Source of the DNA: Candidatus Latescibacterota bacterium
Lineage (GTDB): Bacteria; Latescibacterota; UBA2968; GCA-2709665
Assembly (NCBI GenBank): GCA_965203805.1
Contig: OZ241917.1
Location: forward strand, 2,368,001 to 2,432,000
Direction: 5' to 3'
DNA length: 64,000 bases
Shown: positions 1 through 64,000 of the stretch, piece after piece
Position numbering within the stretch: position 1 is the first letter of the stretch
How the letters are laid out: every line of letters begins with the position of its first letter
Notes under the pieces: model-generated
The model's database searches: none
Seen by the model: only the letters and a program-made list of their open reading frames with translations
What the model was told of the DNA's origin: nothing
Program-made: the position numbers and the translations under genes

Positions 1-241
1 CATCCGCGAGCAGTCCGTGATGGCAGGAGACGACAACTTCCCCGGCGCCGTGGTCTATCAGCGCCAGGGAGATACCATTCTCCGCAAGAACGCGTGCGTA
101 TTCGGGCCCGGCGACATCTATTGCGCGATGTGGACGCTGCTGGGCCTGGCCGGCCTCGACGAAGAGGACTGGACGCCCCAGTACTCGTACTGGCGGCGTC
201 CTGAAAATCTGGACGACGGCGGCCGGAACGTTCTCGACTGA
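1..241 (+). CDS. 3' part of a probable DUF899 (thioredoxin-like) family protein, 5'-truncated by the window
   Basis: C-terminal FGPGDIYCAMW resembles the FGPGDxxCxxW motif I recall for DUF899; stop at 241. Confidence 0.45.
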   Translation, partial: IREQSVMAGDDNFPGAVVYQRQGDTILRKNACVFGPGDIYCAMWTLLGLAGLDEEDWTPQYSYWRRPENLDDGGRNVLD

Positions 242-324
242 ACGCCAATGAACGTCCGGACCCGCCAACGAAGCATCCGCCATGCGGCTTTTCTTTTCTG
301 TCCGCGCATCGTACCGAGGTTTCG

Positions 325-1752
325 GTGAACCTGATTGTCCTGTGCAGCGACACCTTTCGAGTGGACCATCTGAGCTGTTATCGAAACGACTCGCCTGTCC
401 ATACGCCCAATATAGACCGCCTGGCGACGGAAGGCGTGCGGTTTGACGCGGCGTTCGGTGAAGGCATACCCACGCTGCCGGCGCGACGGGTACTCTATAC
501 CGGGCGGCCGATTTTTCCGTTCCTGTGGGCGCCGCAGAAGTGGGACCGGGTGCAGCTTGCCGGCTGGCATCCGCTGTTCCACGAGGACGTGACGCTGGCG
601 GAGTGGCTGGTGGAACGGGGGTACGTCACGGGGCTGATCAGCGATCTGCCGCACCAGTTCAAGCCCGGCAAGAACTTCCACCGCGGATTCGTCCAGTTCA
701 ACTGGGAACGCGGCCAGGAAATGGACTACCTTGTGGCGGGACCCCGGGACACCGTGCCCGTTGAGCGGTTCGATCCCACCGGCCGTGGCTCGCCCGTGCT
801 GACACAGTTTCTGATGAACAGCCGGGACTGGAAGGACGAGACGGACTGGTGCAGCGTGCGGGTGCTGCGGAAGGGCATGGATTTCCTGAGGGAGAACGTC
901 CGCCAGCAGCCGTTCATGCTCTGGCTGGAATGTTTTTTCCCTCACGAACCGTGGTTCGCCCCGCCGGAACTGGTGGAACAGCATTACGAGGGAGACTGCC
1001 ACGACGGCGTGGAGTGGATTTTTCCTCCCGCCGACACCGCCGGGATGAGCGAAAACCAGGTGCACCGGGTGCGGGCGCACTATCGGGGCCTGTGCGCGCT
1101 GATCGACCGGTGGTTCGGCCGGCTGATGGATGCCGCGGAGGATCTCGGACTGCTTGAGGATTCGATCGTGGTCTTCCTGTCGGATCACGGCACGATGATG
1201 GGAGAACAGGGTCAGCTCCACAAGGGTCCCAGCCGGCTGCGCTGGCAATGCACCCAGGTGCCTATGATCATCCGGCACCCCGACGTGGACGCCTTTGGCG
1301 GAAGCGTCGTAGAATCCTTCGTACAACACCAGGACCTGATGCCCACCCTGTTGGGTCTGACGGGGATCGACGCCCCGGACCGATGCCTGGGCGAAGACCT
1401 CCGGCCGTACGTCACGGGAGAGACGGACGGCGGCCGGGAACACGTCGTCACCGCGTTCGGCAATTACGCCAGCGTGCGCAGCAGGAACTGGAACTATCAG
1501 ACGCCCTGGGTGAAAGAAAGCCCGGCGGCCGAAGGGAGCCGGAGCGCGTTGTCACCACCGGAACTCTACGACCTGAACGCCGATCCCGACGAATTGAAAA
1601 ACGTCGTGAACGAACATCCGGAGGTCGCGGCGGAATACCGCGACCTGCTCGCGGCGCATATTGAAGAGACCAGGCCGGTAACGGGAGGTTCGCTGGACGT
1701 CGGTGAGGCGGCCCTGTCTCACGTGCCACTATTCGATCAGTCACGTTTGTAG
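325..1752 (+). CDS. Sulfatase-like hydrolase (alkaline phosphatase superfamily)
   Basis: 475 aa; NLIVLCSDTFRVDHL, PNIDRLA, TLPARRVLYTGR, PHEPW, SDHG, ELYDLNADPDE. Confidence 0.9.
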   Translation: MNLIVLCSDTFRVDHLSCYRNDSPVHTPNIDRLATEGVRFDAAFGEGIPTLPARRVLYTGRPIFPFLWAPQKWDRVQLAGWHPLFHEDVTLAEWLVERGYVTGLISDLPHQFKPGKNFHRGFVQFNWERGQEMDYLVAGPRDTVPVERFDPTGRGSPVLTQFLMNSRDWKDETDWCSVRVLRKGMDFLRENVRQQPFMLWLECFFPHEPWFAPPELVEQHYEGDCHDGVEWIFPPADTAGMSENQVHRVRAHYRGLCALIDRWFGRLMDAAEDLGLLEDSIVVFLSDHGTMMGEQGQLHKGPSRLRWQCTQVPMIIRHPDVDAFGGSVVESFVQHQDLMPTLLGLTGIDAPDRCLGEDLRPYVTGETDGGREHVVTAFGNYASVRSRNWNYQTPWVKESPAAEGSRSALSPPELYDLNADPDELKNVVNEHPEVAAEYRDLLAAHIEETRPVTGGSLDVGEAALSHVPLFDQSRL

Positions 1753-1831
1753 TCGAAATACCGGGTTGCGGGTAACCGTTGAGAAGATCCCGGATGCCCG
1801 CTGCCCGGTAAACATTCCAGGGAGGTTTGAA

Positions 1832-2926
1832 ATGGCCGATAAGCTTGGGGTTCTGGTTCACGGTGCGGGATGGGTATCCACGCAGCACATCATGGCCTTT
1901 ACCAACAATCCGCATACCGAAGTGGTGGCGGTATCCAGCCGGAAACTGTCAAGCGCGCAAACTCGCGCTGAAGAAGCCGGCCTGGAGGGCATCGGGCTGT
2001 ACGACAACTACGAGCGGGCCCTGGCGCACGATGGTGTGGACATCGTGTGCGTCTGTACCCCGCAGCGCTTTCACGCCGAAAATACGATCGCCGCGGCAGC
2101 GTCGGGGAAACACGTCGTGATCGAGAAGCCCATCGCCAACAGCCTGGACGAGATCGGAGCCATGCGAGCGGCCGTGAACGCGGCGGGCGTGCGGACGGTG
2201 GTGAGTTTCGTGCTCCGATGGAATCCGCTGTTCGAGACCATCAAATCCATGGTGGCCGACGATGCCCTGGGAGACGTCTTCTACGTGGAGGCCGACTACC
2301 AGCACGACATCGCGAGCTGGTGGACGGGCTGGGACGAGGCCAGGAAGACGAGCACGGGCGTGAGCGCGTTTCTGACCGGCGGTTGCCACGCCATCGACTC
2401 GCTGCGGTGGTTCGCCGCCCAGGGAGAGTTCGAAGCGGCCCAACCCGTGGAGGTTTTCGCCTATTCGGGCGGATATCGCAAGGGTCTCAAGAAAGAGTTC
2501 GACTACCTGGCCAATAAGTGGGTGGACGGCCTGCCGCTGGAGTACGACGACCTCGAAGTCGCCCTAGTGAAGTTCTCCAACGGCGCCGTCGGCAAGGTCT
2601 CCGTAAACTACGGGTGTATCATGCCGTATACGTTCCCGGTTGAAATCTTCGGGAACAAGGGAACCGTCAAGGACAACAAGGTCTGGTCGCACAAGTATCC
2701 GGGCCAGAACAACTGGGTGGAGATCCCGGCCATCCTGCCGGATAGCGCGGACGTGACCCATCACCCGTTCCAGGGGCAGATGGACCATTTCGTCGAGTGC
2801 ATTCAGACAGACACGGAATCGCACTGCAACCTGGACGACGCGATTGTAACACACGAAATCGCCTTTGCCGCCCTGCAGTGTTACGAAACCGGACAGCCGG
2901 TGAAGCTGCCGCTGATGCAGGACTGA
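1832..2926 (+). CDS. Gfo/Idh/MocA family oxidoreductase
   Basis: GAGWVS Rossmann motif, GKHVVIEKP, GCHAID; GGAGG RBS before ATG 1832. Confidence 0.9.
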   Translation: MADKLGVLVHGAGWVSTQHIMAFTNNPHTEVVAVSSRKLSSAQTRAEEAGLEGIGLYDNYERALAHDGVDIVCVCTPQRFHAENTIAAAASGKHVVIEKPIANSLDEIGAMRAAVNAAGVRTVVSFVLRWNPLFETIKSMVADDALGDVFYVEADYQHDIASWWTGWDEARKTSTGVSAFLTGGCHAIDSLRWFAAQGEFEAAQPVEVFAYSGGYRKGLKKEFDYLANKWVDGLPLEYDDLEVALVKFSNGAVGKVSVNYGCIMPYTFPVEIFGNKGTVKDNKVWSHKYPGQNNWVEIPAILPDSADVTHHPFQGQMDHFVECIQTDTESHCNLDDAIVTHEIAFAALQCYETGQPVKLPLMQD

Positions 2927-2956
2927 TTCCGATCCGGGCGAAAGGACTCAGAGAAG

Positions 2957-4372
2957 ATGGGCAAACGGAATCTGCTGTTTTTCGGGGTGGACAGCCTGTG
3001 GGCCGATCACATGAGCTGTTACGGGTACGACCGGTTGACAACCCCCTATGCGGACCGGCTGGCCGCCCAGGGGGTGTTGTTTGAGAAGAACTACAGCCCG
3101 CACATCCCGACGACCTCGGCCTATTCGTCGATGTTGACAGGCATGGATTGTTTTTCCACGCAGGTGGTGGCGTTGCGTCACGAGGGGGGTTTGAGGCCCG
3201 AGGTGGCAAGTCTGCCTGAGATCCTGCGCGACGTGGGTTACGATACGACCTGCGTCGGTTTCACGGGCAATCCGGGTTCCCGGGGGTTCGACAGGTACCT
3301 GGACTACGAGGCGTGGGGGTCCTGGGAGCAGCGGCCCCTGCGCAAGGCCGAATGGCTGAACGACGTGACAATACCGGAACTGGAGCGGCTCGCCTCGGCA
3401 GACCGGCCCTTCTTCCTGTTTCTGCGGCATATGGATCCTCACGCGCCCTACCTGCCGCCCCCGCCTTACGATACGATGTTTTACAGCGGCGATCCGTGCG
3501 ATCCCGCGAAGACGTCGATGGAGCCGGTGCGGAATTTCAAGCCGTTTCGCGACTTTCACCTCAGCTGGATGCCGCCCGGCATCACCGACGCGGACTACGT
3601 GATCGCACAGTACGACGGCGAAGTCGCGTATATGGATGCATGCATCCAGCGGATCCTCACCCGCCTGGAGGAACTGGAGCTGGCTGAAGATACGCTCGTT
3701 GTATTCAACGGAGACCACGGAGAGACGCTGGCCGATCACGATTGTTACTTCGATCATCACGGGATGTACGACTGCACGCTGCACGTGCCGCTGATTCTGC
3801 GCCTGCCGGACGTGCTGTCCGAGGGACGTCGCGTACCGGGTTATTCGAGCCACGCCGATCTCGTGCCGACCCTGTTGGAACTCCTGGAAATCCGGACGAA
3901 TATCGACTTCGACGGAGAAAGCCTTTTGCCTCTGATACAGGGAACGCGCGCATCGAACCGGTCTGAATTCTATATTACAGAGGCAACCTGGATGCGCAAG
4001 CACGGTTGGCGCACGCCCGAGTGGAAGCTGATTGTGGCGATGGAGCCCGATTTCCACTTCAAACCGGAGGTGGAGCTGTACAACCTGGTGGAAGACCCGG
4101 CCGAGAACACGAACCTTGCCGACAGGGAACCGGAGGTCGTGCGGATGCTGCGAAACCGCATGGAATCCTGGATTGCGAAACGAGAGGCGGAAACGGGCCT
4201 GACGAATCCCATGTACACCAATCTGCAGTGGCACGGCACCCGGCACGAAGGACCCTTTCCCAGTTCGAAAGCGGCGTACGACAGCCTGTACATCGGGTCG
4301 CCGAAGACGGCGAGAAAACTACAGGCCCGGGATGCCGAGGAAAACGAAGAAACAGCAGGCGGCGAGTCGTGA
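2957..4372 (+). CDS. Sulfatase-like hydrolase
   Basis: 471 aa; VDSLWADH, DPHAPY, YDGEV, GDHGE, HVPLI, ELYNLVEDPAE. Confidence 0.9.
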   Translation: MGKRNLLFFGVDSLWADHMSCYGYDRLTTPYADRLAAQGVLFEKNYSPHIPTTSAYSSMLTGMDCFSTQVVALRHEGGLRPEVASLPEILRDVGYDTTCVGFTGNPGSRGFDRYLDYEAWGSWEQRPLRKAEWLNDVTIPELERLASADRPFFLFLRHMDPHAPYLPPPPYDTMFYSGDPCDPAKTSMEPVRNFKPFRDFHLSWMPPGITDADYVIAQYDGEVAYMDACIQRILTRLEELELAEDTLVVFNGDHGETLADHDCYFDHHGMYDCTLHVPLILRLPDVLSEGRRVPGYSSHADLVPTLLELLEIRTNIDFDGESLLPLIQGTRASNRSEFYITEATWMRKHGWRTPEWKLIVAMEPDFHFKPEVELYNLVEDPAENTNLADREPEVVRMLRNRMESWIAKREAETGLTNPMYTNLQWHGTRHEGPFPSSKAAYDSLYIGSPKTARKLQARDAEENEETAGGES

Positions 4373-4421
4373 CCGGTTCCGGACCTTCCCGCCGCCATAC
4401 CAATAGCGAAGGAGACGACCC

Positions 4422-5519
4422 ATGAGCGACGGATTTCCGCTACTCGAGGTATCGGGATCGCCCACGAATCGCGGGCAAGCGCACGGAGAGGTGTTCCGGG
4501 AGGAGATTCGTGCGATGCTTCCTGTCTATTTTGACTACCTGGAGCGTATGAGCCGCAAATATCGCGTGCCCGTGTTGAGCAAGACACGGGTACTCGAAAT
4601 CACCGCGACCTACGCACAGCCCGCGGAAGCATATGCGCCGGACCTCGTGCAAGAGGCGAGAGGAATCGCCAGGGGCGCTGGCGTGCCGTTCGAGGAGATC
4701 CTGGCGCTGAACAGCTTCCTGGACATTATCGACCATCTCTCTCCTGCGTTCATCGAAGCGGGTTGTACGACGTTAATGGTACCGGAGATGGAAGGCGGAG
4801 GCGTGGCCGCGATCGGCCAGAATTACGACCTGGCCGAGATTTTCTATGGGTCCGCCGCACTATTGAAGATCACGGGCGACGGCCCGGACGCGCTGATGTA
4901 CACAACGGCCGGGATGCTTGGGTGCGCGGGGTTGAACAGCGAAGGCATCGGCGTTGTCATCAACAACCTCGTCCCCGGCGACGCCGGGCCCGGCGTTCCT
5001 TACCCCTTCGTGATCCGGCGGATCCTTGCCACGGCAGTCATTGGAGACGCCATCGACGCGGTCGTCTCGTCGCGCCGCGCCTCGGGAATGAACTACGTTC
5101 TGTGCGACCGGCACGGGGAGATTTACAACCTGGAAACCACCGCCTCGGATTACGAGGCAACCAGCCCGTTCGACGGACCGATGGCGCACTCGAACCACTA
5201 CCTCGCAGACCGCCTGAAACCGCTCGAGCGGCGGGCTTACGATCAACAGGGCCAGAGCATTGCAAGATGGGGCCGGGCCACGAGGCTTCTACGGAGATCC
5301 GCCAACCCTGGCGCCCACACGATCATGTCGGCGCTGGAAGACCACGTAAACAGCCCGGTTTCGATCTGCCGGCACAGCGTTGACGGATGCGGGCAGACGA
5401 TTTGCGGCATCGTGCTCGAGCCGTCAAACGGGCTGGCGTGGTTCGCCCGGGGCCCCTGCTGCGAGCATCCATGGGTTGAGCACCGGCTGTTCGAGGTCGC
5501 GGGCAGACAGGTCGCTTGA
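4422..5519 (+). CDS. Peptidase C45 family (Ntn-hydrolase, acyl-CoA:6-APA acyltransferase-like)
   Basis: RGQAHG, autocleavage G-CTT, GQNYD, GLNSEG, HSNHY. Confidence 0.85.
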   Translation: MSDGFPLLEVSGSPTNRGQAHGEVFREEIRAMLPVYFDYLERMSRKYRVPVLSKTRVLEITATYAQPAEAYAPDLVQEARGIARGAGVPFEEILALNSFLDIIDHLSPAFIEAGCTTLMVPEMEGGGVAAIGQNYDLAEIFYGSAALLKITGDGPDALMYTTAGMLGCAGLNSEGIGVVINNLVPGDAGPGVPYPFVIRRILATAVIGDAIDAVVSSRRASGMNYVLCDRHGEIYNLETTASDYEATSPFDGPMAHSNHYLADRLKPLERRAYDQQGQSIARWGRATRLLRRSANPGAHTIMSALEDHVNSPVSICRHSVDGCGQTICGIVLEPSNGLAWFARGPCCEHPWVEHRLFEVAGRQVA

Positions 5520-5598
5520 TTAGACCTGGACGTCTACCGCAATGAGGGCCCTGGGGACATCAAACGGGCATGACGCACACTATTGGCAGGATTTCGGC

Positions 5599-6300
5599 AT
5601 GGAAGTGAATATCGAACGCTGGTTCCGGGCGCCGTACGGGATGCCGAACGGCGTGCAGGCAACCGTCGACGGCATCTGGGTGGTCGACCAGGTGACGGAC
5701 CGCTCAGCGTTGTTGGAAGTCTCGAGCGCGGACGAATACGGCATGTTGCGGCTGCAGTCCGAAGTGCCCACCGAGTCGTCGAATACCAGCGGAATGGCCT
5801 GGGGCGATGGATCGCTCTGGCTGGCGGCCAACGGTTCCGCGGAGAAGTGGCGGGCGCCACGAAACACAGACGCGGATTCGGGCGAGATTCTGCGGGTGGA
5901 TCCGAAGACGGGCGAGACACAGGGACGATGGCCGTTGCCGGGCGGCGGGGGCACGCACGGGCTGGAATACGATGCGTTCGAGCCGGGTACTTTGTGGCTG
6001 ACCACCTTGAAGAGCCAGACGCTGACACAGGTGCGGATTTCGGATTGGTCCATCCAGCGTGTGTTTTCCCTTCCTCACGGACGGGCGCACGGCGTCGTCC
6101 GTGAGGAAGACCACGTATGGGTTGTACACACGTCCGAGCGGGCGATCGTGAAACTGGACGCGCAATCCGGGACTGTTCTGGGAGAGATCAGGGTCCCGGC
6201 GTCGCAACCCGAGCCGCACGGGCTTTCCAGGTACGAAGATGGTTTTCTCTACTGCGACGCGACCTCGGGATGGGTGGCGAGAATCCATTTGGATTCGTGA
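5599..6300 (+). CDS. Beta-propeller protein (glutaminyl cyclase/NHL/Vgb-like)
   Basis: Repeated PNG/SGMAW/HGL blade motifs; ORF is open from 5542, ATG 5599 preferred. Confidence 0.6.
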   Translation: MEVNIERWFRAPYGMPNGVQATVDGIWVVDQVTDRSALLEVSSADEYGMLRLQSEVPTESSNTSGMAWGDGSLWLAANGSAEKWRAPRNTDADSGEILRVDPKTGETQGRWPLPGGGGTHGLEYDAFEPGTLWLTTLKSQTLTQVRISDWSIQRVFSLPHGRAHGVVREEDHVWVVHTSERAIVKLDAQSGTVLGEIRVPASQPEPHGLSRYEDGFLYCDATSGWVARIHLDS

Positions 6301-6340
6301 GGCGGGTTTCCGACGCGCAAGCGAGAGGCGGTAAAAACCG

Positions 6341-9157
6341 GTGAAGTACAAAGTACTCTCCACAACCGGATCGACGCGGGGAACCGCGTACACAATGAGC
6401 AACAAGATCCTGACTCATGCCGGCAAGACCCACGTGGCGTGGCTGGACCAGATCTGCAAGATATACGTGCGCACCTACCATCACAGGACCAGGCGCTGGG
6501 CCAAACCGGTCTACGTTGGAACCGGGGACGACAACCACGCCGGTGCGGCGTTTGCGATGGATTCGAAGGGATACCTGCATCTGGCGTTCGGACCCCATCA
6601 CAATCCGATCCGACACGTCGTGAGCAAACGGCCCAATACGTCGACGTCGTGGGTGGAACAGCCTTCGTTCGGGCGCACGACGGCGACCTATCCGAGCCTC
6701 GTCTGCGACGCCGGCGATACGTTGCACGCCTGTTACCGCGGGTCTTACGCGGCGGAGCGGCCATGGTCGCTGGTGTATCAGAAAAAGCCAAAGAGCGGCG
6801 AATGGACGGACCCGGTCAAGCTCGTGGACCCCGAAGGACCGCCGGCGTATACGCAATTCGAGAACGCGTTACATATCGACAGGGGCGGGACGCTCTATCT
6901 GGCCTACCATATCGTGAGGGCGACCGGAACGGACTACAACGATATATGCGGCCGGGGGTTCGGCGTGATGCGATCCCGGGACGGAGGCGAGAACTGGGAG
7001 ACCGTGGACGGACGCGCGCTGGATCTCCCCACAAATCCGGCTTCGCCGTGCGTCATCGAATTCGATGAAGGTCTCGACGTTCGCATGGGCAACGTCGTGA
7101 CCGGCGGCAGGGGATCGCTTTGCTTTACGTTGAATCGCCGGGAAGGCGGCGCGGCGGAGACATTCGTCTACGCCAGGAGAAAGGACGACTGGCGCGTGGT
7201 ATCCTTGATGCCGGAGGCGGAGCGGCTCTTCGGCCCATGCGAAATGTCGGACGTGTGCGCGCTCAGCATTGCGGACGACGGCGTCATCTATGCCGCGGTC
7301 CCGGTCTGCCGTCGGGGCGGCGGCTGGGCGGATTCCACCAACGAAATCGCGTTGTTTACCTCCCGCGACGGTGGAGAGACATTCTCGGGCTACAAGATAT
7401 CGTCGGACGAGCCGGACGCCTCGAACTGGCTGCCCTCACTCGAACGGCAGACCGGACACAACCGGGTGGACGTACCAGACCTGGTCTATACGCACGGCCA
7501 TATCGGCGAGGGGTGCAGCCCGGATATCGATACGGAGGTTCGGCACGTATCGCTGGCCGGCGTCGCGGATGCGGAAGCGAGCGCCGTAGACGCGCGGATC
7601 ACAGGCGCCGAACAACTGAGCGGAATCCGTTTTACCCAGGAGCAGCGCGGAAAAATGCGACGGGACGTCGAGCAATATCGACTCCGGTACCGCGAACTCC
7701 GCGAGGTCGACGTGGGTTACGACGTGAGTCCGGCGTCGATATTCCTTCCGGGCGTGAAGCCGCCGCCAACCGGTGAGCAGAGACCGTTTCGGTTCAATGC
7801 CTCCAGCGTCGACCGACCCGCATCGTCCGGCGACCTGGCCTTTCTGCCCGTGAGCGCGCTGGCGCGCCTGGTGGAAAACCGGGAAGTGTCTCCCATTGAA
7901 CTTACCCGGCTTTACCTCGAGCGGCTGGATACTCTCGGCGAAAAACTGCATTGCGTGGTTTCGCTTACCGAAGATTTGGCGATGAAGCAGGCCAGGGCCG
8001 CCGAGGCGGAGATCCTGGCCGGAAAATACCGCGGTCCGCTTCATGGGATTCCGTGGGGCGCCAAGGACCTGCTGTCCGCAAAGGGGATCCGGACCACGTG
8101 GGGCGCCACGCCATTCAAGAAGCAAACGGGCCAGACCGACGCGGCCGTTGTGGAACGGCTTCGGGACGCGGGCGCGGTCCTCGCGGCCAAGCTTTCGACC
8201 GGAGCGCTCGCCAACGGGCCACGGTGGTTCGGCGGGTTGACCCGCAACCCATGGGATACAAAAAAAGACTCCAGCGGGTCTTCGGCCGGACCGGGCGCCG
8301 CGACCGCCGCGGGCCTCGTTGGCTTCAGCATCGGCTCGGAGACTCTGGGGTCCATCGTTTCGCCGAGCCACACCTGCGGTGTTACGGGGCTGCGGCCAAC
8401 CTACGGCCGCGTAAGCCGTTACGGCGCGATGGCGCTTGCCTGGACCATGGACAAACTGGGTCCGATGTGCCGTGGCGTTGAAGATTGCGCGGCGGTGTTC
8501 AGCGCCATCCACGGGCCGGACGGGAGAGACCGATCCGTGGTAGACGCGCCGTTCAACTGGCCCGCAGCCCCGGACGTAAACGCATTGAGGATTGGCTTCA
8601 TCCAGCGGGAGTTCGACGACATCGAGGGATCCGAAGCGCGTGCGGTCTACGCAGCCGCGTTCCGGAAGTTTGAGGAACTCGGTCTGGGCGTACACCCGGT
8701 AACGCTCCCGGCGTGCCCCCACGGCGCGGTCTCAATGACACTCTGCGTGGAAGCGGCGGCCGCGTTTGACAGTGCGACGCGTGCGGGCGAACTGGATGCC
8801 ATGATTGATGCCGACCGCAGTTCCTGGCCGACGGTGTTGCGCAGCTATCGGATGGTGCCCGCCGTGGAATACCTGCGCGCACAGCAGGTCCGGACGCTGA
8901 TGATTCGCGACCTCGAGGACCTGATGGCGGATTGGGACGTGCTGCTGGCGCCCGGAGACGCCGGCGCGAGTCTGACCGTCACAAATCTCACCGGGCATCC
9001 CGCGCTGACGTTGAAATGCGGTTTCACAGACGGCATGCCTCGAGGACTGACGCTCATCGGAAACCTCTACGACGAGGCGACCCTTCTGAGTGTGGGCCTT
9101 GCCTACGAGCAGGCGACGGATTGGCATAATCGGCATCCTGATATCCGGTCCGCTTAA
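6341..9157 (+). CDS. Fusion of an N-terminal BNR-repeat (BNR_4-like) propeller and a C-terminal amidase-signature amidase
   Basis: DDNHAG, HHNP, Asp-boxes SRDGGENW and SRDGGETF; amidase motifs GPLHGIPWGAKD, SSGSSAG, GSETLGSI. Confidence 0.85.
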   Translation: MKYKVLSTTGSTRGTAYTMSNKILTHAGKTHVAWLDQICKIYVRTYHHRTRRWAKPVYVGTGDDNHAGAAFAMDSKGYLHLAFGPHHNPIRHVVSKRPNTSTSWVEQPSFGRTTATYPSLVCDAGDTLHACYRGSYAAERPWSLVYQKKPKSGEWTDPVKLVDPEGPPAYTQFENALHIDRGGTLYLAYHIVRATGTDYNDICGRGFGVMRSRDGGENWETVDGRALDLPTNPASPCVIEFDEGLDVRMGNVVTGGRGSLCFTLNRREGGAAETFVYARRKDDWRVVSLMPEAERLFGPCEMSDVCALSIADDGVIYAAVPVCRRGGGWADSTNEIALFTSRDGGETFSGYKISSDEPDASNWLPSLERQTGHNRVDVPDLVYTHGHIGEGCSPDIDTEVRHVSLAGVADAEASAVDARITGAEQLSGIRFTQEQRGKMRRDVEQYRLRYRELREVDVGYDVSPASIFLPGVKPPPTGEQRPFRFNASSVDRPASSGDLAFLPVSALARLVENREVSPIELTRLYLERLDTLGEKLHCVVSLTEDLAMKQARAAEAEILAGKYRGPLHGIPWGAKDLLSAKGIRTTWGATPFKKQTGQTDAAVVERLRDAGAVLAAKLSTGALANGPRWFGGLTRNPWDTKKDSSGSSAGPGAATAAGLVGFSIGSETLGSIVSPSHTCGVTGLRPTYGRVSRYGAMALAWTMDKLGPMCRGVEDCAAVFSAIHGPDGRDRSVVDAPFNWPAAPDVNALRIGFIQREFDDIEGSEARAVYAAAFRKFEELGLGVHPVTLPACPHGAVSMTLCVEAAAAFDSATRAGELDAMIDADRSSWPTVLRSYRMVPAVEYLRAQQVRTLMIRDLEDLMADWDVLLAPGDAGASLTVTNLTGHPALTLKCGFTDGMPRGLTLIGNLYDEATLLSVGLAYEQATDWHNRHPDIRSA

Positions 9158-9404
9158 TTCAGAAACAAGAAAACACAAGAACAAACATGGATGGACAGGA
9201 TGGACAGGATAAAAGCCAAAAAGCGAGAGAAAACGAGGAAAATCGAAAAGCACGAGAATGGCACCAGAGAACGAGTAGAGGCAATATATGAGTAAACGAG
9301 TAATGGCAGTGAATCATTAAGGTTCAGGAACGGGAATAAACGTGGATGGACCTGCGGTTCGACGTGTATTGAACTGAAATCACCAACCCTTGGAGGCGTG
9401 TAAA

Positions 9405-10481
9405 ATGGCAGAGGAATTCAGAGGCATGCCCTGCCGGCGTGTGGGGAACTCCGGCCTGTTCGTGTCCGTTATCGGGCTGGGAATGTGGAAGTGGGGCGAT
9501 CCGGTTTACGACGGGTCCCGCATCGGGGATCACAAGGGGTTCGAGGTCCTGGACCGGGCCCTGGAACTGGGTGTCTTTCACTGGGACACGGCGTGTTCCT
9601 ACAACCTTGCGTCGGGCAACTCGGAGCGTCTGCTGGGGCGGTATTTCGCCGCTCGTCCGGGTACGGTCAGGGAACAGGTCGTCATGGCAACCAAGATCCA
9701 CAATCCGGTGCGCGCGGAGCACGCCATGGAGGCAGACTTCACGCCGAACCAGCTCGGCGCTTCCAGGACGTATATTCACTTTGGCGTGGACAAGTGCCTG
9801 GAGCGGTTGCAAACGGATTACATCGACCTGCTCTATCTGCACCAGAACGGCGCCGGCGAAGACGGAAACTACCGGGTTCCGATCGATGAGACCTGGGGCG
9901 CGTTCGACGATCTCGTTTCGCAGGGAAAGGTAAGGTACCTGGCGGTATCCAATCACTCCGCGAGGCAGATGGCGAATGTCATCGCTGCGTTGGAAAAGGT
10001 AGGTAAAGACGTCTCACGCAGGATCGTGGCCGTGCAGAACCGGTACAATCTGGTGCAGCAGGACGCGGTGGCGGCGGAAGACGGCGGCAGAGGGCGGGAT
10101 TTCCTGAAAGCGGCGGCCAGGGCCGACGTAGGTGTGATTCCCTACTATCCGCTCGCAAGCGGCCTGCTCACGGGCAGGTACCGCAAGGGAAGGCTGGAGG
10201 CGGCGGCGGGACGGATCATCGACGACGGCGACGAGGCGGAATTTCTGACCGAACCCTATTTGGACGCCGTTGAAGGGCTGCTGGAGGTGGCCGAATCGAA
10301 GGGAATCTCCCTCGCCCAACTCGCGATTGCCTGGCTGCTGGCCAACGGGCAGGTGCCGTCTGTCATTGCAGGCGTCACGGAAATGCGACACCTGGAGGAC
10401 AACGTGAACGCGGCCGGCGTTGAACTGACGGACGCCGACATGGCGCGCATCGATGAGGTCACAGGCGCGGCGCTCGCGTGA
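9405..10481 (+). CDS. Aldo/keto reductase
   Basis: SGLFVSVIGLG, DTACSY, ATK, LQTDYIDLLYLH, PLASGLLTG. Confidence 0.92.
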   Translation: MAEEFRGMPCRRVGNSGLFVSVIGLGMWKWGDPVYDGSRIGDHKGFEVLDRALELGVFHWDTACSYNLASGNSERLLGRYFAARPGTVREQVVMATKIHNPVRAEHAMEADFTPNQLGASRTYIHFGVDKCLERLQTDYIDLLYLHQNGAGEDGNYRVPIDETWGAFDDLVSQGKVRYLAVSNHSARQMANVIAALEKVGKDVSRRIVAVQNRYNLVQQDAVAAEDGGRGRDFLKAAARADVGVIPYYPLASGLLTGRYRKGRLEAAAGRIIDDGDEAEFLTEPYLDAVEGLLEVAESKGISLAQLAIAWLLANGQVPSVIAGVTEMRHLEDNVNAAGVELTDADMARIDEVTGAALA

Positions 10482-10531
10482 CCGGCGTCGGTCCGGCAAG
10501 ACGGCGCTATTCATCCGCGTGAGGGCGAACC

Positions 10532-11395
10532 GTGATGATCATGGAACGCATCGTCACTTACGGGCGAATGATCAAGTTTTCGCACAGCGTCTTCGCCCTT
10601 CCGTTTGCCTTCAGCGGCGCGGCGCTGGCCGCGCTGGAAGCGGATATCAGCCTGGCGCAGGTGTTCTGGATCGCCGTGGCGATGGTGGGCGCCCGAAGCG
10701 CGGCGATGGGATTCAACCGGCTGGTGGACCGGGACATGGACGCGGCGAATCCCAGGACCGCGGCGCGAGAGTTGCCGCGCGGCCTCATCTCGCCGGGCGC
10801 CGTGCGCGTGTTGATCGCGATATCCTCCCTGGCGCTGATCGTCGCCGCCTGGAGACTGAACCCTCTGTGTTTCGCGCTATCTCCAGTGGCGCTGGGTATC
10901 GTCTTCTTCTATTCCTACACCAAGCGATTCACGTGGGCCACGCAGTTATTTCTCGGTCTGGCGCTGTCTCTGGCGCCCGTCGGCGCATGGATTGCGATTA
11001 CAGGGCGCCTCGACGCCGGGATCCTGCTGCTGGCCGGCGCCGTATTGGCCTGGGTTTCCGGGTTCGACATCATCTATGCCTGCCAGGACGTCGCGTTCGA
11101 CCGCGTCCATGGGATTTGTTCGATTCCTCAACGCTTCGGCGTGCGCCGGGCGCTGGCCATCGCACGGGGTTTTCATGCGATTTCATTTTTTTTGATGGCC
11201 GCGGTGGGTGTGTTTTTCGAGCTGGGAGTCATCTACATGGCAGGACTGATCGTGGTGGCGGCGCTGATGGTGTACGAGCACCGGCTGGTGAAGCCGGAAG
11301 ACCTTTCTCGACTGGGCGTGGCGTTCATGAACGTGAATGCCGCGATTAGCGCCGTCTTTTTCGCCTTTACGCTCGGAGACGTGTTGTGGCGGTGA
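10532..11395 (+). CDS. UbiA-family polyprenyltransferase (MqnP-like, futalosine menaquinone pathway)
   Basis: IKFSHSVFALPFA, NRLVDRDMDAANPRT, YSYTKRFT, GFDIIYACQD. Confidence 0.9.
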   Translation: MMIMERIVTYGRMIKFSHSVFALPFAFSGAALAALEADISLAQVFWIAVAMVGARSAAMGFNRLVDRDMDAANPRTAARELPRGLISPGAVRVLIAISSLALIVAAWRLNPLCFALSPVALGIVFFYSYTKRFTWATQLFLGLALSLAPVGAWIAITGRLDAGILLLAGAVLAWVSGFDIIYACQDVAFDRVHGICSIPQRFGVRRALAIARGFHAISFFLMAAVGVFFELGVIYMAGLIVVAALMVYEHRLVKPEDLSRLGVAFMNVNAAISAVFFAFTLGDVLWR

Positions 11396-11994
11396 ACCGG
11401 ATTGCGGTTGCGATCACCGGCGCCAGCGGGGCCATCTATGCCCTTCGGACCCTGCGGGCGCTGCTGCTGAACGGGGACGAGGTACACCTGATTGTGTCCG
11501 GGTTCGGCTGGATGTTGTTGCGAGAGGAAGGGGGCTTCGAGGGGAAACAGTCCGAATTTGAGGATTTTCTCGCTGACCGGTACGGCGCCGGGGTTTCGAA
11601 CGGGCGCGTGATCGTCCACCAGATCGGCAACATGGCGGCGTCGGTCGCAAGCGGGTCCGTGGGCGTGCGGGGCATGGTCGTCGTGCCGTGTTCAATGAAA
11701 TATCTGTCGAATATCGCTCACGGCGCGTCCGGAAACCTGATCGAACGGGCCGCGGACGTCACGCTCAAGGAACACCGACCGCTGATTCTGGTTCCACGCG
11801 AAACGCCGATGAGCCTGATCCACCTTCGGAACATGACCGCCGCCGCCGAGGCGGGAGCCGCCATCGTGCCGGCCATGCCGGCATTCTACCAGAAGCCGGA
11901 GACGTTTGACGACCTGGCGGATTTCGTCGCCGGGCGGATCCTGAATCTCTTGAACATCGAACACGATCTGTTTCCACCGTGGACAGGGATGTAA
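11386..11994 (+). CDS. ubiX: Flavin prenyltransferase UbiX family
   Basis: ITGASGAIY, ASGS, PCSM, RAADVTLKE, RETP, PAFY. Confidence 0.92.
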   Translation: MAVNRIAVAITGASGAIYALRTLRALLLNGDEVHLIVSGFGWMLLREEGGFEGKQSEFEDFLADRYGAGVSNGRVIVHQIGNMAASVASGSVGVRGMVVVPCSMKYLSNIAHGASGNLIERAADVTLKEHRPLILVPRETPMSLIHLRNMTAAAEAGAAIVPAMPAFYQKPETFDDLADFVAGRILNLLNIEHDLFPPWTGM

Positions 11995-12040
11995 CGACGT
12001 ATCCTTCACGCCGCGCCCAAGCCACACAAAGGGACAGCCG

Positions 12041-13336
12041 ATGCACACCGACCTGACGCATCACATTCAGGAGACCGCCCTGGTCGATACGCACGAGCAT
12101 TTGCGAAAGGAACCGGACTGGGTACACGAAGGCCCCGACATCCTGCAGGATCTGTTTGGAAATTACGTTACCGCCGACCTTCACACGGCAGGCGCCTCCC
12201 CTGCCGCAATGAAGCGGTTGATGGATGGGACGGATGCGGACATCGCCGGGCGGTTCGAGGGTATCCGCGAAGCCTGGGAAGCGACGCAGTTTACAGGATA
12301 CGGAGAAGCGGTGCGGTTGATCGCCAGGCACGTGTACGGCATCGACGTCCTGACAGCGGACGCCATTACGTCCGCTCAGGAAAGGATACACGCACTGCGG
12401 CGTCCCGGGGAACGACTGCGCCTGCTGCGCGACACGGCCAACCTGGATCACGTTCAGACGGACGATTTCCAATGGGCATGCCTGCCGGATGATTCGGGAC
12501 CGGATTTTTTCCTGTACGATCTCTCCTGGGCGGGATTCTGCAACGGGCAGATCAATCTCGAGCACATGCACACCGAGACGAACGTTGAGGTAACGGGTCT
12601 CGAAACCCTCAAACAGGCGATGGAAGGCATCTTCTCCAAATACGCGGACTGCGCCATCGCCGTGAAGACTCAGCACGCGTACAGCCGGACCCTGAACTGG
12701 CGTGAACGCGACGACTCGGAGGCTGCCGGCGCGCTCGAAAGGATACTGCGGGGGGCCGACGAAGACGTCCCGGAGCAGACGCGGCTTTGCCTCGGTGACT
12801 GGTGCTGGGCGCGCGGCGTGGAACTCTCCATCGCGCACAACCTGCCGTTCAAGATCCACACGGGATACTACGCGGGCAACGACCGCATGCCCGTAAGCCG
12901 GATCGCCGCCGGGAACATGTGCGCGTTATTCGCACGGTACCCGGACGCCCGCTTTGTCCTGATGCACATCGCCTACCCGTATAACGATGAACTGGTCGCC
13001 CTGGCCAAGCACTTCCGGAACATCTGGGTCGACCTCTGCTGGGCATGGAGCATCGACCCCTATAGTTCGAGGGACTTTCTTCGCCGTTTCCTGCATGCCG
13101 TCCCCGCCAACAAGCTGTTCGCGTTCGGCGGCGATACGGGCTGGCCCACGGGTGCGCTCGCGTATTCCATCCAGGCCCGGAATGAAATCCGCCGCGGGCT
13201 CGAGGCGGAAGTCGCTGAAGGATATCTGAGTGAGAAACAGGCGATGGACGTTGCGACCCGGATCATGCGGGAGAACCAGTACGCCTGTTTCGATATCGAT
13301 GGAACGCGTGCAAACATACGCGTTGCAGCGGCATAA
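12041..13336 (+). CDS. Amidohydrolase family protein
   Basis: DTHEH metal motif, KIHTG, FVLMH, GGD. Confidence 0.85.
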   Translation: MHTDLTHHIQETALVDTHEHLRKEPDWVHEGPDILQDLFGNYVTADLHTAGASPAAMKRLMDGTDADIAGRFEGIREAWEATQFTGYGEAVRLIARHVYGIDVLTADAITSAQERIHALRRPGERLRLLRDTANLDHVQTDDFQWACLPDDSGPDFFLYDLSWAGFCNGQINLEHMHTETNVEVTGLETLKQAMEGIFSKYADCAIAVKTQHAYSRTLNWRERDDSEAAGALERILRGADEDVPEQTRLCLGDWCWARGVELSIAHNLPFKIHTGYYAGNDRMPVSRIAAGNMCALFARYPDARFVLMHIAYPYNDELVALAKHFRNIWVDLCWAWSIDPYSSRDFLRRFLHAVPANKLFAFGGDTGWPTGALAYSIQARNEIRRGLEAEVAEGYLSEKQAMDVATRIMRENQYACFDIDGTRANIRVAAA

Positions 13337-13376
13337 CAACTGCATAGCTGATTAGACGACCGTACGAGGTGAAGAG

Positions 13377-13712
13377 TTGCCACAGGTTACAGACGCCCTT
13401 CTGGACGAGATGGTAAGAACCATCGTCGACGAAGCCGATCCCGAACAGGTGATCCTGTTCGGTTCGTACGCTCGCGGTACTGCTACGTACGATTCTGACG
13501 TGGATTTGCTGGTCATTGAATCAGAACCGTTCGCGAACGCGCAGTTGAGATACGAAGAGGGAATCAGGCTCTATGATGCACTGTCTCACTTTCAGGTTCC
13601 CAAGGACATTCTGGTCTACAGCCGGGAACGAGTCGAGTATTGGCGTGACTCCCTCAACAACGTCGTAGCGCGAGCCCTGCGCGAAGGACGGGTGCTTTAT
13701 GAACGACGTTAA
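13377..13712 (+). CDS. Minimal nucleotidyltransferase (MNT-type antitoxin)
   Basis: ILFGSYARG...DSDVDLLVI, ALREGRVLYE. Confidence 0.85.
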   Translation: MPQVTDALLDEMVRTIVDEADPEQVILFGSYARGTATYDSDVDLLVIESEPFANAQLRYEEGIRLYDALSHFQVPKDILVYSRERVEYWRDSLNNVVARALREGRVLYERR

Positions 13713-13730
13713 ACAAGCCCGCATTAAGAA

Positions 13731-13767
13731 AGAGGCCGCCGTATGTACGCAATCGGCGGCTTCTCTT
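13731..13767. terminator. Stem-loop between convergent genes, probable terminator
   Basis: AGAGGCCGCCG...CGGCGGCTTCT inverted repeat with A/T-rich flanks. Confidence 0.55.
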
Positions 13768-13798
13768 GTATCATACTAAGTTATTTGGCGGGTGCGAC

Positions 13799-15082
13799 TT
13801 AGTGATATCGCTCCACGTCGAAATTGACGCGCATCGAAACCAGCGCACGTACCGTACGCACCCTGTCTTCGCGATTGCCTTCCGTCTGCCTGTACCCGCC
13901 GAACACAGCGGCCACGTCCAGCGCGAAATACCGGTCCAGTTCAGCGCCGATCCCAAGCGTCCACGCATCGCGGTCCGTCTCGATCTGCACGTCGGGTACA
14001 GGACCGCCTCCAACGTATCGGACCGGATCCCGATAGTAGCCGCCCCTCAACGCGAGGCCCCGCCCGGAAATCGCGTATTCGCCGCCCAGATGGATCCGCA
14101 CCGCGTTTCGGTATTGCCGGCGGAAATCGTCCACGTGCGGCACAATGTTCCGCGCCCGGACGTTGTAGGTGGCTTCCTGCAGGTCGCCGTAATGCACGTC
14201 ACCGCTCAACGTCAGTCCCTTTGAGGTCCATCCCAGACCGAATCCCAGTGAAATCGGCTGCCGTATCTCGTACCTGTCCACGTAATAATCGCGGGGATAG
14301 GTATCTTTCCGATCTTCGTATGTATCTTCGAACTCATCCGCGACTTCCGCCGACACGCGAATGGGAGTCGCCACGGAAATCGTCACGCCAATCCGGAAAT
14401 TCGACGGGTGCCAGAATCGGATGCCACCCTGAAGCCCCAGCGCGGAAAATTCGTCGTCGGACTCGAAACGCTGATAAAGACGTACCGTATCCACATGGAC
14501 CTGCTGCACGTCTTCAAGCGTCAATTCCTGCATGAACCGGTTGGTTCCCCGCCATCTGTACAGAGATAGACCCGCGGATAGGCTCGGCGCCACGTCCACT
14601 GCGGCGCCAATCGTCCACGCGCCGAAGGCGCCCCGGTCTTCCGAAAAACCCGATTTTTCGAAGTCGGCGACGTCATCGTACGCATCGATCCGCAATCCGC
14701 CGTCGAAGTGCCGGGTGCGCCCGAAACCCGCCGCGAAAACCAGGCTGCCCCGGTAGACGGGAACCGGATATACGACGCCCGCCGACGCGAAGCGCGTGCT
14801 ATTCAACTCGAACGCGGAGGGTCGACTGAAGAATTGCGACTCGTTCCGAAACCGGTCGTGCGACATCCCCCACGAGATCGACCCGTGTTGGGCCCTTGCC
14901 AATCCGGCAGGGTTCCAGAAAAGGCCGGAAAAATCGTCCGATTCCGTGACATAGGCGCCGCCCATCCCCATTGCGCGCGCGCCGATGCCCGAGAACCCAT
15001 CCAGCGCGACCTCCTGCGCGCTCGCCGACGCCGCCCACGCGCAGATTGCCAGCATCGGAACCGTGGAACCGACTCGCCTCAT
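13799..15082 (-). CDS. Outer-membrane beta-barrel, FadL/OmpP1/PorV-like family
   Basis: Signal peptide; GARAMGMGGAY...FWNPAGL; alternating beta strands. Confidence 0.8.
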   Translation of the reverse strand: MRRVGSTVPMLAICAWAASASAQEVALDGFSGIGARAMGMGGAYVTESDDFSGLFWNPAGLARAQHGSISWGMSHDRFRNESQFFSRPSAFELNSTRFASAGVVYPVPVYRGSLVFAAGFGRTRHFDGGLRIDAYDDVADFEKSGFSEDRGAFGAWTIGAAVDVAPSLSAGLSLYRWRGTNRFMQELTLEDVQQVHVDTVRLYQRFESDDEFSALGLQGGIRFWHPSNFRIGVTISVATPIRVSAEVADEFEDTYEDRKDTYPRDYYVDRYEIRQPISLGFGLGWTSKGLTLSGDVHYGDLQEATYNVRARNIVPHVDDFRRQYRNAVRIHLGGEYAISGRGLALRGGYYRDPVRYVGGGPVPDVQIETDRDAWTLGIGAELDRYFALDVAAVFGGYRQTEGNREDRVRTVRALVSMRVNFDVERYH

Positions 15083-15753
15083 CGCATCCCCCCTCTGCGC
15101 CGCTGTTTCTCACGTTTCTCCTCGCGCTTTTCCTCCTGCTTTTTTTCTTCCTTCTGTGAAGACGGCTTACTGCTGCCCGAATCGCGCGGTTTCGAAGCGG
15201 TTCCGGATGCGCTGCCCGATTTCTCCGGTTTCGGATTTGCCCGGGTCGCGCCTACCGACGGAGCTCTGCGGACCCGCGTGGTCTTCTTTGTTCCGCGGCC
15301 CTTACGGACCGTGCCGGCGGATAAGGGATCGCCACCCCGCAGTCCGGAATGTCTCAAACGCAAATGGGGTTCCGGAAGCTCGATCGGATCCGACTCGATC
15401 CACCGATATCTTACGGTGGGATAATACCCGCGTCCGTGAGCCAGACGTTGCCGCATCCACCCCCGCCACCACGGGCCGTAGACGGCCGTCCACCACGAAT
15501 ACCGCCAATTCAGACCGCGTCGACTCCGAATTGGATATTCCGCCCACCGGGGATCGAAAAACGGCGAAGTCCCCCAGGTTCCCTGGCCGAAATGGTCGTA
15601 GACATGATACTTGTATATCCGCACGACGGTGGTATCGACCGGCGAACCGGATTCGACAAGATCATCCGCCACATACTCGGGCGGCCGAATCTGCGTATAG
15701 CACCCTGAAAGTGTGAACAGGCAGAAAAGTGCGAGACCGATTCGATGCGCCAT
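15079..15753 (-). CDS. Hypothetical lipoprotein
   Basis: Lipobox LSGC followed by YTQ; low-complexity basic C-terminus; 4-nt overlap with the barrel gene. Confidence 0.65.
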   Translation of the reverse strand: MAHRIGLALFCLFTLSGCYTQIRPPEYVADDLVESGSPVDTTVVRIYKYHVYDHFGQGTWGTSPFFDPRWAEYPIRSRRGLNWRYSWWTAVYGPWWRGWMRQRLAHGRGYYPTVRYRWIESDPIELPEPHLRLRHSGLRGGDPLSAGTVRKGRGTKKTTRVRRAPSVGATRANPKPEKSGSASGTASKPRDSGSSKPSSQKEEKKQEEKREEKREKQRRRGGMR

Positions 15754-15896
15754 GGCAGACTCCCTCGTTACGAAACCCGCTCATTCCAGCCACAGTCTTC
15801 CGCCCGTCGCTCCCCTCTCAAATAATAGCCGATTTCCAACCTCGGCACAATACTATATAAATAACCGGTGAAAAGGAAGAACGAAGAAGAAAGAAC

Positions 15897-15966
15897 TGAA
15901 AGCGGTGAGACGGAAGAGGGTAGACGGTAGATGAAAGCGGTGAGACGGTAGACGTTAGACGGGAGA
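15897..15966. repeat. Short intergenic direct repeats (TGAAAGCGGTGAGACGG twice, plus AGACGG units)
   Basis: Seen directly in sequence. Confidence 0.6.
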
Positions 15967-16059
15967 GGATAACGTTACCACAATGTTCTCACACTAACCG
16001 TGCTTGTTTCTCTACCGTTATCGTAACGACCAGAAATACTATTTGGCACTCATGTCATC

Positions 16060-17508
16060 TCACGTCTCACTGCGTTTAGCGATGCTTTGAAGAAGCCCCC
16101 CGAACAGCAGGACGTGAATCGGATACAGGGCGTGCCAATAGAATCGTCCCCACAGGCCGACCGCGTCGAAGACTGCGGTCTGGCGCACCCTGGATCCCCC
16201 ACCTTCTCGCGGCGTGACGTCGAACTCGAGCCAGCCGCGGCCCGGCAGCTTCATCTCCGCCTCGAGGCGCAGACGGGCGTCCCGTTCGTAAACCTCGACC
16301 CGCCAGCAGTCCAGAACCTCGCCGGCGGCAAGTTGTTCCGAGTCGCGCCGGCCACGGCTCATGCCGACCCCGCCCAACAACTGGTCGATCAGACCGCGCA
16401 AGCGCCACATCCAATGGCCGTAGTACCAGCCTTCCGCGCCTCCTATGCGCCGGATTGGGGCGAATGCGGCTGCAGGTGGCACGGGCAGGTCGACGAACGC
16501 CGAATGGATCAGCCTCCCGCGGATGCGGACACCGCCCCAGCGCAAGGTCGTCGCGGTTGCAAGCGTGGCCTCCGACCACGGCGCGGCCGCGAACGCCGCG
16601 TCCTCTTCCTCAACCGCGCGGGCGATCGCGGGAACCAGCCCGAGCGGTTGAATCGGAAACGCGGTTCTTGCAGCGGCGTCATTCACGACGGTCGCGGTCC
16701 GCAGTCCGTCGACCAGTTGGCGGCCGACCCTCGCGTAGACAGGAGTCGTCAGATCCAGCCAGAGACTCGACAGGCGCGGCGTCAGCAACGGCACGGGAAT
16801 CAGCAGTCGCCGGAGACCGCGCCATCGGGCGTACTCGCGCATGATCTCGCGGTACGACACTACGTCCGCTCCGCCCACCTCGTACAGACGGCTCTCGCCA
16901 TGGGGCAGGTCGAGCGCCGCCGCGAGGTACGCCACCAGGTCGGCCAGTGCGATCGGCTGGGTGGGCGTGCGGACCCATGATGGGCAGACCATCACCGGAA
17001 GCCGCTCGACCAGCGCGCGAATCAGTTCGAACGAAAGGCTGCCGGCGCCCAGCACGATCCCGCTGCGGAACTCGATGACAGGCACCCCGGACGCCCGCAG
17101 CATTTCGCCGGTCTCGTGACGGCTGCGCAGGTGCCTGGACAGTCCTGAGGAGGATCCCAGGCCGCCCACGTACACGATGCGCCGCACCCCGGCAGCCCGA
17201 GCCGCCGCGCCGAAGTTCTGCGCCGCCTCGCGGTCACGGGTTTCGAAATCGGCGCTTCCGCCCATCGAATGGACCATATAGTAGGCCGTATCAATCCCCG
17301 CGAATGCGCCATGTAGCGAAGCCGGATCCAGGCAGTCGCCGCGGACAACGCTGCTGTTCGGCCCGATCTGACCTGTCAGCGCATCCGGACGGCGCGTCAT
17401 ACAGCGCACCGCGCGTCCGCCCGCCTCCAGGGCCGGGAGCAACCGCCCCCCGATGCACCCGGTGGCGCCGGTAAGCAGGATCGCCGGCTGCTGAATTGTA
17501 CCTTTCAT
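16060..17508 (-). CDS. Atypical SDR oxidoreductase with DUF2867 domain (YbjT-like)
   Basis: TGATGCIG, AYYMVHSM, GSLSFE, RIGGAEGWYY, EMKLPGRGWLEF. Confidence 0.88.
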   Translation of the reverse strand: MKGTIQQPAILLTGATGCIGGRLLPALEAGGRAVRCMTRRPDALTGQIGPNSSVVRGDCLDPASLHGAFAGIDTAYYMVHSMGGSADFETRDREAAQNFGAAARAAGVRRIVYVGGLGSSSGLSRHLRSRHETGEMLRASGVPVIEFRSGIVLGAGSLSFELIRALVERLPVMVCPSWVRTPTQPIALADLVAYLAAALDLPHGESRLYEVGGADVVSYREIMREYARWRGLRRLLIPVPLLTPRLSSLWLDLTTPVYARVGRQLVDGLRTATVVNDAAARTAFPIQPLGLVPAIARAVEEEDAAFAAAPWSEATLATATTLRWGGVRIRGRLIHSAFVDLPVPPAAAFAPIRRIGGAEGWYYGHWMWRLRGLIDQLLGGVGMSRGRRDSEQLAAGEVLDCWRVEVYERDARLRLEAEMKLPGRGWLEFDVTPREGGGSRVRQTAVFDAVGLWGRFYWHALYPIHVLLFGGLLQSIAKRSET

Positions 17509-17664
17509 CAGGCCTCTCTCCGCCTCCGCCGACCTACCCCCTATCCCCCTTCCCGGGGGGAGCTGATTTTTGATCTTGCTTCAAGCTGACTGCTGACCGC
17601 TGATAGCTGCCTTTTGCTGCTTCTCAACGGCCGGGGGAGAGGCCCGCGGAGCGCCACTGCCTTC

Positions 17665-20391
17665 TCATCGAAACAGCCCAGAGTATTTCAGGGTCATGAT
17701 GTAGTCCTGCGATCCCTGCTTTTTGGCCAGGGGTCGGTTGTCGTAGATGTCCCATCCGAAGCCGAAGAGAAACTGGTCCTTGTAAACGGAAACGGCCACG
17801 CCCAGAGATATGGCCAGCGAGTTTTCGGTTGAAAGGGCCTCGAGGACGTTGCCGATAGCGGTCAGATGGATACCGGAAATCGACGGGTTATCCACGTTGT
17901 GCCAGCCGGCAAACGCCAGTCCGGGCAGGCCGATCAGGCGCTCGGTACCGCCCCGGACCCGTTTGCCGTCCGCGTCTGTATAATCGCGGCCGGGCCGAAT
18001 CGTCAGGAAGGACACCAGCGGCCTGGCCTCGAACTCCCACTTCCACCCGCCGGCTTCCAGAATCTGCGATACGCTCTGGGGCGCGGCGCCCGGGTAACTT
18101 CGGCTCGTTATCCTGATGCGCACGCGGCGATTGTCTTTTTCCGACAACTGCAGGTTGAGATCTTCGGCGGGAACCCGGCTGCCGCTCGTTTCGTGGATTG
18201 TGACCTTTTTGCTTCTGGTTCCGCCCTTTGGGGCGTAGTCTTCGCCGAGCCGGGTCCATTCGACGATCATTTCACGACCGATCAGCGCCCGCCTGAGCGA
18301 GTCGGGAATCGCGAAGACCACGTCGACTTTGGTGCCGTCCTTCTGCACGATGGGGACATTGTCCCAGTCGACGGCCAGGGGACGCGCTTCGTCGTCGCGT
18401 GAGACCAGGATCTCGACAATCTGCGCCAGGTCGATGTCTCCGAGCACCCCCTGCCCTTTGAATTCGAGCGGCCGCGCCCGGTCCTTGAAGTCGTTGCTTA
18501 CCAGCCAGACGGAACCCCGGCGTTCGCCCAGGGCATCGGGCGCAAAAGAAAGCTTCAGGCTCACGGACTCCCCCGGGGGGAGCGCGAACTGCGCCGGGTC
18601 GACGCGGGCTTCCTTGCTCTGGGGATGCGCTTCGACCCGCAGCACAGTATCGCCGACGTTGGTGGCCACCAGCGTCCTCTCCACGTCTTCTCCCAGCGCC
18701 GCGTAGCCGAAGTCGACGACCCCCGCAGGGTTCAACTCGATCTCCGCGCCCACTCCGTTGCCTTTGAGCAGGACATCGAGCGTTATTCTCTCGTTCGCGC
18801 CCAGGGCGTCGAAGCGCAATGTCCCTGAAATCGCTCCGCGGGCTGACGGACTGAAGGCCAAGTGCAGCGGCAGGGAGCGCTGGCTCTGCGCGGGCAACAG
18901 GAAGGCGTCGATCGGGGAATGGACGGAGAATTCCGCGCTCGTCAAGCGAAGCTGGTGAATCTCGAGGTCGGCGTTGCCCACGTTGGTGAACTCGACGACC
19001 CGGGGGCTGCTTTCACCAACGGCAACGCGCCCGAAGTCCACGGTTTCCGGGCTGACGGCAAAGAACCGGCCCACGCCCAGCAAGCGCACCGTCCGACGCC
19101 TGGCTTCGGTCTCAACGTGGAGGACGGCCTGGCGGGCGCCGGCTTCTCTGGGCGAAAAGCTGAGCGCCATCCGTGCGCCGGCGCCGGGCTGAACAAGGAC
19201 GGAGTTCTGCGCAAGTTCGAATTCAAGGCCCTCATCTTCCACAACAGAGACCTCGACGGCGCCCGGCTGGCCGCCCCGGTTCCAAAGAAGCAGATGGTTG
19301 CGCGAAGCCTCTCCAATGGGCACGCTGCCGAAGTCGATGTCTTTACTGATTATTTCGATTCGGGGCGGGCTGACGCGGCCGCGACCCGTGAGGGGGATGG
19401 CGACCTCGACGGCTTCCGGATCGCTGGTACGCAGGCGGAGGGCGCCGCTTTGGACCCCTGCGTTTTGCGGCGCAAAGGCCACGCTGAGGTCGAGCCGCCC
19501 CTCGGGAGCAATACTCGCCGTGGCGTCTGCGGCTTCGAGGACAAAGGCCGCCCCCTCTGCAATTGCGCCTTCAACGCGCAACGCGGCAGGACCCTGGTTG
19601 AGAACGGTCACGTTGCGCATCAAGCGACGCCCCACCTCGACGGCGCCGAAGTCGAGGCCCACCCGTGGGAGGGGTGAAAAAACCGCGCGCGGCGCCAGAC
19701 CGCTCCCTCGCAATGGAACGGACCAATCTCCGAAATCGGCCGCTGAGACCACCAGTTCAGTAGCGACCGTCCCCGCGCGCGTTGGAACGAACGCAACCTC
19801 TATCCGCGTTTCATCGCCGGGGGCGGGCCACGGTCCCTTACCACCCTCAACGTGGAATGGACCCTGCAGGCGGGTAACGTTCATCGGCTCCGCCGCTACG
19901 GGAGTCGTGCCGGTGTTCTTGACGACGACGACCGCGGTCGAATCCTGTGCGACGGGTATCGCGCCGAAATCGATCCCACCGGAAGGCAGGATCTCCACGT
20001 TCGTTGGAACGACCACCGCTTGCAGCGGCACCGTCTGGCGCTGTCCTGTGAACAGGGAGCCGATTTGCAGCGTAAGTTCACCCACGTAACGACCGGCCGC
20101 ATTTGCACTGAAGCGCACGTCCACACGACCGACACCCCGCGCATCCAGGCGCAGCGTATCCGCTTTTGCGGCGAAACCCATACCGCTGATGCCGACAATC
20201 ACACTGAGCTCTTCGTCGTGCAGGTTTTCGAGATCAACGGAAGCATTGGCTACGAATCCAACGCCGACCTGGCCCAGATCAAGCGCATCGGGGACAATGG
20301 TGAGGGGCTCGGCGTGGAGTCTCGCAGTCAGGAAAAGGAGAGCGATTCCGAGAAATCGAGAACAGCGACTAACCCGCCAGAATGCCGACAT
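17665..20391 (-). CDS. Secreted protein with about six choice-of-anchor D / ASH (ASPM-SPD-2-Hydin) Ig-like domains
   Basis: Signal peptide; repeated (L/I/V)DFGxV...N.G...F.P...G units. Confidence 0.8.
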   Translation of the reverse strand: MSAFWRVSRCSRFLGIALLFLTARLHAEPLTIVPDALDLGQVGVGFVANASVDLENLHDEELSVIVGISGMGFAAKADTLRLDARGVGRVDVRFSANAAGRYVGELTLQIGSLFTGQRQTVPLQAVVVPTNVEILPSGGIDFGAIPVAQDSTAVVVVKNTGTTPVAAEPMNVTRLQGPFHVEGGKGPWPAPGDETRIEVAFVPTRAGTVATELVVSAADFGDWSVPLRGSGLAPRAVFSPLPRVGLDFGAVEVGRRLMRNVTVLNQGPAALRVEGAIAEGAAFVLEAADATASIAPEGRLDLSVAFAPQNAGVQSGALRLRTSDPEAVEVAIPLTGRGRVSPPRIEIISKDIDFGSVPIGEASRNHLLLWNRGGQPGAVEVSVVEDEGLEFELAQNSVLVQPGAGARMALSFSPREAGARQAVLHVETEARRRTVRLLGVGRFFAVSPETVDFGRVAVGESSPRVVEFTNVGNADLEIHQLRLTSAEFSVHSPIDAFLLPAQSQRSLPLHLAFSPSARGAISGTLRFDALGANERITLDVLLKGNGVGAEIELNPAGVVDFGYAALGEDVERTLVATNVGDTVLRVEAHPQSKEARVDPAQFALPPGESVSLKLSFAPDALGERRGSVWLVSNDFKDRARPLEFKGQGVLGDIDLAQIVEILVSRDDEARPLAVDWDNVPIVQKDGTKVDVVFAIPDSLRRALIGREMIVEWTRLGEDYAPKGGTRSKKVTIHETSGSRVPAEDLNLQLSEKDNRRVRIRITSRSYPGAAPQSVSQILEAGGWKWEFEARPLVSFLTIRPGRDYTDADGKRVRGGTERLIGLPGLAFAGWHNVDNPSISGIHLTAIGNVLEALSTENSLAISLGVAVSVYKDQFLFGFGWDIYDNRPLAKKQGSQDYIMTLKYSGLFR

Positions 20392-21196
20392 ACCTGCGCC
20401 CCAATCACCTGCCGTGTCATGTGGATGGGATCCGTTTCACGCCCTCGACGGTCCGTGAAAATCGGCGCGTAATGTGACGAACCGATTCACTTTGACCACG
20501 AAGAATTCCGCATGACGCAATTCGGCGTGTTGACATACACCGACGCGTCGATATGAATATACAAAAGGGCGGCGCGCGATACAATCCGTTCCCCCCATTT
20601 TGCCGATGCGCAAGGCGTCATCAATGGCGTTCGGCGCATTATTGCAGGGGAGACCGCCCGGTCGTCCCTGCAAATCGACGGATATCGGCCGCCCTGCAGC
20701 ACCGCGATCCGATCCGCGAGCAGCAGCGCGGCGCACGAAAACCCTCCCGATTTAACCGGGGATTTTATTTCGACATAATTGACTCATTCTGCCGATTGGC
20801 ATATAATCACAGAGATACCGAAGGTACACCCGTCGGCAATTTAAGCTGCAATCGGCGTGTCGGGATAGACGGGCCTGGGAAACCTGAAATCCGGTCCGAC
20901 AAATGTCGCCCATGTTCACAAGTGTGACGATACTCAACAGTATCGCTGACCCAATGGAAATCACTACTTATTGTTAAACCTTATGTTATGTGTTTGGCAC
21001 GGCGGTTGCTTATCCATTCTGCGGAAGGAACGATCACACAGCAACGACGACCCATTCTTCAAGTGCGAAATCGCTTGACCGATAGAATTCCGGGATAGAC
21101 GGATCTTCGGGAAAGTCGCTTAAGACAACGGCGCATACGTGTCTCACGTGCGGACTGTCGCCGAGTGGATGTAAACCCTACAGATTGGAGGATACA

Positions 21197-21862
21197 ATGC
21201 GTATTCCGTTGATATTCCTGACGCTGGCTGTTTCCACAATTCAATCCTTAAACGCACAGCCGGCAGACGTCGCAAGTCATGTTACGGCGCTAAAAGGCGA
21301 GACGTTCTGGATCAAGATTGCTTTTGTGGAGGTAAATGACGGGATTCGCGGAGTTGATGCCGCAAACGTCCTGGAGAATGGCGAGGTTTCATACCGCGCA
21401 ACAATCGGCGGGTTTCGGCAGTCCCAATCCCAGTCGGCAGAGGATTTCGCCGAAGAAGCCCGGAATATCATTACGAGGGATGAACTTTCCGGGTGGAGCG
21501 TGCGGGTGATCCAGAGGGGCGCGAAGGTCAAAATCCGAAAAGCGGAGGCGAAGGATAAAGAGGTCTATATTGAACTGGATAAACTGTCAGGCGCGCGCCA
21601 TGCCGTCCGCCTCAAAGTCAATAGAGACAACTACACGATTGCCGAGGTTGAACGCCTCTTCAACGTCGCATTCGCGGCAAGCGAAGCGGAATTGGCAGGT
21701 CCGGAAGAAACCGTTCTGCTTAAACTGAACATGACCGTTGAAGAAGTGATCGCACGAAAAGGCAATCCCGGGACCCGCGTTGATCTCGGCGACAAGACCG
21801 TTCTCGCTTACGACGACGTGAAGTTGATTTTCGAGGACGGAAAGCTGGTGGACGCGGAGTAG
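21197..21862 (+). CDS. Hypothetical secreted protein
   Basis: GGAGG RBS, signal peptide, C-terminal SmpA-like KLIFEDGKLVD. Confidence 0.7.
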   Translation: MRIPLIFLTLAVSTIQSLNAQPADVASHVTALKGETFWIKIAFVEVNDGIRGVDAANVLENGEVSYRATIGGFRQSQSQSAEDFAEEARNIITRDELSGWSVRVIQRGAKVKIRKAEAKDKEVYIELDKLSGARHAVRLKVNRDNYTIAEVERLFNVAFAASEAELAGPEETVLLKLNMTVEEVIARKGNPGTRVDLGDKTVLAYDDVKLIFEDGKLVDAE

Positions 21863-21889
21863 GGCGACCGGCCGGTCGCCCTACTCCGC
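21854..21889. repeat. Perfect 36-bp palindrome, GTAG-type REP-like element or terminator
   Basis: GCGGAGTAGGGCGACCGG|CCGGTCGCCCTACTCCGC. Confidence 0.8.
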
Positions 21890-22006
21890 TAAAACGGGGC
21901 TACGAATTCGTTGGCTGGCGCGCGCCGAATCTCTCGCGGGGTCTCGTACTGTACGATACGTCCACCTTGCAGCACCGCGATCCGGTCCACGACCGCATTC
22001 GCATCA
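21889..22006 (-). pseudogene. C-terminal remnant of an ABC-transporter ATPase (PotA/MalK-like)
   Basis: DRIAVLQGGRIVQYETPREIRRAPANEFVA with no Walker motifs upstream. Confidence 0.7.
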
Positions 22007-22216
22007 CGGACGTCGGTACGTGATGTTGTCAAGGAAGAGGTACATTGAATTTCCGGTCGGTCGAGCGTGCTTCTCACGCGACAACGTCGATTGACTTGAC
22101 CCGAAAAACTGGTATCCTGAGAGAATTGGTTGACATCGCGAATCGAATGGCGACACGGCGGCACTGCAGGTCGTTTCTGTGCCGAAGGCACGTGGATAGT
22201 TGAAAAGGAGATTTTC

Positions 22217-22417
22217 ATGCTCAACACGGCATTGGGGATCGTGAAAGATGGCAGAATCGAGACGTTGGAACGCATCTCGTTGCCCGAAGGAAAGAGGGTG
22301 CTGGTGACGATCTTGCCCGATGACGATAGTTTCTGGCAGGAAGCCAGCCGGGAAACGCTGAAGCAAATCTGGGACAATAATGAGGACGATGTATATGTCC
22401 GATTACTTGACAAATGA
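22217..22417 (+). CDS. Small antitoxin-like protein (AF2212/DUF104-like)
   Basis: AAGGAG RBS; G.VKDGRI..LE.I.LPEG..VLVT...W.N.EDDVY; overlaps the mazF-like fragment. Confidence 0.65.
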   Translation: MLNTALGIVKDGRIETLERISLPEGKRVLVTILPDDDSFWQEASRETLKQIWDNNEDDVYVRLLDK

Positions 22418-22565
22418 TATCGTTCTCGTCCGATTTCCGTTTTCCGACTTGCAGATGTCCAAAGTGCGCCCGGCCATTATTGTGAGCGGGCTCCATATTT
22501 CCCAGGATGTCTTTATTGTCCCGCTAACCAGCAGAATGACAAACCTTCTACCCGCCACGATCTGA
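22395..22565 (+). pseudogene. Truncated MazF/PemK toxin
   Basis: DIVLVRFPFSD...KVRPAIIVS...IVPLTS, then stop at 56 aa (about half length). Confidence 0.75.
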
Positions 22566-22727
22566 TCGGACGCGATCTCACGCCGGAGATCCCCCGGCGT
22601 CAGCACTGGAAGCCCGCGCTTTCCTTTTTGTTTCTGACTCTTTTCGCCATTCCGATTCAATCACTGTTCTAATGAACGATTCTCGCCGGGCTGCCGCCTT
22701 TGATGGCGAGATTGTGTGCCAGTTAAT

Positions 22728-23477
22728 TTACCTCTCGTACAGAGTCTCAATTGGCCGATAGTCACTGGAAACCGGAAGCCGGCGTTCGATCACTTCTCCA
22801 TGCTCGACGTGAAGGGAATACGCTCCCGCCCCGGGACTGGCGGCGATGATCCTGTACCCGTCGGATGTAAACGCGACCGCGCAGTCGTTGTCGATGGCCA
22901 GGCCGTTCCCGCGCTTCCGTTTCATCATCTCATGGAAGTCCCGCCTTCTAGGGACGCCGGCGGTGTCTCCGTTGTAGTGAGGACACGCCAGACCTCTCAA
23001 CAACCCCATCCCGGTGACGGCTATGTAGCGCCAGTCGTCAGGCCTGTAGAACGACATCGAATCGCTGTGGCCCCGCTCAAACCAGCAGATCGCGCCCGCG
23101 CTCACGCCGCACAGCACCGCTCCCCCGGCGTACGCGGACCTGATCAGGGCATCGACCCCCAGCCGACGCCACCGGCGCATCATCTTCAGCGTGTTACCGC
23201 CCCCGGCGTAGATGATGTCCGCGCGTTCGATCTTCTCCGCAATCGCCTCGCGCGAAGGCGCAGCACCCAGAAGGTAGAGCACATCGGTGTCACAGCCGTA
23301 GTTCTCACGATACGCCCGGTCGAACCCTTCCCAATACGACACCGAGTCGCTGCTGGCCGTGGGAATGAACAGCGCGTTCGGACGCGACACGCCGGACAGC
23401 GCGATGATCTCGACGTCTATGGGGCGGGTTGCCAATGTTTCGAGGTCCCCTCCCCCTATCGCAACGATGCTGCCCAT
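22728..23477 (-). CDS. Peptidase E (S51 family)
   Basis: IVAIGGG, FIPTAS, GGGNT, GVSAGA, CPHY. Confidence 0.9.
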   Translation of the reverse strand: MGSIVAIGGGDLETLATRPIDVEIIALSGVSRPNALFIPTASSDSVSYWEGFDRAYRENYGCDTDVLYLLGAAPSREAIAEKIERADIIYAGGGNTLKMMRRWRRLGVDALIRSAYAGGAVLCGVSAGAICWFERGHSDSMSFYRPDDWRYIAVTGMGLLRGLACPHYNGDTAGVPRRRDFHEMMKRKRGNGLAIDNDCAVAFTSDGYRIIAASPGAGAYSLHVEHGEVIERRLPVSSDYRPIETLYER

Positions 23478-23669
23478 GCCGCTAACCTCCACCGTCCACG
23501 ACGAACGGGCGCCGAGAGCGCCAGTCCGTCCGCTCCTTGTTCGCTCTGCCTTTGGCGACCCGGACAGTCTCGCGCGGCGTACGGTACCATCGGGGTGACA
23601 GACAAGCGTACAAATTCAGCCAACCCATTTGACGCCATGACACTTAAGGACGTGTGGTGAGAGAACCAG

Positions 23670-23716
23670 TTGACAACGCGAATCAAAACTGGTAGTTATA
23701 TTGCAGACAATACAAC
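23670..23716 (+). promoter_or_regulatory. Probable promoter and operator of the AbrB-MazF operon
   Basis: TTGACA at 23670; imperfect palindrome GTTATATTG-CAGA-CAATACAAC at 23695-23716. Confidence 0.5.
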
Positions 23717-23732
23717 GACACGGAGGCTTCCG

Positions 23733-23987
23733 GTGAAAACCGCTCTCGTTCAAATCGGTAATTCGCGCGGCATCCGCATCCCCAAGGCGTTCCTGGAACA
23801 GTGTCACCTTCAGGACGTCGTGGAACTCGAACACCACGGCGACCATTTGATTATTCGCCCACCGACCCAACCTCGGTGCGGATGGGACGACGCCTTTCGC
23901 AACATGGGCAAACACCAGGACGACACACTAGTCGACGACCAGTCTCAGCCAGCTACCGAGTGGGACAACACGGAGTGGGAATGGTAG
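23733..23987 (+). CDS. AbrB/MazE family antitoxin
   Basis: QIGNSRGIRIPK, GWDDAF, EWEW; GGAGG RBS. Confidence 0.9.
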   Translation: MKTALVQIGNSRGIRIPKAFLEQCHLQDVVELEHHGDHLIIRPPTQPRCGWDDAFRNMGKHQDDTLVDDQSQPATEWDNTEWEW

Positions 23988-24304
23988 TTGCGCGTTTCGA
24001 CGTCTACCTGGTGCGGCTCGATCCTACACAAGGGCGCGAGATTCAAAAAACGCGCCCTTGTGTCGTAATATCGCCGGATGAGATGAACCGGCACATAGAA
24101 ACCGTCATCGTTGCCCCGATGACTACAAAAGGTCGCACTTATCCCACCCGCGTCCCCTTGCGTTTTCAGAGAAAAGTCGGACAGATCGTACTCGATCAGG
24201 TACGCACCGTTGACAAATCACGCCTGGTCCGTCGCCTTGGAAAGATTAGCGACAGGGCGGCGCTGCAGATCCTTTCTGTGCTGAAGGAGATGTTCGCGTC
24301 GTAG
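23981..24304 (+). CDS. MazF/PemK endoribonuclease toxin
   Basis: LDPTQGREIQKTRPCVVISPDEMN, LDQVRTVDKSRL. Confidence 0.92.
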   Translation: MVVARFDVYLVRLDPTQGREIQKTRPCVVISPDEMNRHIETVIVAPMTTKGRTYPTRVPLRFQRKVGQIVLDQVRTVDKSRLVRRLGKISDRAALQILSVLKEMFAS

Positions 24305-24469
24305 TTTTCCGCGTGCGAGGCCTTTAGATACGCAGGTTGCCGACACACACCCGGCGATCCGGAAAGGATGTATCACGACAATTCTGTCGCGTTGGTTTCC
24401 GGTGACGGCGCAAGTCCTCCTGCCAAGTGCGCCAACAAGCTCCCGAAGTCTACAGAAGGAGCGTACCTG

Positions 24470-24670
24470 ATGAAACCTTCGGTCCCATTTGAAAAACACC
24501 ATTTCGAATTCCTCAGCCATCCGGACCGCGCTCGCGCCTACCTCGAGGTCGCGCTGGAGGAATACGCCAGAGACAGGGATCGAACCGTCCTTCTGCTGGC
24601 TCTGAAGGACGTTGCGACGGCAAGGGGCGGGCCTGAAGCGCGTCGGACTTCTCTTACGCGGAATGGGTAG
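24470..24670 (+). pseudogene. Truncated addiction-module antidote protein (HI1420-like), HTH lost
   Basis: AYLEVALEE...LLLALKDVATARGG, then similarity is lost. Confidence 0.65.
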
Positions 24671-24757
24671 TGACAAGGCGGTACCGTCCGGGAAAATGGG
24701 ACTGGGCATGCCGCCGTTCGGCGATTCCAATCCCTTGCGGCTGAAGGCGACTTTCAT
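24635..24757 (-). pseudogene. N-terminal remnant of an Nmad3-like (nucleotide-modification-associated) protein
   Basis: MKVAFSRKGLES..GGMPSPIFPDG..LSLPIP resembles the SRKGFD...PSPI.PDG...SLPIP motif; about 40 aa only. Confidence 0.55.
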
Positions 24758-24879
24758 GGATTCCCTGCCTCCCTGGATTCATTTCGGTTGCAAAAACCCA
24801 CGGTTTGATTGGAAGTCAAATTAGGGGTAAACGTCAGGGGCTTGTAGAGCGTGAATAGGGGGAAGTTTATTCCCAAGCA

Positions 24880-24927
24880 AAAAATAACCCTTGTTCTGAT
24901 GAAAGTAAATTTCGACAGAACAAGGGC
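24880..24927 (-). terminator. Intrinsic terminator downstream of the XRE gene
   Basis: CCCTTGTTCTG...CAGAACAAGGG stem followed by TTATTTTTT on the minus strand. Confidence 0.7.
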
Positions 24928-24960
24928 TGTATATGTCGTAATGTGCTCTTGGCTATAAAT

Positions 24961-25599
24961 TTAAGTCACAGCCGACACGTTACCGTATGATTTTTGAGGC
25001 GCTACAACAATCGGTTCTTCTGTCTCAATAACTTCTGTATCATCCTCGACTGTATCAGTTGTAAGTTCATCGATAAAATCGACGATTTTTGCCATGTCTT
25101 TCTGATTTGGCGTTTGTCCCTGAAGATTATTGAAACTGTATAGGAAAAGTCGCAGGATATTATATAGGTAATCCTTATAGAAGGTATTCACTCCTGTATG
25201 AATAGCCTTATCTCCCTGTACCAGATCAGCTAGCTTATTAAGGTAGTCGCGAATTTCAAACACACGTTGCTTAATGGCATGTGTTGCCACAGTTTCTGTT
25301 GAATCTGTTTTGTCGGTATCCAGGATAATCGTAACGTTCATGCCCAGGGCACTTGCGTGTTTGAAAAGAAAAGGTACGCTTATTCGATGGTCAGTGCCAT
25401 CCTCCAATGCCGCAATTTCCTTTTTTGACATACCCATCTTCTTCGCCAATTGTCTTTGGGTCATGTCCTTAGAACACCGGAGCGCACATAGTGCGCTTAT
25501 GACGATTCGATCCGCTAAACGTCGCTCTAACCGGCGTACAGAAGTAGCGGAGAGATTGTCCTGTGCCATTTCTAACACCGAATTATACGGAGCGGCCAT
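24961..25599 (-). CDS. XRE-family HTH protein (HigA-like antitoxin) with long C-terminal extension
   Basis: LR...MTQRQLAKKMGMSKKEIAALEDG; overlaps the upstream toxin-like gene. Confidence 0.75.
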   Translation of the reverse strand: MAAPYNSVLEMAQDNLSATSVRRLERRLADRIVISALCALRCSKDMTQRQLAKKMGMSKKEIAALEDGTDHRISVPFLFKHASALGMNVTIILDTDKTDSTETVATHAIKQRVFEIRDYLNKLADLVQGDKAIHTGVNTFYKDYLYNILRLFLYSFNNLQGQTPNQKDMAKIVDFIDELTTDTVEDDTEVIETEEPIVVAPQKSYGNVSAVT

Positions 25600-25957
25600 T
25601 CGGTTTCTCCATTTCTAGTTTATGAATATAATCATGTCCCCAAAGGATATCGTGTTTTTGGGACTTTTTAAACCCAATGGCGATCAAATGAATCATAGAA
25701 GTCTCTAATTCCAAATAAAAGTATAATCGCGCTTCCGGCAATTTAAACGGCGCACCTCGTTGATCTACCGCGTAGAGTCCGTGACCCTCATTACGTACCT
25801 TTCCAAGCCGTACGATATTTTGAGGTCTATCAGAAATCTGTAAGGTCTCTTGCACGGTCGCTAGATTCTCAAGAAGTGCCTCCAAAGTGGCGCCATGTTT
25901 CTTACCGAATCTCTTCAATTGCCGCTGAAATTTATCCGAATGAAGAAACTCCCACAT
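25583..25957 (-). CDS. Probable RelE/HigB-like toxin
   Basis: 124 aa, basic; ARLYFY...IHLIAIGFKKSQKHDI; toxin-before-XRE gene order. Confidence 0.6.
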   Translation of the reverse strand: MWEFLHSDKFQRQLKRFGKKHGATLEALLENLATVQETLQISDRPQNIVRLGKVRNEGHGLYAVDQRGAPFKLPEARLYFYLELETSMIHLIAIGFKKSQKHDILWGHDYIHKLEMEKPNGRSV

Positions 25958-26350
25958 ACACAGAGACCCGACAATAGTCGAAATGTTCCCTTATATTGGA
26001 GTCGATTATATATGGGCAAATCTCACTTGTCAAGTCCAAATTACGACATTGTTGGACTAATGTTCCGACAATTTAGAATATAACCAGTTTGCCATCTAAA
26101 TACAACATCACGATGTATCCTCTCCAAAGGTCCCCGTCCCGTCTCCGGTTATTCTTGTAACACGCCTCCGCCAGATACAGTTCTATCCACTCATTACTAT
26201 ATCGAATCCAGTCGGAAGCCGGCATCCGCAGGCACGAACAGACCTGCCCGTCCATCATCCGTTTTTCTGACTGACCACTGACACTGATCACCGACCACTG
26301 CTGCTTCACTCCTTGTCCTGATGGAAGATTCCCAGCGTGCCGATCAAGCC

Positions 26351-26527
26351 TCAGTCAGTATCCTGATCGGCGAAACGGCGGTCCATCTCAGCCCAGTGAG
26401 CGAGCTGCTCGGGGGTGGGGACGGGCATACCGGCCTTGCGGTAGTCTTCCGGCGAGTAGGGCGTCCCGTCCGGATGCCAGCACTGGAAAGCGGCGGGCTG
26501 CTGGCGATTTCGGATATCTTTCGGCAT
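26351..26527 (-). CDS. Small protein A, 58 aa, absent from the ORF track: MPKDIRNRQQPAAFQCWHPDGTPYSPEDYRKAGMPVPTPEQLAHWAEMDRRFADQDTD
   Basis: Translated by hand; paralogous to the two upstream small ORFs; ATG 5 nt after the repeat. Confidence 0.75.
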   Translation of the reverse strand: MPKDIRNRQQPAAFQCWHPDGTPYSPEDYRKAGMPVPTPEQLAHWAEMDRRFADQDTD

Positions 26528-26655
26528 AAGCAGTTCTAATCCTTTCTCTGATGGAAGATTCTCGCCGGGAATGACGGCAGAATCCAGCAGCGGGGAGGGA
26601 GATCCTTCCAGGTGACCAAATTCTATGAGGTGGAGCTGATGTATCCGACACGGGA

Positions 26656-26841
26656 TTAACCGAAGTAACGGGCCTTGATCTCCGCGATCGTCCGATCCAT
26701 CCGGTCCCGGTGAGCCCGGTGCTCAGGCGTCGGGACGGGCATCCCCGCCTTGCGATAGTCCGCATCGGAATAGGGGGTTCCATCCGGATGCCAGACTTCA
26801 AAGATCTTCGGACCTTCTCGATTTTGGAAATCCTGTGGCAT
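26656..26841 (-). CDS. Small protein B, 61 aa: MPQDFQNREGPKIFEVWHPDGTPYSDADYRKAGMPVPTPEHRAHRDRMDRTIAEIKARYFG
   Basis: Shares WHPDGTPYS..DYRKAGMPVPTPE with protein A, with synonymous codon differences; ATG 5 nt after the repeat. Confidence 0.75.
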   Translation of the reverse strand: MPQDFQNREGPKIFEVWHPDGTPYSDADYRKAGMPVPTPEHRAHRDRMDRTIAEIKARYFG

Positions 26842-26910
26842 AAGCAGTTTCAATCCTTTCTGTGATGGAAGTTTCTCACCGCGTATTTTCTCGTGGAGCT
26901 TGATTGAGGA

Positions 26911-27084
26911 CTAGCGGTCTTCGCTGGCGCGTTCATGGTCCTGTTCAGCCCACAAGGCCATTTGCTCAGGGATGGGGACGGGGAGGCCGATACGGCGGTA
27001 GTCTTCCGGGGTGGCCGGTGTGCCGTATGGACGCCAGACGCGCCACGGGCCGCCGGTTTGTTTGTTGTGCTTTGGTGTGGTCAT
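26911..27084 (-). CDS. Small protein C, 57 aa: MTTPKHNKQTGGPWRVWRPYGTPATPEDYRRIGLPVPIPEQMALWAEQDHERASEDR
   Basis: W.P.GTP..PEDYR..G.PVP.PEQ.A.WAE.D motif; ATG 4 nt after the repeat. Confidence 0.72.
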   Translation of the reverse strand: MTTPKHNKQTGGPWRVWRPYGTPATPEDYRRIGLPVPIPEQMALWAEQDHERASEDR

Positions 27085-27149
27085 ATCGGTTTCAGTCCTT
27101 GTTTTGATGGAAGATTCTCGCCGGGAATTCACTCGGCATTGCTACGTCT

Positions 27150-27485
27150 TCAGTTGGAAGCCCTGGGTACGGGCGTGGCGACGGGCTTGTCCGTCCGGTA
27201 GTACTGGCTTCGACGTCCTACGATATGGGCCCTGCCCTGTTCGACGGCATCAAGGTCGAAATTGCCCGATCCATGGTCTCGGATAAACGACCGGGCCAGG
27301 ATGCGGCCGCGCGGTGACAATTTCAGGTGCCGGAACAACTCGTCGACCGTCGCGTCGCTGGCAAATTCGCCCCGCATCGTGTTAACGGCTACCGCCTGGA
27401 GCCGGGACAGGTACGCGACTTCGTCCATGTGTTTACGGACGCCGTATTTGCCCTTCCTCGGCTTATCTATGACGAATCTGGGCAT
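27150..27485 (-). CDS. Hypothetical protein D (111 aa) between repeats 4 and 5 of the mini-array
   Basis: GC3-rich ORF, co-oriented with A-C, ending 24 nt before the next repeat; no recognisable family. Confidence 0.5.
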   Translation of the reverse strand: MPRFVIDKPRKGKYGVRKHMDEVAYLSRLQAVAVNTMRGEFASDATVDELFRHLKLSPRGRILARSFIRDHGSGNFDLDAVEQGRAHIVGRRSQYYRTDKPVATPVPRASN

Positions 27486-27723
27486 AGAGCGGACCCCAAT
27501 ATCGGGTTGCCTGTACGGCTGCGCTGCTGGTCTCTCCGGTCACACGGTCCCGGGTGTTTTCGAGGGAACGCTCGCCGCCAGGAAGCGAGCTCTCGTCAAA
27601 CCCCAGCTTATGATTGTTGTTTCAATCGTTGTACTGATGGAAGATTCTCGCCGGGCGTGGCGATACGGGCGGCTTTGGACATCAACCGGCGAAGCGAATG
27701 GGCTGTGAACCCGAGGCCGGTTG

Positions 27724-28326
27724 TCATGCACGGTCCCGGTACTCTCCTTCACAATACCTGCGAATTCTCAACCCAAGCTCGCGCGCGTTTCGCTTGGACC
27801 AGAATCGGAAGTGCTTAACATATAGGAGTTCGCACGGGAGGTCCTTCCCCTGTAGCAACTCGGCAGCGTCCTTGCCGTGGGCAATCACCAGCCTGGGCGC
27901 GATCTGGCGCAAGAGATAGTCGAAGGAAGTCGAGATCTTGCTTCGCTCGTCCAGGTCCGATGCCTGATTAGTCGCTTTCGCGTAGACATTCGTCTCGAGG
28001 CATTTGACGGGACTGGCGCCCGAGACGACCTCCTCGATGATTCTTCGTGTGTTGCTTACTTCATTCCTTCTCTTTCTTCCGGGTTTCAGCGGGCGAGACC
28101 TTCGCTCCTCCTTGTACTTCTCGAACCACGCGCGTTTGTCGAATCCATAGCTGTCCGACCAGAAATCCCAGAAATCAACCGACATGCGGCTCGCGGGATT
28201 GATACCAACGAGGAACACATCGCAATCAAGCGGCGAACCCTCGCACACGAACGGACGCAGATCGGTCGGCCTGCCGATCAGAGATGCCAGGCCAAGGCTG
28301 AACTCGTGCAAGCTACTCGTTTCCAT
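27724..28326 (-). CDS. Uracil-DNA glycosylase-like superfamily protein
   Basis: VFLVGINPA (motif A-like), ETN, PRLVIAHGKDA, VKHF; GAGG RBS. Confidence 0.6.
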   Translation of the reverse strand: METSSLHEFSLGLASLIGRPTDLRPFVCEGSPLDCDVFLVGINPASRMSVDFWDFWSDSYGFDKRAWFEKYKEERRSRPLKPGRKRRNEVSNTRRIIEEVVSGASPVKCLETNVYAKATNQASDLDERSKISTSFDYLLRQIAPRLVIAHGKDAAELLQGKDLPCELLYVKHFRFWSKRNARELGLRIRRYCEGEYRDRA

Positions 28327-28739
28327 TTTAGTCTTCCTCTCATTGATGTTCCAGGCCTATTCAGATTTATCCTCTCGGTTGACAGGAGTCGGCCGCCAGC
28401 CACAATCGGAATTCCGGATGTAGTGACAATAACTTAATCGTGCTTTGGCAGTCGAGAAACGCACCGGCTGTCACGCAGTGTGAATCCATACAAAAACACC
28501 GGCATAATGCCGGTCTCAGTCAATCGAAACAGTCTTGATAAACCTTCGGAAGGTAACGGAAAGTTCAATGCCCGTCGCGACTTTGGGCGGTGGATTACTG
28601 GAGAACAGATCTGGAACTCACGAGGTCGCCACCATGAACAAATGGATTTGGGTCAATCACCGGAGGTTGTAATGCTGATGCTTCTCGGTTTATCTCTAAG
28701 TTGTAGACAGATCGAACCAAGGAAACAGGTGCAGTGTAT

Positions 28740-29318
28740 CTACGTTGCGCTGACGTTCGAATCTGACCCCTGCCGCAGATATTCGTATCCACGTAGATTG
28801 GCCGTTTTTTTTGCAATTTTTTCAATTATCGATATTCTCGTCGACCTGGACGATAAATTAATCCCCAGTGCCTCGCCAATTTGCCTCAGCATTGAAATGT
28901 CGTACTTTTTTCGATCGGCCAAAGTGAGCTCGATATCTGACGACGTCAACCCTTTTAATTCTTCTGCTATAACCCTTGCATCCTCGCGGCTCTGTGCAGA
29001 ATAGGCATTGCGTGCGGTCTTCTTCGTCCCCTTGTTTCGTGATGACAGACCCAGAACTGACGAAAGCACAGGATCTGACTCTGCGACGCGTACACAGTCC
29101 TTGATAGATTCGATGGTCGATGTAACGCCTTCAACGTCTTCCCCTGCAGGAAGTGACCTTAGCCTTATCTGGAAATCTCTTAGGAACTTAATCAAGACCT
29201 CCAATTCTTGGTCAAGTCGATGTTTTGTCTCCTCCGTGGGCAAGGCGTCAACCAACTCGGACAGCCTGCTGAGAAAGTTGTCCAATTTCCTTCCGGTCAA
29301 TCTTACTGAATTGCTCAT
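28740..29318 (-). CDS. Hypothetical helical protein translationally coupled to ParA
   Basis: TAATG overlap at 29318; C-terminal LRQIGEALGI...IIEKI helix-extension-helix-like segment. Confidence 0.7.
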   Translation of the reverse strand: MSNSVRLTGRKLDNFLSRLSELVDALPTEETKHRLDQELEVLIKFLRDFQIRLRSLPAGEDVEGVTSTIESIKDCVRVAESDPVLSSVLGLSSRNKGTKKTARNAYSAQSREDARVIAEELKGLTSSDIELTLADRKKYDISMLRQIGEALGINLSSRSTRISIIEKIAKKTANLRGYEYLRQGSDSNVSAT

Positions 29319-30259
29319 TATTGAAATCTCTCCAGAAGTTCGTCGACGACTCGGGGATACTCCTGCTTGCCCGTCGCCCGCCTGGCGTTTTCAGAGTCAT
29401 GCAACCATATGGGCAGACTGTTTTCGGCAGCTTCAGTGTATCCGATCAATTCAGTCGTGTGGGTTGAAAAGCACTTGTCCCGGCCCAACTGCGACCGAAT
29501 TCCCTCCATTGTATTCGCATGGGCATTAGCGATCATTTCACCCCCGATTCGCACACGAACGAAAAGAACTGCGCCGAACTCAGCTACACGATGACTGTCC
29601 GCAGTTTCACCGGCCAATGCACCCGCATGCGTCATACGTTCGTCGATATCCCGGACTTTGTTTGTTAAAATGCTCAATCCAATTGTAGAAAGATGATCCG
29701 GTATCGCGGTCACAATGTAGTAGTCACTCGCGATAAGCGCGTTCTGCGTCATCAAATACAAATTCGGCGGGCAATCTATCAGAACAAAATCGTAATTGTC
29801 ACGGACTTCGTTGATGGCTTTAACTAGGAATTCCCGGTCTCGCATGGCCTGTTGTGCGTTCTTCCTCAGCATTTCCATACTTGGATATGCTCCTGAGATC
29901 TGCCCTCCGCCAATGTCCTCCCCTATCAGATCAATATCGCACGGGATCAAATCCAATCGTGGGTGACGGCGCCCGTCCCTTAAACGAATTGGAGTCTCCC
30001 ACAGATATCTCTTAACGTCAATGGGTTTCCTGTCCAGAAATCTCTTATACATAGTGGCAATTGTGCCAACTCTGGATTTCCGCCTTTTCCAGTCTTCAAT
30101 GGAAGCACATAGAAACGTAAGGTTTGTCTGTGGATCGATATCGATCAGCAAGACCTTCTTCTCTCTTAGTCCGGCAAGCCAACATCCGACATGGTAGGCT
30201 GATGTCGTCTTTGCGACGCCACCTTTGTAATTGATAAACGCGAAAACCTTTGCTGCCAC
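29318..30259 (-). CDS. ParA/Soj-family ATPase
   Basis: INYKGGVAKTT deviant Walker A, VLLIDIDPQTNLT, YDFVLIDCPPNL. Confidence 0.9.
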   Translation of the reverse strand: MAAKVFAFINYKGGVAKTTSAYHVGCWLAGLREKKVLLIDIDPQTNLTFLCASIEDWKRRKSRVGTIATMYKRFLDRKPIDVKRYLWETPIRLRDGRRHPRLDLIPCDIDLIGEDIGGGQISGAYPSMEMLRKNAQQAMRDREFLVKAINEVRDNYDFVLIDCPPNLYLMTQNALIASDYYIVTAIPDHLSTIGLSILTNKVRDIDERMTHAGALAGETADSHRVAEFGAVLFVRVRIGGEMIANAHANTMEGIRSQLGRDKCFSTHTTELIGYTEAAENSLPIWLHDSENARRATGKQEYPRVVDELLERFQ

Positions 30260-31060
30260 TAATTATGCCCCCAAGCAGACAACCGCATATTGCGATCTTC
30301 AGCTATATTCGGAACAGAAGATCGATGCTACTGGTCGGTTCATCTTGACAGCGTGGCATGCACCCGTGAATGACTGGCAAACCTAAGGCGCACAGCGCTT
30401 TGACTGCGATTAATTACGAGCCAGGTGTCAGCAAGCCGAAAGCGTATCCGTTGGAAATCTCGTTCAATGCACGACACTCCCATACGTTTGAGTCCCGAGG
30501 ATCACTTTTAACGAACTGACCACCTCTAACCTTCAAATATATGGCATTCGATGGGCGGAAGGCAACCTCATTTCCGTTTCTGTCACTTACTCTGAACGGC
30601 AGCTGTTCCTTCAAGTGGCGAATAGTTCCCGCAACCAGACATTTGCTTCAGGGATCCCGCATGCGTCGAACACGAATTCCTGTCCGGGGCTTACCGTGTT
30701 GAGGTATACCCATGGTTTGCGGCGGTCCCAAAGTTTCCTATTGTAGTGGTGGCTTAGGATTGGACAACCGCCCGGCGGATAAAATCACGACGGCAGCCTC
30801 CATCTGCTGCGATTCGCCGATCGCGGCGCCGTCAACGTGAAACGGTCGCCGTCGCCGGAAAAGAGGGCTGCGCAGTTCACCGAGTTGAATTACTTGCGCC
30901 TGAAGACGATCTTCATCGATTCTCCGCCTTTCCAGTTTCATTTCGGTTCTGATGACCCACGGAATCCAGGCGGAAGTCGGCATCCTCCGGCACGCAAATT
31001 CCCGCCCATGCATGATCCGTTTTGCTGACTGGTCACTGACACTGATCACCGACCACTGCC

Positions 31061-34000
31061 GCTGCAATCCTTGTTCTGATGGAAGATTCTCTCTGAGATG
31101 AGCAGATCGAAAAACGGCCCGGTGTGTATCACGGGTTTCAATCCTTGTTCTGATGGAAGATTCTCTCTGAGTGTTCGTCGGGCAACATCGTCCGCCCCAG
31201 ACCTTCCTGTTTCAATCCTTGTTCTGATGGAAGATTCTCTCTGAGTCTCCGTGGACGGGTTGATGTTCTGTCTTTGCACGTGTTGTTTCAATCCTTGTTC
31301 TGATGGAAGATTCTCTCTGAGTCCACGTCGGCATCCAGTTCGATACCGAGATAATGTGGTTTCAATCCTTGTTCTGATGGAAGATTCTCTCTGAGAAGTC
31401 CGCCCCAGATATAACCCCAATATACCCACGTGTTTCAATCCTTGTTCTGATGGAAGATTCTCTCTGAGACGGCGAGCCCAACTATCGCGCCGAAGAAGGT
31501 GACTCCAGTTTCAATCCTTGTTCTGATGGAAGATTCTCTCTGAGCGCTTAGAGCGTCTCTATTGCGTTCTGCGATACCGGTTTCAATCCTTGTTCTGATG
31601 GAAGATTCTCTCTGAGCGCGTAATAAAGCGCTTCACCACCGTCAAAGCCTTCCGGTTTCAATCCTTGTTCTGATGGAAGATTCTCTCTGAGAATCGGGCG
31701 GCCCGTCTTTTACGCGTACAACAACAGTTTCAATCCTTGTTCTGATGGAAGATTCTCTCTGAGACATCACATCTTCAGGATCACCGAGTGTGGCGATCTG
31801 TTTCAATCCTTGTTCTGATGGAAGATTCTCTCTGAGCCAAGCGTTGGCGCGGGCCACGCCGTCGACGGACTCCATGTTTCAATCCTTGTTCTGATGGAAG
31901 ATTCTCTCTGAGCGCAAGGGGTTCCCCGAGCACCAGGCCCTGATTTAGTTTCAATCCTTGTTCTGATGGAAGATTCTCTCTGAGTTCGAATGATACCGAT
32001 GACCTCCCATTCTGAAACCTTGTTTCAATCCTTGTTCTGATGGAAGATTCTCTCTGAGCACTGACCGGCGCGGATGCTGTTATCAGCACGGTGATGTTTC
32101 AATCCTTGTTCTGATGGAAGATTCTCTCTGAGTCCGGACAGCGCCGCGCGGTCCGCCTGCAGCGAGCGGAGTTTCAATCCTTGTTCTGATGGAAGATTCT
32201 CTCTGAGCGATCCCGGCTGAAGGCGTTGCGTGGTTGATTCCCAGGGTTTCAATCCTTGTTCTGATGGAAGATTCTCTCTGAGCGGCGCACGGCCCGCGAA
32301 CAGCAGGCCCTGATCGAGTTTCAATCCTTGTTCTGATGGAAGATTCTCTCTGAGCAGGGGGCGGACGTTTGCATGCTCCGGGAGTATGCCATGTTTCAAT
32401 CCTTGTTCTGATGGAAGATTCTCTCTGAGAGGCAGGGCTCGGGATTTGCACGGACCAACGTTGCAGTTTCAATCCTTGTTCTGATGGAAGATTCTCTCTG
32501 AGTCCAGATCGTATCGAACAGCGGCGAGCCATTCTTTTCGTTTCAATCCTTGTTCTGATGGAAGATTCTCTCTGAGCGGAGGCCGGGAATATCACGGCGC
32601 GGACGCTGGCGAAGTTTCAATCCTTGTTCTGATGGAAGATTCTCTCTGAGACGTCGTGCAGCTCTGTTATCCGACGTCGGAAGCCCTGTTTCAATCCTTG
32701 TTCTGATGGAAGATTCTCTCTGAGAGTGCGCCGTATGCGGTTATGTCAAGTGCAGGTGCCGTTTCAATCCTTGTTCTGATGGAAGATTCTCTCTGAGGTG
32801 AGGAACGGCGGAACAGACCACCCCAGACATAACCCGTTTCAATCCTTGTTCTGATGGAAGATTCTCTCTGAGACCCGGAACAGGAACCGGGTGACAAAGG
32901 TATCGAGGTTTCAATCCTTGTTCTGATGGAAGATTCTCTCTGAGACCCGGAACAGGAACCGGGTGACAAAGGTATCGAGGTTTCAATCCTTGTTCTGATG
33001 GAAGATTCTCTCTGAGATATGACCGCGAACCATATCACGACGTCGGTATTTAGTTTCAATCCTTGTTCTGATGGAAGATTCTCTCTGAGCACAAAGGCGA
33101 AAGCTACGGATGATAGCTTTGAACCTGTTTCAATCCTTGTTCTGATGGAAGATTCTCTCTGAGCGGTGCCGGATGCGCCGGCGAGGCCCGTCGCTTTCGC
33201 CCGGTTTCAATCCTTGTTCTGATGGAAGATTCTCTCTGAGTTCTGTATCCGCCGTCTGACGGATGGCCTGACGTGCTGTTTCAATCCTTGTTCTGATGGA
33301 AGATTCTCTCTGAGCATTCAGCGGTTGGGCCGCGTCATACGCGCCTTCTACGGGTTTCAATCCTTGTTCTGATGGAAGATTCTCTCTGAGGTAGGAAGCT
33401 GCTTTGGTCCCACTGTCCACACGGTCCAGTTTCAATCCTTGTTCTGATGGAAGATTCTCTCTGAGTGTTGAAAGTCTCCCCGTCCCCGAAACCCTGGCTA
33501 TCCGTTTCAATCCTTGTTCTGATGGAAGATTCTCTCTGAGCGCGCTGCAGTTCGGCCTTGTGGAAGTTCGCGGCTGTGTTTCAATCCTTGTTCTGATGGA
33601 AGATTCTCTCTGAGCCTGGTTCCTGCGGGCCCTGTTCTGCCGGGTGAAAAGTGTTTCAATCCTTGTTCTGATGGAAGATTCTCTCTGAGCCGGTCTGGGG
33701 AGTCGATTGAGAGGCTGGTTTGCGAATGTTTCAATCCTTGTTCTGATGGAAGATTCTCTCTGAGCGGGGCGGTTGAGCGTTGTCATCGCCGCTATCGACA
33801 AAATGTTTCAATCCTTGTTCTGATGGAAGATTCTCTCTGAGGAAAAGCACCTGTGGCGCACCGCCCGCATTTTGGCCGAGTTTCAATCCTTGTTCTGATG
33901 GAAGATTCTCTCTGAGTTTTTGCGGCTCCCGCCGAAGGTTGTTGACCAGATCATGTTTCAATCCTTGTTCTGATGGAAGATTCTCTCTGAGTAACAGTGG

Positions 34001-35847
34001 GGGATTCGCTGGCAAGGCCCCAAACGCCTGTTTCAATCCTTGTTCTGATGGAAGATTCTCTCTGAGCTATTCGCATCGCTTCGCGCAAGCGGTGGTTATT
34101 TACGTTTCAATCCTTGTTCTGATGGAAGATTCTCTCTGAGCGTCTCGAGGTGGTCACGGTCGTACTACATCGATGCCGTTTCAATCCTTGTTCTGATGGA
34201 AGATTCTCTCTGAGTGAAGGTCGCGCAGCTTTATGCGTACCGCGAGGGGGTCGTTTCAATCCTTGTTCTGATGGAAGATTCTCTCTGAGAGCTTACGCTG
34301 AAGCGATCCCAGGCAATCACAGCCTCGGTTTCAATCCTTGTTCTGATGGAAGATTCTCTCTGAGGATCATGACGCCGGGAAGCGCATTCGATATCACGAT
34401 GTTTCAATCCTTGTTCTGATGGAAGATTCTCTCTGAGCGGCGCCGTCGTCGACGTCCTCCGCGATGCGCCCACCGTTTCAATCCTTGTTCTGATGGAAGA
34501 TTCTCTCTGAGGCACGGGCGCGAATCAATTAGAGCCTCTCAGGTCGATGTTTCAATCCTTGTTCTGATGGAAGATTCTCTCTGAGTAGTCGAGCACATCC
34601 AGGCAGGAGAGTATGCATGGGACGTTTCAATCCTTGTTCTGATGGAAGATTCTCTCTGAGTCTGGGAGTATGTCATGGAGGGTGCATTGATCCGCGTTTC
34701 AATCCTTGTTCTGATGGAAGATTCTCTCTGAGGGCCTCCAGATGCGCCGGTAACCGCCGGCGGTTCTTGTTTCAATCCTTGTTCTGATGGAAGATTCTCT
34801 CTGAGCGCCGTAGGAGATTTTTGTGAGTCTTCAGGGAGAGAGTTTCAATCCTTGTTCTGATGGAAGATTCTCTCTGAGATCGTGGCGGGTGAAAGTGCAG
34901 CGTGTGCGACGTGTCATGTTTCAATCCTTGTTCTGATGGAAGATTCTCTCTGAGTGAGCTACCCGCCAAAATCGTCAAGTATGCTTCTTTAGTTTCAATC
35001 CTTGTTCTGATGGAAGATTCTCTCTGAGCCTGTCAGGCGTTGTGCGATACGAGCTAACGGTTTACGGGGTTTCAATCCTTGTTCTGATGGAAGATTCTCT
35101 CTGAGCGGGCGCGGTTCGCCCGGATTCTCAAATGCTTAGAGTGTTTCAATCCTTGTTCTGATGGAAGATTCTCTCTGAGTCTCGTCCAGTTCGAGGGCGC
35201 GGACGTGTGCATGTGTTTCAATCCTTGTTCTGATGGAAGATTCTCTCTGAGCATGGGGGGCCTCTGATGCTGAAGAACTTAACGCCTCTGTTTCAATCCT
35301 TGTTCTGATGGAAGATTCTCTCTGAGCTATCACAGACGGAACTGTCACAACTACAGATGATGGGTTTCAATCCTTGTTCTGATGGAAGATTCTCTCTGAG
35401 CTTGAATATAAGCGGCCAACACACGGCCAAAATTGAAACCGTTTCAATCCTTGTTCTGATGGAAGATTCTCTCTGAGGATCTGGCCGACGTCGGCGGTCC
35501 TGGCGTGTTCCGGATGTTTCAATCCTTGTTCTGATGGAAGATTCTCTCTGAGTTCTCGTCCAGTTCGAGGGCCAGGACGTGTGCATGCTGTTTCAATCCT
35601 TGTTCTGATGGAAGATTCTCTCTGAGGGTCGAATGTCATTTCCCCGACTACAGGACTAAGGCGTTTCAATCCTTGTTCTGATGGAAGATTCTCTCTGAGA
35701 GCAATGGCTATTATTGCAGGTTCGGAAGATATAGCGTTTCAATCCTTGTTCTGATGGAAGATTCTCTCTGAGGTACCCTGCTCACTGGCTATTCGCTCAA
35801 TCCGGTTAGCGTTTCAATCCTTGTTCTGATGGAAGATTCTCTCTGAG
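31061..35847 (-). CRISPR. CRISPR array, about 65 repeats and 64 spacers; repeat as transcribed CTCAGAGAGAATCTTCCATCAGAACAAGGATTGAAAC (37 bp)
   Basis: Identical repeats at ~74 bp period (hand count); the ATTGAAAC 3' end, a degenerate terminal repeat at 31061 and an AT-rich leader next to cas4 give minus orientation. Confidence 0.98.
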
Positions 35848-36018
35848 CGCATTTTATCCATATCTTCCGAAATTCCAATGGGTTGAGTGGAATAACCGGA
35901 ACTCGTATTCATCCGTAGACCGTACTTTTTTTCTCTGATACAGTGTCATTCTCACCTCCATTGCAGGCCGAATCTCTCACAACATATTATTTTTCAATAG
36001 GATAGGCTGTAAATTTAA
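35848..36018 (-). promoter_or_regulatory. CRISPR leader
   Basis: AT-rich non-coding stretch between cas4 and the first repeat. Confidence 0.8.
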
Positions 36019-36615
36019 TCAGACACAGATATTTCTATAACAACAGTCCCCACATTTGACACGATGAGGTGTTTTTCTGGGCAGACGTCCAGTCTCAATG
36101 ATGTCGAGGATCTCAGCCACAGCAGTCTTTGCTGCGCTTTCTTCGGCCTCGCCAATGGGGACTTCGACCAACCGACTGCCACCGCGCACGTACGCTATGT
36201 AACCACGCGTTACCGATTTTCGATAGACTTCGCGGGCGAGAAGCCCATAGAGAGTAATTTGGATTCGATGAGTCTTGAAAGCATTCTCTCGATAGGGCGT
36301 ATACTTGTAATCGAGCGGTGCAAACGTCCCATCGTGCAATGTCAGGACTTCATCGACAACCCCACGGACACTTAGCGCGGGTGACGCCAAATACACGTTG
36401 AGATCTCTATCTACGGCACCGATTTTCTTCCGCAGGTAGGATCGGTTTTCGCGTTCCCTGCGTTTGTGGACTTCCCGCCCCTTGAGCACCTTGAAGCGCC
36501 GGTCCTCAAACTGCGGGATATTAAGCACGTTCATGAAATACGTGAAACGGGGACAATAGACGTGCTCGATCACCTCCGAAGGCGTGATCATGATTGTCGT
36601 TTCGGTGTCGCTCAC
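36019..36615 (-). CDS. cas4: CRISPR-associated Cas4 nuclease
   Basis: YCPR, GVVDE, PLDYK, QITLY, C-terminal CxxCCYxxxC. Confidence 0.93.
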   Translation of the reverse strand: MSDTETTIMITPSEVIEHVYCPRFTYFMNVLNIPQFEDRRFKVLKGREVHKRRERENRSYLRKKIGAVDRDLNVYLASPALSVRGVVDEVLTLHDGTFAPLDYKYTPYRENAFKTHRIQITLYGLLAREVYRKSVTRGYIAYVRGGSRLVEVPIGEAEESAAKTAVAEILDIIETGRLPRKTPHRVKCGDCCYRNICV

Positions 36616-36917
36616 AGGAATAGACTCTTTACTTCGTCGGTGACCAGTTTCTGGTCAAACGCCTGGCCTTGTAGTACGACTTTGCGGAAGTCCATGGCGC
36701 ACATGGGGAAAATATACACGCTGTCGGTTTCCTCATCTATGTGTTCCTCAATACGCATCGAGAGTTCATCCAGCCGGTTGTGTTTGACCGTCCCGAGAAA
36801 GACGGACTTTTGTACTCGGTAGAGGCCGGCTTCTTGACAGGCTTTGCCCACCTTCCGCCGACCCTTGTCGGCTGAGATATCGTATAGGACCCAGGTAAGG
36901 GATTCGTCAGATTTCAT
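36612..36917 (-). CDS. cas2: CRISPR-associated Cas2
   Basis: VLYDIS, RVQKSVFLG, DSVYIFP. Confidence 0.95.
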   Translation of the reverse strand: MKSDESLTWVLYDISADKGRRKVGKACQEAGLYRVQKSVFLGTVKHNRLDELSMRIEEHIDEETDSVYIFPMCAMDFRKVVLQGQAFDQKLVTDEVKSLFL

Positions 36918-37912
36918 GTTCTCATCTCTTTGGTGTTCGGATCGTTGGCAAGCAGTTTATTAGCGATGCGGTGCAGATCGAATTGTATGCTGTCGCGCCG
37001 AGTGATGTTTCGGCCCCGGTAGCGGGTGGCTTCGTCGAGATACGTCGTGAACGCTTCGATGAGGACGGCCTTGCCCTGTTTGTTCAGTGTGAGTCCATTT
37101 TGGAGGTTGTCGAACAGGTCTTTTTTGATCTTGCGCGCAGAGAAAAGTCCAAGCACCGTCTCGTCCGCCCAAATCCGGTATTGCTCGATAAGGTCAAATA
37201 CAAGGGATGGTTTGTTGTAGTGATCGGTATGAATGAACCCAATGTATGGATCGAGTCCGGCGAGCAAACAGGCTCGTTCGACCGTACCATACAGGATGCC
37301 ATAGGCATAATTGAGCAGGCAGTTGAATGGGTCTTTGGCCGGATTGCGGCTCCGGCCTTCAAACCGGTAGTGGATTGGTAAGAGTAATGATACAGCCGAC
37401 CAGTAGGTTCGTCCGGCACGCCCCTCCAGGCCGAGAAGGCTCTGGCGTGCGGAATCAATTTTTCCTGTGACGTCCTGCGTTTGATCTTTGAGCGTCTTTA
37501 GACTACCGATCGCTTCGGTCAGCTGCGCTGAAAGGCGCGTCCGACGATCGCGCATGCGCGCCAGCAGCGCAATCTGGTTGTCAAATTTGCGCTCCACCCA
37601 GCCGAGGGCAAGCCGCATGCCAAGGTCGGTTTCCGCGGCCGCAAATTGCATTCGTCGTATCGCGGTTGTTGAACCTGGTCGGCCGTGCCACACCCGACCG
37701 AACGGGTCGCCGTACTTGTCCAGAAAGAGGATGTCGATATTCTTCTCAACAGCAAGTTGCACCGCATCGGACGAGAACGCCGCGCCCGTTGAAATCAGAA
37801 TGGAGCGTACCTTGCGAGCGGAGATTTCGGTCGATTGTCCATCAACTTTGATGTTGAACAATTCCCCGCGCCGGCTCAGATACGCACCGAATGTGTTGAG
37901 TACGAGTTGCAT
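36914..37912 (-). CDS. cas1: CRISPR-associated Cas1
   Basis: LGLEGRAGRTYW, DPFNCLLNYAYGILY, GLDPYIGFIH, SLVFDLIE; ATG 37912 overlaps the cas3 stop. Confidence 0.96.
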   Translation of the reverse strand: MQLVLNTFGAYLSRRGELFNIKVDGQSTEISARKVRSILISTGAAFSSDAVQLAVEKNIDILFLDKYGDPFGRVWHGRPGSTTAIRRMQFAAAETDLGMRLALGWVERKFDNQIALLARMRDRRTRLSAQLTEAIGSLKTLKDQTQDVTGKIDSARQSLLGLEGRAGRTYWSAVSLLLPIHYRFEGRSRNPAKDPFNCLLNYAYGILYGTVERACLLAGLDPYIGFIHTDHYNKPSLVFDLIEQYRIWADETVLGLFSARKIKKDLFDNLQNGLTLNKQGKAVLIEAFTTYLDEATRYRGRNITRRDSIQFDLHRIANKLLANDPNTKEMRT

Positions 37913-40218
37913 TAGAATAGCCTTAAAGCAACGTCTGCAGCGAAGCGTCCGCCTAAGTGTGAGTCGTATTCCATTTCGCAGAACGAAAACAAGCCGTCTC
38001 CTTCTCTCAAGTAGTGTTTTTTTATATACCACAAAGGCATTTTTAACTCGTAAAGCCGTCGATCCTTGGGATCCGCCAAACCTATTACATCGTCCTTGAA
38101 TTCGTGAGGAATGACGCTTTGTTGTTCGTAATTGGAGACCCGAGTACTCCGTCGCTCATCGTGACCACGTACGGGATCTAAAATACCCGAAAAGCGCCTC
38201 TGATCTTGCATTACGGTTTGCTGGGCAAGGATGAAATCCTCGTGTGTATTAATCTCAGTATGGGCATAAATGCTCTCTACCAAATCAAGCAGATCCTGTT
38301 CGGTTAGCCGCCTGTTGTCCATATCTGCAAATGCACGGAAACTACGGTTTAAGAGAGCCTGTTCCGCGCTCTGCTCAATATGCATATTATCGAAATATAT
38401 CCTTTCCGAGCCAGGTCCTGGACGAAAGATGACGACCTCACCATCACGCCTCCTCTTTCGGTTGACTCGTCCTGCCCGTTGCGCTAGCGCGTCGGGGGGC
38501 GCGCATTCGGTAAAAAGCACATCAAAATCAATATCTAGAGCGACTTCTACCACTTGTGTCGCAATCAACAGCGTAGGCTCTTTATTTAAAATAAACTCCT
38601 CTTTGTCTTGTCTGTCTTTGAGAATAAACTTGGAGTGATAACAGACAGGCTGAAGCTCTTCAAGAGCTTCGGCTAATTCTTGACATCGTCTCACGGTATT
38701 TACCACTACCAAGACTCGTTTTCCGACAATGACCTTATCCCGGATCAGGTCCAATCTATCGAGAAGATCGCCGTCAACAACCCGGAACAAACTTCTGGAT
38801 TCTTGCAGCAACTCGTGATCTCTGACGACCTCCGTATGTGCCGATTCCTCTAGCGCAGTCATTAGACTGCATTCCAAGAAACGAGGCAAAGTCGCGCTCA
38901 TAACCATGAATCGTGCTCCGGCGGCTCCCAACTGTTCAATAGCTTTGAATATTAGGCCCGCCGTATAGGGATCGTATGCATGAATTTCGTCCAGAATAAT
39001 TGCGGAGTCACAGGCGGCAAACGCCTTAAGAGGCCACAGTCCTGCATGAAACAAAGTCGTCAAAAGTTGATCAACGGTCCCTACTGTCACGGGTGGGATA
39101 AAATGGCGGTCAAAGAGCGCACGCGAACGCACGTCCTCTCTGCCGTCGCCGACTGCATCATCCATCTGAGCTTGCTCTCGCCGGTTTACTAAATCCGCCA
39201 TTGAGTGCGTCAGACCGACTGGGTGACCATAAGAAGAAAAAAACTGACGCATCCGTTCATACAAACTGTTCGCCGTTACCATGGTAGGAAGGAGGTAGAG
39301 GATTTTTCCAACGTGACCTTGTTCCACCTGCCCCAATGCCCACAGCAAGGCTGCTTCCGTCTTGCCGATGCCCGTAGGCGCGACTGCGACTACATGGCCG
39401 TCTATACTTCCACAAGTACGTTGGAAATCACGAAACTCCGAAAAAACCCAGCCTTCGCGTTTGCCTTTTTCTATCAGATAGGAATAGACTTTTTTAGGGC
39501 CTACATCTACAGTAAATCGGTAATCGAAGCTGTGCGCCGAAGCGTGCCAATCGGCATTTATCAATAGTCCCTTCATCAGGATAAACAACGCTCGGACAGC
39601 GTCGATGTCTGTCACCCTTCTTTTCAAGCTACTAACGAAGGACGGTCGCTTTTTCGCCAGCTCGCTACACTTCTCGTAATCCAATGTCGGAGGGCAAGCA
39701 CCGAAATCGTCAAAGATCTTCTCGACGACACGTTGCCCTTCTTCAATGCCCCCTTCAACCCATGTAAGAGCACCAGGGTTTTTGCCCTCGCGCTCGAAAC
39801 GAGTCAATTCTCCATCAACCGGTTTGTGATGGCCGAGAACTACCATCGCTTCCGTTACTCCCGTGCAGATAGCTTCGGTCAATTGGCCATGAGTCTGTCG
39901 CAAATTGCGGGCCGCTAGAAAAACAAAGGCAGTAGATGCGTATTCATGGCGAAAATTGGCTTTGATGGCTCTCTGTCTATCAACCTCAGAGGAGGCGTAC
40001 ATAATGCGTTGGAAATTCGCCGATAGCTTGCCCATATCGTGAAAAGCTACACACAAAAGGCTGCTTAGCAGAAAGCGATCTCGGTCTATGCTGTGGCGAT
40101 CACATAGTCGATTGATCGCACCGCTGTGTCTATCGATCAATTGCCTCCAAGCCAAATAGACGCTCCAAACGTGCTGCTCGTACGTTTCATCGGGCCTGCA
40201 CTTAGCGAGAAAGATCAT
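37912..40218 (-). CDS. cas3: Cas3 HD nuclease-helicase
   Basis: HD motif FHDMGK, GHH, ADWHAS, APTGIGKT, DEIH, MSAT, QRAGRVNR. Confidence 0.96.
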   Translation of the reverse strand: MIFLAKCRPDETYEQHVWSVYLAWRQLIDRHSGAINRLCDRHSIDRDRFLLSSLLCVAFHDMGKLSANFQRIMYASSEVDRQRAIKANFRHEYASTAFVFLAARNLRQTHGQLTEAICTGVTEAMVVLGHHKPVDGELTRFEREGKNPGALTWVEGGIEEGQRVVEKIFDDFGACPPTLDYEKCSELAKKRPSFVSSLKRRVTDIDAVRALFILMKGLLINADWHASAHSFDYRFTVDVGPKKVYSYLIEKGKREGWVFSEFRDFQRTCGSIDGHVVAVAPTGIGKTEAALLWALGQVEQGHVGKILYLLPTMVTANSLYERMRQFFSSYGHPVGLTHSMADLVNRREQAQMDDAVGDGREDVRSRALFDRHFIPPVTVGTVDQLLTTLFHAGLWPLKAFAACDSAIILDEIHAYDPYTAGLIFKAIEQLGAAGARFMVMSATLPRFLECSLMTALEESAHTEVVRDHELLQESRSLFRVVDGDLLDRLDLIRDKVIVGKRVLVVVNTVRRCQELAEALEELQPVCYHSKFILKDRQDKEEFILNKEPTLLIATQVVEVALDIDFDVLFTECAPPDALAQRAGRVNRKRRRDGEVVIFRPGPGSERIYFDNMHIEQSAEQALLNRSFRAFADMDNRRLTEQDLLDLVESIYAHTEINTHEDFILAQQTVMQDQRRFSGILDPVRGHDERRSTRVSNYEQQSVIPHEFKDDVIGLADPKDRRLYELKMPLWYIKKHYLREGDGLFSFCEMEYDSHLGGRFAADVALRLF

Positions 40219-40946
40219 CGAGGTACCAGTGTAATTCGGTCGTAGCCTGGGCCTAGGATTTTGGTACTTAGACTAAAGCCCTTGATTGGGTCTTTAACTT
40301 GTATCGGATGGCCGATATAGGTAAAAAACTCCCGTCCGACAATCGTACGTCGCTCGCCTTCAAAACTGAAGCGTACAGGTAGATTGAACACTTGGGGCGC
40401 ACGTATTGACTCAGTGAGAGGTAGCTCTAAGACGGATTTATCTGCTTCGTATGCTCCTGTAATATCCTGAGGCACTGCACAAAAATGGACCGATTCTATT
40501 GGTTCCCAATCTGCCTCCGATAATCCGACGGAGCACAAGACGAGCAGGCTATCGCTGTGACCAGCGGTAAGCGCATATACCGGGTCGTTGAACGCTTGGG
40601 CAATTCGCTGAGCAGTGGATTCTTCTTCAGCACAGTACCCTAGACCAATAGATAGATCGACAACATATTCCCTTAGTATAACATCTGAGATCACTTCCCC
40701 GGACTTCACTTTGCGGTACTTCCAGAGGTCCTTAAAGGTGCCGCGATCTCTACCCCCGACGCCAACGAGGATGTTATACTCCTCAACGAACTGTTGACTC
40801 TCCTCCATACCATACCCGAGTGCCGCCCCTAGCAATCCGATACAGCTTGTATAGGACGGAAGGGGTAGCGTTTTATGGAACGTATGTGTTTCAGGTAGGC
40901 GAAAAGAGGCGGTTTCCGCGAATGCCTGGATCAATACTAGATGCAT
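40215..40946 (-). CDS. cas5: Cas5 (type I-B)
   Basis: ASFRLP...TLPLPSYTSCIGLLGAALG, PVYALTAG. Confidence 0.92.
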   Translation of the reverse strand: MHLVLIQAFAETASFRLPETHTFHKTLPLPSYTSCIGLLGAALGYGMEESQQFVEEYNILVGVGGRDRGTFKDLWKYRKVKSGEVISDVILREYVVDLSIGLGYCAEEESTAQRIAQAFNDPVYALTAGHSDSLLVLCSVGLSEADWEPIESVHFCAVPQDITGAYEADKSVLELPLTESIRAPQVFNLPVRFSFEGERRTIVGREFFTYIGHPIQVKDPIKGFSLSTKILGPGYDRITLVPR

Positions 40947-40949
40947 GCC

Positions 40950-41873
40950 TTACACTCCGTTTTGCCGATAACAATCTCTCACCCAACACTTCAGCTGTAC
41001 GAATGCCTCACCGATGGTACAGGCTCTTTCGGGTACACCATCAAATAAACCTGAACGCACCCCAATTACAGAATCGATCACTACAGCCTCATGGTCTTTT
41101 AGCACTTCTTCTAAGACCAACCCGTTAAGCGTTTGTCCTTTGACTTGGACGGATTCCAAAAAGATCGGTGCTTTGACTGAAGTAAGGGCAGCAGCAACGA
41201 ACTTGGGTGTCAAATCTGCCAAGAATCGACTTTGCCGCCCGGTGCTCCACAGATTCTGCAGAGCTTCTAGCAACGCAGTAATGCGCTCTATCTTAAGAGA
41301 GGTTTTCAATTCTCTTTCAAAACCGTCACCTGCCCCTACACGATCAAGTTCGACGAGAATGGTGCCCCGATAGAGACCGCCGTGAATTTCCGTTTCGTAG
41401 ATATTGGGATCGCCACCCGCTTTGACACTCATGTAGTTGGTGCCGAAATCTAAGTCTCCTTGGTAAGGCTGTATGGCGACGAGTGGCGAAACTCGCACGG
41501 GGGAAGTTCGTTTGTCGGTCTTTCCTCTTGCTCCCTGACTCTCCCCCGCTTGGGCATTCATGTAGCCGAATAGATCATCATCAATATATGAGACTGGATC
41601 GCATTCCGTTGTCGCTGCTCCCTTTTTGGCCGCAGCCACAACGCCCTCGGACAACTCGTGGCCCATCGTGTCCAACTGATCACGCAATGCCCTGCGTAGC
41701 GCCTGTGAGGAGACATAGGGATATTCCCTGATGCCTTCGTTTGTTTCCCTGGTGAGCTTTTTGATACTTGATATATTATCCGCTTCCTTATCACTCCCGT
41801 TGAGGCTGGCGAATGAAACGGGCGTTAGGTAGGTTACAGTTAAGGCTTTCGCTTGAGTATGATCTTTGCTCAT
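40950..41873 (-). CDS. cas7: Cas7 (Cst2/DevR type, I-B)
   Basis: YVSSQALRRALR, DDDLFGYM, RTSPVRVS, IYETEIH. Confidence 0.93.
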   Translation of the reverse strand: MSKDHTQAKALTVTYLTPVSFASLNGSDKEADNISSIKKLTRETNEGIREYPYVSSQALRRALRDQLDTMGHELSEGVVAAAKKGAATTECDPVSYIDDDLFGYMNAQAGESQGARGKTDKRTSPVRVSPLVAIQPYQGDLDFGTNYMSVKAGGDPNIYETEIHGGLYRGTILVELDRVGAGDGFERELKTSLKIERITALLEALQNLWSTGRQSRFLADLTPKFVAAALTSVKAPIFLESVQVKGQTLNGLVLEEVLKDHEAVVIDSVIGVRSGLFDGVPERACTIGEAFVQLKCWVRDCYRQNGV

Positions 41874-42172
41874 TGCTTCTCTCCTTTCTTGTCGTTTGAG
41901 GCAGTACCAGCGTTGAAAGAATTGAGAGCCGCCAACATGCAGAAACCGCGAAACTCTTCGAAGTTAGTTTGATTTAGTTGACCTTCGTACGTGGCTGGGG
42001 GTACGGCAATTTTCCACTTAAACTGAAGTCGGTTGAGTTCGCTGAGAAAATCTGGAACCGTTCGACACTTTCTCAGTGCGAACAGACTTCCCTTTTTGCC
42101 GCCTTCCTTGGCGATGACCGAGCCAATGCGTCTCCCAAGAGTTACGGCTGCTTCACGCGCGTGTGTTTCCAT
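41870..42172 (-). CDS. cas11: Cas11 small subunit from internal translation start in cas8 (100 aa)
   Basis: In-frame ATG preceded by AAAGGAGGAAGT; helical METHAREAAVTLGRRIG... domain. Confidence 0.7.
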   Translation of the reverse strand: METHAREAAVTLGRRIGSVIAKEGGKKGSLFALRKCRTVPDFLSELNRLQFKWKIAVPPATYEGQLNQTNFEEFRGFCMLAALNSFNAGTASNDKKGEKQ

Positions 42173-43597
42173 ACTTCCTCCTTTCTTCCGCAGGACATCC
42201 TCGTAGTGAATGACGAAATCGAAAAGTGGTGCAAAGTACTGCCGTCCTTGTCGGTTTACGTGATAGGCGAATGCTTCTGCTTGGCGTAAGATGGATTGTT
42301 TACGCAGTACCGACCCAAGCACACGATCCCGTTCTAGAGAGCGGTTTTCATTTCGTTGCGCTGTGAAGTCGATCATTGAATGTGCGATGTCTTTCCAAGC
42401 TACTCCTTGTATTTCGGCTCCTCCTGGCTTTTCGATATGTTGGAATAGACGGAACAGATAGACCACATCGTCAAAGAGCCAGACCTGTGTGGGCATCTGG
42501 GTATTTCCCTTCTGTTCGGCTGAGATTAAAGCGAAGGAAAGAGGTGCATCGCTCCACACCACATCCAAAAACTCGCTATAGCCATCGTCTTCGATGGCAT
42601 CTCTTCGATTCCGGGTTAGGTGCGTGTAAACGCGGTGCATAAAAGAAAACCCTACTTCCCGGGGATGGGTGAAATATCCTCCTATCTGCGACTCAAAGTT
42701 GCGCCAAAAATTGGGTTCCCACTCAACTATGCTTCTCAGGCTGTCATAGACTTGATCCATTTTGAGCAAGTCGGGTGCGAAAGGGAGAAACATATGCAAG
42801 CGGTTGCCCGCTTGGCTGAAAAATCCGTTGACTGGAACGAACTTGCCGACATAAGCGCATCTCCAGCATACTTGGGCTACTTCGCGAGTTAAATTAAAAA
42901 AAGACTTAACACCAGAATCGCCAGTTATGAAAGGAAAAATCGTCTGGTTGACCTTTTCCATCGACGAAGAGTATTGACCACAGAGAAAACAGGGAGCAGC
43001 TTTTAGTTTTCCTCCTTTAACATTAATATTCACTTTAGGTCGCACTCTATTGGGTTCGTCCAACAGCATGCCTGCAGGAGGTCCGGCCTTGAGTTTTTGC
43101 TGTTCCAAGAATCCATCCAATCTCTCTTGCAGATGGGCATATGATTTGGGTAACAGGCCAGGCTGTTTTTTGTCGTTCCAACGGACTTGGCCACCGGCTG
43201 GTCGGGGAGCCTTGTCAAAAATGAAAGCGGCAATGCCTCGTGCTTTTCGCTTGGGAAATGTTTCAAACTGATCTTCTGTGGAATCGTAATAGAAATTCCA
43301 AGAAGATTTATCATCTCTTTGCTTCTGCGTAGAGACATCATAATAACGCTTTACTAAGCGGCCGTATGCCCTTTCCAAGACTGCCTCAACATCCTTCGCC
43401 TCACCGCCGATTTTCAGACCATCCTTTTCTAAACTTACGCAAACCGGGTATTCCTCACCGAGGTGGTCGTAAGACTCCTTATCACCGCGCTGTGGGTCGG
43501 CGTGGACATTCCCAACTATGCAGCGATATATACCCAACACCCCTGAGTCGTTCCAGAAATTGTTGATTCTGGGAAAGGATATCTGGACTTCGCTCAT
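41870..43597 (-). CDS. cas8: Cas8 large subunit (Cst1/Cas8a1/Cas8b-like, CxxC-CxxC)
   Basis: Position between cas6 and cas7; FWNDSG, CFLCG, FPF, CWRC. Confidence 0.8.
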   Translation of the reverse strand: MSEVQISFPRINNFWNDSGVLGIYRCIVGNVHADPQRGDKESYDHLGEEYPVCVSLEKDGLKIGGEAKDVEAVLERAYGRLVKRYYDVSTQKQRDDKSSWNFYYDSTEDQFETFPKRKARGIAAFIFDKAPRPAGGQVRWNDKKQPGLLPKSYAHLQERLDGFLEQQKLKAGPPAGMLLDEPNRVRPKVNINVKGGKLKAAPCFLCGQYSSSMEKVNQTIFPFITGDSGVKSFFNLTREVAQVCWRCAYVGKFVPVNGFFSQAGNRLHMFLPFAPDLLKMDQVYDSLRSIVEWEPNFWRNFESQIGGYFTHPREVGFSFMHRVYTHLTRNRRDAIEDDGYSEFLDVVWSDAPLSFALISAEQKGNTQMPTQVWLFDDVVYLFRLFQHIEKPGGAEIQGVAWKDIAHSMIDFTAQRNENRSLERDRVLGSVLRKQSILRQAEAFAYHVNRQGRQYFAPLFDFVIHYEDVLRKKGGSMETHAREAAVTLGRRIGSVIAKEGGKKGSLFALRKCRTVPDFLSELNRLQFKWKIAVPPATYEGQLNQTNFEEFRGFCMLAALNSFNAGTASNDKKGEKQ

Positions 43598-43600
43598 CGC

Positions 43601-44275
43601 CTACTCCTCAACTCTTTGAATGGTGCCAAATCCACGAGCACTCTGTTTGCCAACACCCCACCAGTTGGGCAATGCGAAATTGACGTTGAAAGTACCTGAG
43701 ATGCCTAGCAATTCGACGCCATTCTTTATCTCGATCTGCTGCGTACCATCTATTCGCATTGAAGAGACGATCCTTTCTTCTACCGATAAACCGATTGATT
43801 TACATAAAGACAAGATATTTCCAACTAAAATTCTACTGAGGATGTTCTCTCGCCCAGTATTGCTCTTCGTACTGATAAAGCGTTTGTAGTTGAGCTCATT
43901 GAGGGCTAGCCAAGGCGTGATGAATCGATATGCCAGACGTTTTTTCGTCGAGCCTATTGGGACTTGACCAGTCGCTCTTTTACTATCGAGAACTTCGATG
44001 CGTTCTCTATCTATATCTATGGCGTCCGGCAAATCGACAGCCTGTAACAAGAACGCTCCCTTCTCCAGTCCCATGATTCTCCCTGTACCACTTATAGTTT
44101 TGTATTGGATTAAAGGGTGCTGGTAGATCAGACCCATATTTCCGTGGTGGTGAAATTCCGCGCGATTGCGGTATAGGTTACCGAAGAAACCACGTAATTT
44201 ACGTGTTTCATTCTTTCGCAATGGTCTCATGCAGTAGAGCGTAATGGCGGTCAAATCGCATATAGTTTTGCTCAC
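43601..44275 (-). CDS. cas6: Cas6 endoribonuclease (Cas6b-like)
   Basis: LRGFFG...HHH...PLIQYK, TPWLALN, C-terminal G-loop GVGKQSARGFG. Confidence 0.93.
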   Translation of the reverse strand: MSKTICDLTAITLYCMRPLRKNETRKLRGFFGNLYRNRAEFHHHGNMGLIYQHPLIQYKTISGTGRIMGLEKGAFLLQAVDLPDAIDIDRERIEVLDSKRATGQVPIGSTKKRLAYRFITPWLALNELNYKRFISTKSNTGRENILSRILVGNILSLCKSIGLSVEERIVSSMRIDGTQQIEIKNGVELLGISGTFNVNFALPNWWGVGKQSARGFGTIQRVEE

Positions 44276-44444
44276 AATGTATATCCTCGTTTTTGTGGAT
44301 GACAGTTACTTAACGGAAAACATGTGAATGGCGTTAAACACAGCTGCTGGCTGAATTAGCAAACCCGGAACCCGAATTGGAACCTCGAAAACATCTCGCT
44401 TCCTAAACGACATCGATTGTCTCACCATTAGGAAAAGGTGACAT

Positions 44445-44540
44445 TCTTAAATATCTGTTTTAATGGAGGTTGTAGGCTAATTTCTAGTTTGCAAGCAAAC
44501 CATATTTCAACTCTTGTTTTGATAGGGTTAAATTGCCGCT
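44445..44540 (-). other. Two highly degenerate CRISPR-repeat-like sequences (44445-44481, 44504-44540) flanking 22 nt, upstream of cas6
   Basis: Each 20/37 identical to the array repeat without gaps; the second is 17/22 over the handle-proximal part. Confidence 0.45.
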
Positions 44541-44676
44541 GACGTCCACGAGGCATATGGAAAAGCGTTGCTTCTTTCTCCTGGGTTGGCTAAACTCTCT
44601 TCAGCGACCAGAATGGGCCGGTGCCAACCGACCCAGGACAATGTCCCTGGCCGCTATTTTTTGTACACCATACTTC
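44536..44676 (-). repeat. Structured ~140-bp element, copy 1 (copy 2 at 46805-46945)
   Basis: Near-identical direct repeat with several inverted repeats. Confidence 0.85.
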
Positions 44677-44780
44677 GACAAACATCCCCCACCTGCTGGT
44701 GACCAGGAACGGGGCGCGGGAGGAGTGCGTTCGGGAACTTCCTATCCACAGCTCTAGCCCTGGCGTGTTTACCCTGAACA

Positions 44781-45338
44781 TCATCCGATCCGCGCCAATG
44801 CGGTCGTCAGCGCCTCAGCGAGCATTTCGGTCTTGTACTCCCAACTCCGGCGTGCGCTTGGACTGATACACTCGATGGCCTTTACGCCAGCGCGCCTGCA
44901 AGCACCTGCTGCGACCGATCCGAGTGCGATCACCGTTCGGCCTTCGACTTCATGCCGGGTGATTCTGTCGAAGGACTCGTCGACATGCCGTCGCGGGAAC
45001 GGTGGTCCCTCCTTGTTCGGCAACAGATGAAACGCTTGCGTTACATAGATGTCCGCACGGGTGAGAATCGCGCGATCCAGGGCCAGCGTCAGCACTTTGT
45101 TGAAGGGCATACTCGGCAGCCAACCCTGCTCCTTCAGCACGTCTCGATGCACGCGGACCGACGGTGCGTCGAGCCAATAGTGGGCCACAAGCACCGGACC
45201 CGTCTCGGAGTTCGACACCATCTCGCAGGGTGTAACCCACTCGCCGTCGAACCCGACATCAGAGAGCGTCTTGTACTTGTGCTTGTATCCTGAAATTACG
45301 AACTCTCGGCGGCGGGCGATAATTTCCGATCTCTTCAT
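44781..45338 (-). CDS. Uracil-DNA glycosylase-like superfamily protein (divergent)
   Basis: IYVTQAFHLLP, HEVEGRTVIALGSVA, ISPSAR (in the HPS position). Confidence 0.5.
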   Translation of the reverse strand: MKRSEIIARRREFVISGYKHKYKTLSDVGFDGEWVTPCEMVSNSETGPVLVAHYWLDAPSVRVHRDVLKEQGWLPSMPFNKVLTLALDRAILTRADIYVTQAFHLLPNKEGPPFPRRHVDESFDRITRHEVEGRTVIALGSVAAGACRRAGVKAIECISPSARRSWEYKTEMLAEALTTALARIG

Positions 45339-45419
45339 TCTATCCTCTTGATTGAGTCATGTGAACCTGAAGGCCTGAACGCGAAAACGGGCCGGGTGGA
45401 ACCGCCGGTATTGCGGCGG

Positions 45420-46052
45420 CTAACGTCGCGACGGATTGGTTTTCTCAACAGCATTCCTGGCGGCGTGGCTGGCCTCACCGACGGCATCCCTAACCGCGCG
45501 TCTGGCTGCCCTTTCGGCTTCGTAGGCGGCTTCCCGTGTCTTGCTGGCGTCGTCATACGTTTTCAGGGTGGCCCGATAGTTCTCCCAGGCTGCGATGTTT
45601 CTCTCCCGGCCCGTTTCGTATATCGCTCTGGCAGCCTTCGCGGCGGCATTTCTGGCGGCGATTTCCGCCTCGAATGCGGCATCGTATTTCATCCTGGCAG
45701 CTTTGAATATCTGCAGGGCGAACTCATAGTTCTCCCCGGCCGCCGCAACACGCCGCTCCCGATCGGCTTCGTAAATCAGGCGAGCGTCCCTATAAATCAC
45801 CCAGGCGTTTCCGTATACCTCCCTGGCGTCACTTCGGACCCGGCGCCGGGAGAAAGGCGACCTCCGTTTTTCAAACAACGTCGCATTTCCGCCTCTGTTG
45901 GCAGCAAGGTGTTCATACAGGGCGACAGTCCATGCGATTTCCCAGGCGTCGCGTTCGGCTCCTGCCGCTTCCGGCGCTTCGTTTTCGAATGGGGTCGCGT
46001 TGATTGCAAGCATGGTGACGGCTAACACGACGTATCGGGCTGTGCGCATCAT
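45420..46052 (-). CDS. Hypothetical secreted Ala/Arg/Glu-rich coiled-coil protein
   Basis: AGGAG RBS, signal-like N-terminus, repeated A..IYE..RER..AA.ENY units. Confidence 0.6.
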   Translation of the reverse strand: MMRTARYVVLAVTMLAINATPFENEAPEAAGAERDAWEIAWTVALYEHLAANRGGNATLFEKRRSPFSRRRVRSDAREVYGNAWVIYRDARLIYEADRERRVAAAGENYEFALQIFKAARMKYDAAFEAEIAARNAAAKAARAIYETGRERNIAAWENYRATLKTYDDASKTREAAYEAERAARRAVRDAVGEASHAARNAVEKTNPSRR

Positions 46053-46804
46053 GTTCTTTTCTCCTGGCTGTCGTCTTGTGGCGTGTTTTCCGGACAAGAG
46101 TTGCACCCGGTGCGATTTTTGGGCACGGGTAATGCTCAGGTACGGAACCCACATCGACGGTAGATAAAATCGAGTGCGTATGTGCTGCTCGGGAAGTAGT
46201 CTGGAATTGTGACTTCAACAAAAGCTGATTTATCTTCAGTCCGAGTTCGCCGTCCACGTGTTGAGAAGCCCGTTGCGATATAGCAGCGGCGATAAACCTC
46301 CACTGTTTACTGATCCTGGTAGTACATCGCGCCCATCGGGCCTATCCTCTCGTATGGGTTCCGTCGCCCCCATGTGCATATTATAGTGAAACTTTGTGCA
46401 GCATGCAAGGGATTGTCGCGCTACGTTGGTCAAGGTACAGCCATCAGCAGTTGGCTTGAAAAAAGTGAAATCCACTAAGCCCACATGCCGACGGAAATCC
46501 GAAGTGAAACCGGATAATGACATAGACGTCGAGGGCAGGCGCCCTCGTTCCCAGGTGTCGCAAGATTCGACAGTTGGAGAATGGCGCGCGTGCGAAATGT
46601 CGCAAAATGCGACAACGGTGTCATAGCACGGCCGCTCGCATCGACCGTTTCTCGAGCCGGCGTCGGTCCCGCCATACACGCTTCCCGCCGCGAACATGCC
46701 GGTCGCGACCTCACGCCTGAGGTCTTCCGGCGCGAGGACTCGGCATTGCCCTATCTGCCGATCCACGGTTTCATTTCCAGCGAGTGCTTCACGCTGAGCC
46801 GCAT

Positions 46805-47160
46805 CCGCTGACGTCCACGAGGCATATGGAAAAGCGTTGCTTTTTTCTCCCGGGTTGGCTAAACTCTCTTCAGCGACCAGAATGGGCCGGTGCCAACCGA
46901 CCCGGGACAATGTCCCTGGCCGCTATTTTTTGTACACCATGCTTCCACGAATTTTCCTTTCCTACGGGCGACCGGCACCGGACCGGTCTCGGAGTTCGAC
47001 ACCATCTCGCAGGGTGTAACCCACTCGCCGTCGAACCCGACATCAGAGAGCGTCTTGTACTTGTGCTCGTATCCTCGCGCCCATCAGGCCTATCCTCTCG
47101 GATGGGTTCCATCGCCCCTATACGCACATTATAGTGAAACTTTGTGCAGCATGCAAGGGA
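46805..47160. repeat. Mosaic internally deleted copy of the 44536-46411 region
   Basis: 46805-46945 matches 44536-44676; ~46974-47075 matches ~45191-45291; ~47075-47160 matches ~46328-46411. Confidence 0.85.
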
Positions 47161-47457
47161 CTGCCGCACTTTGAGACGGGAACGAGTGGCCGCTGATCAG
47201 TGGTCAGAAAGGACCCAATCCGTTGGCAACAGTGCGACAATGTTGCGAGCTTCTCAAGGGCGGACGCCGCCTGCGGATTGTGTTCGTCGCTGTGCGCGGA
47301 GAGAAGGCGCGCGGCCTGACACGGGAGGTGAGTGAGCGCAACCGTGCCGCCTGTTCGGATCGGGACACGTATAAATCATGCGCGTGTGAATCGATGCCGC
47401 AGCAGATCCTTCGTCAGCCTGCCTGCCGATGATTCTCCGGCAGGCAAGGCGGCTTCC

Positions 47458-47673
47458 TCAGGATGACAGCGGGGATGGAGCGTAATTCAGGACGGATTTA
47501 CCGTCAGCACGTACGTATTCGCGGCTGCCTCTCGGAGTAAGCCCGATCGCATCGAGATACGCCCGTGGCACAAGCGAATCGTACGCACCGGTATCGACGA
47601 GGAATTTCCCTGTCCAGCTGCGACCCGGATCCGCGGGATTGCGAATGGTGACGTCAACGTACGTCGCGCCCAT
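47458..47673 (-). pseudogene. Truncated clan AA aspartyl protease (retropepsin-like)
   Basis: FLVDTGA motif, ADG, ends at 71 aa. Confidence 0.65.
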
Positions 47674-47737
47674 TGGCCGTTCTCCGTGTTCGTTGGTTAA
47701 CCGGATGTCGCAAATTGCAACAGCGGCGCGAGTTGCG

Positions 47738-48055
47738 TCAGTCGATCCGGACCGCGGTGCCGCTGACCGAGACCATCAGCATGCTGCCTTCACCGACGAC
47801 TTCGTAGTCCAGGTCGATGCCGACAACGGCGTTGGCGCCCTCCTGGCGGGCGGCTTCCTGCATTTCACTGAACGCGATCTCGCGGGCCTGCTTCAGTTCC
47901 TTCTCGTACGCCGCGGAACGCCCGCCCACGATGTCGCGAATGCCGGCGAAGAAATCCTTGAAGATGTTGGCGCCGAGAATCGCCTCGCCGGTGACGATGC
48001 CTTTGTACTCACGAATCGTCTTGCCTTCAATTCCGGGTGTGGTGGTCACAATCAT
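47738..48055 (-). CDS. YbjQ/UPF0145 family protein
   Basis: [30 protein letters not shown]. Confidence 0.93.
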
Positions 48056-48140
48056 CAGTAAGCCTCCCTCAGATTCAATGGACGGTTGACGGTCGGCGTC
48101 CGTTCGGCCGACCGACGGCCCGGACCCGCCCGCGCATGGT

Positions 48141-49004
48141 CTATTTGTAGCTGTTGTAGACGATCGCCAGCCAGCGGTCGGTGCTCATCCAGCCCTGGCC
48201 CCACGAACGCCACTTCTCCGGCACCCCGGCGGCCTGGATTTCCTCGAGGGTCCTGCCGGCGGCGATGGCTTCCTTCACGAGGGCTGCGCACGTTTCCAGC
48301 ATCTCAAGCGCCGTTCTCAGATCGTCAGGACCCGCGAGCGGGCCGTGGCCGGGGATTATACGCGCATCCGGAGGGATCTGTTTCAGAAGAGACCGGACCG
48401 CCTCGATATAGCCTCCGACGTTTCCGCCGCCCCGGAGGTCCACGTAAGGAAAACTGCCGTTGAAAAAAAGGTCGCCGGCGTGGACGACGTTCGATCCGGT
48501 AAAGAACACAACGCCGTCGCCGTCGGTGTGGGCCTTCGGAAAATGCACGACGCGCAGTTCCTCGCCGTTGAAGTGAATCGACAGACCTTCGTCGAAGGTG
48601 ATTTCCGGCAGGGCGGCTTCAGGCAGCGGCCTGTCGTCGACACGCCTGGCTGCAAGGCGGTTTCGCACGTTCCGGTGAGCGACGATGACGCCCTTCTCTC
48701 CGAAATGAGCATTCCCGCCGGTGTGGTCGCCATGGTAGTGCGTATTCAAGACGAAAGTGGGATCGCCGCCCCCCAATTCGCCGATAGCGGCGCGGATCTT
48801 GCCGGCCAGCGGCGCGAACTGATCGTCGACGATCAGGACGCCGTCCGCGCCCACGGACACGCCGATGTTTCCGCCGCTCCCCTCAAGCATGTAGACGCGG
48901 TCGGCGAGCCGGGTGGCCCTGATCTCGACCGCGGAAAAATCCCTCTGCGCGAATGCCGTGCCGGATACGGCCAGCGACAAAGCAATGGTCATCCATCCGG
49001 TCAT
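48141..49004 (-). CDS. Secreted MBL-fold metallo-hydrolase (cyclase-like)
   Basis: [23 protein letters not shown]. Confidence 0.9.
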
Positions 49005-49042
49005 TGTGAAAACCCTCCTAAAGGCGGGGAGACGTTAAATTG

Positions 49043-49077
49043 GAAAAGGCCCGGGAGCCGACCTCCCGGGCCTTTTC
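49043..49077. terminator. Intrinsic terminator (bidirectional form)
   Basis: GAAAAGGCCCGGGAG-ccgac-CTCCCGGGCCTTTTC. Confidence 0.8.
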
Positions 49078-49095
49078 ATTGTCTCGCGAACCGCG

Positions 49096-49824
49096 CTATG
49101 CCGTTCGTCCGTCGATGGTGCCCACCTCGATCTTCAATTCTTCCCGCTTGACGACACGGTCGACGCGCCCGTCGCGCACCCATACCACCCGATCGGAAAC
49201 GCTCAGCATCTTGTGGTCGTGCGTCGCTGACACGACGGTGACGCCGGACTCCTTGTTCATCTCCCGCAGCAGTTCGATAATCTCCGTACCGGTGCGCAGA
49301 TCCAGGTTTCCGGTGGGTTCGTCGGCGAGAATCAGGGCCGGATCGTTTGCGAACGCCCGGGCAACCGCCACGCGCTGCTGCTGCCCGCCGGAAAGCTCGA
49401 ACGGCTTATGCGACACCCGGTCGCCCAATCCCACCTTTTTCAGCAGTTCGACCCCCTTGTCCCTGGCCTCGTCGCTGGTCAGCCCGGCAAATACCATGGG
49501 AAGCGTCACGTTTTCCAGCGCCGTCATCACCGGAATCAGATTGAACGTCTGGAAAATATACCCGATCTTCCGGCAACGCAGCCACGCCAGTTCATAGGCA
49601 TCGAGCTGCGCAACGTCCACGTCGTCGATGTACACCTTCCCGTCGCTGGGTTTGTCCAGCCCGCCGACCATGTTGAACAGGGTGGTCTTTCCGGAGCCCG
49701 AAGGTCCCATAATGGAGATGTACTCACCCTGTTCAATCTCGATATCCACTCCCTTGAGCGCGGACACCCGCACGTCGCCCATCTCATAGACCTTCTTCAC
49801 ATCCTGTGTTCTTACGACGGCCAT
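49096..49824 (-). CDS. ABC transporter ATP-binding protein (LolD/MacB-like)
   Basis: GPSGSGKT, LSGGQQQRVA, ILADEPTGNLD. Confidence 0.95.
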   Translation of the reverse strand: MAVVRTQDVKKVYEMGDVRVSALKGVDIEIEQGEYISIMGPSGSGKTTLFNMVGGLDKPSDGKVYIDDVDVAQLDAYELAWLRCRKIGYIFQTFNLIPVMTALENVTLPMVFAGLTSDEARDKGVELLKKVGLGDRVSHKPFELSGGQQQRVAVARAFANDPALILADEPTGNLDLRTGTEIIELLREMNKESGVTVVSATHDHKMLSVSDRVVWVRDGRVDRVVKREELKIEVGTIDGRTA

Positions 49825-49885
49825 CGTCGCCCTCCAGACAAGCAAGTGAAATTCGGTTGGGGAGTCCTCGCGACAGCACGGGCTG

Positions 49886-50575
49886 CTATACTTCCAGCCG
49901 CATTGCGTCGACCGGCTCCATCTTGGCGGCGCGATAGGCGGGAAGGATTCCGCCCATCAGGGAAAGAAAGGAACCGAGGACGACTGCCATCAACCCGCGC
50001 TCCAGAATGCCGGGCCACGGCACGTAATCGATAACGGCCGTGCCATATCCGATCCAGGACATGAGAATGGACAGCAGAAAGCCCACGCCAGCGCCAAGCA
50101 CCGTGCCGGCCATTCCCATAAAGGCGGATTCGAGGATAAACAGTTTGACAATGAACCCGTCCAGAGCTCCCATGCACTTCATGGTGCCGATTTCCCGGAA
50201 GCGCTCGGTAACGGACATCAGCATCGCGTTTGTGATCCCCACCAGACAGACCAGCAGAGAAAGTACGACGAGCCATGTGTTCTTGGCCTCCTCCTGCCGG
50301 TTGGCTTCGCTCTCCTGACTGATGTCGATCCCCTTCTGCTGCAGAATCAGGTTCATCTTCGGGTCGTTGGCGTCTCGAAGGCTGTTCACAATTGAACTGG
50401 TTGTCCATATGGACATCAGAAAGGCGATGGCCAGAATGATGCTGCTCACCGTAATCAAAGACCGTCCGAACCGGATCTTGACGCTGTTGAAGCTGATCTC
50501 AACGGCCTTTCTGACCGGCAGCTTGACCTGCGTGCCAATCTCCCGGCGGGCAGGCGAGGAATAACTTTGCGCCAT
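49886..50575 (-). CDS. FtsX-like ABC permease
   Basis: GITNAMLMSVTERFREIGTMKCMGA, PAYRAAKMEPVDAMR. Confidence 0.9.
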   Translation of the reverse strand: MAQSYSSPARREIGTQVKLPVRKAVEISFNSVKIRFGRSLITVSSIILAIAFLMSIWTTSSIVNSLRDANDPKMNLILQQKGIDISQESEANRQEEAKNTWLVVLSLLVCLVGITNAMLMSVTERFREIGTMKCMGALDGFIVKLFILESAFMGMAGTVLGAGVGFLLSILMSWIGYGTAVIDYVPWPGILERGLMAVVLGSFLSLMGGILPAYRAAKMEPVDAMRLEV

Positions 50576-50688
50576 AGACTCCTCCCACAAGCGGATCTGC
50601 GATGCAGCCGACGCGACGGTCCCGAATTTCTACGCGATGACAGATTCTCTCGAGATTCTCATATGAGCGGTCGCTGCCGGCGCCTGCG

Positions 50689-52365
50689 TTATCTGACTTC
50701 CGGGGCACGCATCGCAGGCACGTGGGTCCGTCCCTGCCGCGCTGAATAATACGCCCGGTCCGCCAACAATCTTTTCGCACGATCGAACAGCTCAAGCGTC
50801 TGAACGACTTCCGGATCCTGACTTACGGCAACCCGGCCCGCCTCCGGATCTCCCCAGCGGAACTTCGCGAAATATCGTTTCATCTGCCGCCTGATCAGAT
50901 CGATGCCGGATTCGAATTCCTGGTCTGCAAACTTCAGATCCGTATCCCACTCCTTGAGAAATGCCTTGAATTCCGTTATCTCGCGAACGCCGGGCGTATA
51001 ATGTTGAAAATAGGATTCAAAATCCGGATAGGCGCCCGTAAACTCCGCAGCGCTTCGACTTGCGAATTCGAAAAAGTGCCTCGGGGCCAGCCGCTGTTCA
51101 AAATCGCCTGGGAGCTCCGAGTCCAACTCCACGTCGGGCGTGATCCCGCCGCTGCCGTACACCTTGCGCTGCAATATCTGCGTAAAGTAGACCGGCCGGG
51201 ACAGCACGCTGTCCGGATCGGCATTGGGATCGTATCCGTCGTGCGCTTCTTTCAGGTATGCCCGCCTGTCGCCGGAATAGGGTCGCTGGATCGGCCGTTC
51301 GCTGGGCGTGAAATAGCGCGCGACGGTGAGCAGCACCGCGCCGCCGTTTTTCAGCGAATACTGCTTCTGTACCAGACCCTTGCCAAACGTGGTCTGCCCG
51401 ACGACGAGCCCGCGGTCGTAGTCCTGAACGGCGCCCGCAACAATCTCTGAAGCGCTGGCGCTGTAACTGTCGACAAGCACCGTCAGCGGCATATCGAGGG
51501 GTATGATGGGATCGCGATCCGCGAAGTGATCTTCACGGGAACCCCGTCTGCGCCCCTCGGTATACACCAGAAGGCGGTCTTTCTCAAGGAATTGGTCGGC
51601 CACGGCCACGGCCTGCTCGAGGTAACCGCCACTGTTGCCGCGCAAATCGAGGATGAGCTTTCCGGCGCCACCGTCGATCAGACCATCGAGCGCGTCCTGC
51701 AACTCACGTGAGGTGCGGCTGGAGAACCGGTCGACCTTCACGTAGCCTACGTCCGCATTCAGTTTGAACGCATACGGTACGCTGGGTACTTCGATCTTGT
51801 CACGAATAATCTCAAGCCTGAGGGGGTCGGTCACTCCCGGGCGTTGAACCAGAACATTCACCTTGCTGCCCTTCGGACCCTTGAGCCGCTTTTTCACGTC
51901 ATCGGTTTTCCGTATGCCAACCACCGATACGTCGTCGATCTTTACAATGCGGTCACCTGGCCGAAGGCCGGCCTTGTAGGCCGGAGATCCGACAATGGGG
52001 GACAAAACCGTCAGCCGGCCCGCGATGATTTCGAAATAGATCCCGATTCCCTCAAACGAGCCGCGCATCCGTTCCTGGGTGTCCTGGAGTTCCTCCGGCG
52101 AAATATAGGTTGAGTGAGGATCCAGGCGGGAAAGATAACCTTCGATGGCGCCGTGATACAGCTCGACCGGATCGGTCGTCTCGTAATACTGACGCCGGAT
52201 CAGGTCGGCCAGCTGATCCAGGGTATGCGCCTGCATGGCCGTATTCACGCGAGGTGGGGGATCCGCGTCTGCCGCACATGGATGACCCGCCGCCCACACC
52301 ATGATCAGTATGGGAACAACCCGACGTATGACCGGCATACAAACCTTTCCGAAGTCACGCGACAT
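50689..52365 (-). CDS. S41 C-terminal processing peptidase (CtpA/Prc) with PDZ domain; start uncertain
   Basis: LDPHS, FEGIGI, DLRGNSGG, SASASEIVAGA, TFGKGLVQ. Confidence 0.93.
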   Translation of the reverse strand: MSRDFGKVCMPVIRRVVPILIMVWAAGHPCAADADPPPRVNTAMQAHTLDQLADLIRRQYYETTDPVELYHGAIEGYLSRLDPHSTYISPEELQDTQERMRGSFEGIGIYFEIIAGRLTVLSPIVGSPAYKAGLRPGDRIVKIDDVSVVGIRKTDDVKKRLKGPKGSKVNVLVQRPGVTDPLRLEIIRDKIEVPSVPYAFKLNADVGYVKVDRFSSRTSRELQDALDGLIDGGAGKLILDLRGNSGGYLEQAVAVADQFLEKDRLLVYTEGRRRGSREDHFADRDPIIPLDMPLTVLVDSYSASASEIVAGAVQDYDRGLVVGQTTFGKGLVQKQYSLKNGGAVLLTVARYFTPSERPIQRPYSGDRRAYLKEAHDGYDPNADPDSVLSRPVYFTQILQRKVYGSGGITPDVELDSELPGDFEQRLAPRHFFEFASRSAAEFTGAYPDFESYFQHYTPGVREITEFKAFLKEWDTDLKFADQEFESGIDLIRRQMKRYFAKFRWGDPEAGRVAVSQDPEVVQTLELFDRAKRLLADRAYYSARQGRTHVPAMRAPEVR

Positions 52366-52437
52366 CGATTCAGAGCGATTCAACATAACGACGGCAACTG
52401 GACATGTCAAGGAGAAACCACATCCGCCGCGGCTCCA

Positions 52438-53163
52438 TCAGCCGCCGGATCCGGTGGCCCTGTTTTTCGATTTCGTCATTGAAAACACCAGCAGTTGCTT
52501 GGAAAACAGGTAATACTCCTTGAAATTGAGTTTGCTGGTGCTGTACTGCCGGTTGCGGAACACGTAGGGCACCTCAACAAATGTCGACCAGGTTCCCTTG
52601 ACGAGAATTTCGAGCAGAATCTTGTACCCCGGAGACGTCAGCGTCACGCCCTGCAGCACCCGGCGATGCAGGAAAAAATACCCGCTGAGCGGATCCTGTA
52701 CCCCGGTCAGTTGCCTCGCGGCGAGCACACCGGCCTGGGAGATCAGTTTTCGATACCATGGCCACCGCTCCACACGGCTTTCTGAGTTATAGCGGCTGCC
52801 AAGCGCAAGATCGCATTCCCGCAGCCCGTGAATCAATCGGGGCAATACGGCCGGATCGTGGCTCAGGTCCGCGTCAATCACGCCCAGACAATCGCGGTCC
52901 GACTTTTGAAATCCCTCCATCACCGCGCTGCCCAGGCCCAGTTTGCCGGTCCGGTGTATCACCTGAACGGGAAATCGGCCCTTCAGCGCCTCCGCTTCCT
53001 CGCCGGTGCCATCCGGTGAAGCATCATCCACGACGATCAGTTCCAGATCGATCTCCGGGAACCGACCGACCGCCGAAAAAACTTCGTCCGCCAGAAGGGA
53101 GATGTTCGGGCGTTCGTTATAGGTTGGTGTAATCAGAGACACGCGCAACGGGGATTCACCCAT
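52438..53163 (-). CDS. Polyprenol-monophosphomannose synthase-like GT2 glycosyltransferase
   Basis: PTYNE, VVDDASPDGT, GKLGLG, DADLSHDP, GSRY. Confidence 0.9.
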   Translation of the reverse strand: MGESPLRVSLITPTYNERPNISLLADEVFSAVGRFPEIDLELIVVDDASPDGTGEEAEALKGRFPVQVIHRTGKLGLGSAVMEGFQKSDRDCLGVIDADLSHDPAVLPRLIHGLRECDLALGSRYNSESRVERWPWYRKLISQAGVLAARQLTGVQDPLSGYFFLHRRVLQGVTLTSPGYKILLEILVKGTWSTFVEVPYVFRNRQYSTSKLNFKEYYLFSKQLLVFSMTKSKNRATGSGG

Positions 53164-53261
53164 GTCAATCACCTGAGAAGATGAGGTCGATCGGGTTGAC
53201 AACGACGACGGCGACGTACGCGAACATCGGAAACAGCCGCCTGGTGTGGGAGCGGTACCGG

Positions 53262-54188
53262 CTACCGGGTCGTTACGCCCATCTTCCTGCCGGTCGCCTT
53301 CAGATTTTCGGAAAATGACCGCAGAACGGGATTGAACCGTCCGCGCGCCAGGTCGAGCTTCAGGCCCGCACCGGGGGGTCTGGTCGCGGCCTGCCCCAAT
53401 TCCCTGGAAGTGACGGGCACAACCAGATCCTCGTCGAAATTGAAACACCGGCAGATCCGCTTGACCATTTCATACCGGCTCAGGTATTCGGGCCCCGCAA
53501 AGTGGACCACGCCGCGGAAGTCGCCGCGACACAGCCCGAGGAGAAAGACGGCAAGTTCATCCACATGCGTGGGATTCGCCCATTCGTCGGTTACGACCCG
53601 GATGGTTTCGCCCCGAAGCAGGGACTCCAGAGCCCACGTCACGAAATTGGGCCTGCAACCCGCGCGATATCCGTATAGTACCGCCGTCCGGACCACAATC
53701 CCCCGACACGAAGAGGCCAGCAACAGGACCTCCGCGTCGAGCTTGGTCCGTCCGTAGACATTGACGGGGTTGGTGGGATCGGTCTCGGCATACGGGCCCG
53801 CCAGACCGTCGAAAACGTAGTTTGTAGAGACGGTCACCAGGCCGGCGGCTGCGTCTTCGCACGCCCGAACGAGGTTCCGGGTTCCACAAACGTTCACGCG
53901 GTTCGCCAGGTCGGGATCGCGCTCACACCCGTCCACGCCGGCCTCCGCGGCCGCGTTGATCACCCAGTCGGGCCGCACCCGTGCAATCGCCTCACTGACA
54001 GAGTCCGCATCCGTGAGGTCCACCCTCAGACAGTCGGACACCGAATACGGCGCCCGCGGCCTGCGCACCGCGGGTATCCGCCGCAAACCTTCGAAGGGCA
54101 CATCGCAAAGCGCGCGCCCCAGGAATCCGGAAGCCCCCACAATCAATACGTCTCTTGTCGTCCCGTCATCCACAGGTACCACCCGCAC
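53262..54188 (-). CDS. dTDP-4-dehydrorhamnose reductase (RmlD-like SDR)
   Basis: GASGFLG, INAAA, VDGCE, STNYVFDG, YGRTK. Confidence 0.88.
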   Translation of the reverse strand: MRVVPVDDGTTRDVLIVGASGFLGRALCDVPFEGLRRIPAVRRPRAPYSVSDCLRVDLTDADSVSEAIARVRPDWVINAAAEAGVDGCERDPDLANRVNVCGTRNLVRACEDAAAGLVTVSTNYVFDGLAGPYAETDPTNPVNVYGRTKLDAEVLLLASSCRGIVVRTAVLYGYRAGCRPNFVTWALESLLRGETIRVVTDEWANPTHVDELAVFLLGLCRGDFRGVVHFAGPEYLSRYEMVKRICRCFNFDEDLVVPVTSRELGQAATRPPGAGLKLDLARGRFNPVLRSFSENLKATGRKMGVTTR

Positions 54189-54191
54189 AGG

Positions 54192-55766
54192 TTACGGAAG
54201 TTCATGTTCGGATTCTCGAGACTCGGCCCGCGACGTACGACCGGCCCCGAGGCGCAGGTACATCGCCATTCCTCTGTATAGCGCGCCCGCATTGGCTGCG
54301 CGCCGGAGGTGCCTGTTCGCCAGCGTCTCAAGAATCTCACCGGCCGCTTCTCGATAGCGCGAATGCCCGGTCAGCGCGTACAGCCTTGAGAGCACCTGAA
54401 CGGCCACCCCATTGCCCGACGGGACCAGGCGGTCCACCGCGTGGATGACGGCCGTGTCCGGCTCCGGCCAGCGGTCGCGCAGCGCGCCCGAGTCATCGAA
54501 GAGCCGCTCCAGCATCATATCTGTGAGCACAGACGCGAACCGGAAATCACCGCCGCCGGCACTGTATACGTCCAGTGCGGCCCGCGCAGCCAGGGCCTGG
54601 TCCGCCAGCAGAAACTGAGGTTCTCCCGGAGGGTGCATGACGTGACGCATGCCACCCTCCGGATGGGTGAGTCGCTTTCGTAAGGACGCCAGAACGTCGC
54701 GTGCAAGATCCAGATAGGCGGTGACTCCGGAAGTCCGATAGAGCGCGACAAACCCGGTGACGGCCAGGGCGTTCCATGAGGTATAGACAGCCGGGTCTCT
54801 CGGGGCCGCGAGACCCGATTCCAAAAGGACTGCTTCTCCGGATTGTTCGGAAAACCCCGCGAGGCCGGCAACGAACAGGCCTGCCTGCGGAGCATAAAGC
54901 GCGCCCACCAGCGCATTGCCCAGATCAACCGCCGCAGCCGTGTCCGCCCGCGCCAGAACAGCCAGCCATCCCGCATTTGCCGCCAGCGTCTTTTCTCTGT
55001 CGAGCACGGCGCCGTCCGGCGTGAGCCCGCGCTGGAAGTACATCCCGTCGGAATCGCGCAACGGACTTGAGGCGATCTCCTTCAGCCGCGCCAGCGCCAG
55101 GTCCCGCGCCGCCGATTCGTCCGCATCGAGAAGGGCAAGGAATGACTCGGGACCCGGCACCTCTCCCCGCGCCAACGCGGCCCCGGTGCTGTCGGCAAAT
55201 TGATACAGCAGGCCGGCCGCCGGCGCTTCCCGGGGCAGGTTCCGCGTTTCTCTGGCCACCCACCGCGCAAGATTCCGCCGCGCGCGTTCAAAATCGCCCC
55301 AGCGTTTCGGGTTGTTGAAATAGACCCGCACCCGGCGCAACAGTTCCCGCATATCGTCCGGGTCCAGATACGTGGACCCGGTCATCCAGTCGCCGTCGGG
55401 AGTCAGGATCGCCGTTGACGGCCAGCCGCCAACGCCGAACCGCTCCGCCAGGTCGGGCCGCCGGTCCACGTCCACGCGTACCGGCCACGTACCCTGTTCG
55501 ATCGACCGCGCCAGCCCGGCGTCGCCGAAGCACCGTCTGACCATATCCCGGCACCAGTAGGACCGGCTGGAATAAAGATAGAGAAACAGCGGTCGATTCA
55601 GAACCCGCGCGGAATCCCGCGCCGACCACGTCCGCCAGATCACCCGCCCCGGCGGCGGGGCGGTCAGAGCGGATCTGTCCGGCGCCCGATCACATGCGGC
55701 GAACCCGGTATTCAGAGTCGCGCAGAGGCAGGCCGCAAGCAGCGGATTCGGCAGAAAGCGAGACAC
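54192..55766 (-). CDS. YyaL/DUF255 thioredoxin-domain protein
   Basis: WRTWS, YWCRDM, VDVDRRPDL, GGWPST, TSWNAL, PSGN. Confidence 0.8.
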   Translation of the reverse strand: MSRFLPNPLLAACLCATLNTGFAACDRAPDRSALTAPPPGRVIWRTWSARDSARVLNRPLFLYLYSSRSYWCRDMVRRCFGDAGLARSIEQGTWPVRVDVDRRPDLAERFGVGGWPSTAILTPDGDWMTGSTYLDPDDMRELLRRVRVYFNNPKRWGDFERARRNLARWVARETRNLPREAPAAGLLYQFADSTGAALARGEVPGPESFLALLDADESAARDLALARLKEIASSPLRDSDGMYFQRGLTPDGAVLDREKTLAANAGWLAVLARADTAAAVDLGNALVGALYAPQAGLFVAGLAGFSEQSGEAVLLESGLAAPRDPAVYTSWNALAVTGFVALYRTSGVTAYLDLARDVLASLRKRLTHPEGGMRHVMHPPGEPQFLLADQALAARAALDVYSAGGGDFRFASVLTDMMLERLFDDSGALRDRWPEPDTAVIHAVDRLVPSGNGVAVQVLSRLYALTGHSRYREAAGEILETLANRHLRRAANAGALYRGMAMYLRLGAGRTSRAESRESEHELP

Positions 55767-56072
55767 GAGAGATTCGTTCGGGATAACGGTTCAACGGAAA
55801 CGGCCGTCCATTTCGCCGGCACCGCAACTCCGACCGGGAAATTGTGACGGCCGAACGGAAAAGTCGGGAACCCCTGTACGCCAGATGCGTTTATATCTTG
55901 AAATCGACGAAAAGACTTGACATTCCGGCGACGATTAACGTAATTTTTCCGTTTGATGAGATCCAGGAAAGTTCGCTCTCCGGGGTCGTGGCGAAGCACC
56001 GGTTGCTACCCTTGTACATCCGCCCGGAAAGACCCTTTCGCGGGGCTACCCGGAAACGATGTCACTGAATCG

Positions 56073-56333
56073 TCAGCGGACATTCGAAAGTGGTATCGCC
56101 TCTTCGACCAGCATAATCGGGATGTCGTCTTCAATCGGATACAGATAAGCGCCGTCCTCTCGAACGAGGCCCCCGCTAATGGGGTTCTCGACAGGGGATC
56201 CTCCCCTGTTGCACACCTCGCCCTTTTCGATGCGTTCATTGATCCTTTCGATTAATGCCGGACCTGCCAGCCTTACGGGTGTCCTGCTTTCCGGGCAGGC
56301 CAGAATATCGAGCAATTCCTTGTCAATCACCAT
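56073..56333 (-). CDS. Trm112 family protein
   Basis: IDKELLDILACP...YPIEDDIPIML.EEA. Confidence 0.9.
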   Translation of the reverse strand: MVIDKELLDILACPESRTPVRLAGPALIERINERIEKGEVCNRGGSPVENPISGGLVREDGAYLYPIEDDIPIMLVEEAIPLSNVR

Positions 56334-56707
56334 GTGGTTCCTTTCAAATACGGACGCCTGAAACACGAATCCGGCCCTGTCACCTCTCAAGTTGACAGAA
56401 AATAGCCAACCACCGGTTTTCGAACAAGCTTTTTTCCAGCAGGAGCGCCTATTCCGAACATTCGCTGACGTGTTTTGCCCTTGGAAGCTGTTTTAGAATC
56501 CCCAGCGTTCGTCGCGTTGTGGGCTTGTTGCAAAAACCTATGGCGAGTGGAGTGCCCGTGCCGTTGCAGCGTTTACCCGGGTCGCCGGACAAGAGAAGGG
56601 GTACACGCCCTACCACCCCTTTCCGCACCCGGTTTTTTGTGCCCTGTCGCTTCGACAATTTCCGCCGGGTCCGATCGATCGAATAACACCTCAAGGAGCC
56701 GAACCCC

Positions 56708-57754
56708 ATGAAAAGCAACCCATTGTGCGTGTGCCTGACCGGCATTCTCCTCTTCTTCGTGTTCGCATATCCGGGCCCGTCGTGGGCAACGCCGGAGAGC
56801 CAGGCCGCGGCGCCCTTTCTTCTCTTTCAACCCAGCGCGCGTTCCGCTGGAATGGGTGAGGCCTATATCGCGATCGCCGACGGCGCCAATGCAACCTATT
56901 ACAATCCAGCCGCCCTGGCAGACGACACAAACAGGCATATGAGCACAACGATGTACAAGCCCGTTCCATCGCTGGCCAGCGACATTTTTACCTCCTTCGG
57001 CGCGTACACGCAGCCGGTCGAAGGCGTGGGCAACCTGGGCTTAAGCCTGATCTACACGTCCCTCGGGTCCCAGCACCGCACCGACTCCCAGGGGCAGGAC
57101 CTGGGCAAATTCACGAGCTTTGGCCTGGCCGTGGCCGTATCCTATGGAACCTTTGTCGTGAAAAACGTTTCCGTGGGCGCGACCATGAAGTTTATTCACG
57201 AGAAACTGGCCAGTCAGGGCGCCGGCATCGAAAAGGGAAAGGGCGCCGGCACGTCCTTCGCCGGCGACCTGGGTTTCATGTGGAAAGCTTCGGATCGGTT
57301 CACCCTGGCCTGGGCGCTGCGAAACGTGGGGCCGAATATTACGTTCATCGATGCGGACCAGGCCGACCCGCTGCCGCAGAATTTCACGATCGGCATTGCT
57401 CACAAGGTGGTGCAGCGAGGAAATTCAACGCTGCTTCTTGCCGCGGACATCTATAAACCCCTGGCCGACGAAGGCTTTTTCTCCTTTGCCACGGGCTGGA
57501 GCGACCGAGCCGGTGGCGAGGAATTCAAGGACATCGACTACCATGCGGGCATCGAATGGACTTACAATCTTTCCGAAGAGTCCGCATTCGCCCTGCGGAC
57601 GGGGTATTTCCACGATGAGGACGGCGACCGGAAGAGCCCGACCTTCGGCCTGGGCCTGAAATACAACTGGGCGACGTTCGACCTCTCCTACTTTGCCAGC
57701 AGCGGCTCCGCCATCCAAAACGTCTTTCGATTCACGGGCGGCTTCTCATTCTAA
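56708..57754 (+). CDS. porV: PorV/PorQ family type IX secretion outer-membrane protein
   Basis: PFLLFQPSARSAGMGE, YYNPA, NVGP.I, DPLP, LRTGYF, terminal Phe. Confidence 0.8.
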   Translation: MKSNPLCVCLTGILLFFVFAYPGPSWATPESQAAAPFLLFQPSARSAGMGEAYIAIADGANATYYNPAALADDTNRHMSTTMYKPVPSLASDIFTSFGAYTQPVEGVGNLGLSLIYTSLGSQHRTDSQGQDLGKFTSFGLAVAVSYGTFVVKNVSVGATMKFIHEKLASQGAGIEKGKGAGTSFAGDLGFMWKASDRFTLAWALRNVGPNITFIDADQADPLPQNFTIGIAHKVVQRGNSTLLLAADIYKPLADEGFFSFATGWSDRAGGEEFKDIDYHAGIEWTYNLSEESAFALRTGYFHDEDGDRKSPTFGLGLKYNWATFDLSYFASSGSAIQNVFRFTGGFSF

Positions 57755-57818
57755 GACAATGGAACGGCTTATCCTTCCGCTGTTTTTCGATTGACTTCTC
57801 ATAAGGTCGAAAACCATC

Positions 57819-60800
57819 GTGTGGTTGCGGCGGGTTGAACCCAGACGCAGGCTGAAAACGCGGGTAGCGCAGAAGCAGACGACATTTGCGTTCCTTCTCG
57901 CCGCTTGCTTTTTCTGTCTCGTTCTGCCTCCGCGTGTCGCTCAGGGCGCAGAGGAAACCTGGCGCATCCTCGCGGTCCGTGTGTCCTTTTCGGTGGAAGA
58001 TCCCGACGACGGGACGACCAGCGGAAACGGCGCCTTTGATCTCCGGACCTTCGATTCGGTCCGCGCTGACTATGTCTTCCCCTTCGACGCCCCCCCGCAC
58101 GACAGATCCTATTTTGAAGCGCACCTCCAGGCCCTGCGCAACTATTATCTGCAAATCTCAGACGGACAGCTCAATATTGAATACACCGTGTTTCCGGAGG
58201 ATGCGGACGGCAGCTACATTCTGGACCGACCGCTGAAGGAATACGGCAACGGGCGCACCAGAAACGAAATCGCCCAGCGAATCACACAGCTCTTCCGCGA
58301 CGGGGTCGCGGCGGCCGACAGCGCCGAAGGGGCAAACCTGGATTTTTCGGCGTTCCAGGCCTTCGTGGTCTTTCACGCCGGGCTCGGAGCGGAGGCCGGC
58401 GGACAGGCCATCAACGATATTCCCTCCGCTTTCGTGTCCCGCAATGACCTCGACCGGTTTGCGAACGGGCCGGTGGCGGTGGACGACGGGGCGGAAGCCG
58501 TCCATAACGGCATGTTACTGCCCGAAGCCGTCGGAACGGACGGAAGGGCCGGTCTGAACGGCACGCTTGTGCGGTTCTTCGCACACCAGCTGGGCCTGCC
58601 CGGGCTGTCGAATTTCGAAGACGAGCTCCCCGCGGTGGGAGACTGGAGCCCGCTGGATACCGGCGGCCCCGGCGCCGTCGCCTCCGCGGCCCGCCTGGGC
58701 CTTCAGCCGCTGAGCGCAGAACCGGGAGACAGCCTGCTCATCGGTTTTGTGCCGAGCCGCATGCTCGCGTGGTCCCGCATCCGCCTCGGATGGCTGGAAC
58801 CCACCGTCGTCACGCGTAACGACACCGTACGGCTGGCTGCCCCGCACGTTGCGGGTTCCAACCTGCCCCAGGCCGTCAAGATCCCCGTCAGCGCCACCGA
58901 ATATTTCCTCCTGGAAAACCGAATCTCCCGGCTTGTCGTACACGGGCGCAAACCGGAAATCGAATTCTCATCCGGAGATCGCGTATGGCTCTCGGTGGAC
59001 GACTACGACGCCTTCATTCCGGGTTCCGGCATTCTGATCTGGCACGTGGACGACGCCGTCATTCAGGCCAGCGGCGACGGCGTTGCCGTCAACAGCAATC
59101 CGCAGTATCTTATCGCCCCGGGGCAATACCGGCGGGGCATCTCGCTGGAGGAGGCCGACGGCCTGGAAGATATCGGCAACAATGCCGCGGACCGGGTTGT
59201 GCAGGCGGGCATCATCAGCCTGGATGCCATCGAAGGCGGCGCCCGTGATCCGTTCTACTCGGGCAACGCATCGCGTTTCGGACCGGACACCGTGCCCGCC
59301 ACCAACAGTAACCTGAACTATCCCACGGGAGTCACGATTCAAGTCCTCAGCCCCCCTGCCGATACGATGGACGTGGTCATCACGTTTGACTACCAGCAGG
59401 ATGCGTGGCCCGCAACCGGGTTGGCGAACGTCGGGCTGCAGGCCCCCCGCGCAATCGACCTTGACGGCGACGGCATCAAGGAAATCCTCCGCAGCGGCGG
59501 CGACTTCGGTCCCGACCCCGCCGAGACGTCCCCGGAACGAATCGCACTGCCGCTTTCTGTCAGCGGAAATCCTGCCGTCCTGCCGGCCGATGCCGCGTTT
59601 CCCTTCGTCACCTCGTTTACCCCCGCCGTGGGAGATATCGACGGAGACGGCGAAGCCGATTTCACCTACGCACGAGGCCCCACGCCCGTTCTGTGGCGAC
59701 GCAACGGCGCCACGGCCCCGTCCGTGAGCCCGGCGCCCGAGATCTCGTGCCCGCCACTGGTCGCAAGGTTTGCGGACGGGGCGGTCGACATCTGGGGCTG
59801 GACGAATGGCGACGTGACCTGGGGCAATCTGGAGGGGGCGAACACGGGTGTCGCGCAGATGGGCGGCGGACCCGTCGTCGGCCTGGCGGCGGGAAACGTG
59901 GACGACGATCCGGCCAGCGAGATTGTCGCCCTGACCGGCGACGGCGGGCTCTACGTTGCCGACGCGGATGGACACGTCCAACAGTTGGGCGACCTCTCCG
60001 GGTCCGTTCCGGGAACCCCTGTGCTGGGCGACCTGGACCGGGACGGGCGGGATGAGATCGTCGCGCTGGACGCGGACGGTGTGGTATCGATTTTTTCCGG
60101 CGGGAGAATGACGGCTCAAAGCGTGCCGGTGCCCGGCGGCGCGGGTTCGGCCCCCGTGCTGGGCGACCTGGACGAAGACGGTTACATCGAGGTGATCTTC
60201 GGCGGCGAGGGACGCCTCTGGGTGGTGCGCTTCAACGGGGTGCACCAGACCGATACGCCGCTCGCGTTTCCGCTTAAGGACGAAACCGGCCTGATCCTGG
60301 CGCCGCCCGTACTTGCCGACATCAACCTGGACGGCGACCTGGACATTTTCGCGGCCACGAAGGGAGGCCTTGTGTACGGTCTCGGTGCTGACGGCTCAGG
60401 CCTTGCGTCCTTTCCTCTGCCCGTTTCAGGCCCGGTCCACGCATCGCCCCTGCTTGACGACCTGGACGACGACGGCACCCTCGAACTGGTCGTCTTCACG
60501 ACTGACGGTGCGGCGCATCTCTGGCACCTCGAGACCTTCGACGCCCATTTTACGGGCAATCATCTCGTCTGGAGCCAGGCGGGAGGGGGACCGGGAAACG
60601 CGGGCCGTCTCCTCACGCTGCCCAGCGATCCGCCGCCGGAAACCACATCGCTGCTCCTGCCTCCCGACCAGGTCTACTGCTATCCCAATCCCATTCGCGG
60701 AACGTCGGCCACGATCCGGTTTTTTCTCGGCAGGAGCGCCCGCGTCCAGGTGGCCGTGCTCAACGCGCTTGGTGAAATCGTCGACCGGATGACCATGGAA

Positions 60801-60938
60801 AATCCAACGCCCCGTACGGACAACGAACTCCGCTGGAACACGGGCGACTATGCCAGCGGTTTCTACGTATGCCGAGTGGAAGCCATTTCCGAAGAACGAA
60901 CCGAAGTCCGCTTCGTCAAAACCGCTATCATCAAGTAA
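57819..60938 (+). CDS. Secreted protein: degenerate M6-like metalloprotease domain, FG-GAP repeats and T9SS-type C-terminal sorting domain
   Basis: VFHAG, EYFLLENR, GILIWHVDD, repeated GDLDxDG, YCYPNP...ASGFY; start uncertain. Confidence 0.8.
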   Translation: MWLRRVEPRRRLKTRVAQKQTTFAFLLAACFFCLVLPPRVAQGAEETWRILAVRVSFSVEDPDDGTTSGNGAFDLRTFDSVRADYVFPFDAPPHDRSYFEAHLQALRNYYLQISDGQLNIEYTVFPEDADGSYILDRPLKEYGNGRTRNEIAQRITQLFRDGVAAADSAEGANLDFSAFQAFVVFHAGLGAEAGGQAINDIPSAFVSRNDLDRFANGPVAVDDGAEAVHNGMLLPEAVGTDGRAGLNGTLVRFFAHQLGLPGLSNFEDELPAVGDWSPLDTGGPGAVASAARLGLQPLSAEPGDSLLIGFVPSRMLAWSRIRLGWLEPTVVTRNDTVRLAAPHVAGSNLPQAVKIPVSATEYFLLENRISRLVVHGRKPEIEFSSGDRVWLSVDDYDAFIPGSGILIWHVDDAVIQASGDGVAVNSNPQYLIAPGQYRRGISLEEADGLEDIGNNAADRVVQAGIISLDAIEGGARDPFYSGNASRFGPDTVPATNSNLNYPTGVTIQVLSPPADTMDVVITFDYQQDAWPATGLANVGLQAPRAIDLDGDGIKEILRSGGDFGPDPAETSPERIALPLSVSGNPAVLPADAAFPFVTSFTPAVGDIDGDGEADFTYARGPTPVLWRRNGATAPSVSPAPEISCPPLVARFADGAVDIWGWTNGDVTWGNLEGANTGVAQMGGGPVVGLAAGNVDDDPASEIVALTGDGGLYVADADGHVQQLGDLSGSVPGTPVLGDLDRDGRDEIVALDADGVVSIFSGGRMTAQSVPVPGGAGSAPVLGDLDEDGYIEVIFGGEGRLWVVRFNGVHQTDTPLAFPLKDETGLILAPPVLADINLDGDLDIFAATKGGLVYGLGADGSGLASFPLPVSGPVHASPLLDDLDDDGTLELVVFTTDGAAHLWHLETFDAHFTGNHLVWSQAGGGPGNAGRLLTLPSDPPPETTSLLLPPDQVYCYPNPIRGTSATIRFFLGRSARVQVAVLNALGEIVDRMTMENPTPRTDNELRWNTGDYASGFYVCRVEAISEERTEVRFVKTAIIK

Positions 60939-60945
60939 CCGTACG

Positions 60946-63900
60946 ATGGATACGCAGGGAATGCAACGTATACGACAGGCGCGCAATAGCGGTCGGACAC
61001 GGTGTTCATCGGGCAGGACCATCGGGATGTGCCTGGCCGTACTGTTGTGGGCGCCGCTGCCGGCGGTTGCCCAGTTCGACGCCAACCATCCCGAGTTGCG
61101 CTGGGAGGTCCTGGAGACCGCCCACTTCAAGATCTACTACCACCAGGGCCTCGCCGACTTTGCCCGTCGCGCCGCGACGGCCGCCGAAACCGTGTACGGC
61201 CCGGTCACGACGTTCTACGATTTTACTCCGGACGAGAAAATACGGCTGATCCTGAAGGACACCGACGACTATGCCAATGGCGCGGCCTTTTATTATCACA
61301 ACACCATGGAAATCTGGGCGTCCAACCTGGAGTTCGAACTGCGCGGCGACACCGACTGGCTGCAGAATGTGATCGCGCACGAATTCACCCACATCATTTC
61401 GCTGCAGACGGCCCGCAAGGGTCCACGGCGTCTGCCCGCGATTTACTTCCACTATCTGGGCTACCAGAACGAAGAGCGGCGGGAAGATATCCTCACGGGA
61501 TATCCGGACGTCTTTGCGTCTTACGCCGTTCCCCTGACCATCGTACCGCCGTGGTTCGCCGAAGGTACCGCCCAATACATGGCGCCGGGCGTCCATTTCG
61601 ACCGCTGGGACTCCCACCGCGACATGATCCTGCGCATGGCCACGCTGAACAACCGTCTGCTCACCTACGACGAGATGGGCGTATTCGGTTCCAAGACCGG
61701 ACTGGGACTCGAAAAAGTGTACGACCACGGCTACGCCCTCACCCTGTTTATCGTCAACACCTTCGGTGAAGGCGCGTTGCCCGTTATCTACCGTAATATG
61801 AACACGCTGTGGCGGACAGACTTCGAATCCGCCGTCCGTGGCGCGATCGGCATCTCCGGTCGCGAACTCCACCGGCGCTGGGTTGCCGCCCTGAAAGAGC
61901 GGTACGAGGTCCAGAAGGCCGAACTCGAAGGACGCCTGGTCGACGGCGAAATCCTGCACGGCAAGGGGTACTTCAACCTCCATCCCCGCTGGTCGCGGGA
62001 CGGAAAGCAACTGGCTCATCTCACGAACCAGGGCAGCGACTTCGGCCGTACCGCCCTGGTTGTGCATACCCTCTCTGACAGCTCGTCCGAGACACTCGCC
62101 GGCGGCGCAGACACGGCGCCGGACTGGTCGCCGAACGGCCCCCGCCTCATCTTCGCCCGCCGCAGCGCGCCCGACAGATATGGCTCCCGTTTCCGGGACC
62201 TTTATACGGTCGACCCCACCGCGTCGCGGACCGGCGGCCTGTTTCAAAAGACGCGGGCGACACTTGGTCTGTCTCAGGAACTGCCACCCAACCAGAGTCG
62301 TCTGACGCACGGACTCCGCGCCAGCCATCCGGCGTATTCGCCGAATGGAAAACAGATCGCTCTGGTGATTAACGGCGGCGGCTCCACCAACCTGGCTGTC
62401 ATGGACGTCGACGGCGGAAACCTCCGCCGGCTCACGACATTCGACGACGGATCACAGGTCTACACGCCTCGCTGGTCGCCGGACGGTTCGCAGATCGCCT
62501 GCTCGGTCTTCCGTCCGAACGAAACCCGGGACATCGCCATCGTACCCGCCGATGGGGGACGGATCATCCCGGTCATCGGCTCCACGGGCACGGACCGCGA
62601 TCCCTCCTGGACTCCCGACGGGGCGGGTCTGGTTTTCGCCTCGGATCAGGACGGCATCTTCAACCTGTATCACTTCAGCTTGATCGACGAGGCCGTGCAT
62701 CGCGTTACCCGGGTTCTGGGGGGCGCTCTACAGCCGCACGTCAATCCCGGGGACCGCCGAATTGCCTTTTCCCATTTCGGCGCTTCAGGGTACGAGATCC
62801 GGGTCATATCCGGCAAAGGCGCCTGGGAACCGGTGCCGTCGGGCATTTTCGCGCCCGGGTCCACGCCGTCTCCTCCCGTACCCCCGGCGCCTCAGGGCGC
62901 GGGTACCGAAGCCCGTTCCTATGGCAGCGAATTCTCCACAACGTCCGTCTTTCCCCGCATTGCCGTAGACGCGGGAAAGTTCAAACTGGGCATCTTTGCC
63001 GGATCCAATGACGTTCTCAACAAACAGTCCCTGCTCGTGGGGGCCATGGCCTCCCGCGACCGGGACCTGGACCTCTTCGCGGTCTACGAATACCGCCGCT
63101 GGCGACCCACCGTCTTTCTGGAAGCCTATCGGGCCGTCCGTCACGTAGAAGACGACGTACTCAACCGGGACGAGAATTTCCGCATCTTCAGTCAGACGTT
63201 CACGCTTTCGGGCGTGGAACTCGGAGCATGGCACAGGTTGGGTACGGGCAGCCGCCTGGACGCCCGATTCATCTACAACCTGTCGTCCACCGGCCAGGAC
63301 GTAGCCCACTTCAACGGCATGGACGAAGTAAGCGTGGGCGCCACCACCCACCACGGCTTCAATTTTTCGTTCACGTATTCCCTGAACAACGTCCTCCGTA
63401 CCAGAGACCGGGAGATCAACCCGCGCGCCGGCCGGGAGATGCGGTTCCGCTATGACCGCCAATTCAACTACTTCATCAGCGGGTTCAAGGAAGACACGTC
63501 CCTTCTGATCGAGACGTTCGACCGCTACTTCTACAACCGGCTGACCCTGAACTGGATCGAATACCTGCCGGTGGGTCCCGGACGCGGTACCCTCGGGCTG
63601 CGCGTCTACGGCGGGATGATCGACAGCGAAGTGGATGACTACTTCGACTATTTCCTCGGCGGCCTGCCGTATATGAAGGGATATACGTTCTACAGCCTGG
63701 AAGGCCGCAGGGCCGCCATGTTTCGCGCCGCGTACCGCTTTCCCATCCGGACCGGGATGGATCGGCAGACCGGCCCCATCTATTCCGACCAGCTCTTCGG
63801 ATCCGTCTTCGCAGGTATCGGCCGCGCCTGGGACGGCGACGAAATGGACAACGTGCTCAACCGCGGCTGGAAGCGGGACGTCGGCGTCCAGATCCGCTAC

Positions 63901-64000
63901 GACGCCACGTCCTTCTATACCTTTCCGACCCGCGCCAGCCTGGACGTCGCCTACGGCATGGACACGTTACCGCGCGTGGTACCCGGCGAGGAACCGGAAA
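60946..64000 (+). CDS. Large secreted protein: zincin (peptidase MA-like) domain, TolB/PD40 propeller and probable C-terminal Omp85-like barrel; 3'-truncated by the window and absent from the ORF track
   Basis: Read by hand: W..LETAHFKIYY, VIAHEFTH, PWFAEGTAQY, repeated P.WSPDG; no stop seen before the window end. Confidence 0.8.
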   Translation, partial: MDTQGMQRIRQARNSGRTRCSSGRTIGMCLAVLLWAPLPAVAQFDANHPELRWEVLETAHFKIYYHQGLADFARRAATAAETVYGPVTTFYDFTPDEKIRLILKDTDDYANGAAFYYHNTMEIWASNLEFELRGDTDWLQNVIAHEFTHIISLQTARKGPRRLPAIYFHYLGYQNEERREDILTGYPDVFASYAVPLTIVPPWFAEGTAQYMAPGVHFDRWDSHRDMILRMATLNNRLLTYDEMGVFGSKTGLGLEKVYDHGYALTLFIVNTFGEGALPVIYRNMNTLWRTDFESAVRGAIGISGRELHRRWVAALKERYEVQKAELEGRLVDGEILHGKGYFNLHPRWSRDGKQLAHLTNQGSDFGRTALVVHTLSDSSSETLAGGADTAPDWSPNGPRLIFARRSAPDRYGSRFRDLYTVDPTASRTGGLFQKTRATLGLSQELPPNQSRLTHGLRASHPAYSPNGKQIALVINGGGSTNLAVMDVDGGNLRRLTTFDDGSQVYTPRWSPDGSQIACSVFRPNETRDIAIVPADGGRIIPVIGSTGTDRDPSWTPDGAGLVFASDQDGIFNLYHFSLIDEAVHRVTRVLGGALQPHVNPGDRRIAFSHFGASGYEIRVISGKGAWEPVPSGIFAPGSTPSPPVPPAPQGAGTEARSYGSEFSTTSVFPRIAVDAGKFKLGIFAGSNDVLNKQSLLVGAMASRDRDLDLFAVYEYRRWRPTVFLEAYRAVRHVEDDVLNRDENFRIFSQTFTLSGVELGAWHRLGTGSRLDARFIYNLSSTGQDVAHFNGMDEVSVGATTHHGFNFSFTYSLNNVLRTRDREINPRAGREMRFRYDRQFNYFISGFKEDTSLLIETFDRYFYNRLTLNWIEYLPVGPGRGTLGLRVYGGMIDSEVDDYFDYFLGGLPYMKGYTFYSLEGRRAAMFRAAYRFPIRTGMDRQTGPIYSDQLFGSVFAGIGRAWDGDEMDNVLNRGWKRDVGVQIRYDATSFYTFPTRASLDVAYGMDTLPRVVPGEEPE

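What the first reader, a model, noticed from the sequence alone, without database searches (positions are those of the whole stretch)
26303..27655. CRISPR-repeat-punctuated gene array: repeats alternate with small protein-coding cassettes instead of spacers
Seen: five diverged copies of the neighbouring type I-B repeat lie in the same orientation as the main array, about 3.4 kb past its trailer. They are separated by 193, 277, 205 and 493 bp, and each interval holds one complete co-oriented ORF. Three ORFs are paralogues (57-61 aa, W[HR]P[DY]GTP....DYR[KR].G[ML]PVP.PE) starting 4-5 nt after the repeat 3' end. A and B keep the protein motif through synonymous changes, which suggests selection on protein. 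Three repeats share a private end (CCCGGCGAG versus CTCAGAGAG), so repeat+ORF appears to have amplified as a unit. Known: Cas6 cuts such repeats 8 nt from the 3' end; CreTA/CreR and Racr elements use degenerate repeats but with short RNA guides. Inference: a polycistronic mRNA cut by Cas6 into single-gene units, tying expression of an unknown small-protein family to the CRISPR machinery (addiction, anti-anti-CRISPR sensor or accessory effector). I know of no described system with this architecture.
Basis: partly seen in the sequence, partly recalled or inferred. Interest (0 to 1): 0.92.

Follow-up and report, generated by a model that had tools for sequence, protein, structure and literature searches.

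The report
Protein genes sitting as CRISPR spacers
Downstream of a type I-B CRISPR array, copies of the CRISPR repeat are each followed within a few bases by the start of a small conserved protein gene, and the same pairing recurs in a dozen related genomes, suggesting that a CRISPR repeat has been reused as the control region of ordinary genes.

Summary
On the minus strand, a type I-B cas operon and a 65-repeat array are followed 3.4 kb later by five diverged, co-oriented repeats. Three paralogous genes of 57-61 aa start 4-5 nt after a repeat end. A sixth repeat carries a truncated fourth copy.

The family has no Pfam, PHROG or PADLOC match and no structural match. It occurs in 12 of 14 other genomes of the genus. 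By my count, about 28 of 35 gene copies start directly after a CRISPR repeat.

The genes are under purifying selection (median pN/pS 0.40). The 29-nt repeat core differs far less between copies (0.21) than synonymous sites do (0.73). Related strains gain and lose cassettes by repeat-to-repeat recombination.

The others carry I-C or I-MYXAN systems, or no Cas1, yet keep intact repeats and genes. No crRNA-like target was found, and no RNA data exist.

Best reading (confidence 0.45): the repeat has become the selected 5' leader of these genes. Where Cas6b is present, as here, it would cut 12-13 nt before the AUG. The protein's function is unknown. An anti-defence origin is possible, because the one outgroup homologue lies in a prophage.

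The parts
36019..44275 (-). Type I-B cas operon: cas6b 43601-44275, cas8b-like 41870-43597, cas7 40950-41873, cas5 40215-40946, cas3 37912-40218, cas1 36914-38032, cas4 36019-36615
   Evidence: Pfam hits: Cas6b_N and Cas6b_C, DevR, Cas5d, Cas3 HD and helicase, Cas1, Cas4. The cas8b call rests on position and a weak CXXC hit.
31061..35847 (-). Main CRISPR array: 65 repeats of 37 nt. On the minus strand the repeat reads CTCAGAGAG...GGATTGAAAC. The terminal repeat at 31061-31097 is degenerate.
   Evidence: The direction is inferred from the ATTGAAAC 3' end and from co-orientation with cas.
30910..31060 (-). About 150 nt of trailer after the main array's terminal repeat; one of two copies
   Evidence: about 85% identical to 26150-26302; the tblastn cross-hit.
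29318..30259 (-). ParA-like ATPase gene, inside the block between the two trailer copies
   Evidence: AAA_31, CbiA; phrog_164. About 80% identical orthologues lie in the same island in G049, G052 and G055.
28740..29318 (-). Unknown 192-aa gene (X192), always next to the ParA-like gene
   Evidence: 71-73% identical in G049, G052 and G055. No family found.
27724..28326 (-). Gene of an unnamed 200-aa family (here called UDG1) that weakly resembles uracil-DNA glycosylases; ends 68 nt before R1
   Evidence: PF03167 at E 7.7e-4, below Pfam's cut-off; 223 homologues, all unnamed. It is a cassette between repeats in G050, G053 and G056.
27619..27655 (-). Repeat R1 (CCCGGCGAG...CGATTGAAAC)
27150..27485 (-). 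ORF D, 111 aa, starting 133 nt after R1. Not a family member. A variable cassette.
   Evidence: Three homologues at 85-90%. Missing in strain X4 through an R2/R1 joint, and replaced in X5.
27089..27125 (-). Repeat R2
26911..27084 (-). ORF C, 57 aa, a WHPDGTP-family member; ATG 4 nt after R2
26847..26883 (-). Repeat R3
26656..26841 (-). ORF B, 61 aa, a family member; ATG 5 nt after R3
26533..26569 (-). Repeat R4
26351..26527 (-). ORF A, 58 aa, a family member; ATG 5 nt after R4
26303..26339 (-). Repeat R5, a degenerate closing repeat
26150..26302 (-). Second copy of the roughly 150-nt array trailer, following R5
22654..22690 (-). Repeat R6, an outlying sixth copy
22600..22650 (-). Truncated fourth family copy (16 codons, then TGA where the conserved W stands); ATG 3 nt after R6. 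It abuts a truncated PemK-like gene on the other strand.

Best explanation
A genus-restricted family of proteins of about 58 aa (conserved core W-H-P-D-G-T-P ... D-Y-R ... P-V-P-T-x-E-Q-L-A-x-W) has its genes in the 'spacer' position of type I-B-like CRISPR repeats. These lie on the trailer side of a CRISPR-cas island and run in the same direction as the array.

The repeat has been taken over as the genes' 5' leader. The start codon sits 4-5 nt after the repeat's 3' end, and the 29-nt repeat core is kept by selection. The repeats also act as homology sites through which cassettes are duplicated, lost and swapped.

In genomes with Cas6b, including this one, the repeat is necessarily also a Cas6b site. 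Cutting 8 nt from the repeat end would split the UDG1-D-C-B-A transcript into single-gene mRNAs. Each would begin with the crRNA 5' handle plus 4-5 nt before the AUG, and would have lost the only Shine-Dalgarno-like motif (AAGGA). Translation of the small proteins would then depend on Cas6b, and possibly on Cascade loading.

Shown: the anatomy, the conservation, the selection on the protein and on the repeat, and the cassette turnover.

Inferred: co-transcription, Cas6b cleavage, and any effect on translation (its direction is unknown).

Unknown: what the protein does.
For: 1. Coupling. 10 of 11 homologous loci have the repeat ending 2-5 nt before the ATG. The 39 HMM hits reduce to about 35 gene copies after my manual merging of duplicates and frameshift halves. 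Of these, about 26 follow an I-B-like repeat within 8 nt, 2 follow the terminal repeat of an I-C-type array, and 7 have no repeat within 150 nt.

2. Spacing. Among 19 intact members the linker is 4 nt in 11, 5 nt in 7 and 2 nt in 1, although there are 13 different linker sequences.

3. Selection. Median pN/pS is 0.40. In the 139 pairs with saturated synonymous sites (mean pS 0.727, pN 0.323), the 29-nt repeat core differs by 0.207 and the 5' 8 nt by 0.435. Conservation covers the whole core, not just AAGGA.

4. Orientation. All solitary or terminal I-B-like repeats lie on one strand in each of 14 regions. Of the 73 such repeats, 24 are followed within 8 nt by a family ORF.

5. Real arrays end in the gene. 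In G057 the terminal repeat of an 80-repeat I-B-like array is followed by TGCGT and then the ATG. In G054 the terminal I-C repeat is followed by ACCGC and then the ATG. In G057 one copy sits between an I-C-like and an I-B-like array.

6. Ribosome-binding site. Neighbouring genes have GGAG/GAGG 5-10 nt before the start. A, B and C have only AAGGA, 12 nt upstream and inside the repeat.

7. The repeat is unstructured, as I-B repeats are (PMC5965381, passages read). Cas6b leaves an 8-nt 5' handle (PMC5965381, passages read).

8. Cassette turnover at repeats in related strains: joints 27103>27634 and 26470>27059, and a replacement between 27114 and 27710.

9. The protein folds with fair confidence (pLDDT 78).
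Against: Only 2 of the 12 other genomes with the family have Cas6b, and 0 of 22 match PF01881. G052 and G053 (single contigs, 97% complete) and G045 lack Cas1 but keep intact copies. Repeat decay is the same with and without Cas6b. Cas6b therefore cannot be what maintains the repeat in most genomes.

The family is confined to one genus plus single hits in a sister genus and in one Binatia genome. The copies share descent, so the coupling may trace to one ancestral event. The pair statistics are not independent.

The I-C junction in G054 could be a hybrid repeat made by recombination in the shared GGATTGAAAC, rather than an independent origin.

Six copies within the genus work without an adjacent repeat. 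Some of these have a normal Shine-Dalgarno motif 7-9 nt upstream.

Gene conversion among repeats could mimic selection. However, the 5' ends track orthology rather than genome.

There is no transcript evidence of any kind.
Confidence: 0.45

Rival explanations
1. Anti-defence reading. The small proteins are anti-CRISPR-like or other anti-defence proteins of phage origin. The flanking solitary repeats act as RNA decoys (Racr-like) that soak up Cas6 or Cas7. The block is a domesticated or integrated mobile element next to the array.
For: The proteins are small (57-61 aa) and net acidic, with an acidic tail (read directly from the sequences). They have no known family.

The only homologue with a context outside the family f1 lies in a prophage head module of a Binatia genome. 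It runs in the opposite direction, between the head-morphogenesis and scaffolding genes.

A published acr-racr locus has a solitary repeat 11 nt after an acr gene, and Racr hosts may carry the same CRISPR subtype, another one or none (PMC10651486, passages read). Here several ORFs end 1 nt before, or inside, the next repeat.

The block between the two trailer copies carries a ParA-like gene.
Against: The cassettes sit at the same chromosomal place, between conserved flanks, in about a dozen species.

No homologue was found in IMG/VR viral contigs, in 50,697 phage records or in 72,556 plasmids.

Of 319 spacers from 9 arrays of this genus, none matches the cassettes.

The invariant feature is the repeat on the 5' side. 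The 3' repeat is often missing, with gaps of 1.8-10 kb in L002, L008, L009 and L010.
Confidence: 0.2
2. Recombination-scar reading. The repeats are relics of old arrays. They persist because they mediate homologous exchange of cassettes in a defence island. The tight repeat-ATG junction is inherited from one ancestral fusion and has no function of its own.
For: Strain-level joints fall exactly between repeats. In G055, G057 and G058, conserved flanks stop at a repeat and variable DNA begins there. The cas subtype has been swapped between conserved flanks. The terminal repeat plus trailer is duplicated around a 4.6-kb block. The taxonomic range is narrow. Of 73 solitary repeats, 41 have no ORF starting next to them.
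Against: The repeat core is far better kept than synonymous sites in pairs that are saturated (0.21 against 0.73), and better than the repeats' own 5' 8 nt (0.44). A neutral relic would have decayed.

A, B and C lack any other ribosome-binding motif.

Other genes also start 0-1 nt after a repeat: a PEMT/ICMT-like gene in G052 and G054, and a DUF6361 gene in G053.
Confidence: 0.2
3. CreTA/CrePA-like addiction or anti-anti-CRISPR module. The small protein is a toxin held off by Cascade guided by a crRNA-like RNA made from the degenerate repeat.
For: There are degenerate ectopic repeats next to a type I system. Protein toxins repressed in this way are described (10.1101/2024.01.05.574328, abstract and outline read; 10.1101/2024.12.27.630466, abstract and section 5 read). 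The surrounding region is rich in toxin-antitoxin genes.
Against: There is no pseudo-spacer of 30-40 nt closed by a second repeat. The 14 nt after each of R1-R6 have no second site in the window at up to 2 mismatches, apart from one weak hit for R2 with 19 of 36 identities. Genes are intact in genomes without Cas1 or with other subtypes. The proteins have no hydrophobic stretch (read directly from the sequences).
Confidence: 0.08

Closest known systems
Ectopic CRISPR repeats making crRNA-like regulators (CreA of CreTA/CrePA, CreR, the crlRNAs of 'CRISIS'; surveyed in 10.1101/2023.03.03.530964)
   Same: Degenerate, co-oriented copies of the local type I repeat family lie outside the array, in or beside a cas locus, with a role other than immunity memory.
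   Different: Those elements are short non-coding guides: a repeat, a pseudo-spacer of about 30-40 nt, and usually a second repeat. They pair with a promoter next to a PAM. Here the 'spacer' is a whole protein gene of 170-190 nt whose ATG is 4-5 nt from the repeat, and no target site was found. The published survey kept only repeats that do not overlap ORFs and counted as mini-arrays only spacings of 15-60 bp (passages read). This layout would therefore not have been scored as a mini-array.
RNA anti-CRISPRs (Racr) and acr-racr loci (PMC10651486)
   Same: Solitary repeat units sit beside small protein genes. One described case has the repeat 11 nt after the gene, and the two are thought to be transcribed together.
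   Different: Racrs are on phages and plasmids, downstream of their own promoter. Here the elements are chromosomal, syntenic across species, arrayed, and tightly coupled on the 5' side of the gene.
Engineered Cas6/Csy4 sites in mRNAs (PMC4604432 and PMC13478208; search listing and abstract start only)
   Same: A Cas6 recognition site placed in front of a coding sequence makes mRNA stability or translation depend on the nuclease. This is what the inferred mechanism would amount to.
   Different: Those are man-made and use hairpin repeats. No natural case with protein genes was found in my searches.
Type I toxin-antitoxin genes next to type I-B arrays in Clostridioides difficile (PMC5961336; search listing and abstract start only)
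   Same: Small protein genes are physically linked to I-B CRISPR arrays.
   Different: From recall, those are hydrophobic toxins with antisense RNA antitoxins, and they are not fused to repeats. The proteins here are hydrophilic.
Integron gene-cassette arrays
   Same: A one-directional row of small, promoter-less, swappable cassettes is separated by a recurring site, in a region rich in toxin-antitoxin genes.
   Different: The recurring site is a CRISPR repeat, not an attC palindrome; it is unstructured. No integron integrase was seen among the genes I scanned, but I did not search for one specifically.

Membership tests
Canonical CRISPR array | Near-identical repeats separated by unique spacers of roughly constant length (about 30-40 nt) | tested here: not met
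   The intervals are 193-493 nt and hold genes, and the repeats carry 2-8 differences. The neighbouring main array meets the feature.
crRNA-like regulator (CreA/CreR/crlRNA mini-array) | A pseudo-spacer of about 30-40 nt after the repeat, usually closed by a second repeat | tested here: not met
   The next repeat is 193-493 nt away.
crRNA-like regulator (CreA/CreR/crlRNA mini-array) | Partial match of the pseudo-spacer 5' part to a nearby promoter next to a PAM | tested here: not met
   The 14-nt seeds after R1-R6, allowing up to 2 mismatches, gave no credible second site in the 64-kb window. The rest of the genome was not scanned for this.
RNA anti-CRISPR (Racr) / acr-racr locus | Solitary repeat carried by a virus or plasmid | tested here: inconclusive
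   The position is chromosomal and syntenic in about 12 species. There were no hits in viral contigs, phage records or plasmids. However, a ParA-like gene and duplicated trailers flank the block, and one outgroup homologue is in a prophage.
RNA anti-CRISPR (Racr) / acr-racr locus | Inhibits interference by binding Cas6 or Cas7 | not testable with these tools
   Needs phage or plasmid targeting assays.
Cas6b substrate (type I-B repeat) | Sequence of the repeat family of a Cas6b-bearing locus, ending in the 8-nt handle ATTGAAAC | tested here: met
   R1 and R3 end in ATTGAAAC. R2 ends in CTGAAAC, R4 in ATTAGAAC and R5 in GTGAAGC. Cas6b is encoded 16 kb upstream.
Cas6b substrate (type I-B repeat) | Cleavage by Cas6b 8 nt from the 3' end | not testable with these tools
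   No RNA run is on record. An in vitro assay is needed.
Integron cassette array | attC sites (imperfect palindromes) and an IntI integrase | tested here: not met
   The repeat folds worse than 192 of 200 shuffles. No integrase was among the neighbours scanned, though integrase was not searched for genome-wide.
Type I toxin-antitoxin at CRISPR arrays | Hydrophobic membrane-peptide toxin with an antisense RNA | tested here: not met
   The sequences of A, B and C have no hydrophobic stretch. The model is a short hairpin plus two helices. Antisense RNA was not testable.

The most novel reading that the evidence does not exclude
CRISPR arrays can carry protein-coding 'spacers'. The mRNA of each small gene is born as a crRNA look-alike: an 8-nt handle with the AUG at spacer positions 5-8. 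Ribosomes and Cascade subunits therefore compete for the same 5' end.

The small protein would then be made only when free Cas proteins are scarce or blocked. That would be a cis-acting, RNA-level sensor of CRISPR status, with the repeats doubling as exchange sites for a cassette platform in a defence island.
Probability: 0.15. Interest if true: 0.92.

Novelty: new variant of a known kind. Interest (0 to 1): 0.76.

Why it matters
Ectopic CRISPR repeats are known so far as sources of small regulatory or decoy RNAs. Here a repeat is fused, at a fixed distance of a few bases, to the start of protein genes. The pairing is held by selection across a dozen species and multiplied into arrays whose 'spacers' are genes.

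If Cas6 or Cascade acts on these leaders, this would be a natural counterpart of the engineered Cas6-site switches of synthetic biology. It would also be a new way in which CRISPR machinery and other genes are wired together.

If they do not act, it shows that a CRISPR repeat can be recruited as an ordinary translation leader and recombination site. That bears on how arrays decay and how defence islands shuffle their content.

Either way it defines an unnamed protein family with a clear experimental handle.

Tried and rejected
Function by homology. Pfam, PADLOC and PHROGs gave nothing for A, C, D, UDG1, UDG2, X192, p224 or p244, except weak UDG hits and the ParA hit. The ESM Atlas gave no usable hit. 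Foldseek against the PDB gave no match below E=1. The UDG1 profile against PDB sequences gave nothing below E=0.3. Rfam at gathering threshold gave 0 matches in the window.

Binding. Complex prediction on the UDG1 alignment and the family alignment gave 'no answer' (score 0.27, mark 0.32). It is reported here only and counts neither way.

Expression. No RNA holder was listed among 16 runs, so transcription, ends and processing were not testable. Parts of the stretch without cover in X4 and X5 are not used as evidence.

Promoter inside the repeat. No sigma-70-like site falls in R1-R5. A -35-like TTGAAA in the handle has no -10 partner (my reading of the sequence).

Terminators. None lies on the minus strand within 26000-28400.

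RNA structure. The repeats, repeat-plus-start regions and both trailer copies fold no better than shuffles.

crRNA-like targeting was rejected. Spacers of 9 arrays do not target the cassettes.

'Gemmatimonadota' loci as evidence of transfer between phyla: rejected. L005 and L010 lie in genomes whose matches have the same contig numbers and coordinates as G048 and G047 of the window's own genus.

Supplementary files of the papers were not opened. The supplementary locus lists of 10.1101/2023.03.03.530964 and PMC10651486 might hold similar loci.

The claim that the layout is not in print rests only on searches of the held library.

Full report
ANATOMY

The window carries, on its minus strand, a type I-B cas operon. 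It comprises cas6b, a cas8b-like gene, cas7, cas5, cas3, cas1 and cas4 at 36019-44275. The operon is followed by a 65-repeat array at 31061-35847.

Read on the minus strand, the 37-nt repeat ends in GGATTGAAAC. This fits the 8-nt handle that Cas6b leaves on crRNAs (PMC5965381, passages read).

After the degenerate terminal repeat comes a trailer of about 150 nt. Next come a ParA-like gene, an unknown 192-aa gene (X192) and a 200-aa gene I call UDG1 because it weakly resembles uracil-DNA glycosylases. The element of the finding follows: R1 - ORF D - R2 - ORF C - R3 - ORF B - R4 - ORF A - R5.

- A sixth repeat, R6 at 22654-22690, is followed 3 nt later by a truncated fourth copy of the small gene.
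- The roughly 150 nt after R5 are about 85% identical to the roughly 150 nt after the main array's terminal repeat. A duplicated 'terminal repeat plus trailer' therefore brackets a block of about 4.6 kb.

All 71 repeat-like sequences of the 5.87-Mb genome lie in this locus on one strand.

ASSEMBLY AND STRAINS

One contig of run X1, which may be the source of this DNA, spans the region unchanged. A second sample covers it at 99% or more.

Two runs hold related strains at 90-95% identity.
- In one, a contig joins 27103 to 27634. These are matching positions of R2 and R1, so cassette D is absent.
- In the other, a contig joins 26470 to 27059, giving a hybrid of genes A and C. Between 27114 and 27710 it holds 1636 other letters in place of D.

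Cassette content thus changes by recombination between repeats and between paralogues.

THE PROTEIN FAMILY

A, B and C are 47-60% identical to A. Of 40 aligned codons of A and B, 14 differ only synonymously.

The 90%-cluster database held 16 homologues of 56-95 aa. A profile search of 1.84 billion representatives found 49 proteins at E of 0.001 or better. About 30 of these are small proteins of 44-117 aa.

Nothing is known about the family:
- no Pfam, PADLOC or PHROG hit;
- no Atlas hit;
- a fairly confident model (pLDDT 78, a short hairpin plus two helices) with no PDB match.

DISTRIBUTION

In the phylum sample, 14 of 168 genomes have the family. These are 12 of the 14 other genomes of the window's genus, one of two in a sister genus, and the window's own genome.

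Two loci labelled Gemmatimonadota by their submitters have the same contig numbers and coordinates as genomes of this genus. I therefore do not count them as another phylum.

Outside the genus and its sister genus, one good homologue lies in a Binatia genome; in its class, 2 of 301 genomes have a hit. It sits in a prophage head module, running in the opposite direction between the head-morphogenesis and scaffolding genes. No homologue turned up in viral contigs, phage records or plasmids.

THE COUPLING IS GENERAL

In 10 of 11 loci fetched from other genomes, a type I-B-like repeat ends 2-5 nt before the homologue's ATG. The exception is the prophage copy.

An HMM scan of all DNA held gave 39 distinct hits. 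I merged four pairs by hand: one locus seen twice and three frameshifted genes seen as two halves. That leaves about 35 gene copies:
- about 26 follow an I-B-like repeat within 8 nt;
- 2 follow the terminal repeat of an I-C-type array;
- 7 have no repeat within 150 nt.

Of those 7, one is the prophage copy, four belong to one subfamily, and two have a repeat about 130 nt upstream.

Among 19 intact members the linker is 4 nt in 11, 5 nt in 7 and 2 nt in 1, while its sequence differs (13 variants).

In G048 the units are packed as repeat - 4 nt - gene - stop - 1 nt - repeat, with a period of 219 or 246 nt. In several copies the stop codon is the TGA inside the next repeat's ATTGAAAC.

Three cases show the gene as the last 'spacer' of a true array:
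- In G057, the terminal repeat of an 80-repeat I-B-like array is followed by 5 nt and then the ATG.
- In G054, the degenerate terminal repeat of a type I-C array is followed by 5 nt and then the ATG.
- In G057, another copy sits between an I-C-like array and the I-B-like array, its stop codon abutting the first I-B-like repeat.

Across 14 genome regions there are 73 solitary or terminal I-B-like repeats, all on one strand within each region. Of these, 24 are followed within 8 nt by a family ORF, 8 by another ORF and 41 by none. Two of the 'other' genes recur or are large. One is a PEMT/ICMT-like gene starting 0 nt after the repeat in G052 and G054. The other is a DUF6361 gene starting 1 nt after it in G053.

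SELECTION

Over 171 pairs of the 19 intact members, median pN/pS is 0.40, with synonymous sites saturated. In the 139 pairs with pS of 0.6-1.0 (mean pS 0.727, pN 0.323), the 29-nt repeat core differs by only 0.207, and the first 8 nt of the repeat by 0.435.

Conservation of 0.9 or more covers CTTCCATCA, AAGGA and TGAAAC alike. The whole core is constrained, not only a ribosome-binding-like piece.

The pairs share ancestry and are not independent, and gene conversion among repeats is a possible confounder. However, the variable 5' ends follow orthology between genomes rather than being homogenised within a genome. The end CCCGGCGAG, which looked private to this mini-array, recurs before orthologous copies in G050, G057 and G058, and as CTCGGCGAG in G056.

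THE KEY COMPLICATION

The island is syntenic across the genus: p224/p244/UDG2, then the cas operon, then the array, then ParA/X192/UDG1 and the repeat-gene units. The cas module, however, differs:
- type I-B with Cas6b in G000, G047 and G049;
- type I-C in G054;
- a divergent I-C-like set in G057, with the same array repeat in G055 and G058;
- type I-MYXAN in G056, with the same array repeat in G050.

G052, G053 and G045 have no Cas1 at all.

Cas6b is found in 4 of 22 genomes of the family f1, by protein search and by Pfam alike. The general Cas6 model is found in 0 of 22.

Yet the small genes in all these genomes keep I-B-like repeats rather than the local array's repeat. Those repeats are as well preserved without Cas6b (mean 3.4 mismatches, 20 rows, one locus counted twice) as with it (3.6, 5 rows).

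Cas6b therefore cannot be what keeps the repeat in most genomes. A toxin that is lethal without Cas is also unlikely.

WHAT THE REPEAT MAY DO

Neighbouring genes have GGAG/GAGG motifs 5-10 nt before the start. A, B and C have only the repeat's AAGGA, 12 nt upstream. Family copies without an adjacent repeat have ordinary motifs 7-9 nt upstream.

The repeat is less structured than 192 of 200 shuffles. No promoter-like or terminator-like site lies in the mini-array on the minus strand. No second site matching the first 14 nt after any repeat was found.

The simplest account is that an unstructured CRISPR repeat has been recruited as the 5' leader of these genes and is kept for that reason. In a Cas6b host such as this one, the same sequence would be bound and cut 12-13 nt before the AUG. 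That would separate the cistrons, remove AAGGA and leave a crRNA-type handle on the mRNA.

Whether that raises or lowers translation, and whether Cascade subunits load on such ends, is inference only. Engineered Cas6-site switches show that such control is feasible (PMC4604432, PMC13478208; abstracts only).

COMPARISON WITH WHAT IS KNOWN

The nearest described things are:
- crRNA-like regulators from degenerate repeats: CreTA, CrePA, CreR and CRISIS (10.1101/2023.03.03.530964, passages; 10.1101/2024.01.05.574328, abstract and outline; 10.1101/2024.12.27.630466, abstract and section 5);
- phage RNA anti-CRISPRs beside acr genes (PMC10651486, passages).

Both are short non-coding RNAs. Neither has protein genes in the spacer position with the start codon fused to the repeat.

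The published repeat survey excluded repeats overlapping ORFs and defined mini-arrays by spacings of 15-60 bp. Four full-text searches found no description of this layout.

I file it as a new variant of the known kind 'ectopic CRISPR repeats with a non-memory role'. It is not a member of any of the named families; the membership rows give the features that were tested and not met.

VERDICT

- The Cas6-processing model is plausible for this genome. It is untested, and it cannot be the general reason for the repeat's conservation.
- The protein's function is unknown. A phage anti-defence origin is a live alternative.
- Interest is high because the coupling is precise, selected, multiplied and unreported. 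It is tempered by the narrow taxonomic range and the lack of any RNA or protein data.

Noticed in passing
window 36019-47200 and loci L043-L061: The same chromosomal island, between conserved flanks (p224/p244/UDG2-like upstream, ParA/X192/UDG1-like downstream), holds type I-B, type I-C, an I-C-like variant or type I-MYXAN cas modules in different species of the genus. In G052 and G053 it holds none. It looks like a hot spot where CRISPR-cas cassettes are swapped.
   Followed up: partly
window 30910-31097 and 26150-26339: The terminal repeat plus about 150 nt of trailer occurs twice at about 85% identity. The two copies bracket a 4.6-kb block (ParA-like gene, X192, UDG1, D, C, B, A). A similar trailer start follows a repeat in L002. 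The trailer does not fold better than shuffles.
   Followed up: partly
G057 region (L046/L047), positions about 11455-19458 of the joined stretch: There is an 80-repeat I-B-like array with uniform repeats in a genome where no Cas6b was found (5 contigs, 95% complete). It lies directly beside an I-C-like array and cas set, with a family gene between the two arrays.
   Followed up: partly
L011 9120-13451 (Binatia genome G170): The only well-scoring homologue outside the window's family f1 sits in a prophage head module (portal, head morphogenesis, scaffolding). It is on the opposite strand and has no CRISPR repeat.
   Followed up: yes
window 27724-28326 and 44781-45338: There are two distant paralogue-like genes with weak, sub-threshold resemblance to the uracil-DNA glycosylase superfamily. 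The first belongs to a widespread unnamed family (223 hits, including Pseudomonas and Microlunatus records) and occurs as a cassette between repeats in G050, G053 and G056.
   Followed up: partly
window 22130-25957: Toxin-antitoxin-like genes cluster next to the cassettes: a MazE-like gene at 23670-23987 with a PemK-like gene at 23801-24304; a truncated PemK-like gene at 22380-22565 abutting R6; and an HTH gene at 24961-25599 overlapping an unknown 124-aa gene at 25583-25957. The last pair lies behind a perfect TTGACA-17-TATAAT promoter at 26033-26005.
   Followed up: partly
L009 6203-6724; G054 region; L007 13543-14751: Other genes also begin 0-1 nt after an I-B-like repeat: a PEMT/ICMT-like methyltransferase in G052 (truncated in G054), and a DUF6361 gene in G053.
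   Followed up: partly
window about 31916-31947 and G049 region about 26553-26584: One spacer of the window's array and one of the G049 array are 87.5% identical over 32 nt. None of the 319 spacers from 9 arrays matched the G000 genome outside its own array, or the cassettes.
   Followed up: no
G000:C1:2900548-2901411 (outside the window): A second Cas1 match lies in a 661-aa open frame about 500 kb away. Similar long Cas1 frames occur in G050 and G060. It was not examined.
   Followed up: no
G055, G057 and G058 regions, around the identical 37-nt solitary repeat: The same solitary I-B-like repeat marks the point where a flank that is about 97% identical ends and unrelated DNA, including I-C-like repeats, begins in three species.
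   Followed up: partly

Follow-up and report, generated by a model that had tools for sequence, protein, structure and literature searches.

Degenerate CRISPR repeats abutting the start codons of a small-protein family are probable ribosome-binding sites and may tie these genes to CRISPR RNA processing

CRISPR repeats located outside arrays are an established source of small RNAs with regulatory or inhibitory roles. A small protein gene linked to a type I-B-like cas cluster, as at the locus described here, is also found in Myxococcus xanthus, where DevI is restrained by Cas proteins (DevTRS); control there is a transcriptional autoregulation, and devI is not known to be preceded by a CRISPR repeat. 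The repeats of this locus resemble CreA of the CreTA system, CreR and the mini-arrays described by Shmakov et al. (2023; PMC10120712) in being degenerate versions of the resident repeat that lie outside the array near type I-B cas genes, are maintained by selection and are expected to be recognized by Cas6. As described there, however, those elements are non-coding and carry 15-60-nt spacers that pair with promoters, whereas here the intervals measure 193-493 nt and are coding, and the repeat abuts the start codon. Racrs, RNA anti-CRISPRs that consist of solitary repeat units, are likewise repeat mimics, which Cas6 is able to bind and process and which can yield long Cas7-coated RNAs (PMC10651486). 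In that account they are non-coding and borne on viruses or plasmids, in contrast to the repeats studied here, which are chromosomal and fused to ORFs and for which the collections of viral contigs, phage records and plasmid records gave no matches; in carriage and coding content they thus depart from Racrs. In synthetic control systems based on Cas6f/Csy4 (PMC4604432; MORTISE, PMC13478208), a Cas6 site in the 5' region of an mRNA alters its translation or stability, which is the mechanism proposed below. The sites described for these systems are engineered hairpins, whereas the repeat considered here is a natural, unstructured I-B repeat and the action of Cas6b on it is putative.

At this locus the repeats are fused to the start codons of conserved protein genes; such repeats are themselves strongly selected, and the fusion occurs with two repeat types and in many genomes. 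A search of the literature for repeat-fused small genes found no description; the supplementary per-locus lists of repeat-like elements of PMC10120712 might include such cases.

Architecture of the locus

The window, that is the whole stretch of DNA that was analysed, comprises 64,000 nt of contig OZ241917.1 of a Candidatus Latescibacterota bacterium. Its minus strand carries a type I-B cas operon and a main CRISPR array (Table 1), in which 64 repeats are identical (minus strand, CTCAGAGAGAATCTTCCATCAGAACAAGGATTGAAAC) and the spacers measure 35-40 nt. When the genome (5.87 Mb) was scanned with the array 37-mer at up to 12 mismatches, 71 matches were obtained on one strand, all of them within the window, and the opposite strand gave 0 matches. 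They comprise the 65 array repeats (the terminal one with 2 mismatches) and 6 degenerate copies, namely R1 to R5 and the repeat of a relic unit, with the start positions listed in Table 1. Because all 71 matches of the genome sit in the window on one strand, the association between repeats and ORFs is not due to chance. The Rfam model CRISPR-DR7 matched the array repeats and the repeat before ORF C on the minus strand, with scores below the gathering score.

Downstream of the array and on the same strand, the degenerate repeats alternate with ORFs in the order R1-D-R2-C-R3-B-R4-A-R5. R1 to R5 differ from the array repeat at 5-8 of 37 positions and their spacings are 493, 205, 277 and 193 nt, so that this mini-array departs from a canonical array, in which copies of one repeat alternate with unique spacers of even length, about 30-40 nt. 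It is closed by a duplicated terminus, as R5 and its trailer share 85% identity with the corresponding end of the main array (terminal repeat and trailer, 30962-31089). An earlier note on this DNA had read the junctions as GAAAGGATTAGAAC-TGCTT-ATG before ORF A (ATG at 26527), GAAAGGATTGAAAC-TGCTT-ATG before ORF B (ATG at 26841) and CAAGGACTGAAAC-CGAT-ATG before ORF C (ATG at 27084); all three were borne out on the minus strand, and in each case the preceding 37 nt are a degenerate array repeat. ORF D is not repeat-fused, since its ATG lies 130 nt after R1; an ORF D homologue in another locus (L005) likewise sits between two repeats. In the relic unit, the ORF is ended by a TGA at the position of the conserved Trp codon.

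Table 1. Features of the window on the minus strand; mismatches are counted against the 37-nt repeat of the main array.
Feature	Position	Strand	Remarks
Type I-B cas operon	36019-44275	-	
cas6b	43601-44275	-	
cas8b-like gene	41870-43597	-	
cas7	40950-41873	-	
cas5	40215-40946	-	
cas3	37912-40218	-	
cas1	36914-38032	-	
cas4	36019-36615	-	
Main CRISPR array, type I-B	31061-35847	-	65 repeats of 37 nt; AT-rich leader at the high-coordinate end beside cas4
UDG-superfamily-like gene	27724-28326	-	below Pfam cut-off; directly upstream of R1
Degenerate repeat R1 (CCCGGCGAGAATCTTCCATCAGTACAACGATTGAAAC)	27619-27655	-	5/37 mismatches; first of the mini-array; 68 nt past the stop of the UDG-like gene
ORF D	27150-27485	-	111 aa; no known family; between R1 and R2
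Degenerate repeat R2	27089-27125	-	5/37 mismatches; CRISPR-DR7 30.4 bits; 8-nt tag ACTGAAAC; 4 nt (CGAT) to ATG of ORF C
ORF C	26911-27084	-	57 aa; small-protein family, motif W(H/R)PxGTP...DYR..G.PVPTPEQ
Degenerate repeat R3	26847-26883	-	5 nt (TGCTT) to ATG of ORF B; AGAAAGGA variant; intact ATTGAAAC tag
ORF B	26656-26841	-	61 aa; paralogue of ORF A, 60% identity
Degenerate repeat R4	26533-26569	-	5 nt (TGCTT) to ATG of ORF A; AGAAAGGA variant; tag altered to ATTAGAAC
ORF A	26351-26527	-	58 aa; nearest relatives 84-93% identical, in other metagenome-assembled genomes
Terminal-type degenerate repeat R5 and trailer	26204-26339	-	R5 at 26303-26339; closes the series
Relic unit	22600-22690	-	repeat at 22654-22690 with 9/37 mismatches; 3-nt linker; ATG and 16-codon remnant of the small-protein family

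Upon folding, the unit repeats were predicted to be essentially unstructured (z-scores -0.3 to +1.1), and no sigma-70-like promoter was found at the units. The UDG-like gene and the units are possibly co-transcribed, because no terminator-like site was found between them. As an obligate partner of the units this gene was rejected, being present in only 8 of the 22 genomes of the family. ParA-like and HTH genes are also present in the island. By eye only, the ORFs at 22130-22565 and 23670-24304 were taken for toxin-antitoxin pairs, and "pepE" is a nickname given, again by eye only, to the ORF at 22728-23492.

In the loci surveyed by PMC10120712, degenerate repeats near I-B cas genes are often crRNA-like guides of the CreR, CreA or crlRNA kind, and on this analogy the repeat and the first bases of the ORF would form a guide by which Cascade represses a promoter through partial complementarity. 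The "spacers" of 193-493 nt code for conserved proteins, however, whereas the published class as defined there has 15-60-nt spacers and no ORF overlap (PMC10120712). Furthermore, no match of at least 10 nt was found between the first 36 nt after the unit repeats and the cas-proximal intergenic DNA of the window. Given the long coding spacers and the lack of a cas-proximal seed match in the window, identity with a crRNA-like regulator was rejected, and a guide function appears highly improbable.

A conserved small-protein family and its repeats

Judging from their homologues and substitution pattern, ORFs A, B and C are genuine genes of a family of small (about 58 aa) proteins: dN/dS of family pairs was mostly 0.05-0.3 at a dS of 0.3 to >2. 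Their homologues form 22 clusters, with 40 family representatives at E<=0.001, and a metagenome scan added only L016 and the weak L018. L017 and L019, unrelated large proteins that merely share the WHPDGTP motif, were rejected as family members, as were the longer profile matches P0041, P0045 and P0049, which have unrelated domains and whose matches resemble short repeat motifs. ORFs A-D gave no match in Pfam, NCBIfam, PADLOC or PHROGs, and a search of the ESM Atlas with the homologue P0020 gave no usable match. The sole PDB profile match of ORFs A-C covers a 20-residue stretch in the N-terminal domain of a bacterial type IB topoisomerase (2f4q, E 7.5e-4) and is a lead only. A 182-aa Cys-rich protein (X1) is encoded directly upstream of the units in 8 loci and co-occurs with Cas6b in two genomes (G052 and G054); it was dismissed as a substitute repeat-binding factor, as the window's genome lacks it, two genomes have it without having the family, and its distribution follows no clear pattern.

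Several tandem small ORFs of no known function, accompanied by ParA-like and HTH genes and bounded by a duplicated terminal repeat and trailer, would also fit a selfish or mobile island that lodges at arrays by repeat homology. Its small acidic proteins would be anti-CRISPRs and its repeats Racr-type decoys that soak up Cas6b and Cas7, much as Racrs imitate repeats, undergo processing by Cas6f and give rise to aberrant Cas7 filaments (PMC10651486); the loss of the matching array and Cas6b from most unit-bearing genomes would agree with such a cassette. On the other hand, no homologues were found in 2.9 million viral contigs, in 50,697 phage records or in 72,556 plasmid records, there was no PHROG match, and the island occupies a syntenic chromosomal site after a block of ABC ATPase, MBL hydrolase and YbjQ genes. 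In the window, moreover, a complete I-B operon and 64 identical repeats stand beside three intact units, and selection on the ORFs persists in genomes with no I-B system to inhibit, all of which makes an anti-CRISPR cassette unlikely.

In 10 of 12 genome loci the ATG of the homologue directly follows a repeat-like sequence, and at every locus all repeat-like matches lie on the ORF strand. When up to 8 mismatches in 31 nt were accepted, an I-B-like repeat was located just upstream of the family ORF in 28 of 41 distinct family places, and 25 of these 28 have an in-frame ATG 2-5 nt past the repeat (2 nt in one place, 3 nt in two, 4 nt in 14 and 5 nt in eight). The length of the linker is narrowly kept and its sequence is variable. 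Among 23 units, pairwise identity was 0.28 in the 30 nt upstream, corresponding to random sequence, 0.62 in repeat nt 1-12 and 0.83 in repeat nt 13-37. For 22 of these units, one truncated ORF being left out, it was 0.76, 0.76 and 0.47 at codon positions 1, 2 and 3 of the protein core and 0.90 at the AAGGA positions, which are the best-conserved part of the repeat. As a cis element the repeat is under selection, and its 3' 25 nt are kept better than the first two codon positions. Solitary repeats that do not precede a family ORF (34 copies, some of them well kept) carry on average 5.1 mismatches versus 3.7 in 22 ORF-linked repeats (one-sided Mann-Whitney p 0.016, with kin counted as independent and only copies with up to 9 mismatches included). 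Repeats merely following an ORF are more degenerate than those preceding one.

Within the islands, solitary repeats adjoin unrelated genes (ZacA/DUF6361, a PEMT/ICMT-type membrane protein and UDG-like genes), and in locus L007 the first gene of ZacABC, a second defence operon, begins 1 nt downstream of a degenerate repeat. One family member, in a genome that carries a type I-C array, has its start 5 nt past the terminal I-C repeat, which contains GGAG 11 nt before the ATG; the stop codon of this member is a TGA that belongs to a further I-C-like repeat. I-B and I-C repeats have GGATTGAAAC in common, and recombination within this common end could have produced the I-C fusion without selection. 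More generally, the solitary repeats might be junctions of cassette shuffling in a defence island, with the closeness of the ATG and the AAGGA incidental or secondary and the apparent conservation kept by gene conversion. The 34 further copies beside unrelated genes, the duplicated terminal repeat and trailer and the exchange allowed by GGATTGAAAC would be in line with such scars. Nevertheless, conservation stops abruptly at the edge of the repeat, and substitution in the 3' 25 nt is far slower than at synonymous sites when the units compared come from separate genomes, neither of which has an array that could serve for conversion. Linkers of 2-5 nt with varying sequence in 25 of 28 cases and changes inside the repeat that strengthen the Shine-Dalgarno (SD) sequence likewise argue against recombination scars, which we therefore consider improbable.

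Ribosome binding and predicted processing of the repeats

The earlier note had proposed that the repeat supplies the ribosome-binding site. It rightly placed the only SD-like sequence inside the repeat, because neither linker, TGCTT or CGAT, contains a purine-rich run, and the AC to GA change common to the repeats before A and B is real. SD sites are in use in this genome, the 16S gene of which has the 3' end GGATCACCTCCTTTCT (ending ...CACCTCCTTTCT). Upstream of 3007 crude gene starts, AAGGA peaked at a gap of 7 nt (66 genes) and was present at gaps of 11, 12 and 13 nt in 11, 10 and 1 genes, respectively, so that its use is above background at 11-12 nt and at background by 13 nt. In the units of the window AAGGA stands 11-12 nt from the ATG, 4-5 nt past the optimum and at the long edge of the range used by this genome, in agreement with the long spacing stated in the note. 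Because no linker exceeds 5 nt and the longest gives a gap of exactly 12 nt, AAGGA is never more than 12 nt from the ATG.

The predicted duplex with the 16S tail amounts to -10.2 kcal/mol for ORF A and -10.1 kcal/mol for ORF B, within the strongest 14% of gene upstream regions, and to -4.9 kcal/mol for ORF C (gene median -5.9, random median -3.9 kcal/mol). The canonical AAGGA reaches -5.4 kcal/mol, close to the gene median and at the 34th percentile of random 25-mers, and the GAAAGGA variant raises this predicted pairing to about -10 kcal/mol. Complementarity to the genome's own 16S tail is present and is strong solely in these AGAAAGGA variants before A and B. Of the proposal that the repeat supplies the ribosome-binding site, a selected cis element that is fused to the start codon and holds the sole candidate SD has stood up, and the canonical AAGGA has turned out to be a weak candidate SD. 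Taken as the 5' leader of A, B and C, the repeat is probably their ribosome site. A family member without a repeat carries a AAGGAAGG of its own near its ATG. If SD function were the sole constraint, linkers of 0-1 nt and not 4-5 nt would be expected; furthermore, conservation extends over all 25-31 nt of the repeat, even without detectable Cas6b, which is far beyond the need of an SD and unaccounted for by the model favoured here.

The type I-C enzyme leaves a tag of 11 nt. As such a tag would keep the GGAG of the I-C-linked family member, the idea that cleavage strips the ribosome-binding site is not general. On 37-nt repeats, cleavage by I-B Cas6b yields the 8-nt tag AUUGAAAC (PMC3479195). 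This tag matches the final 8 nt of the array repeat, so that by analogy the cut is expected between AAGG and ATTGAAAC, where the note had placed it. Compared with this tag, the repeat of ORF A has two changes, that of ORF C one and that of ORF B none, and the 3' 25 nt of the unit repeats differ from the array repeat at 2-4 positions.

Within the genus, the family was found in 13 of 15 genomes and a Cas6b homologue in 3 of 15. Two chromosome-level genomes with intact units gave no match to Cas6b, Cas6_C, Cas5d or Cas1. Between the units of these two genomes (L007_9960 and L009_9960), dS was 1.57, dN/dS 0.07 and repeat identity 0.80. Because the family is so much more widespread than Cas6b, the ORFs work without it, which fits genes that are "on by default" and not genes that need processing. 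A toxin or addiction version of the switch, in which loss of Cas6 turns the genes on as in CreTA, is unlikely on indirect evidence, since intact units are kept under purifying selection where Cas1, Cas6b, Cas6 and Cas5d were not found.

We therefore favour, with a rough probability of 0.45 and thus somewhat short of even odds, a coding mini-array with a repeat-borne ribosome-binding site, in which a Cas6b cut would couple translation to crRNA processing, most likely inversely. The model builds on the observed layout of the locus, the evidence for coding, the conservation of the repeat under selection, the SD usage and the persistence without Cas6b. Each small gene would be packaged as an over-long "spacer" between degenerate repeats, and the repeat, ending 2-5 nt before the ATG, would be retained as 5' untranslated region. 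Without Cas6b, translation would proceed from the repeat-borne AAGGA (AGAAAGGA before A and B) and the genes would be on by default. In the presence of an I-B Cas6b, as in the window's host, a cut between AAGG and ATTGAAAC would leave an SD-less leader of 12-13 nt with a crRNA-type 5' tag, and translation of the small proteins would thereby be tied, most likely inversely, to crRNA-processing activity. The role of the repeat in ribosome binding, the cutting of degenerate copies by Cas6b and the direction of the effect are the steps that we infer.

The note had also allowed for the opposite logic, in which processing frees short-leader mRNAs. A long transcript, originating from array read-through or the UDG-like operon, would then be divided by Cas6b into stable single-gene mRNAs with short AU-rich leaders, and good expression would require Cas6b; such a system would be a natural counterpart of synthetic Csy4 insulators. 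Csy4 sites in mRNAs indeed alter stability and translation (PMC4604432), each ORF has repeats on both sides in a spacer-like manner, and in the window as well as in L006 and L013 the units are found downstream of an array and on its strand. In addition, 1198 of the 3007 crude gene starts have GGAG, GAGG or AGGA and about 60% lack such a motif, and SD-independent initiation is therefore common. Activation by processing is weakened, however, by the purifying selection on ORFs and repeats where Cas6b, Cas6, Cas5d and Cas1 were not found, by the greater degeneracy of ORF-following than of ORF-preceding repeats, and by a linker length that is capped at the SD limit; we rate it as doubtful, with the odds well against it.

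Significance

Coding mini-arrays of this kind are missed by array finders and by searches restricted to 15-60-nt spacers, and the present analysis flags an uncharacterised small-protein family tied to CRISPR loci. The repeat may tie these small genes to CRISPR RNA processing. If it is both ribosome site and Cas6 target, it would constitute a natural post-transcriptional link from the state of the CRISPR system to other proteins, a counterpart of the engineered Csy4 switches. A further-reaching version, to which we give little credence, is that the repeats have been domesticated as switchable 5' leaders, so that the small proteins (and in some relatives ZacABC) would be translated only when the processing enzyme or Cascade is absent or blocked; this would amount to an inbuilt detector of CRISPR failure that activates back-up functions. 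If that version holds true, the locus would represent a natural Cas6-gated translational switch, with protein genes living as "spacers" in CRISPR arrays.

Coding mini-array and its island

The main-array repeat reads CTCAGAGAGAATCTTCCATCAGAACAAGGATTGAAAC on the minus strand, where it is matched by Rfam CRISPR-DR7 with a score under the gathering threshold. About 3.4 kb beyond the main-array trailer end, on the same strand, five degenerate repeats (R1-R5) form a mini-array. Its intervals of, in order, 493, 205, 277 and 193 nt house ORF D (111 aa) and the small paralogous ORFs C (57 aa), B (61 aa) and A (58 aa). The ATG distances given in the earlier note proved exact, with C starting 4 nt past R2, B 5 nt past R3 and A 5 nt past R4. 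At 85% identity, R5 and the next 100 nt match the main array's terminal repeat and trailer; the cluster therefore resembles the tail of a second array with genes as spacers. A genome-wide scan of both strands gave no repeat copies beyond those in the window.

Coordinates of repeats, genes and neighboring features (L-prefixed entries are homologous loci in other genomes)
Feature	Position	Strand	Remark
R1	27619-27655	minus	degenerate repeat copy
R2	27089-27125	minus	degenerate repeat copy
R3	26847-26883	minus	degenerate repeat copy
R4	26533-26569	minus	degenerate repeat copy
R5	26303-26339	minus	degenerate repeat copy
Sixth repeat copy	22654-22690		more decayed; 16-codon relic of the A/B/C gene family begins 3 nt after
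Promoter match, sigma-70 type	26005-26033	minus	perfect (12/12); just past trailer copy; precedes 124-aa ORF and HTH_3 protein (24961-25957)
UDG-superfamily-like genes, two distinct	27724-28326; 44781-45338	minus	Pfam E 8e-4, 2e-3, under cut-off
Terminator-like hairpin	28498-28514		downstream of ParA-like/192-aa pair
ParA-like ATPase (AAA_31) and 192-aa partner	28740-30259; L006 4155-5665; L009 8144-9660	minus (window)	
Main CRISPR array	31061-35847		65 repeats; adjoins cas operon; AT-rich leader beside cas4
Duplicated spacer	32836-32979		two consecutive repeat-spacer units, 100% identical
Type I-B cas operon, complete	36019-44275	minus	cas6b, cas8b-like, cas7, cas5, cas3, cas1, cas4
Two weak repeat-like stretches	44445-44540	minus	between second UDG-like gene and cas6b
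X1	L007 12682-13230		protein P0061
ZacA-ZacB-ZacC operon	L007 13505-19795; L013 7920-9131		candidate defence operon, complete (PADLOC)

A syntenic block with genes for an ABC ATPase, an MBL hydrolase and YbjQ precedes the island. Its recurrent genes are the two UDG-like genes, the ParA-like ATPase with its partner and an HTH protein. The UDG-like genes flank the CRISPR-Cas locus of the window and are again found next to repeat-ORF units in relatives, homologues of the first being present in 8 of the 22 genomes that have the small-protein family. The ParA-like/192-aa pair lies between array trailer and units, a position kept in relatives (~80% and 72% identity). In most relatives the island also includes X1, a conserved protein of 182 aa that has a Cys-rich N-terminal motif and matches no family. 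X1 directly precedes units in eight loci and has homologues in 12 of 14 other genus genomes; the window's genome lacks it. The Zac operon follows a repeat-ORF unit, and in L007 the ATG of ZacA stands 1 nt past a degenerate repeat with its 3' end altered to AAGAGAGGACAC. Likewise, a PEMT/ICMT-type membrane protein starts with GTG at +0 from a degenerate repeat (L009, L013). Viral, phage and plasmid collections yielded no relatives, and in the window the unit starts showed no guide-like match to cas-proximal DNA. The two repeat-like stretches near cas6b have 8 and 9 mismatches out of 25 to the 3' part of the repeat, and their starts are 59 nt apart. Only 3.8% of shuffles reached ≤9 mismatches, a weak signal; by analogy with those reported upstream of I-B cas6, the stretches might be a degenerate regulatory mini-array.

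Conservation of the repeat-ORF unit

Judged from sequence, A, B and C are genuine genes. The A/B/C profile search gave 22 protein clusters at 90% identity, and 40 representatives at E≤0.001 among 1.84 billion proteins. The proteins are almost all 55-75 aa long, with the common motif W(H/R)PDGTP..S..DYR.AG.PVPTPEQLAHWAE, and most pairwise dN/dS values fall at 0.05-0.3, with dS of 0.3 to >2. No curated family in Pfam, NCBIfam, PADLOC or PHROGs matched A, B or C. The family hardly occurs outside the genus (12 of 14 other genus members and the window's genome; 1 of 2 genomes in a sister genus) and was found in 0 of 21 genomes of a genus carrying the same repeat in arrays. The repeat family itself has a wide distribution in the order: some genomes carry it as arrays, others as a few dispersed copies. 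It occurs in 25/168 phylum genomes and in 12 of the 14 others of the genus.

In 10 of 12 loci from species-representative genomes (Latescibacterota, Gemmatimonadota and Binatia MAGs by record title), the homologue's ATG directly follows repeat-like sequence, and the next repeat usually comes ~180-220 nt further on. With same-order loci added, 41 distinct family places were obtained, 28 of which have an I-B-like repeat (≤8/31 mismatches) just upstream. An in-frame ATG lies 2-5 nt past the repeat in 25 of these 28 (linker of 2 nt at one place, 3 at two, 4 at 14 and 5 at eight); of the exceptions, one is a frameshifted half-gene, one sits at a locus end and one lacks an ATG. Among the other 13 places, a type I-C repeat precedes one, a very degenerate repeat-like stretch is present at three, three hold the second half of a broken gene and six have none; one repeat-less member carries its own AAGGAAGG near the ATG. 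At L013, an I-C-type array ends in a slightly degenerate repeat (GTCGCCCCCCACGCGGGGGCGTGGATTGAAAC), and a family-member ATG lies 5 nt past it; this ORF takes its stop codon from the TGA of another I-C-like repeat, beyond which come I-B-like units. Since the repeat-ATG fusion was found in all five protein subfamilies, it is older than their divergence. Units of L005 and L010, titled Gemmatimonadota, are identical or near-identical to those of window-genus genomes (e.g. locus L037, genome G053), and these phylum labels conflict with that placement.

Mean pairwise identity across 23 units rises from 0.28 in the 30 nt upstream to 0.62 at repeat positions 1-12 and 0.83 at positions 13-37. In 22 of these units (one truncated ORF left out), it is 0.85 for the 8-nt 3' end of the repeat (the tag), 0.90 for AAGGA, and 0.76, 0.76 and 0.47 for codon positions 1, 2 and 3 over the most conserved 26 codons. 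The 3' 25 nt of the repeat are still 72-96% identical in pairs with saturated synonymous sites. ORF-preceding repeats have on average 3.7 mismatches (n=22) versus 5.1 for other solitary copies of the same islands (n=34; one-sided Mann-Whitney p = 0.016, with kin non-independent and the list ending at 9 mismatches). The architecture of the unit and selection on its repeat are firmly shown.

The repeat as a probable ribosome site

The host 16S gene ends in GGATCACCTCCTTTCT, and crude gene starts show a clear upstream enrichment of SD motifs. Before 3007 such starts, AAGGA is commonest at a gap of 7 nt (66 cases), with 11, 10 and 1 cases at gaps of 11, 12 and 13 nt. In the units the gap is 9-12 nt (seven repeat bases plus linker), so that the longest linker seen, 5 nt, falls exactly at the genome's limit of AAGGA use. 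The linkers differ in sequence and all lack a purine run. Before A and B, an AC to GA change yields AGAAAGGA, complementary to UCCUUUCU in the 16S tail; four other units (L002_9959, L009_9960, L005_10182, L013_9391) also show this change or GGGGA. Predicted duplex energies with the 16S tail are -5.4 for the canonical repeat, -10.2 for A, -10.1 for B and -4.9 for C (gene median -5.9, random median -3.9). The repeat thus offers the only candidate SD and shows signs of SD tuning. The proposal in the earlier note that the repeat supplies the ribosome-binding site is partly supported, but the canonical AAGGA is weak and late. Pressure on SD distance alone would favor linkers of 0-1 nt; the ATG offset of a few bases is kept by something else. 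That the repeat serves as translation start region is somewhat favored, with a probability of roughly 0.55.

Cas6b and the units

In I-B systems whose repeats are 37 nt long, the 5' tag determined by RNA-seq and in vitro assays has 8 nt, AUUGAAAC (PMC3479195). This tag equals the 3' end of the present repeat, and the expected cut is therefore AAGG|ATTGAAAC. Cas6b cleavage there would leave a 12-13-nt leader without SD. By RNA folding the repeat is unstructured. The copy before B keeps the tag, and the tags before C and A carry one and two changes.

A Cas6b homologue is present in only 3 of 15 genus genomes. Searches of five chromosome-level relatives found neither Cas6b (protein and Pfam profile) nor Cas6_C. 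Three of them have Cas1, two of these also Cas5d, which indicates I-C-type systems; in the other two, none of Cas1, Cas5d, Cas6b and Cas6_C was found. Between these two, the units are intact, with ORF dN/dS of 0.07 and 80% repeat identity at dS 1.57. Intact, selected units where Cas6b was not detected argue that ORF expression cannot depend on Cas6b, and toxins restrained by Cas appear unlikely as products. The earlier note had proposed that a Cas6 cut silences the ORFs, or conversely that processing activates them: ORFs that are on without Cas6 fit the persistence of the units, and a need for processing is spoken against. Cas6b as a negative switch on the ORFs is possible, though less likely than not. 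Retention of the whole 25-31 nt where no Cas6b was found possibly reflects recent loss, an unbinned replicon, frequent island exchange or another binding factor.

In working, the units would most resemble a natural version of the Cas6f/Csy4 sites engineered into mRNA leaders. By descent they group with the ectopic degenerate repeats of CreA, CreR, crlRNA mini-arrays and Racrs; they lack the short non-coding spacer with promoter target described for the first three and the virus or plasmid carriage described for Racrs. A large survey of repeat-like elements left out ORF-overlapping elements and spacers >60 bp (PMC10120712). Full-text literature searches turned up no account of CRISPR repeats joined to protein genes, or of such genes serving as spacers.

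Several family members (L004 9960, L013 9358-9561, L032, and proteins P0029 and P0039) extend into the downstream repeat, where they stop at its TGA (C-terminal ...FHQNKD) or run on in another repeat frame (...ESSIRTR...). For members ending in the downstream repeat, a Cas6 cut there would take away their stop codon.
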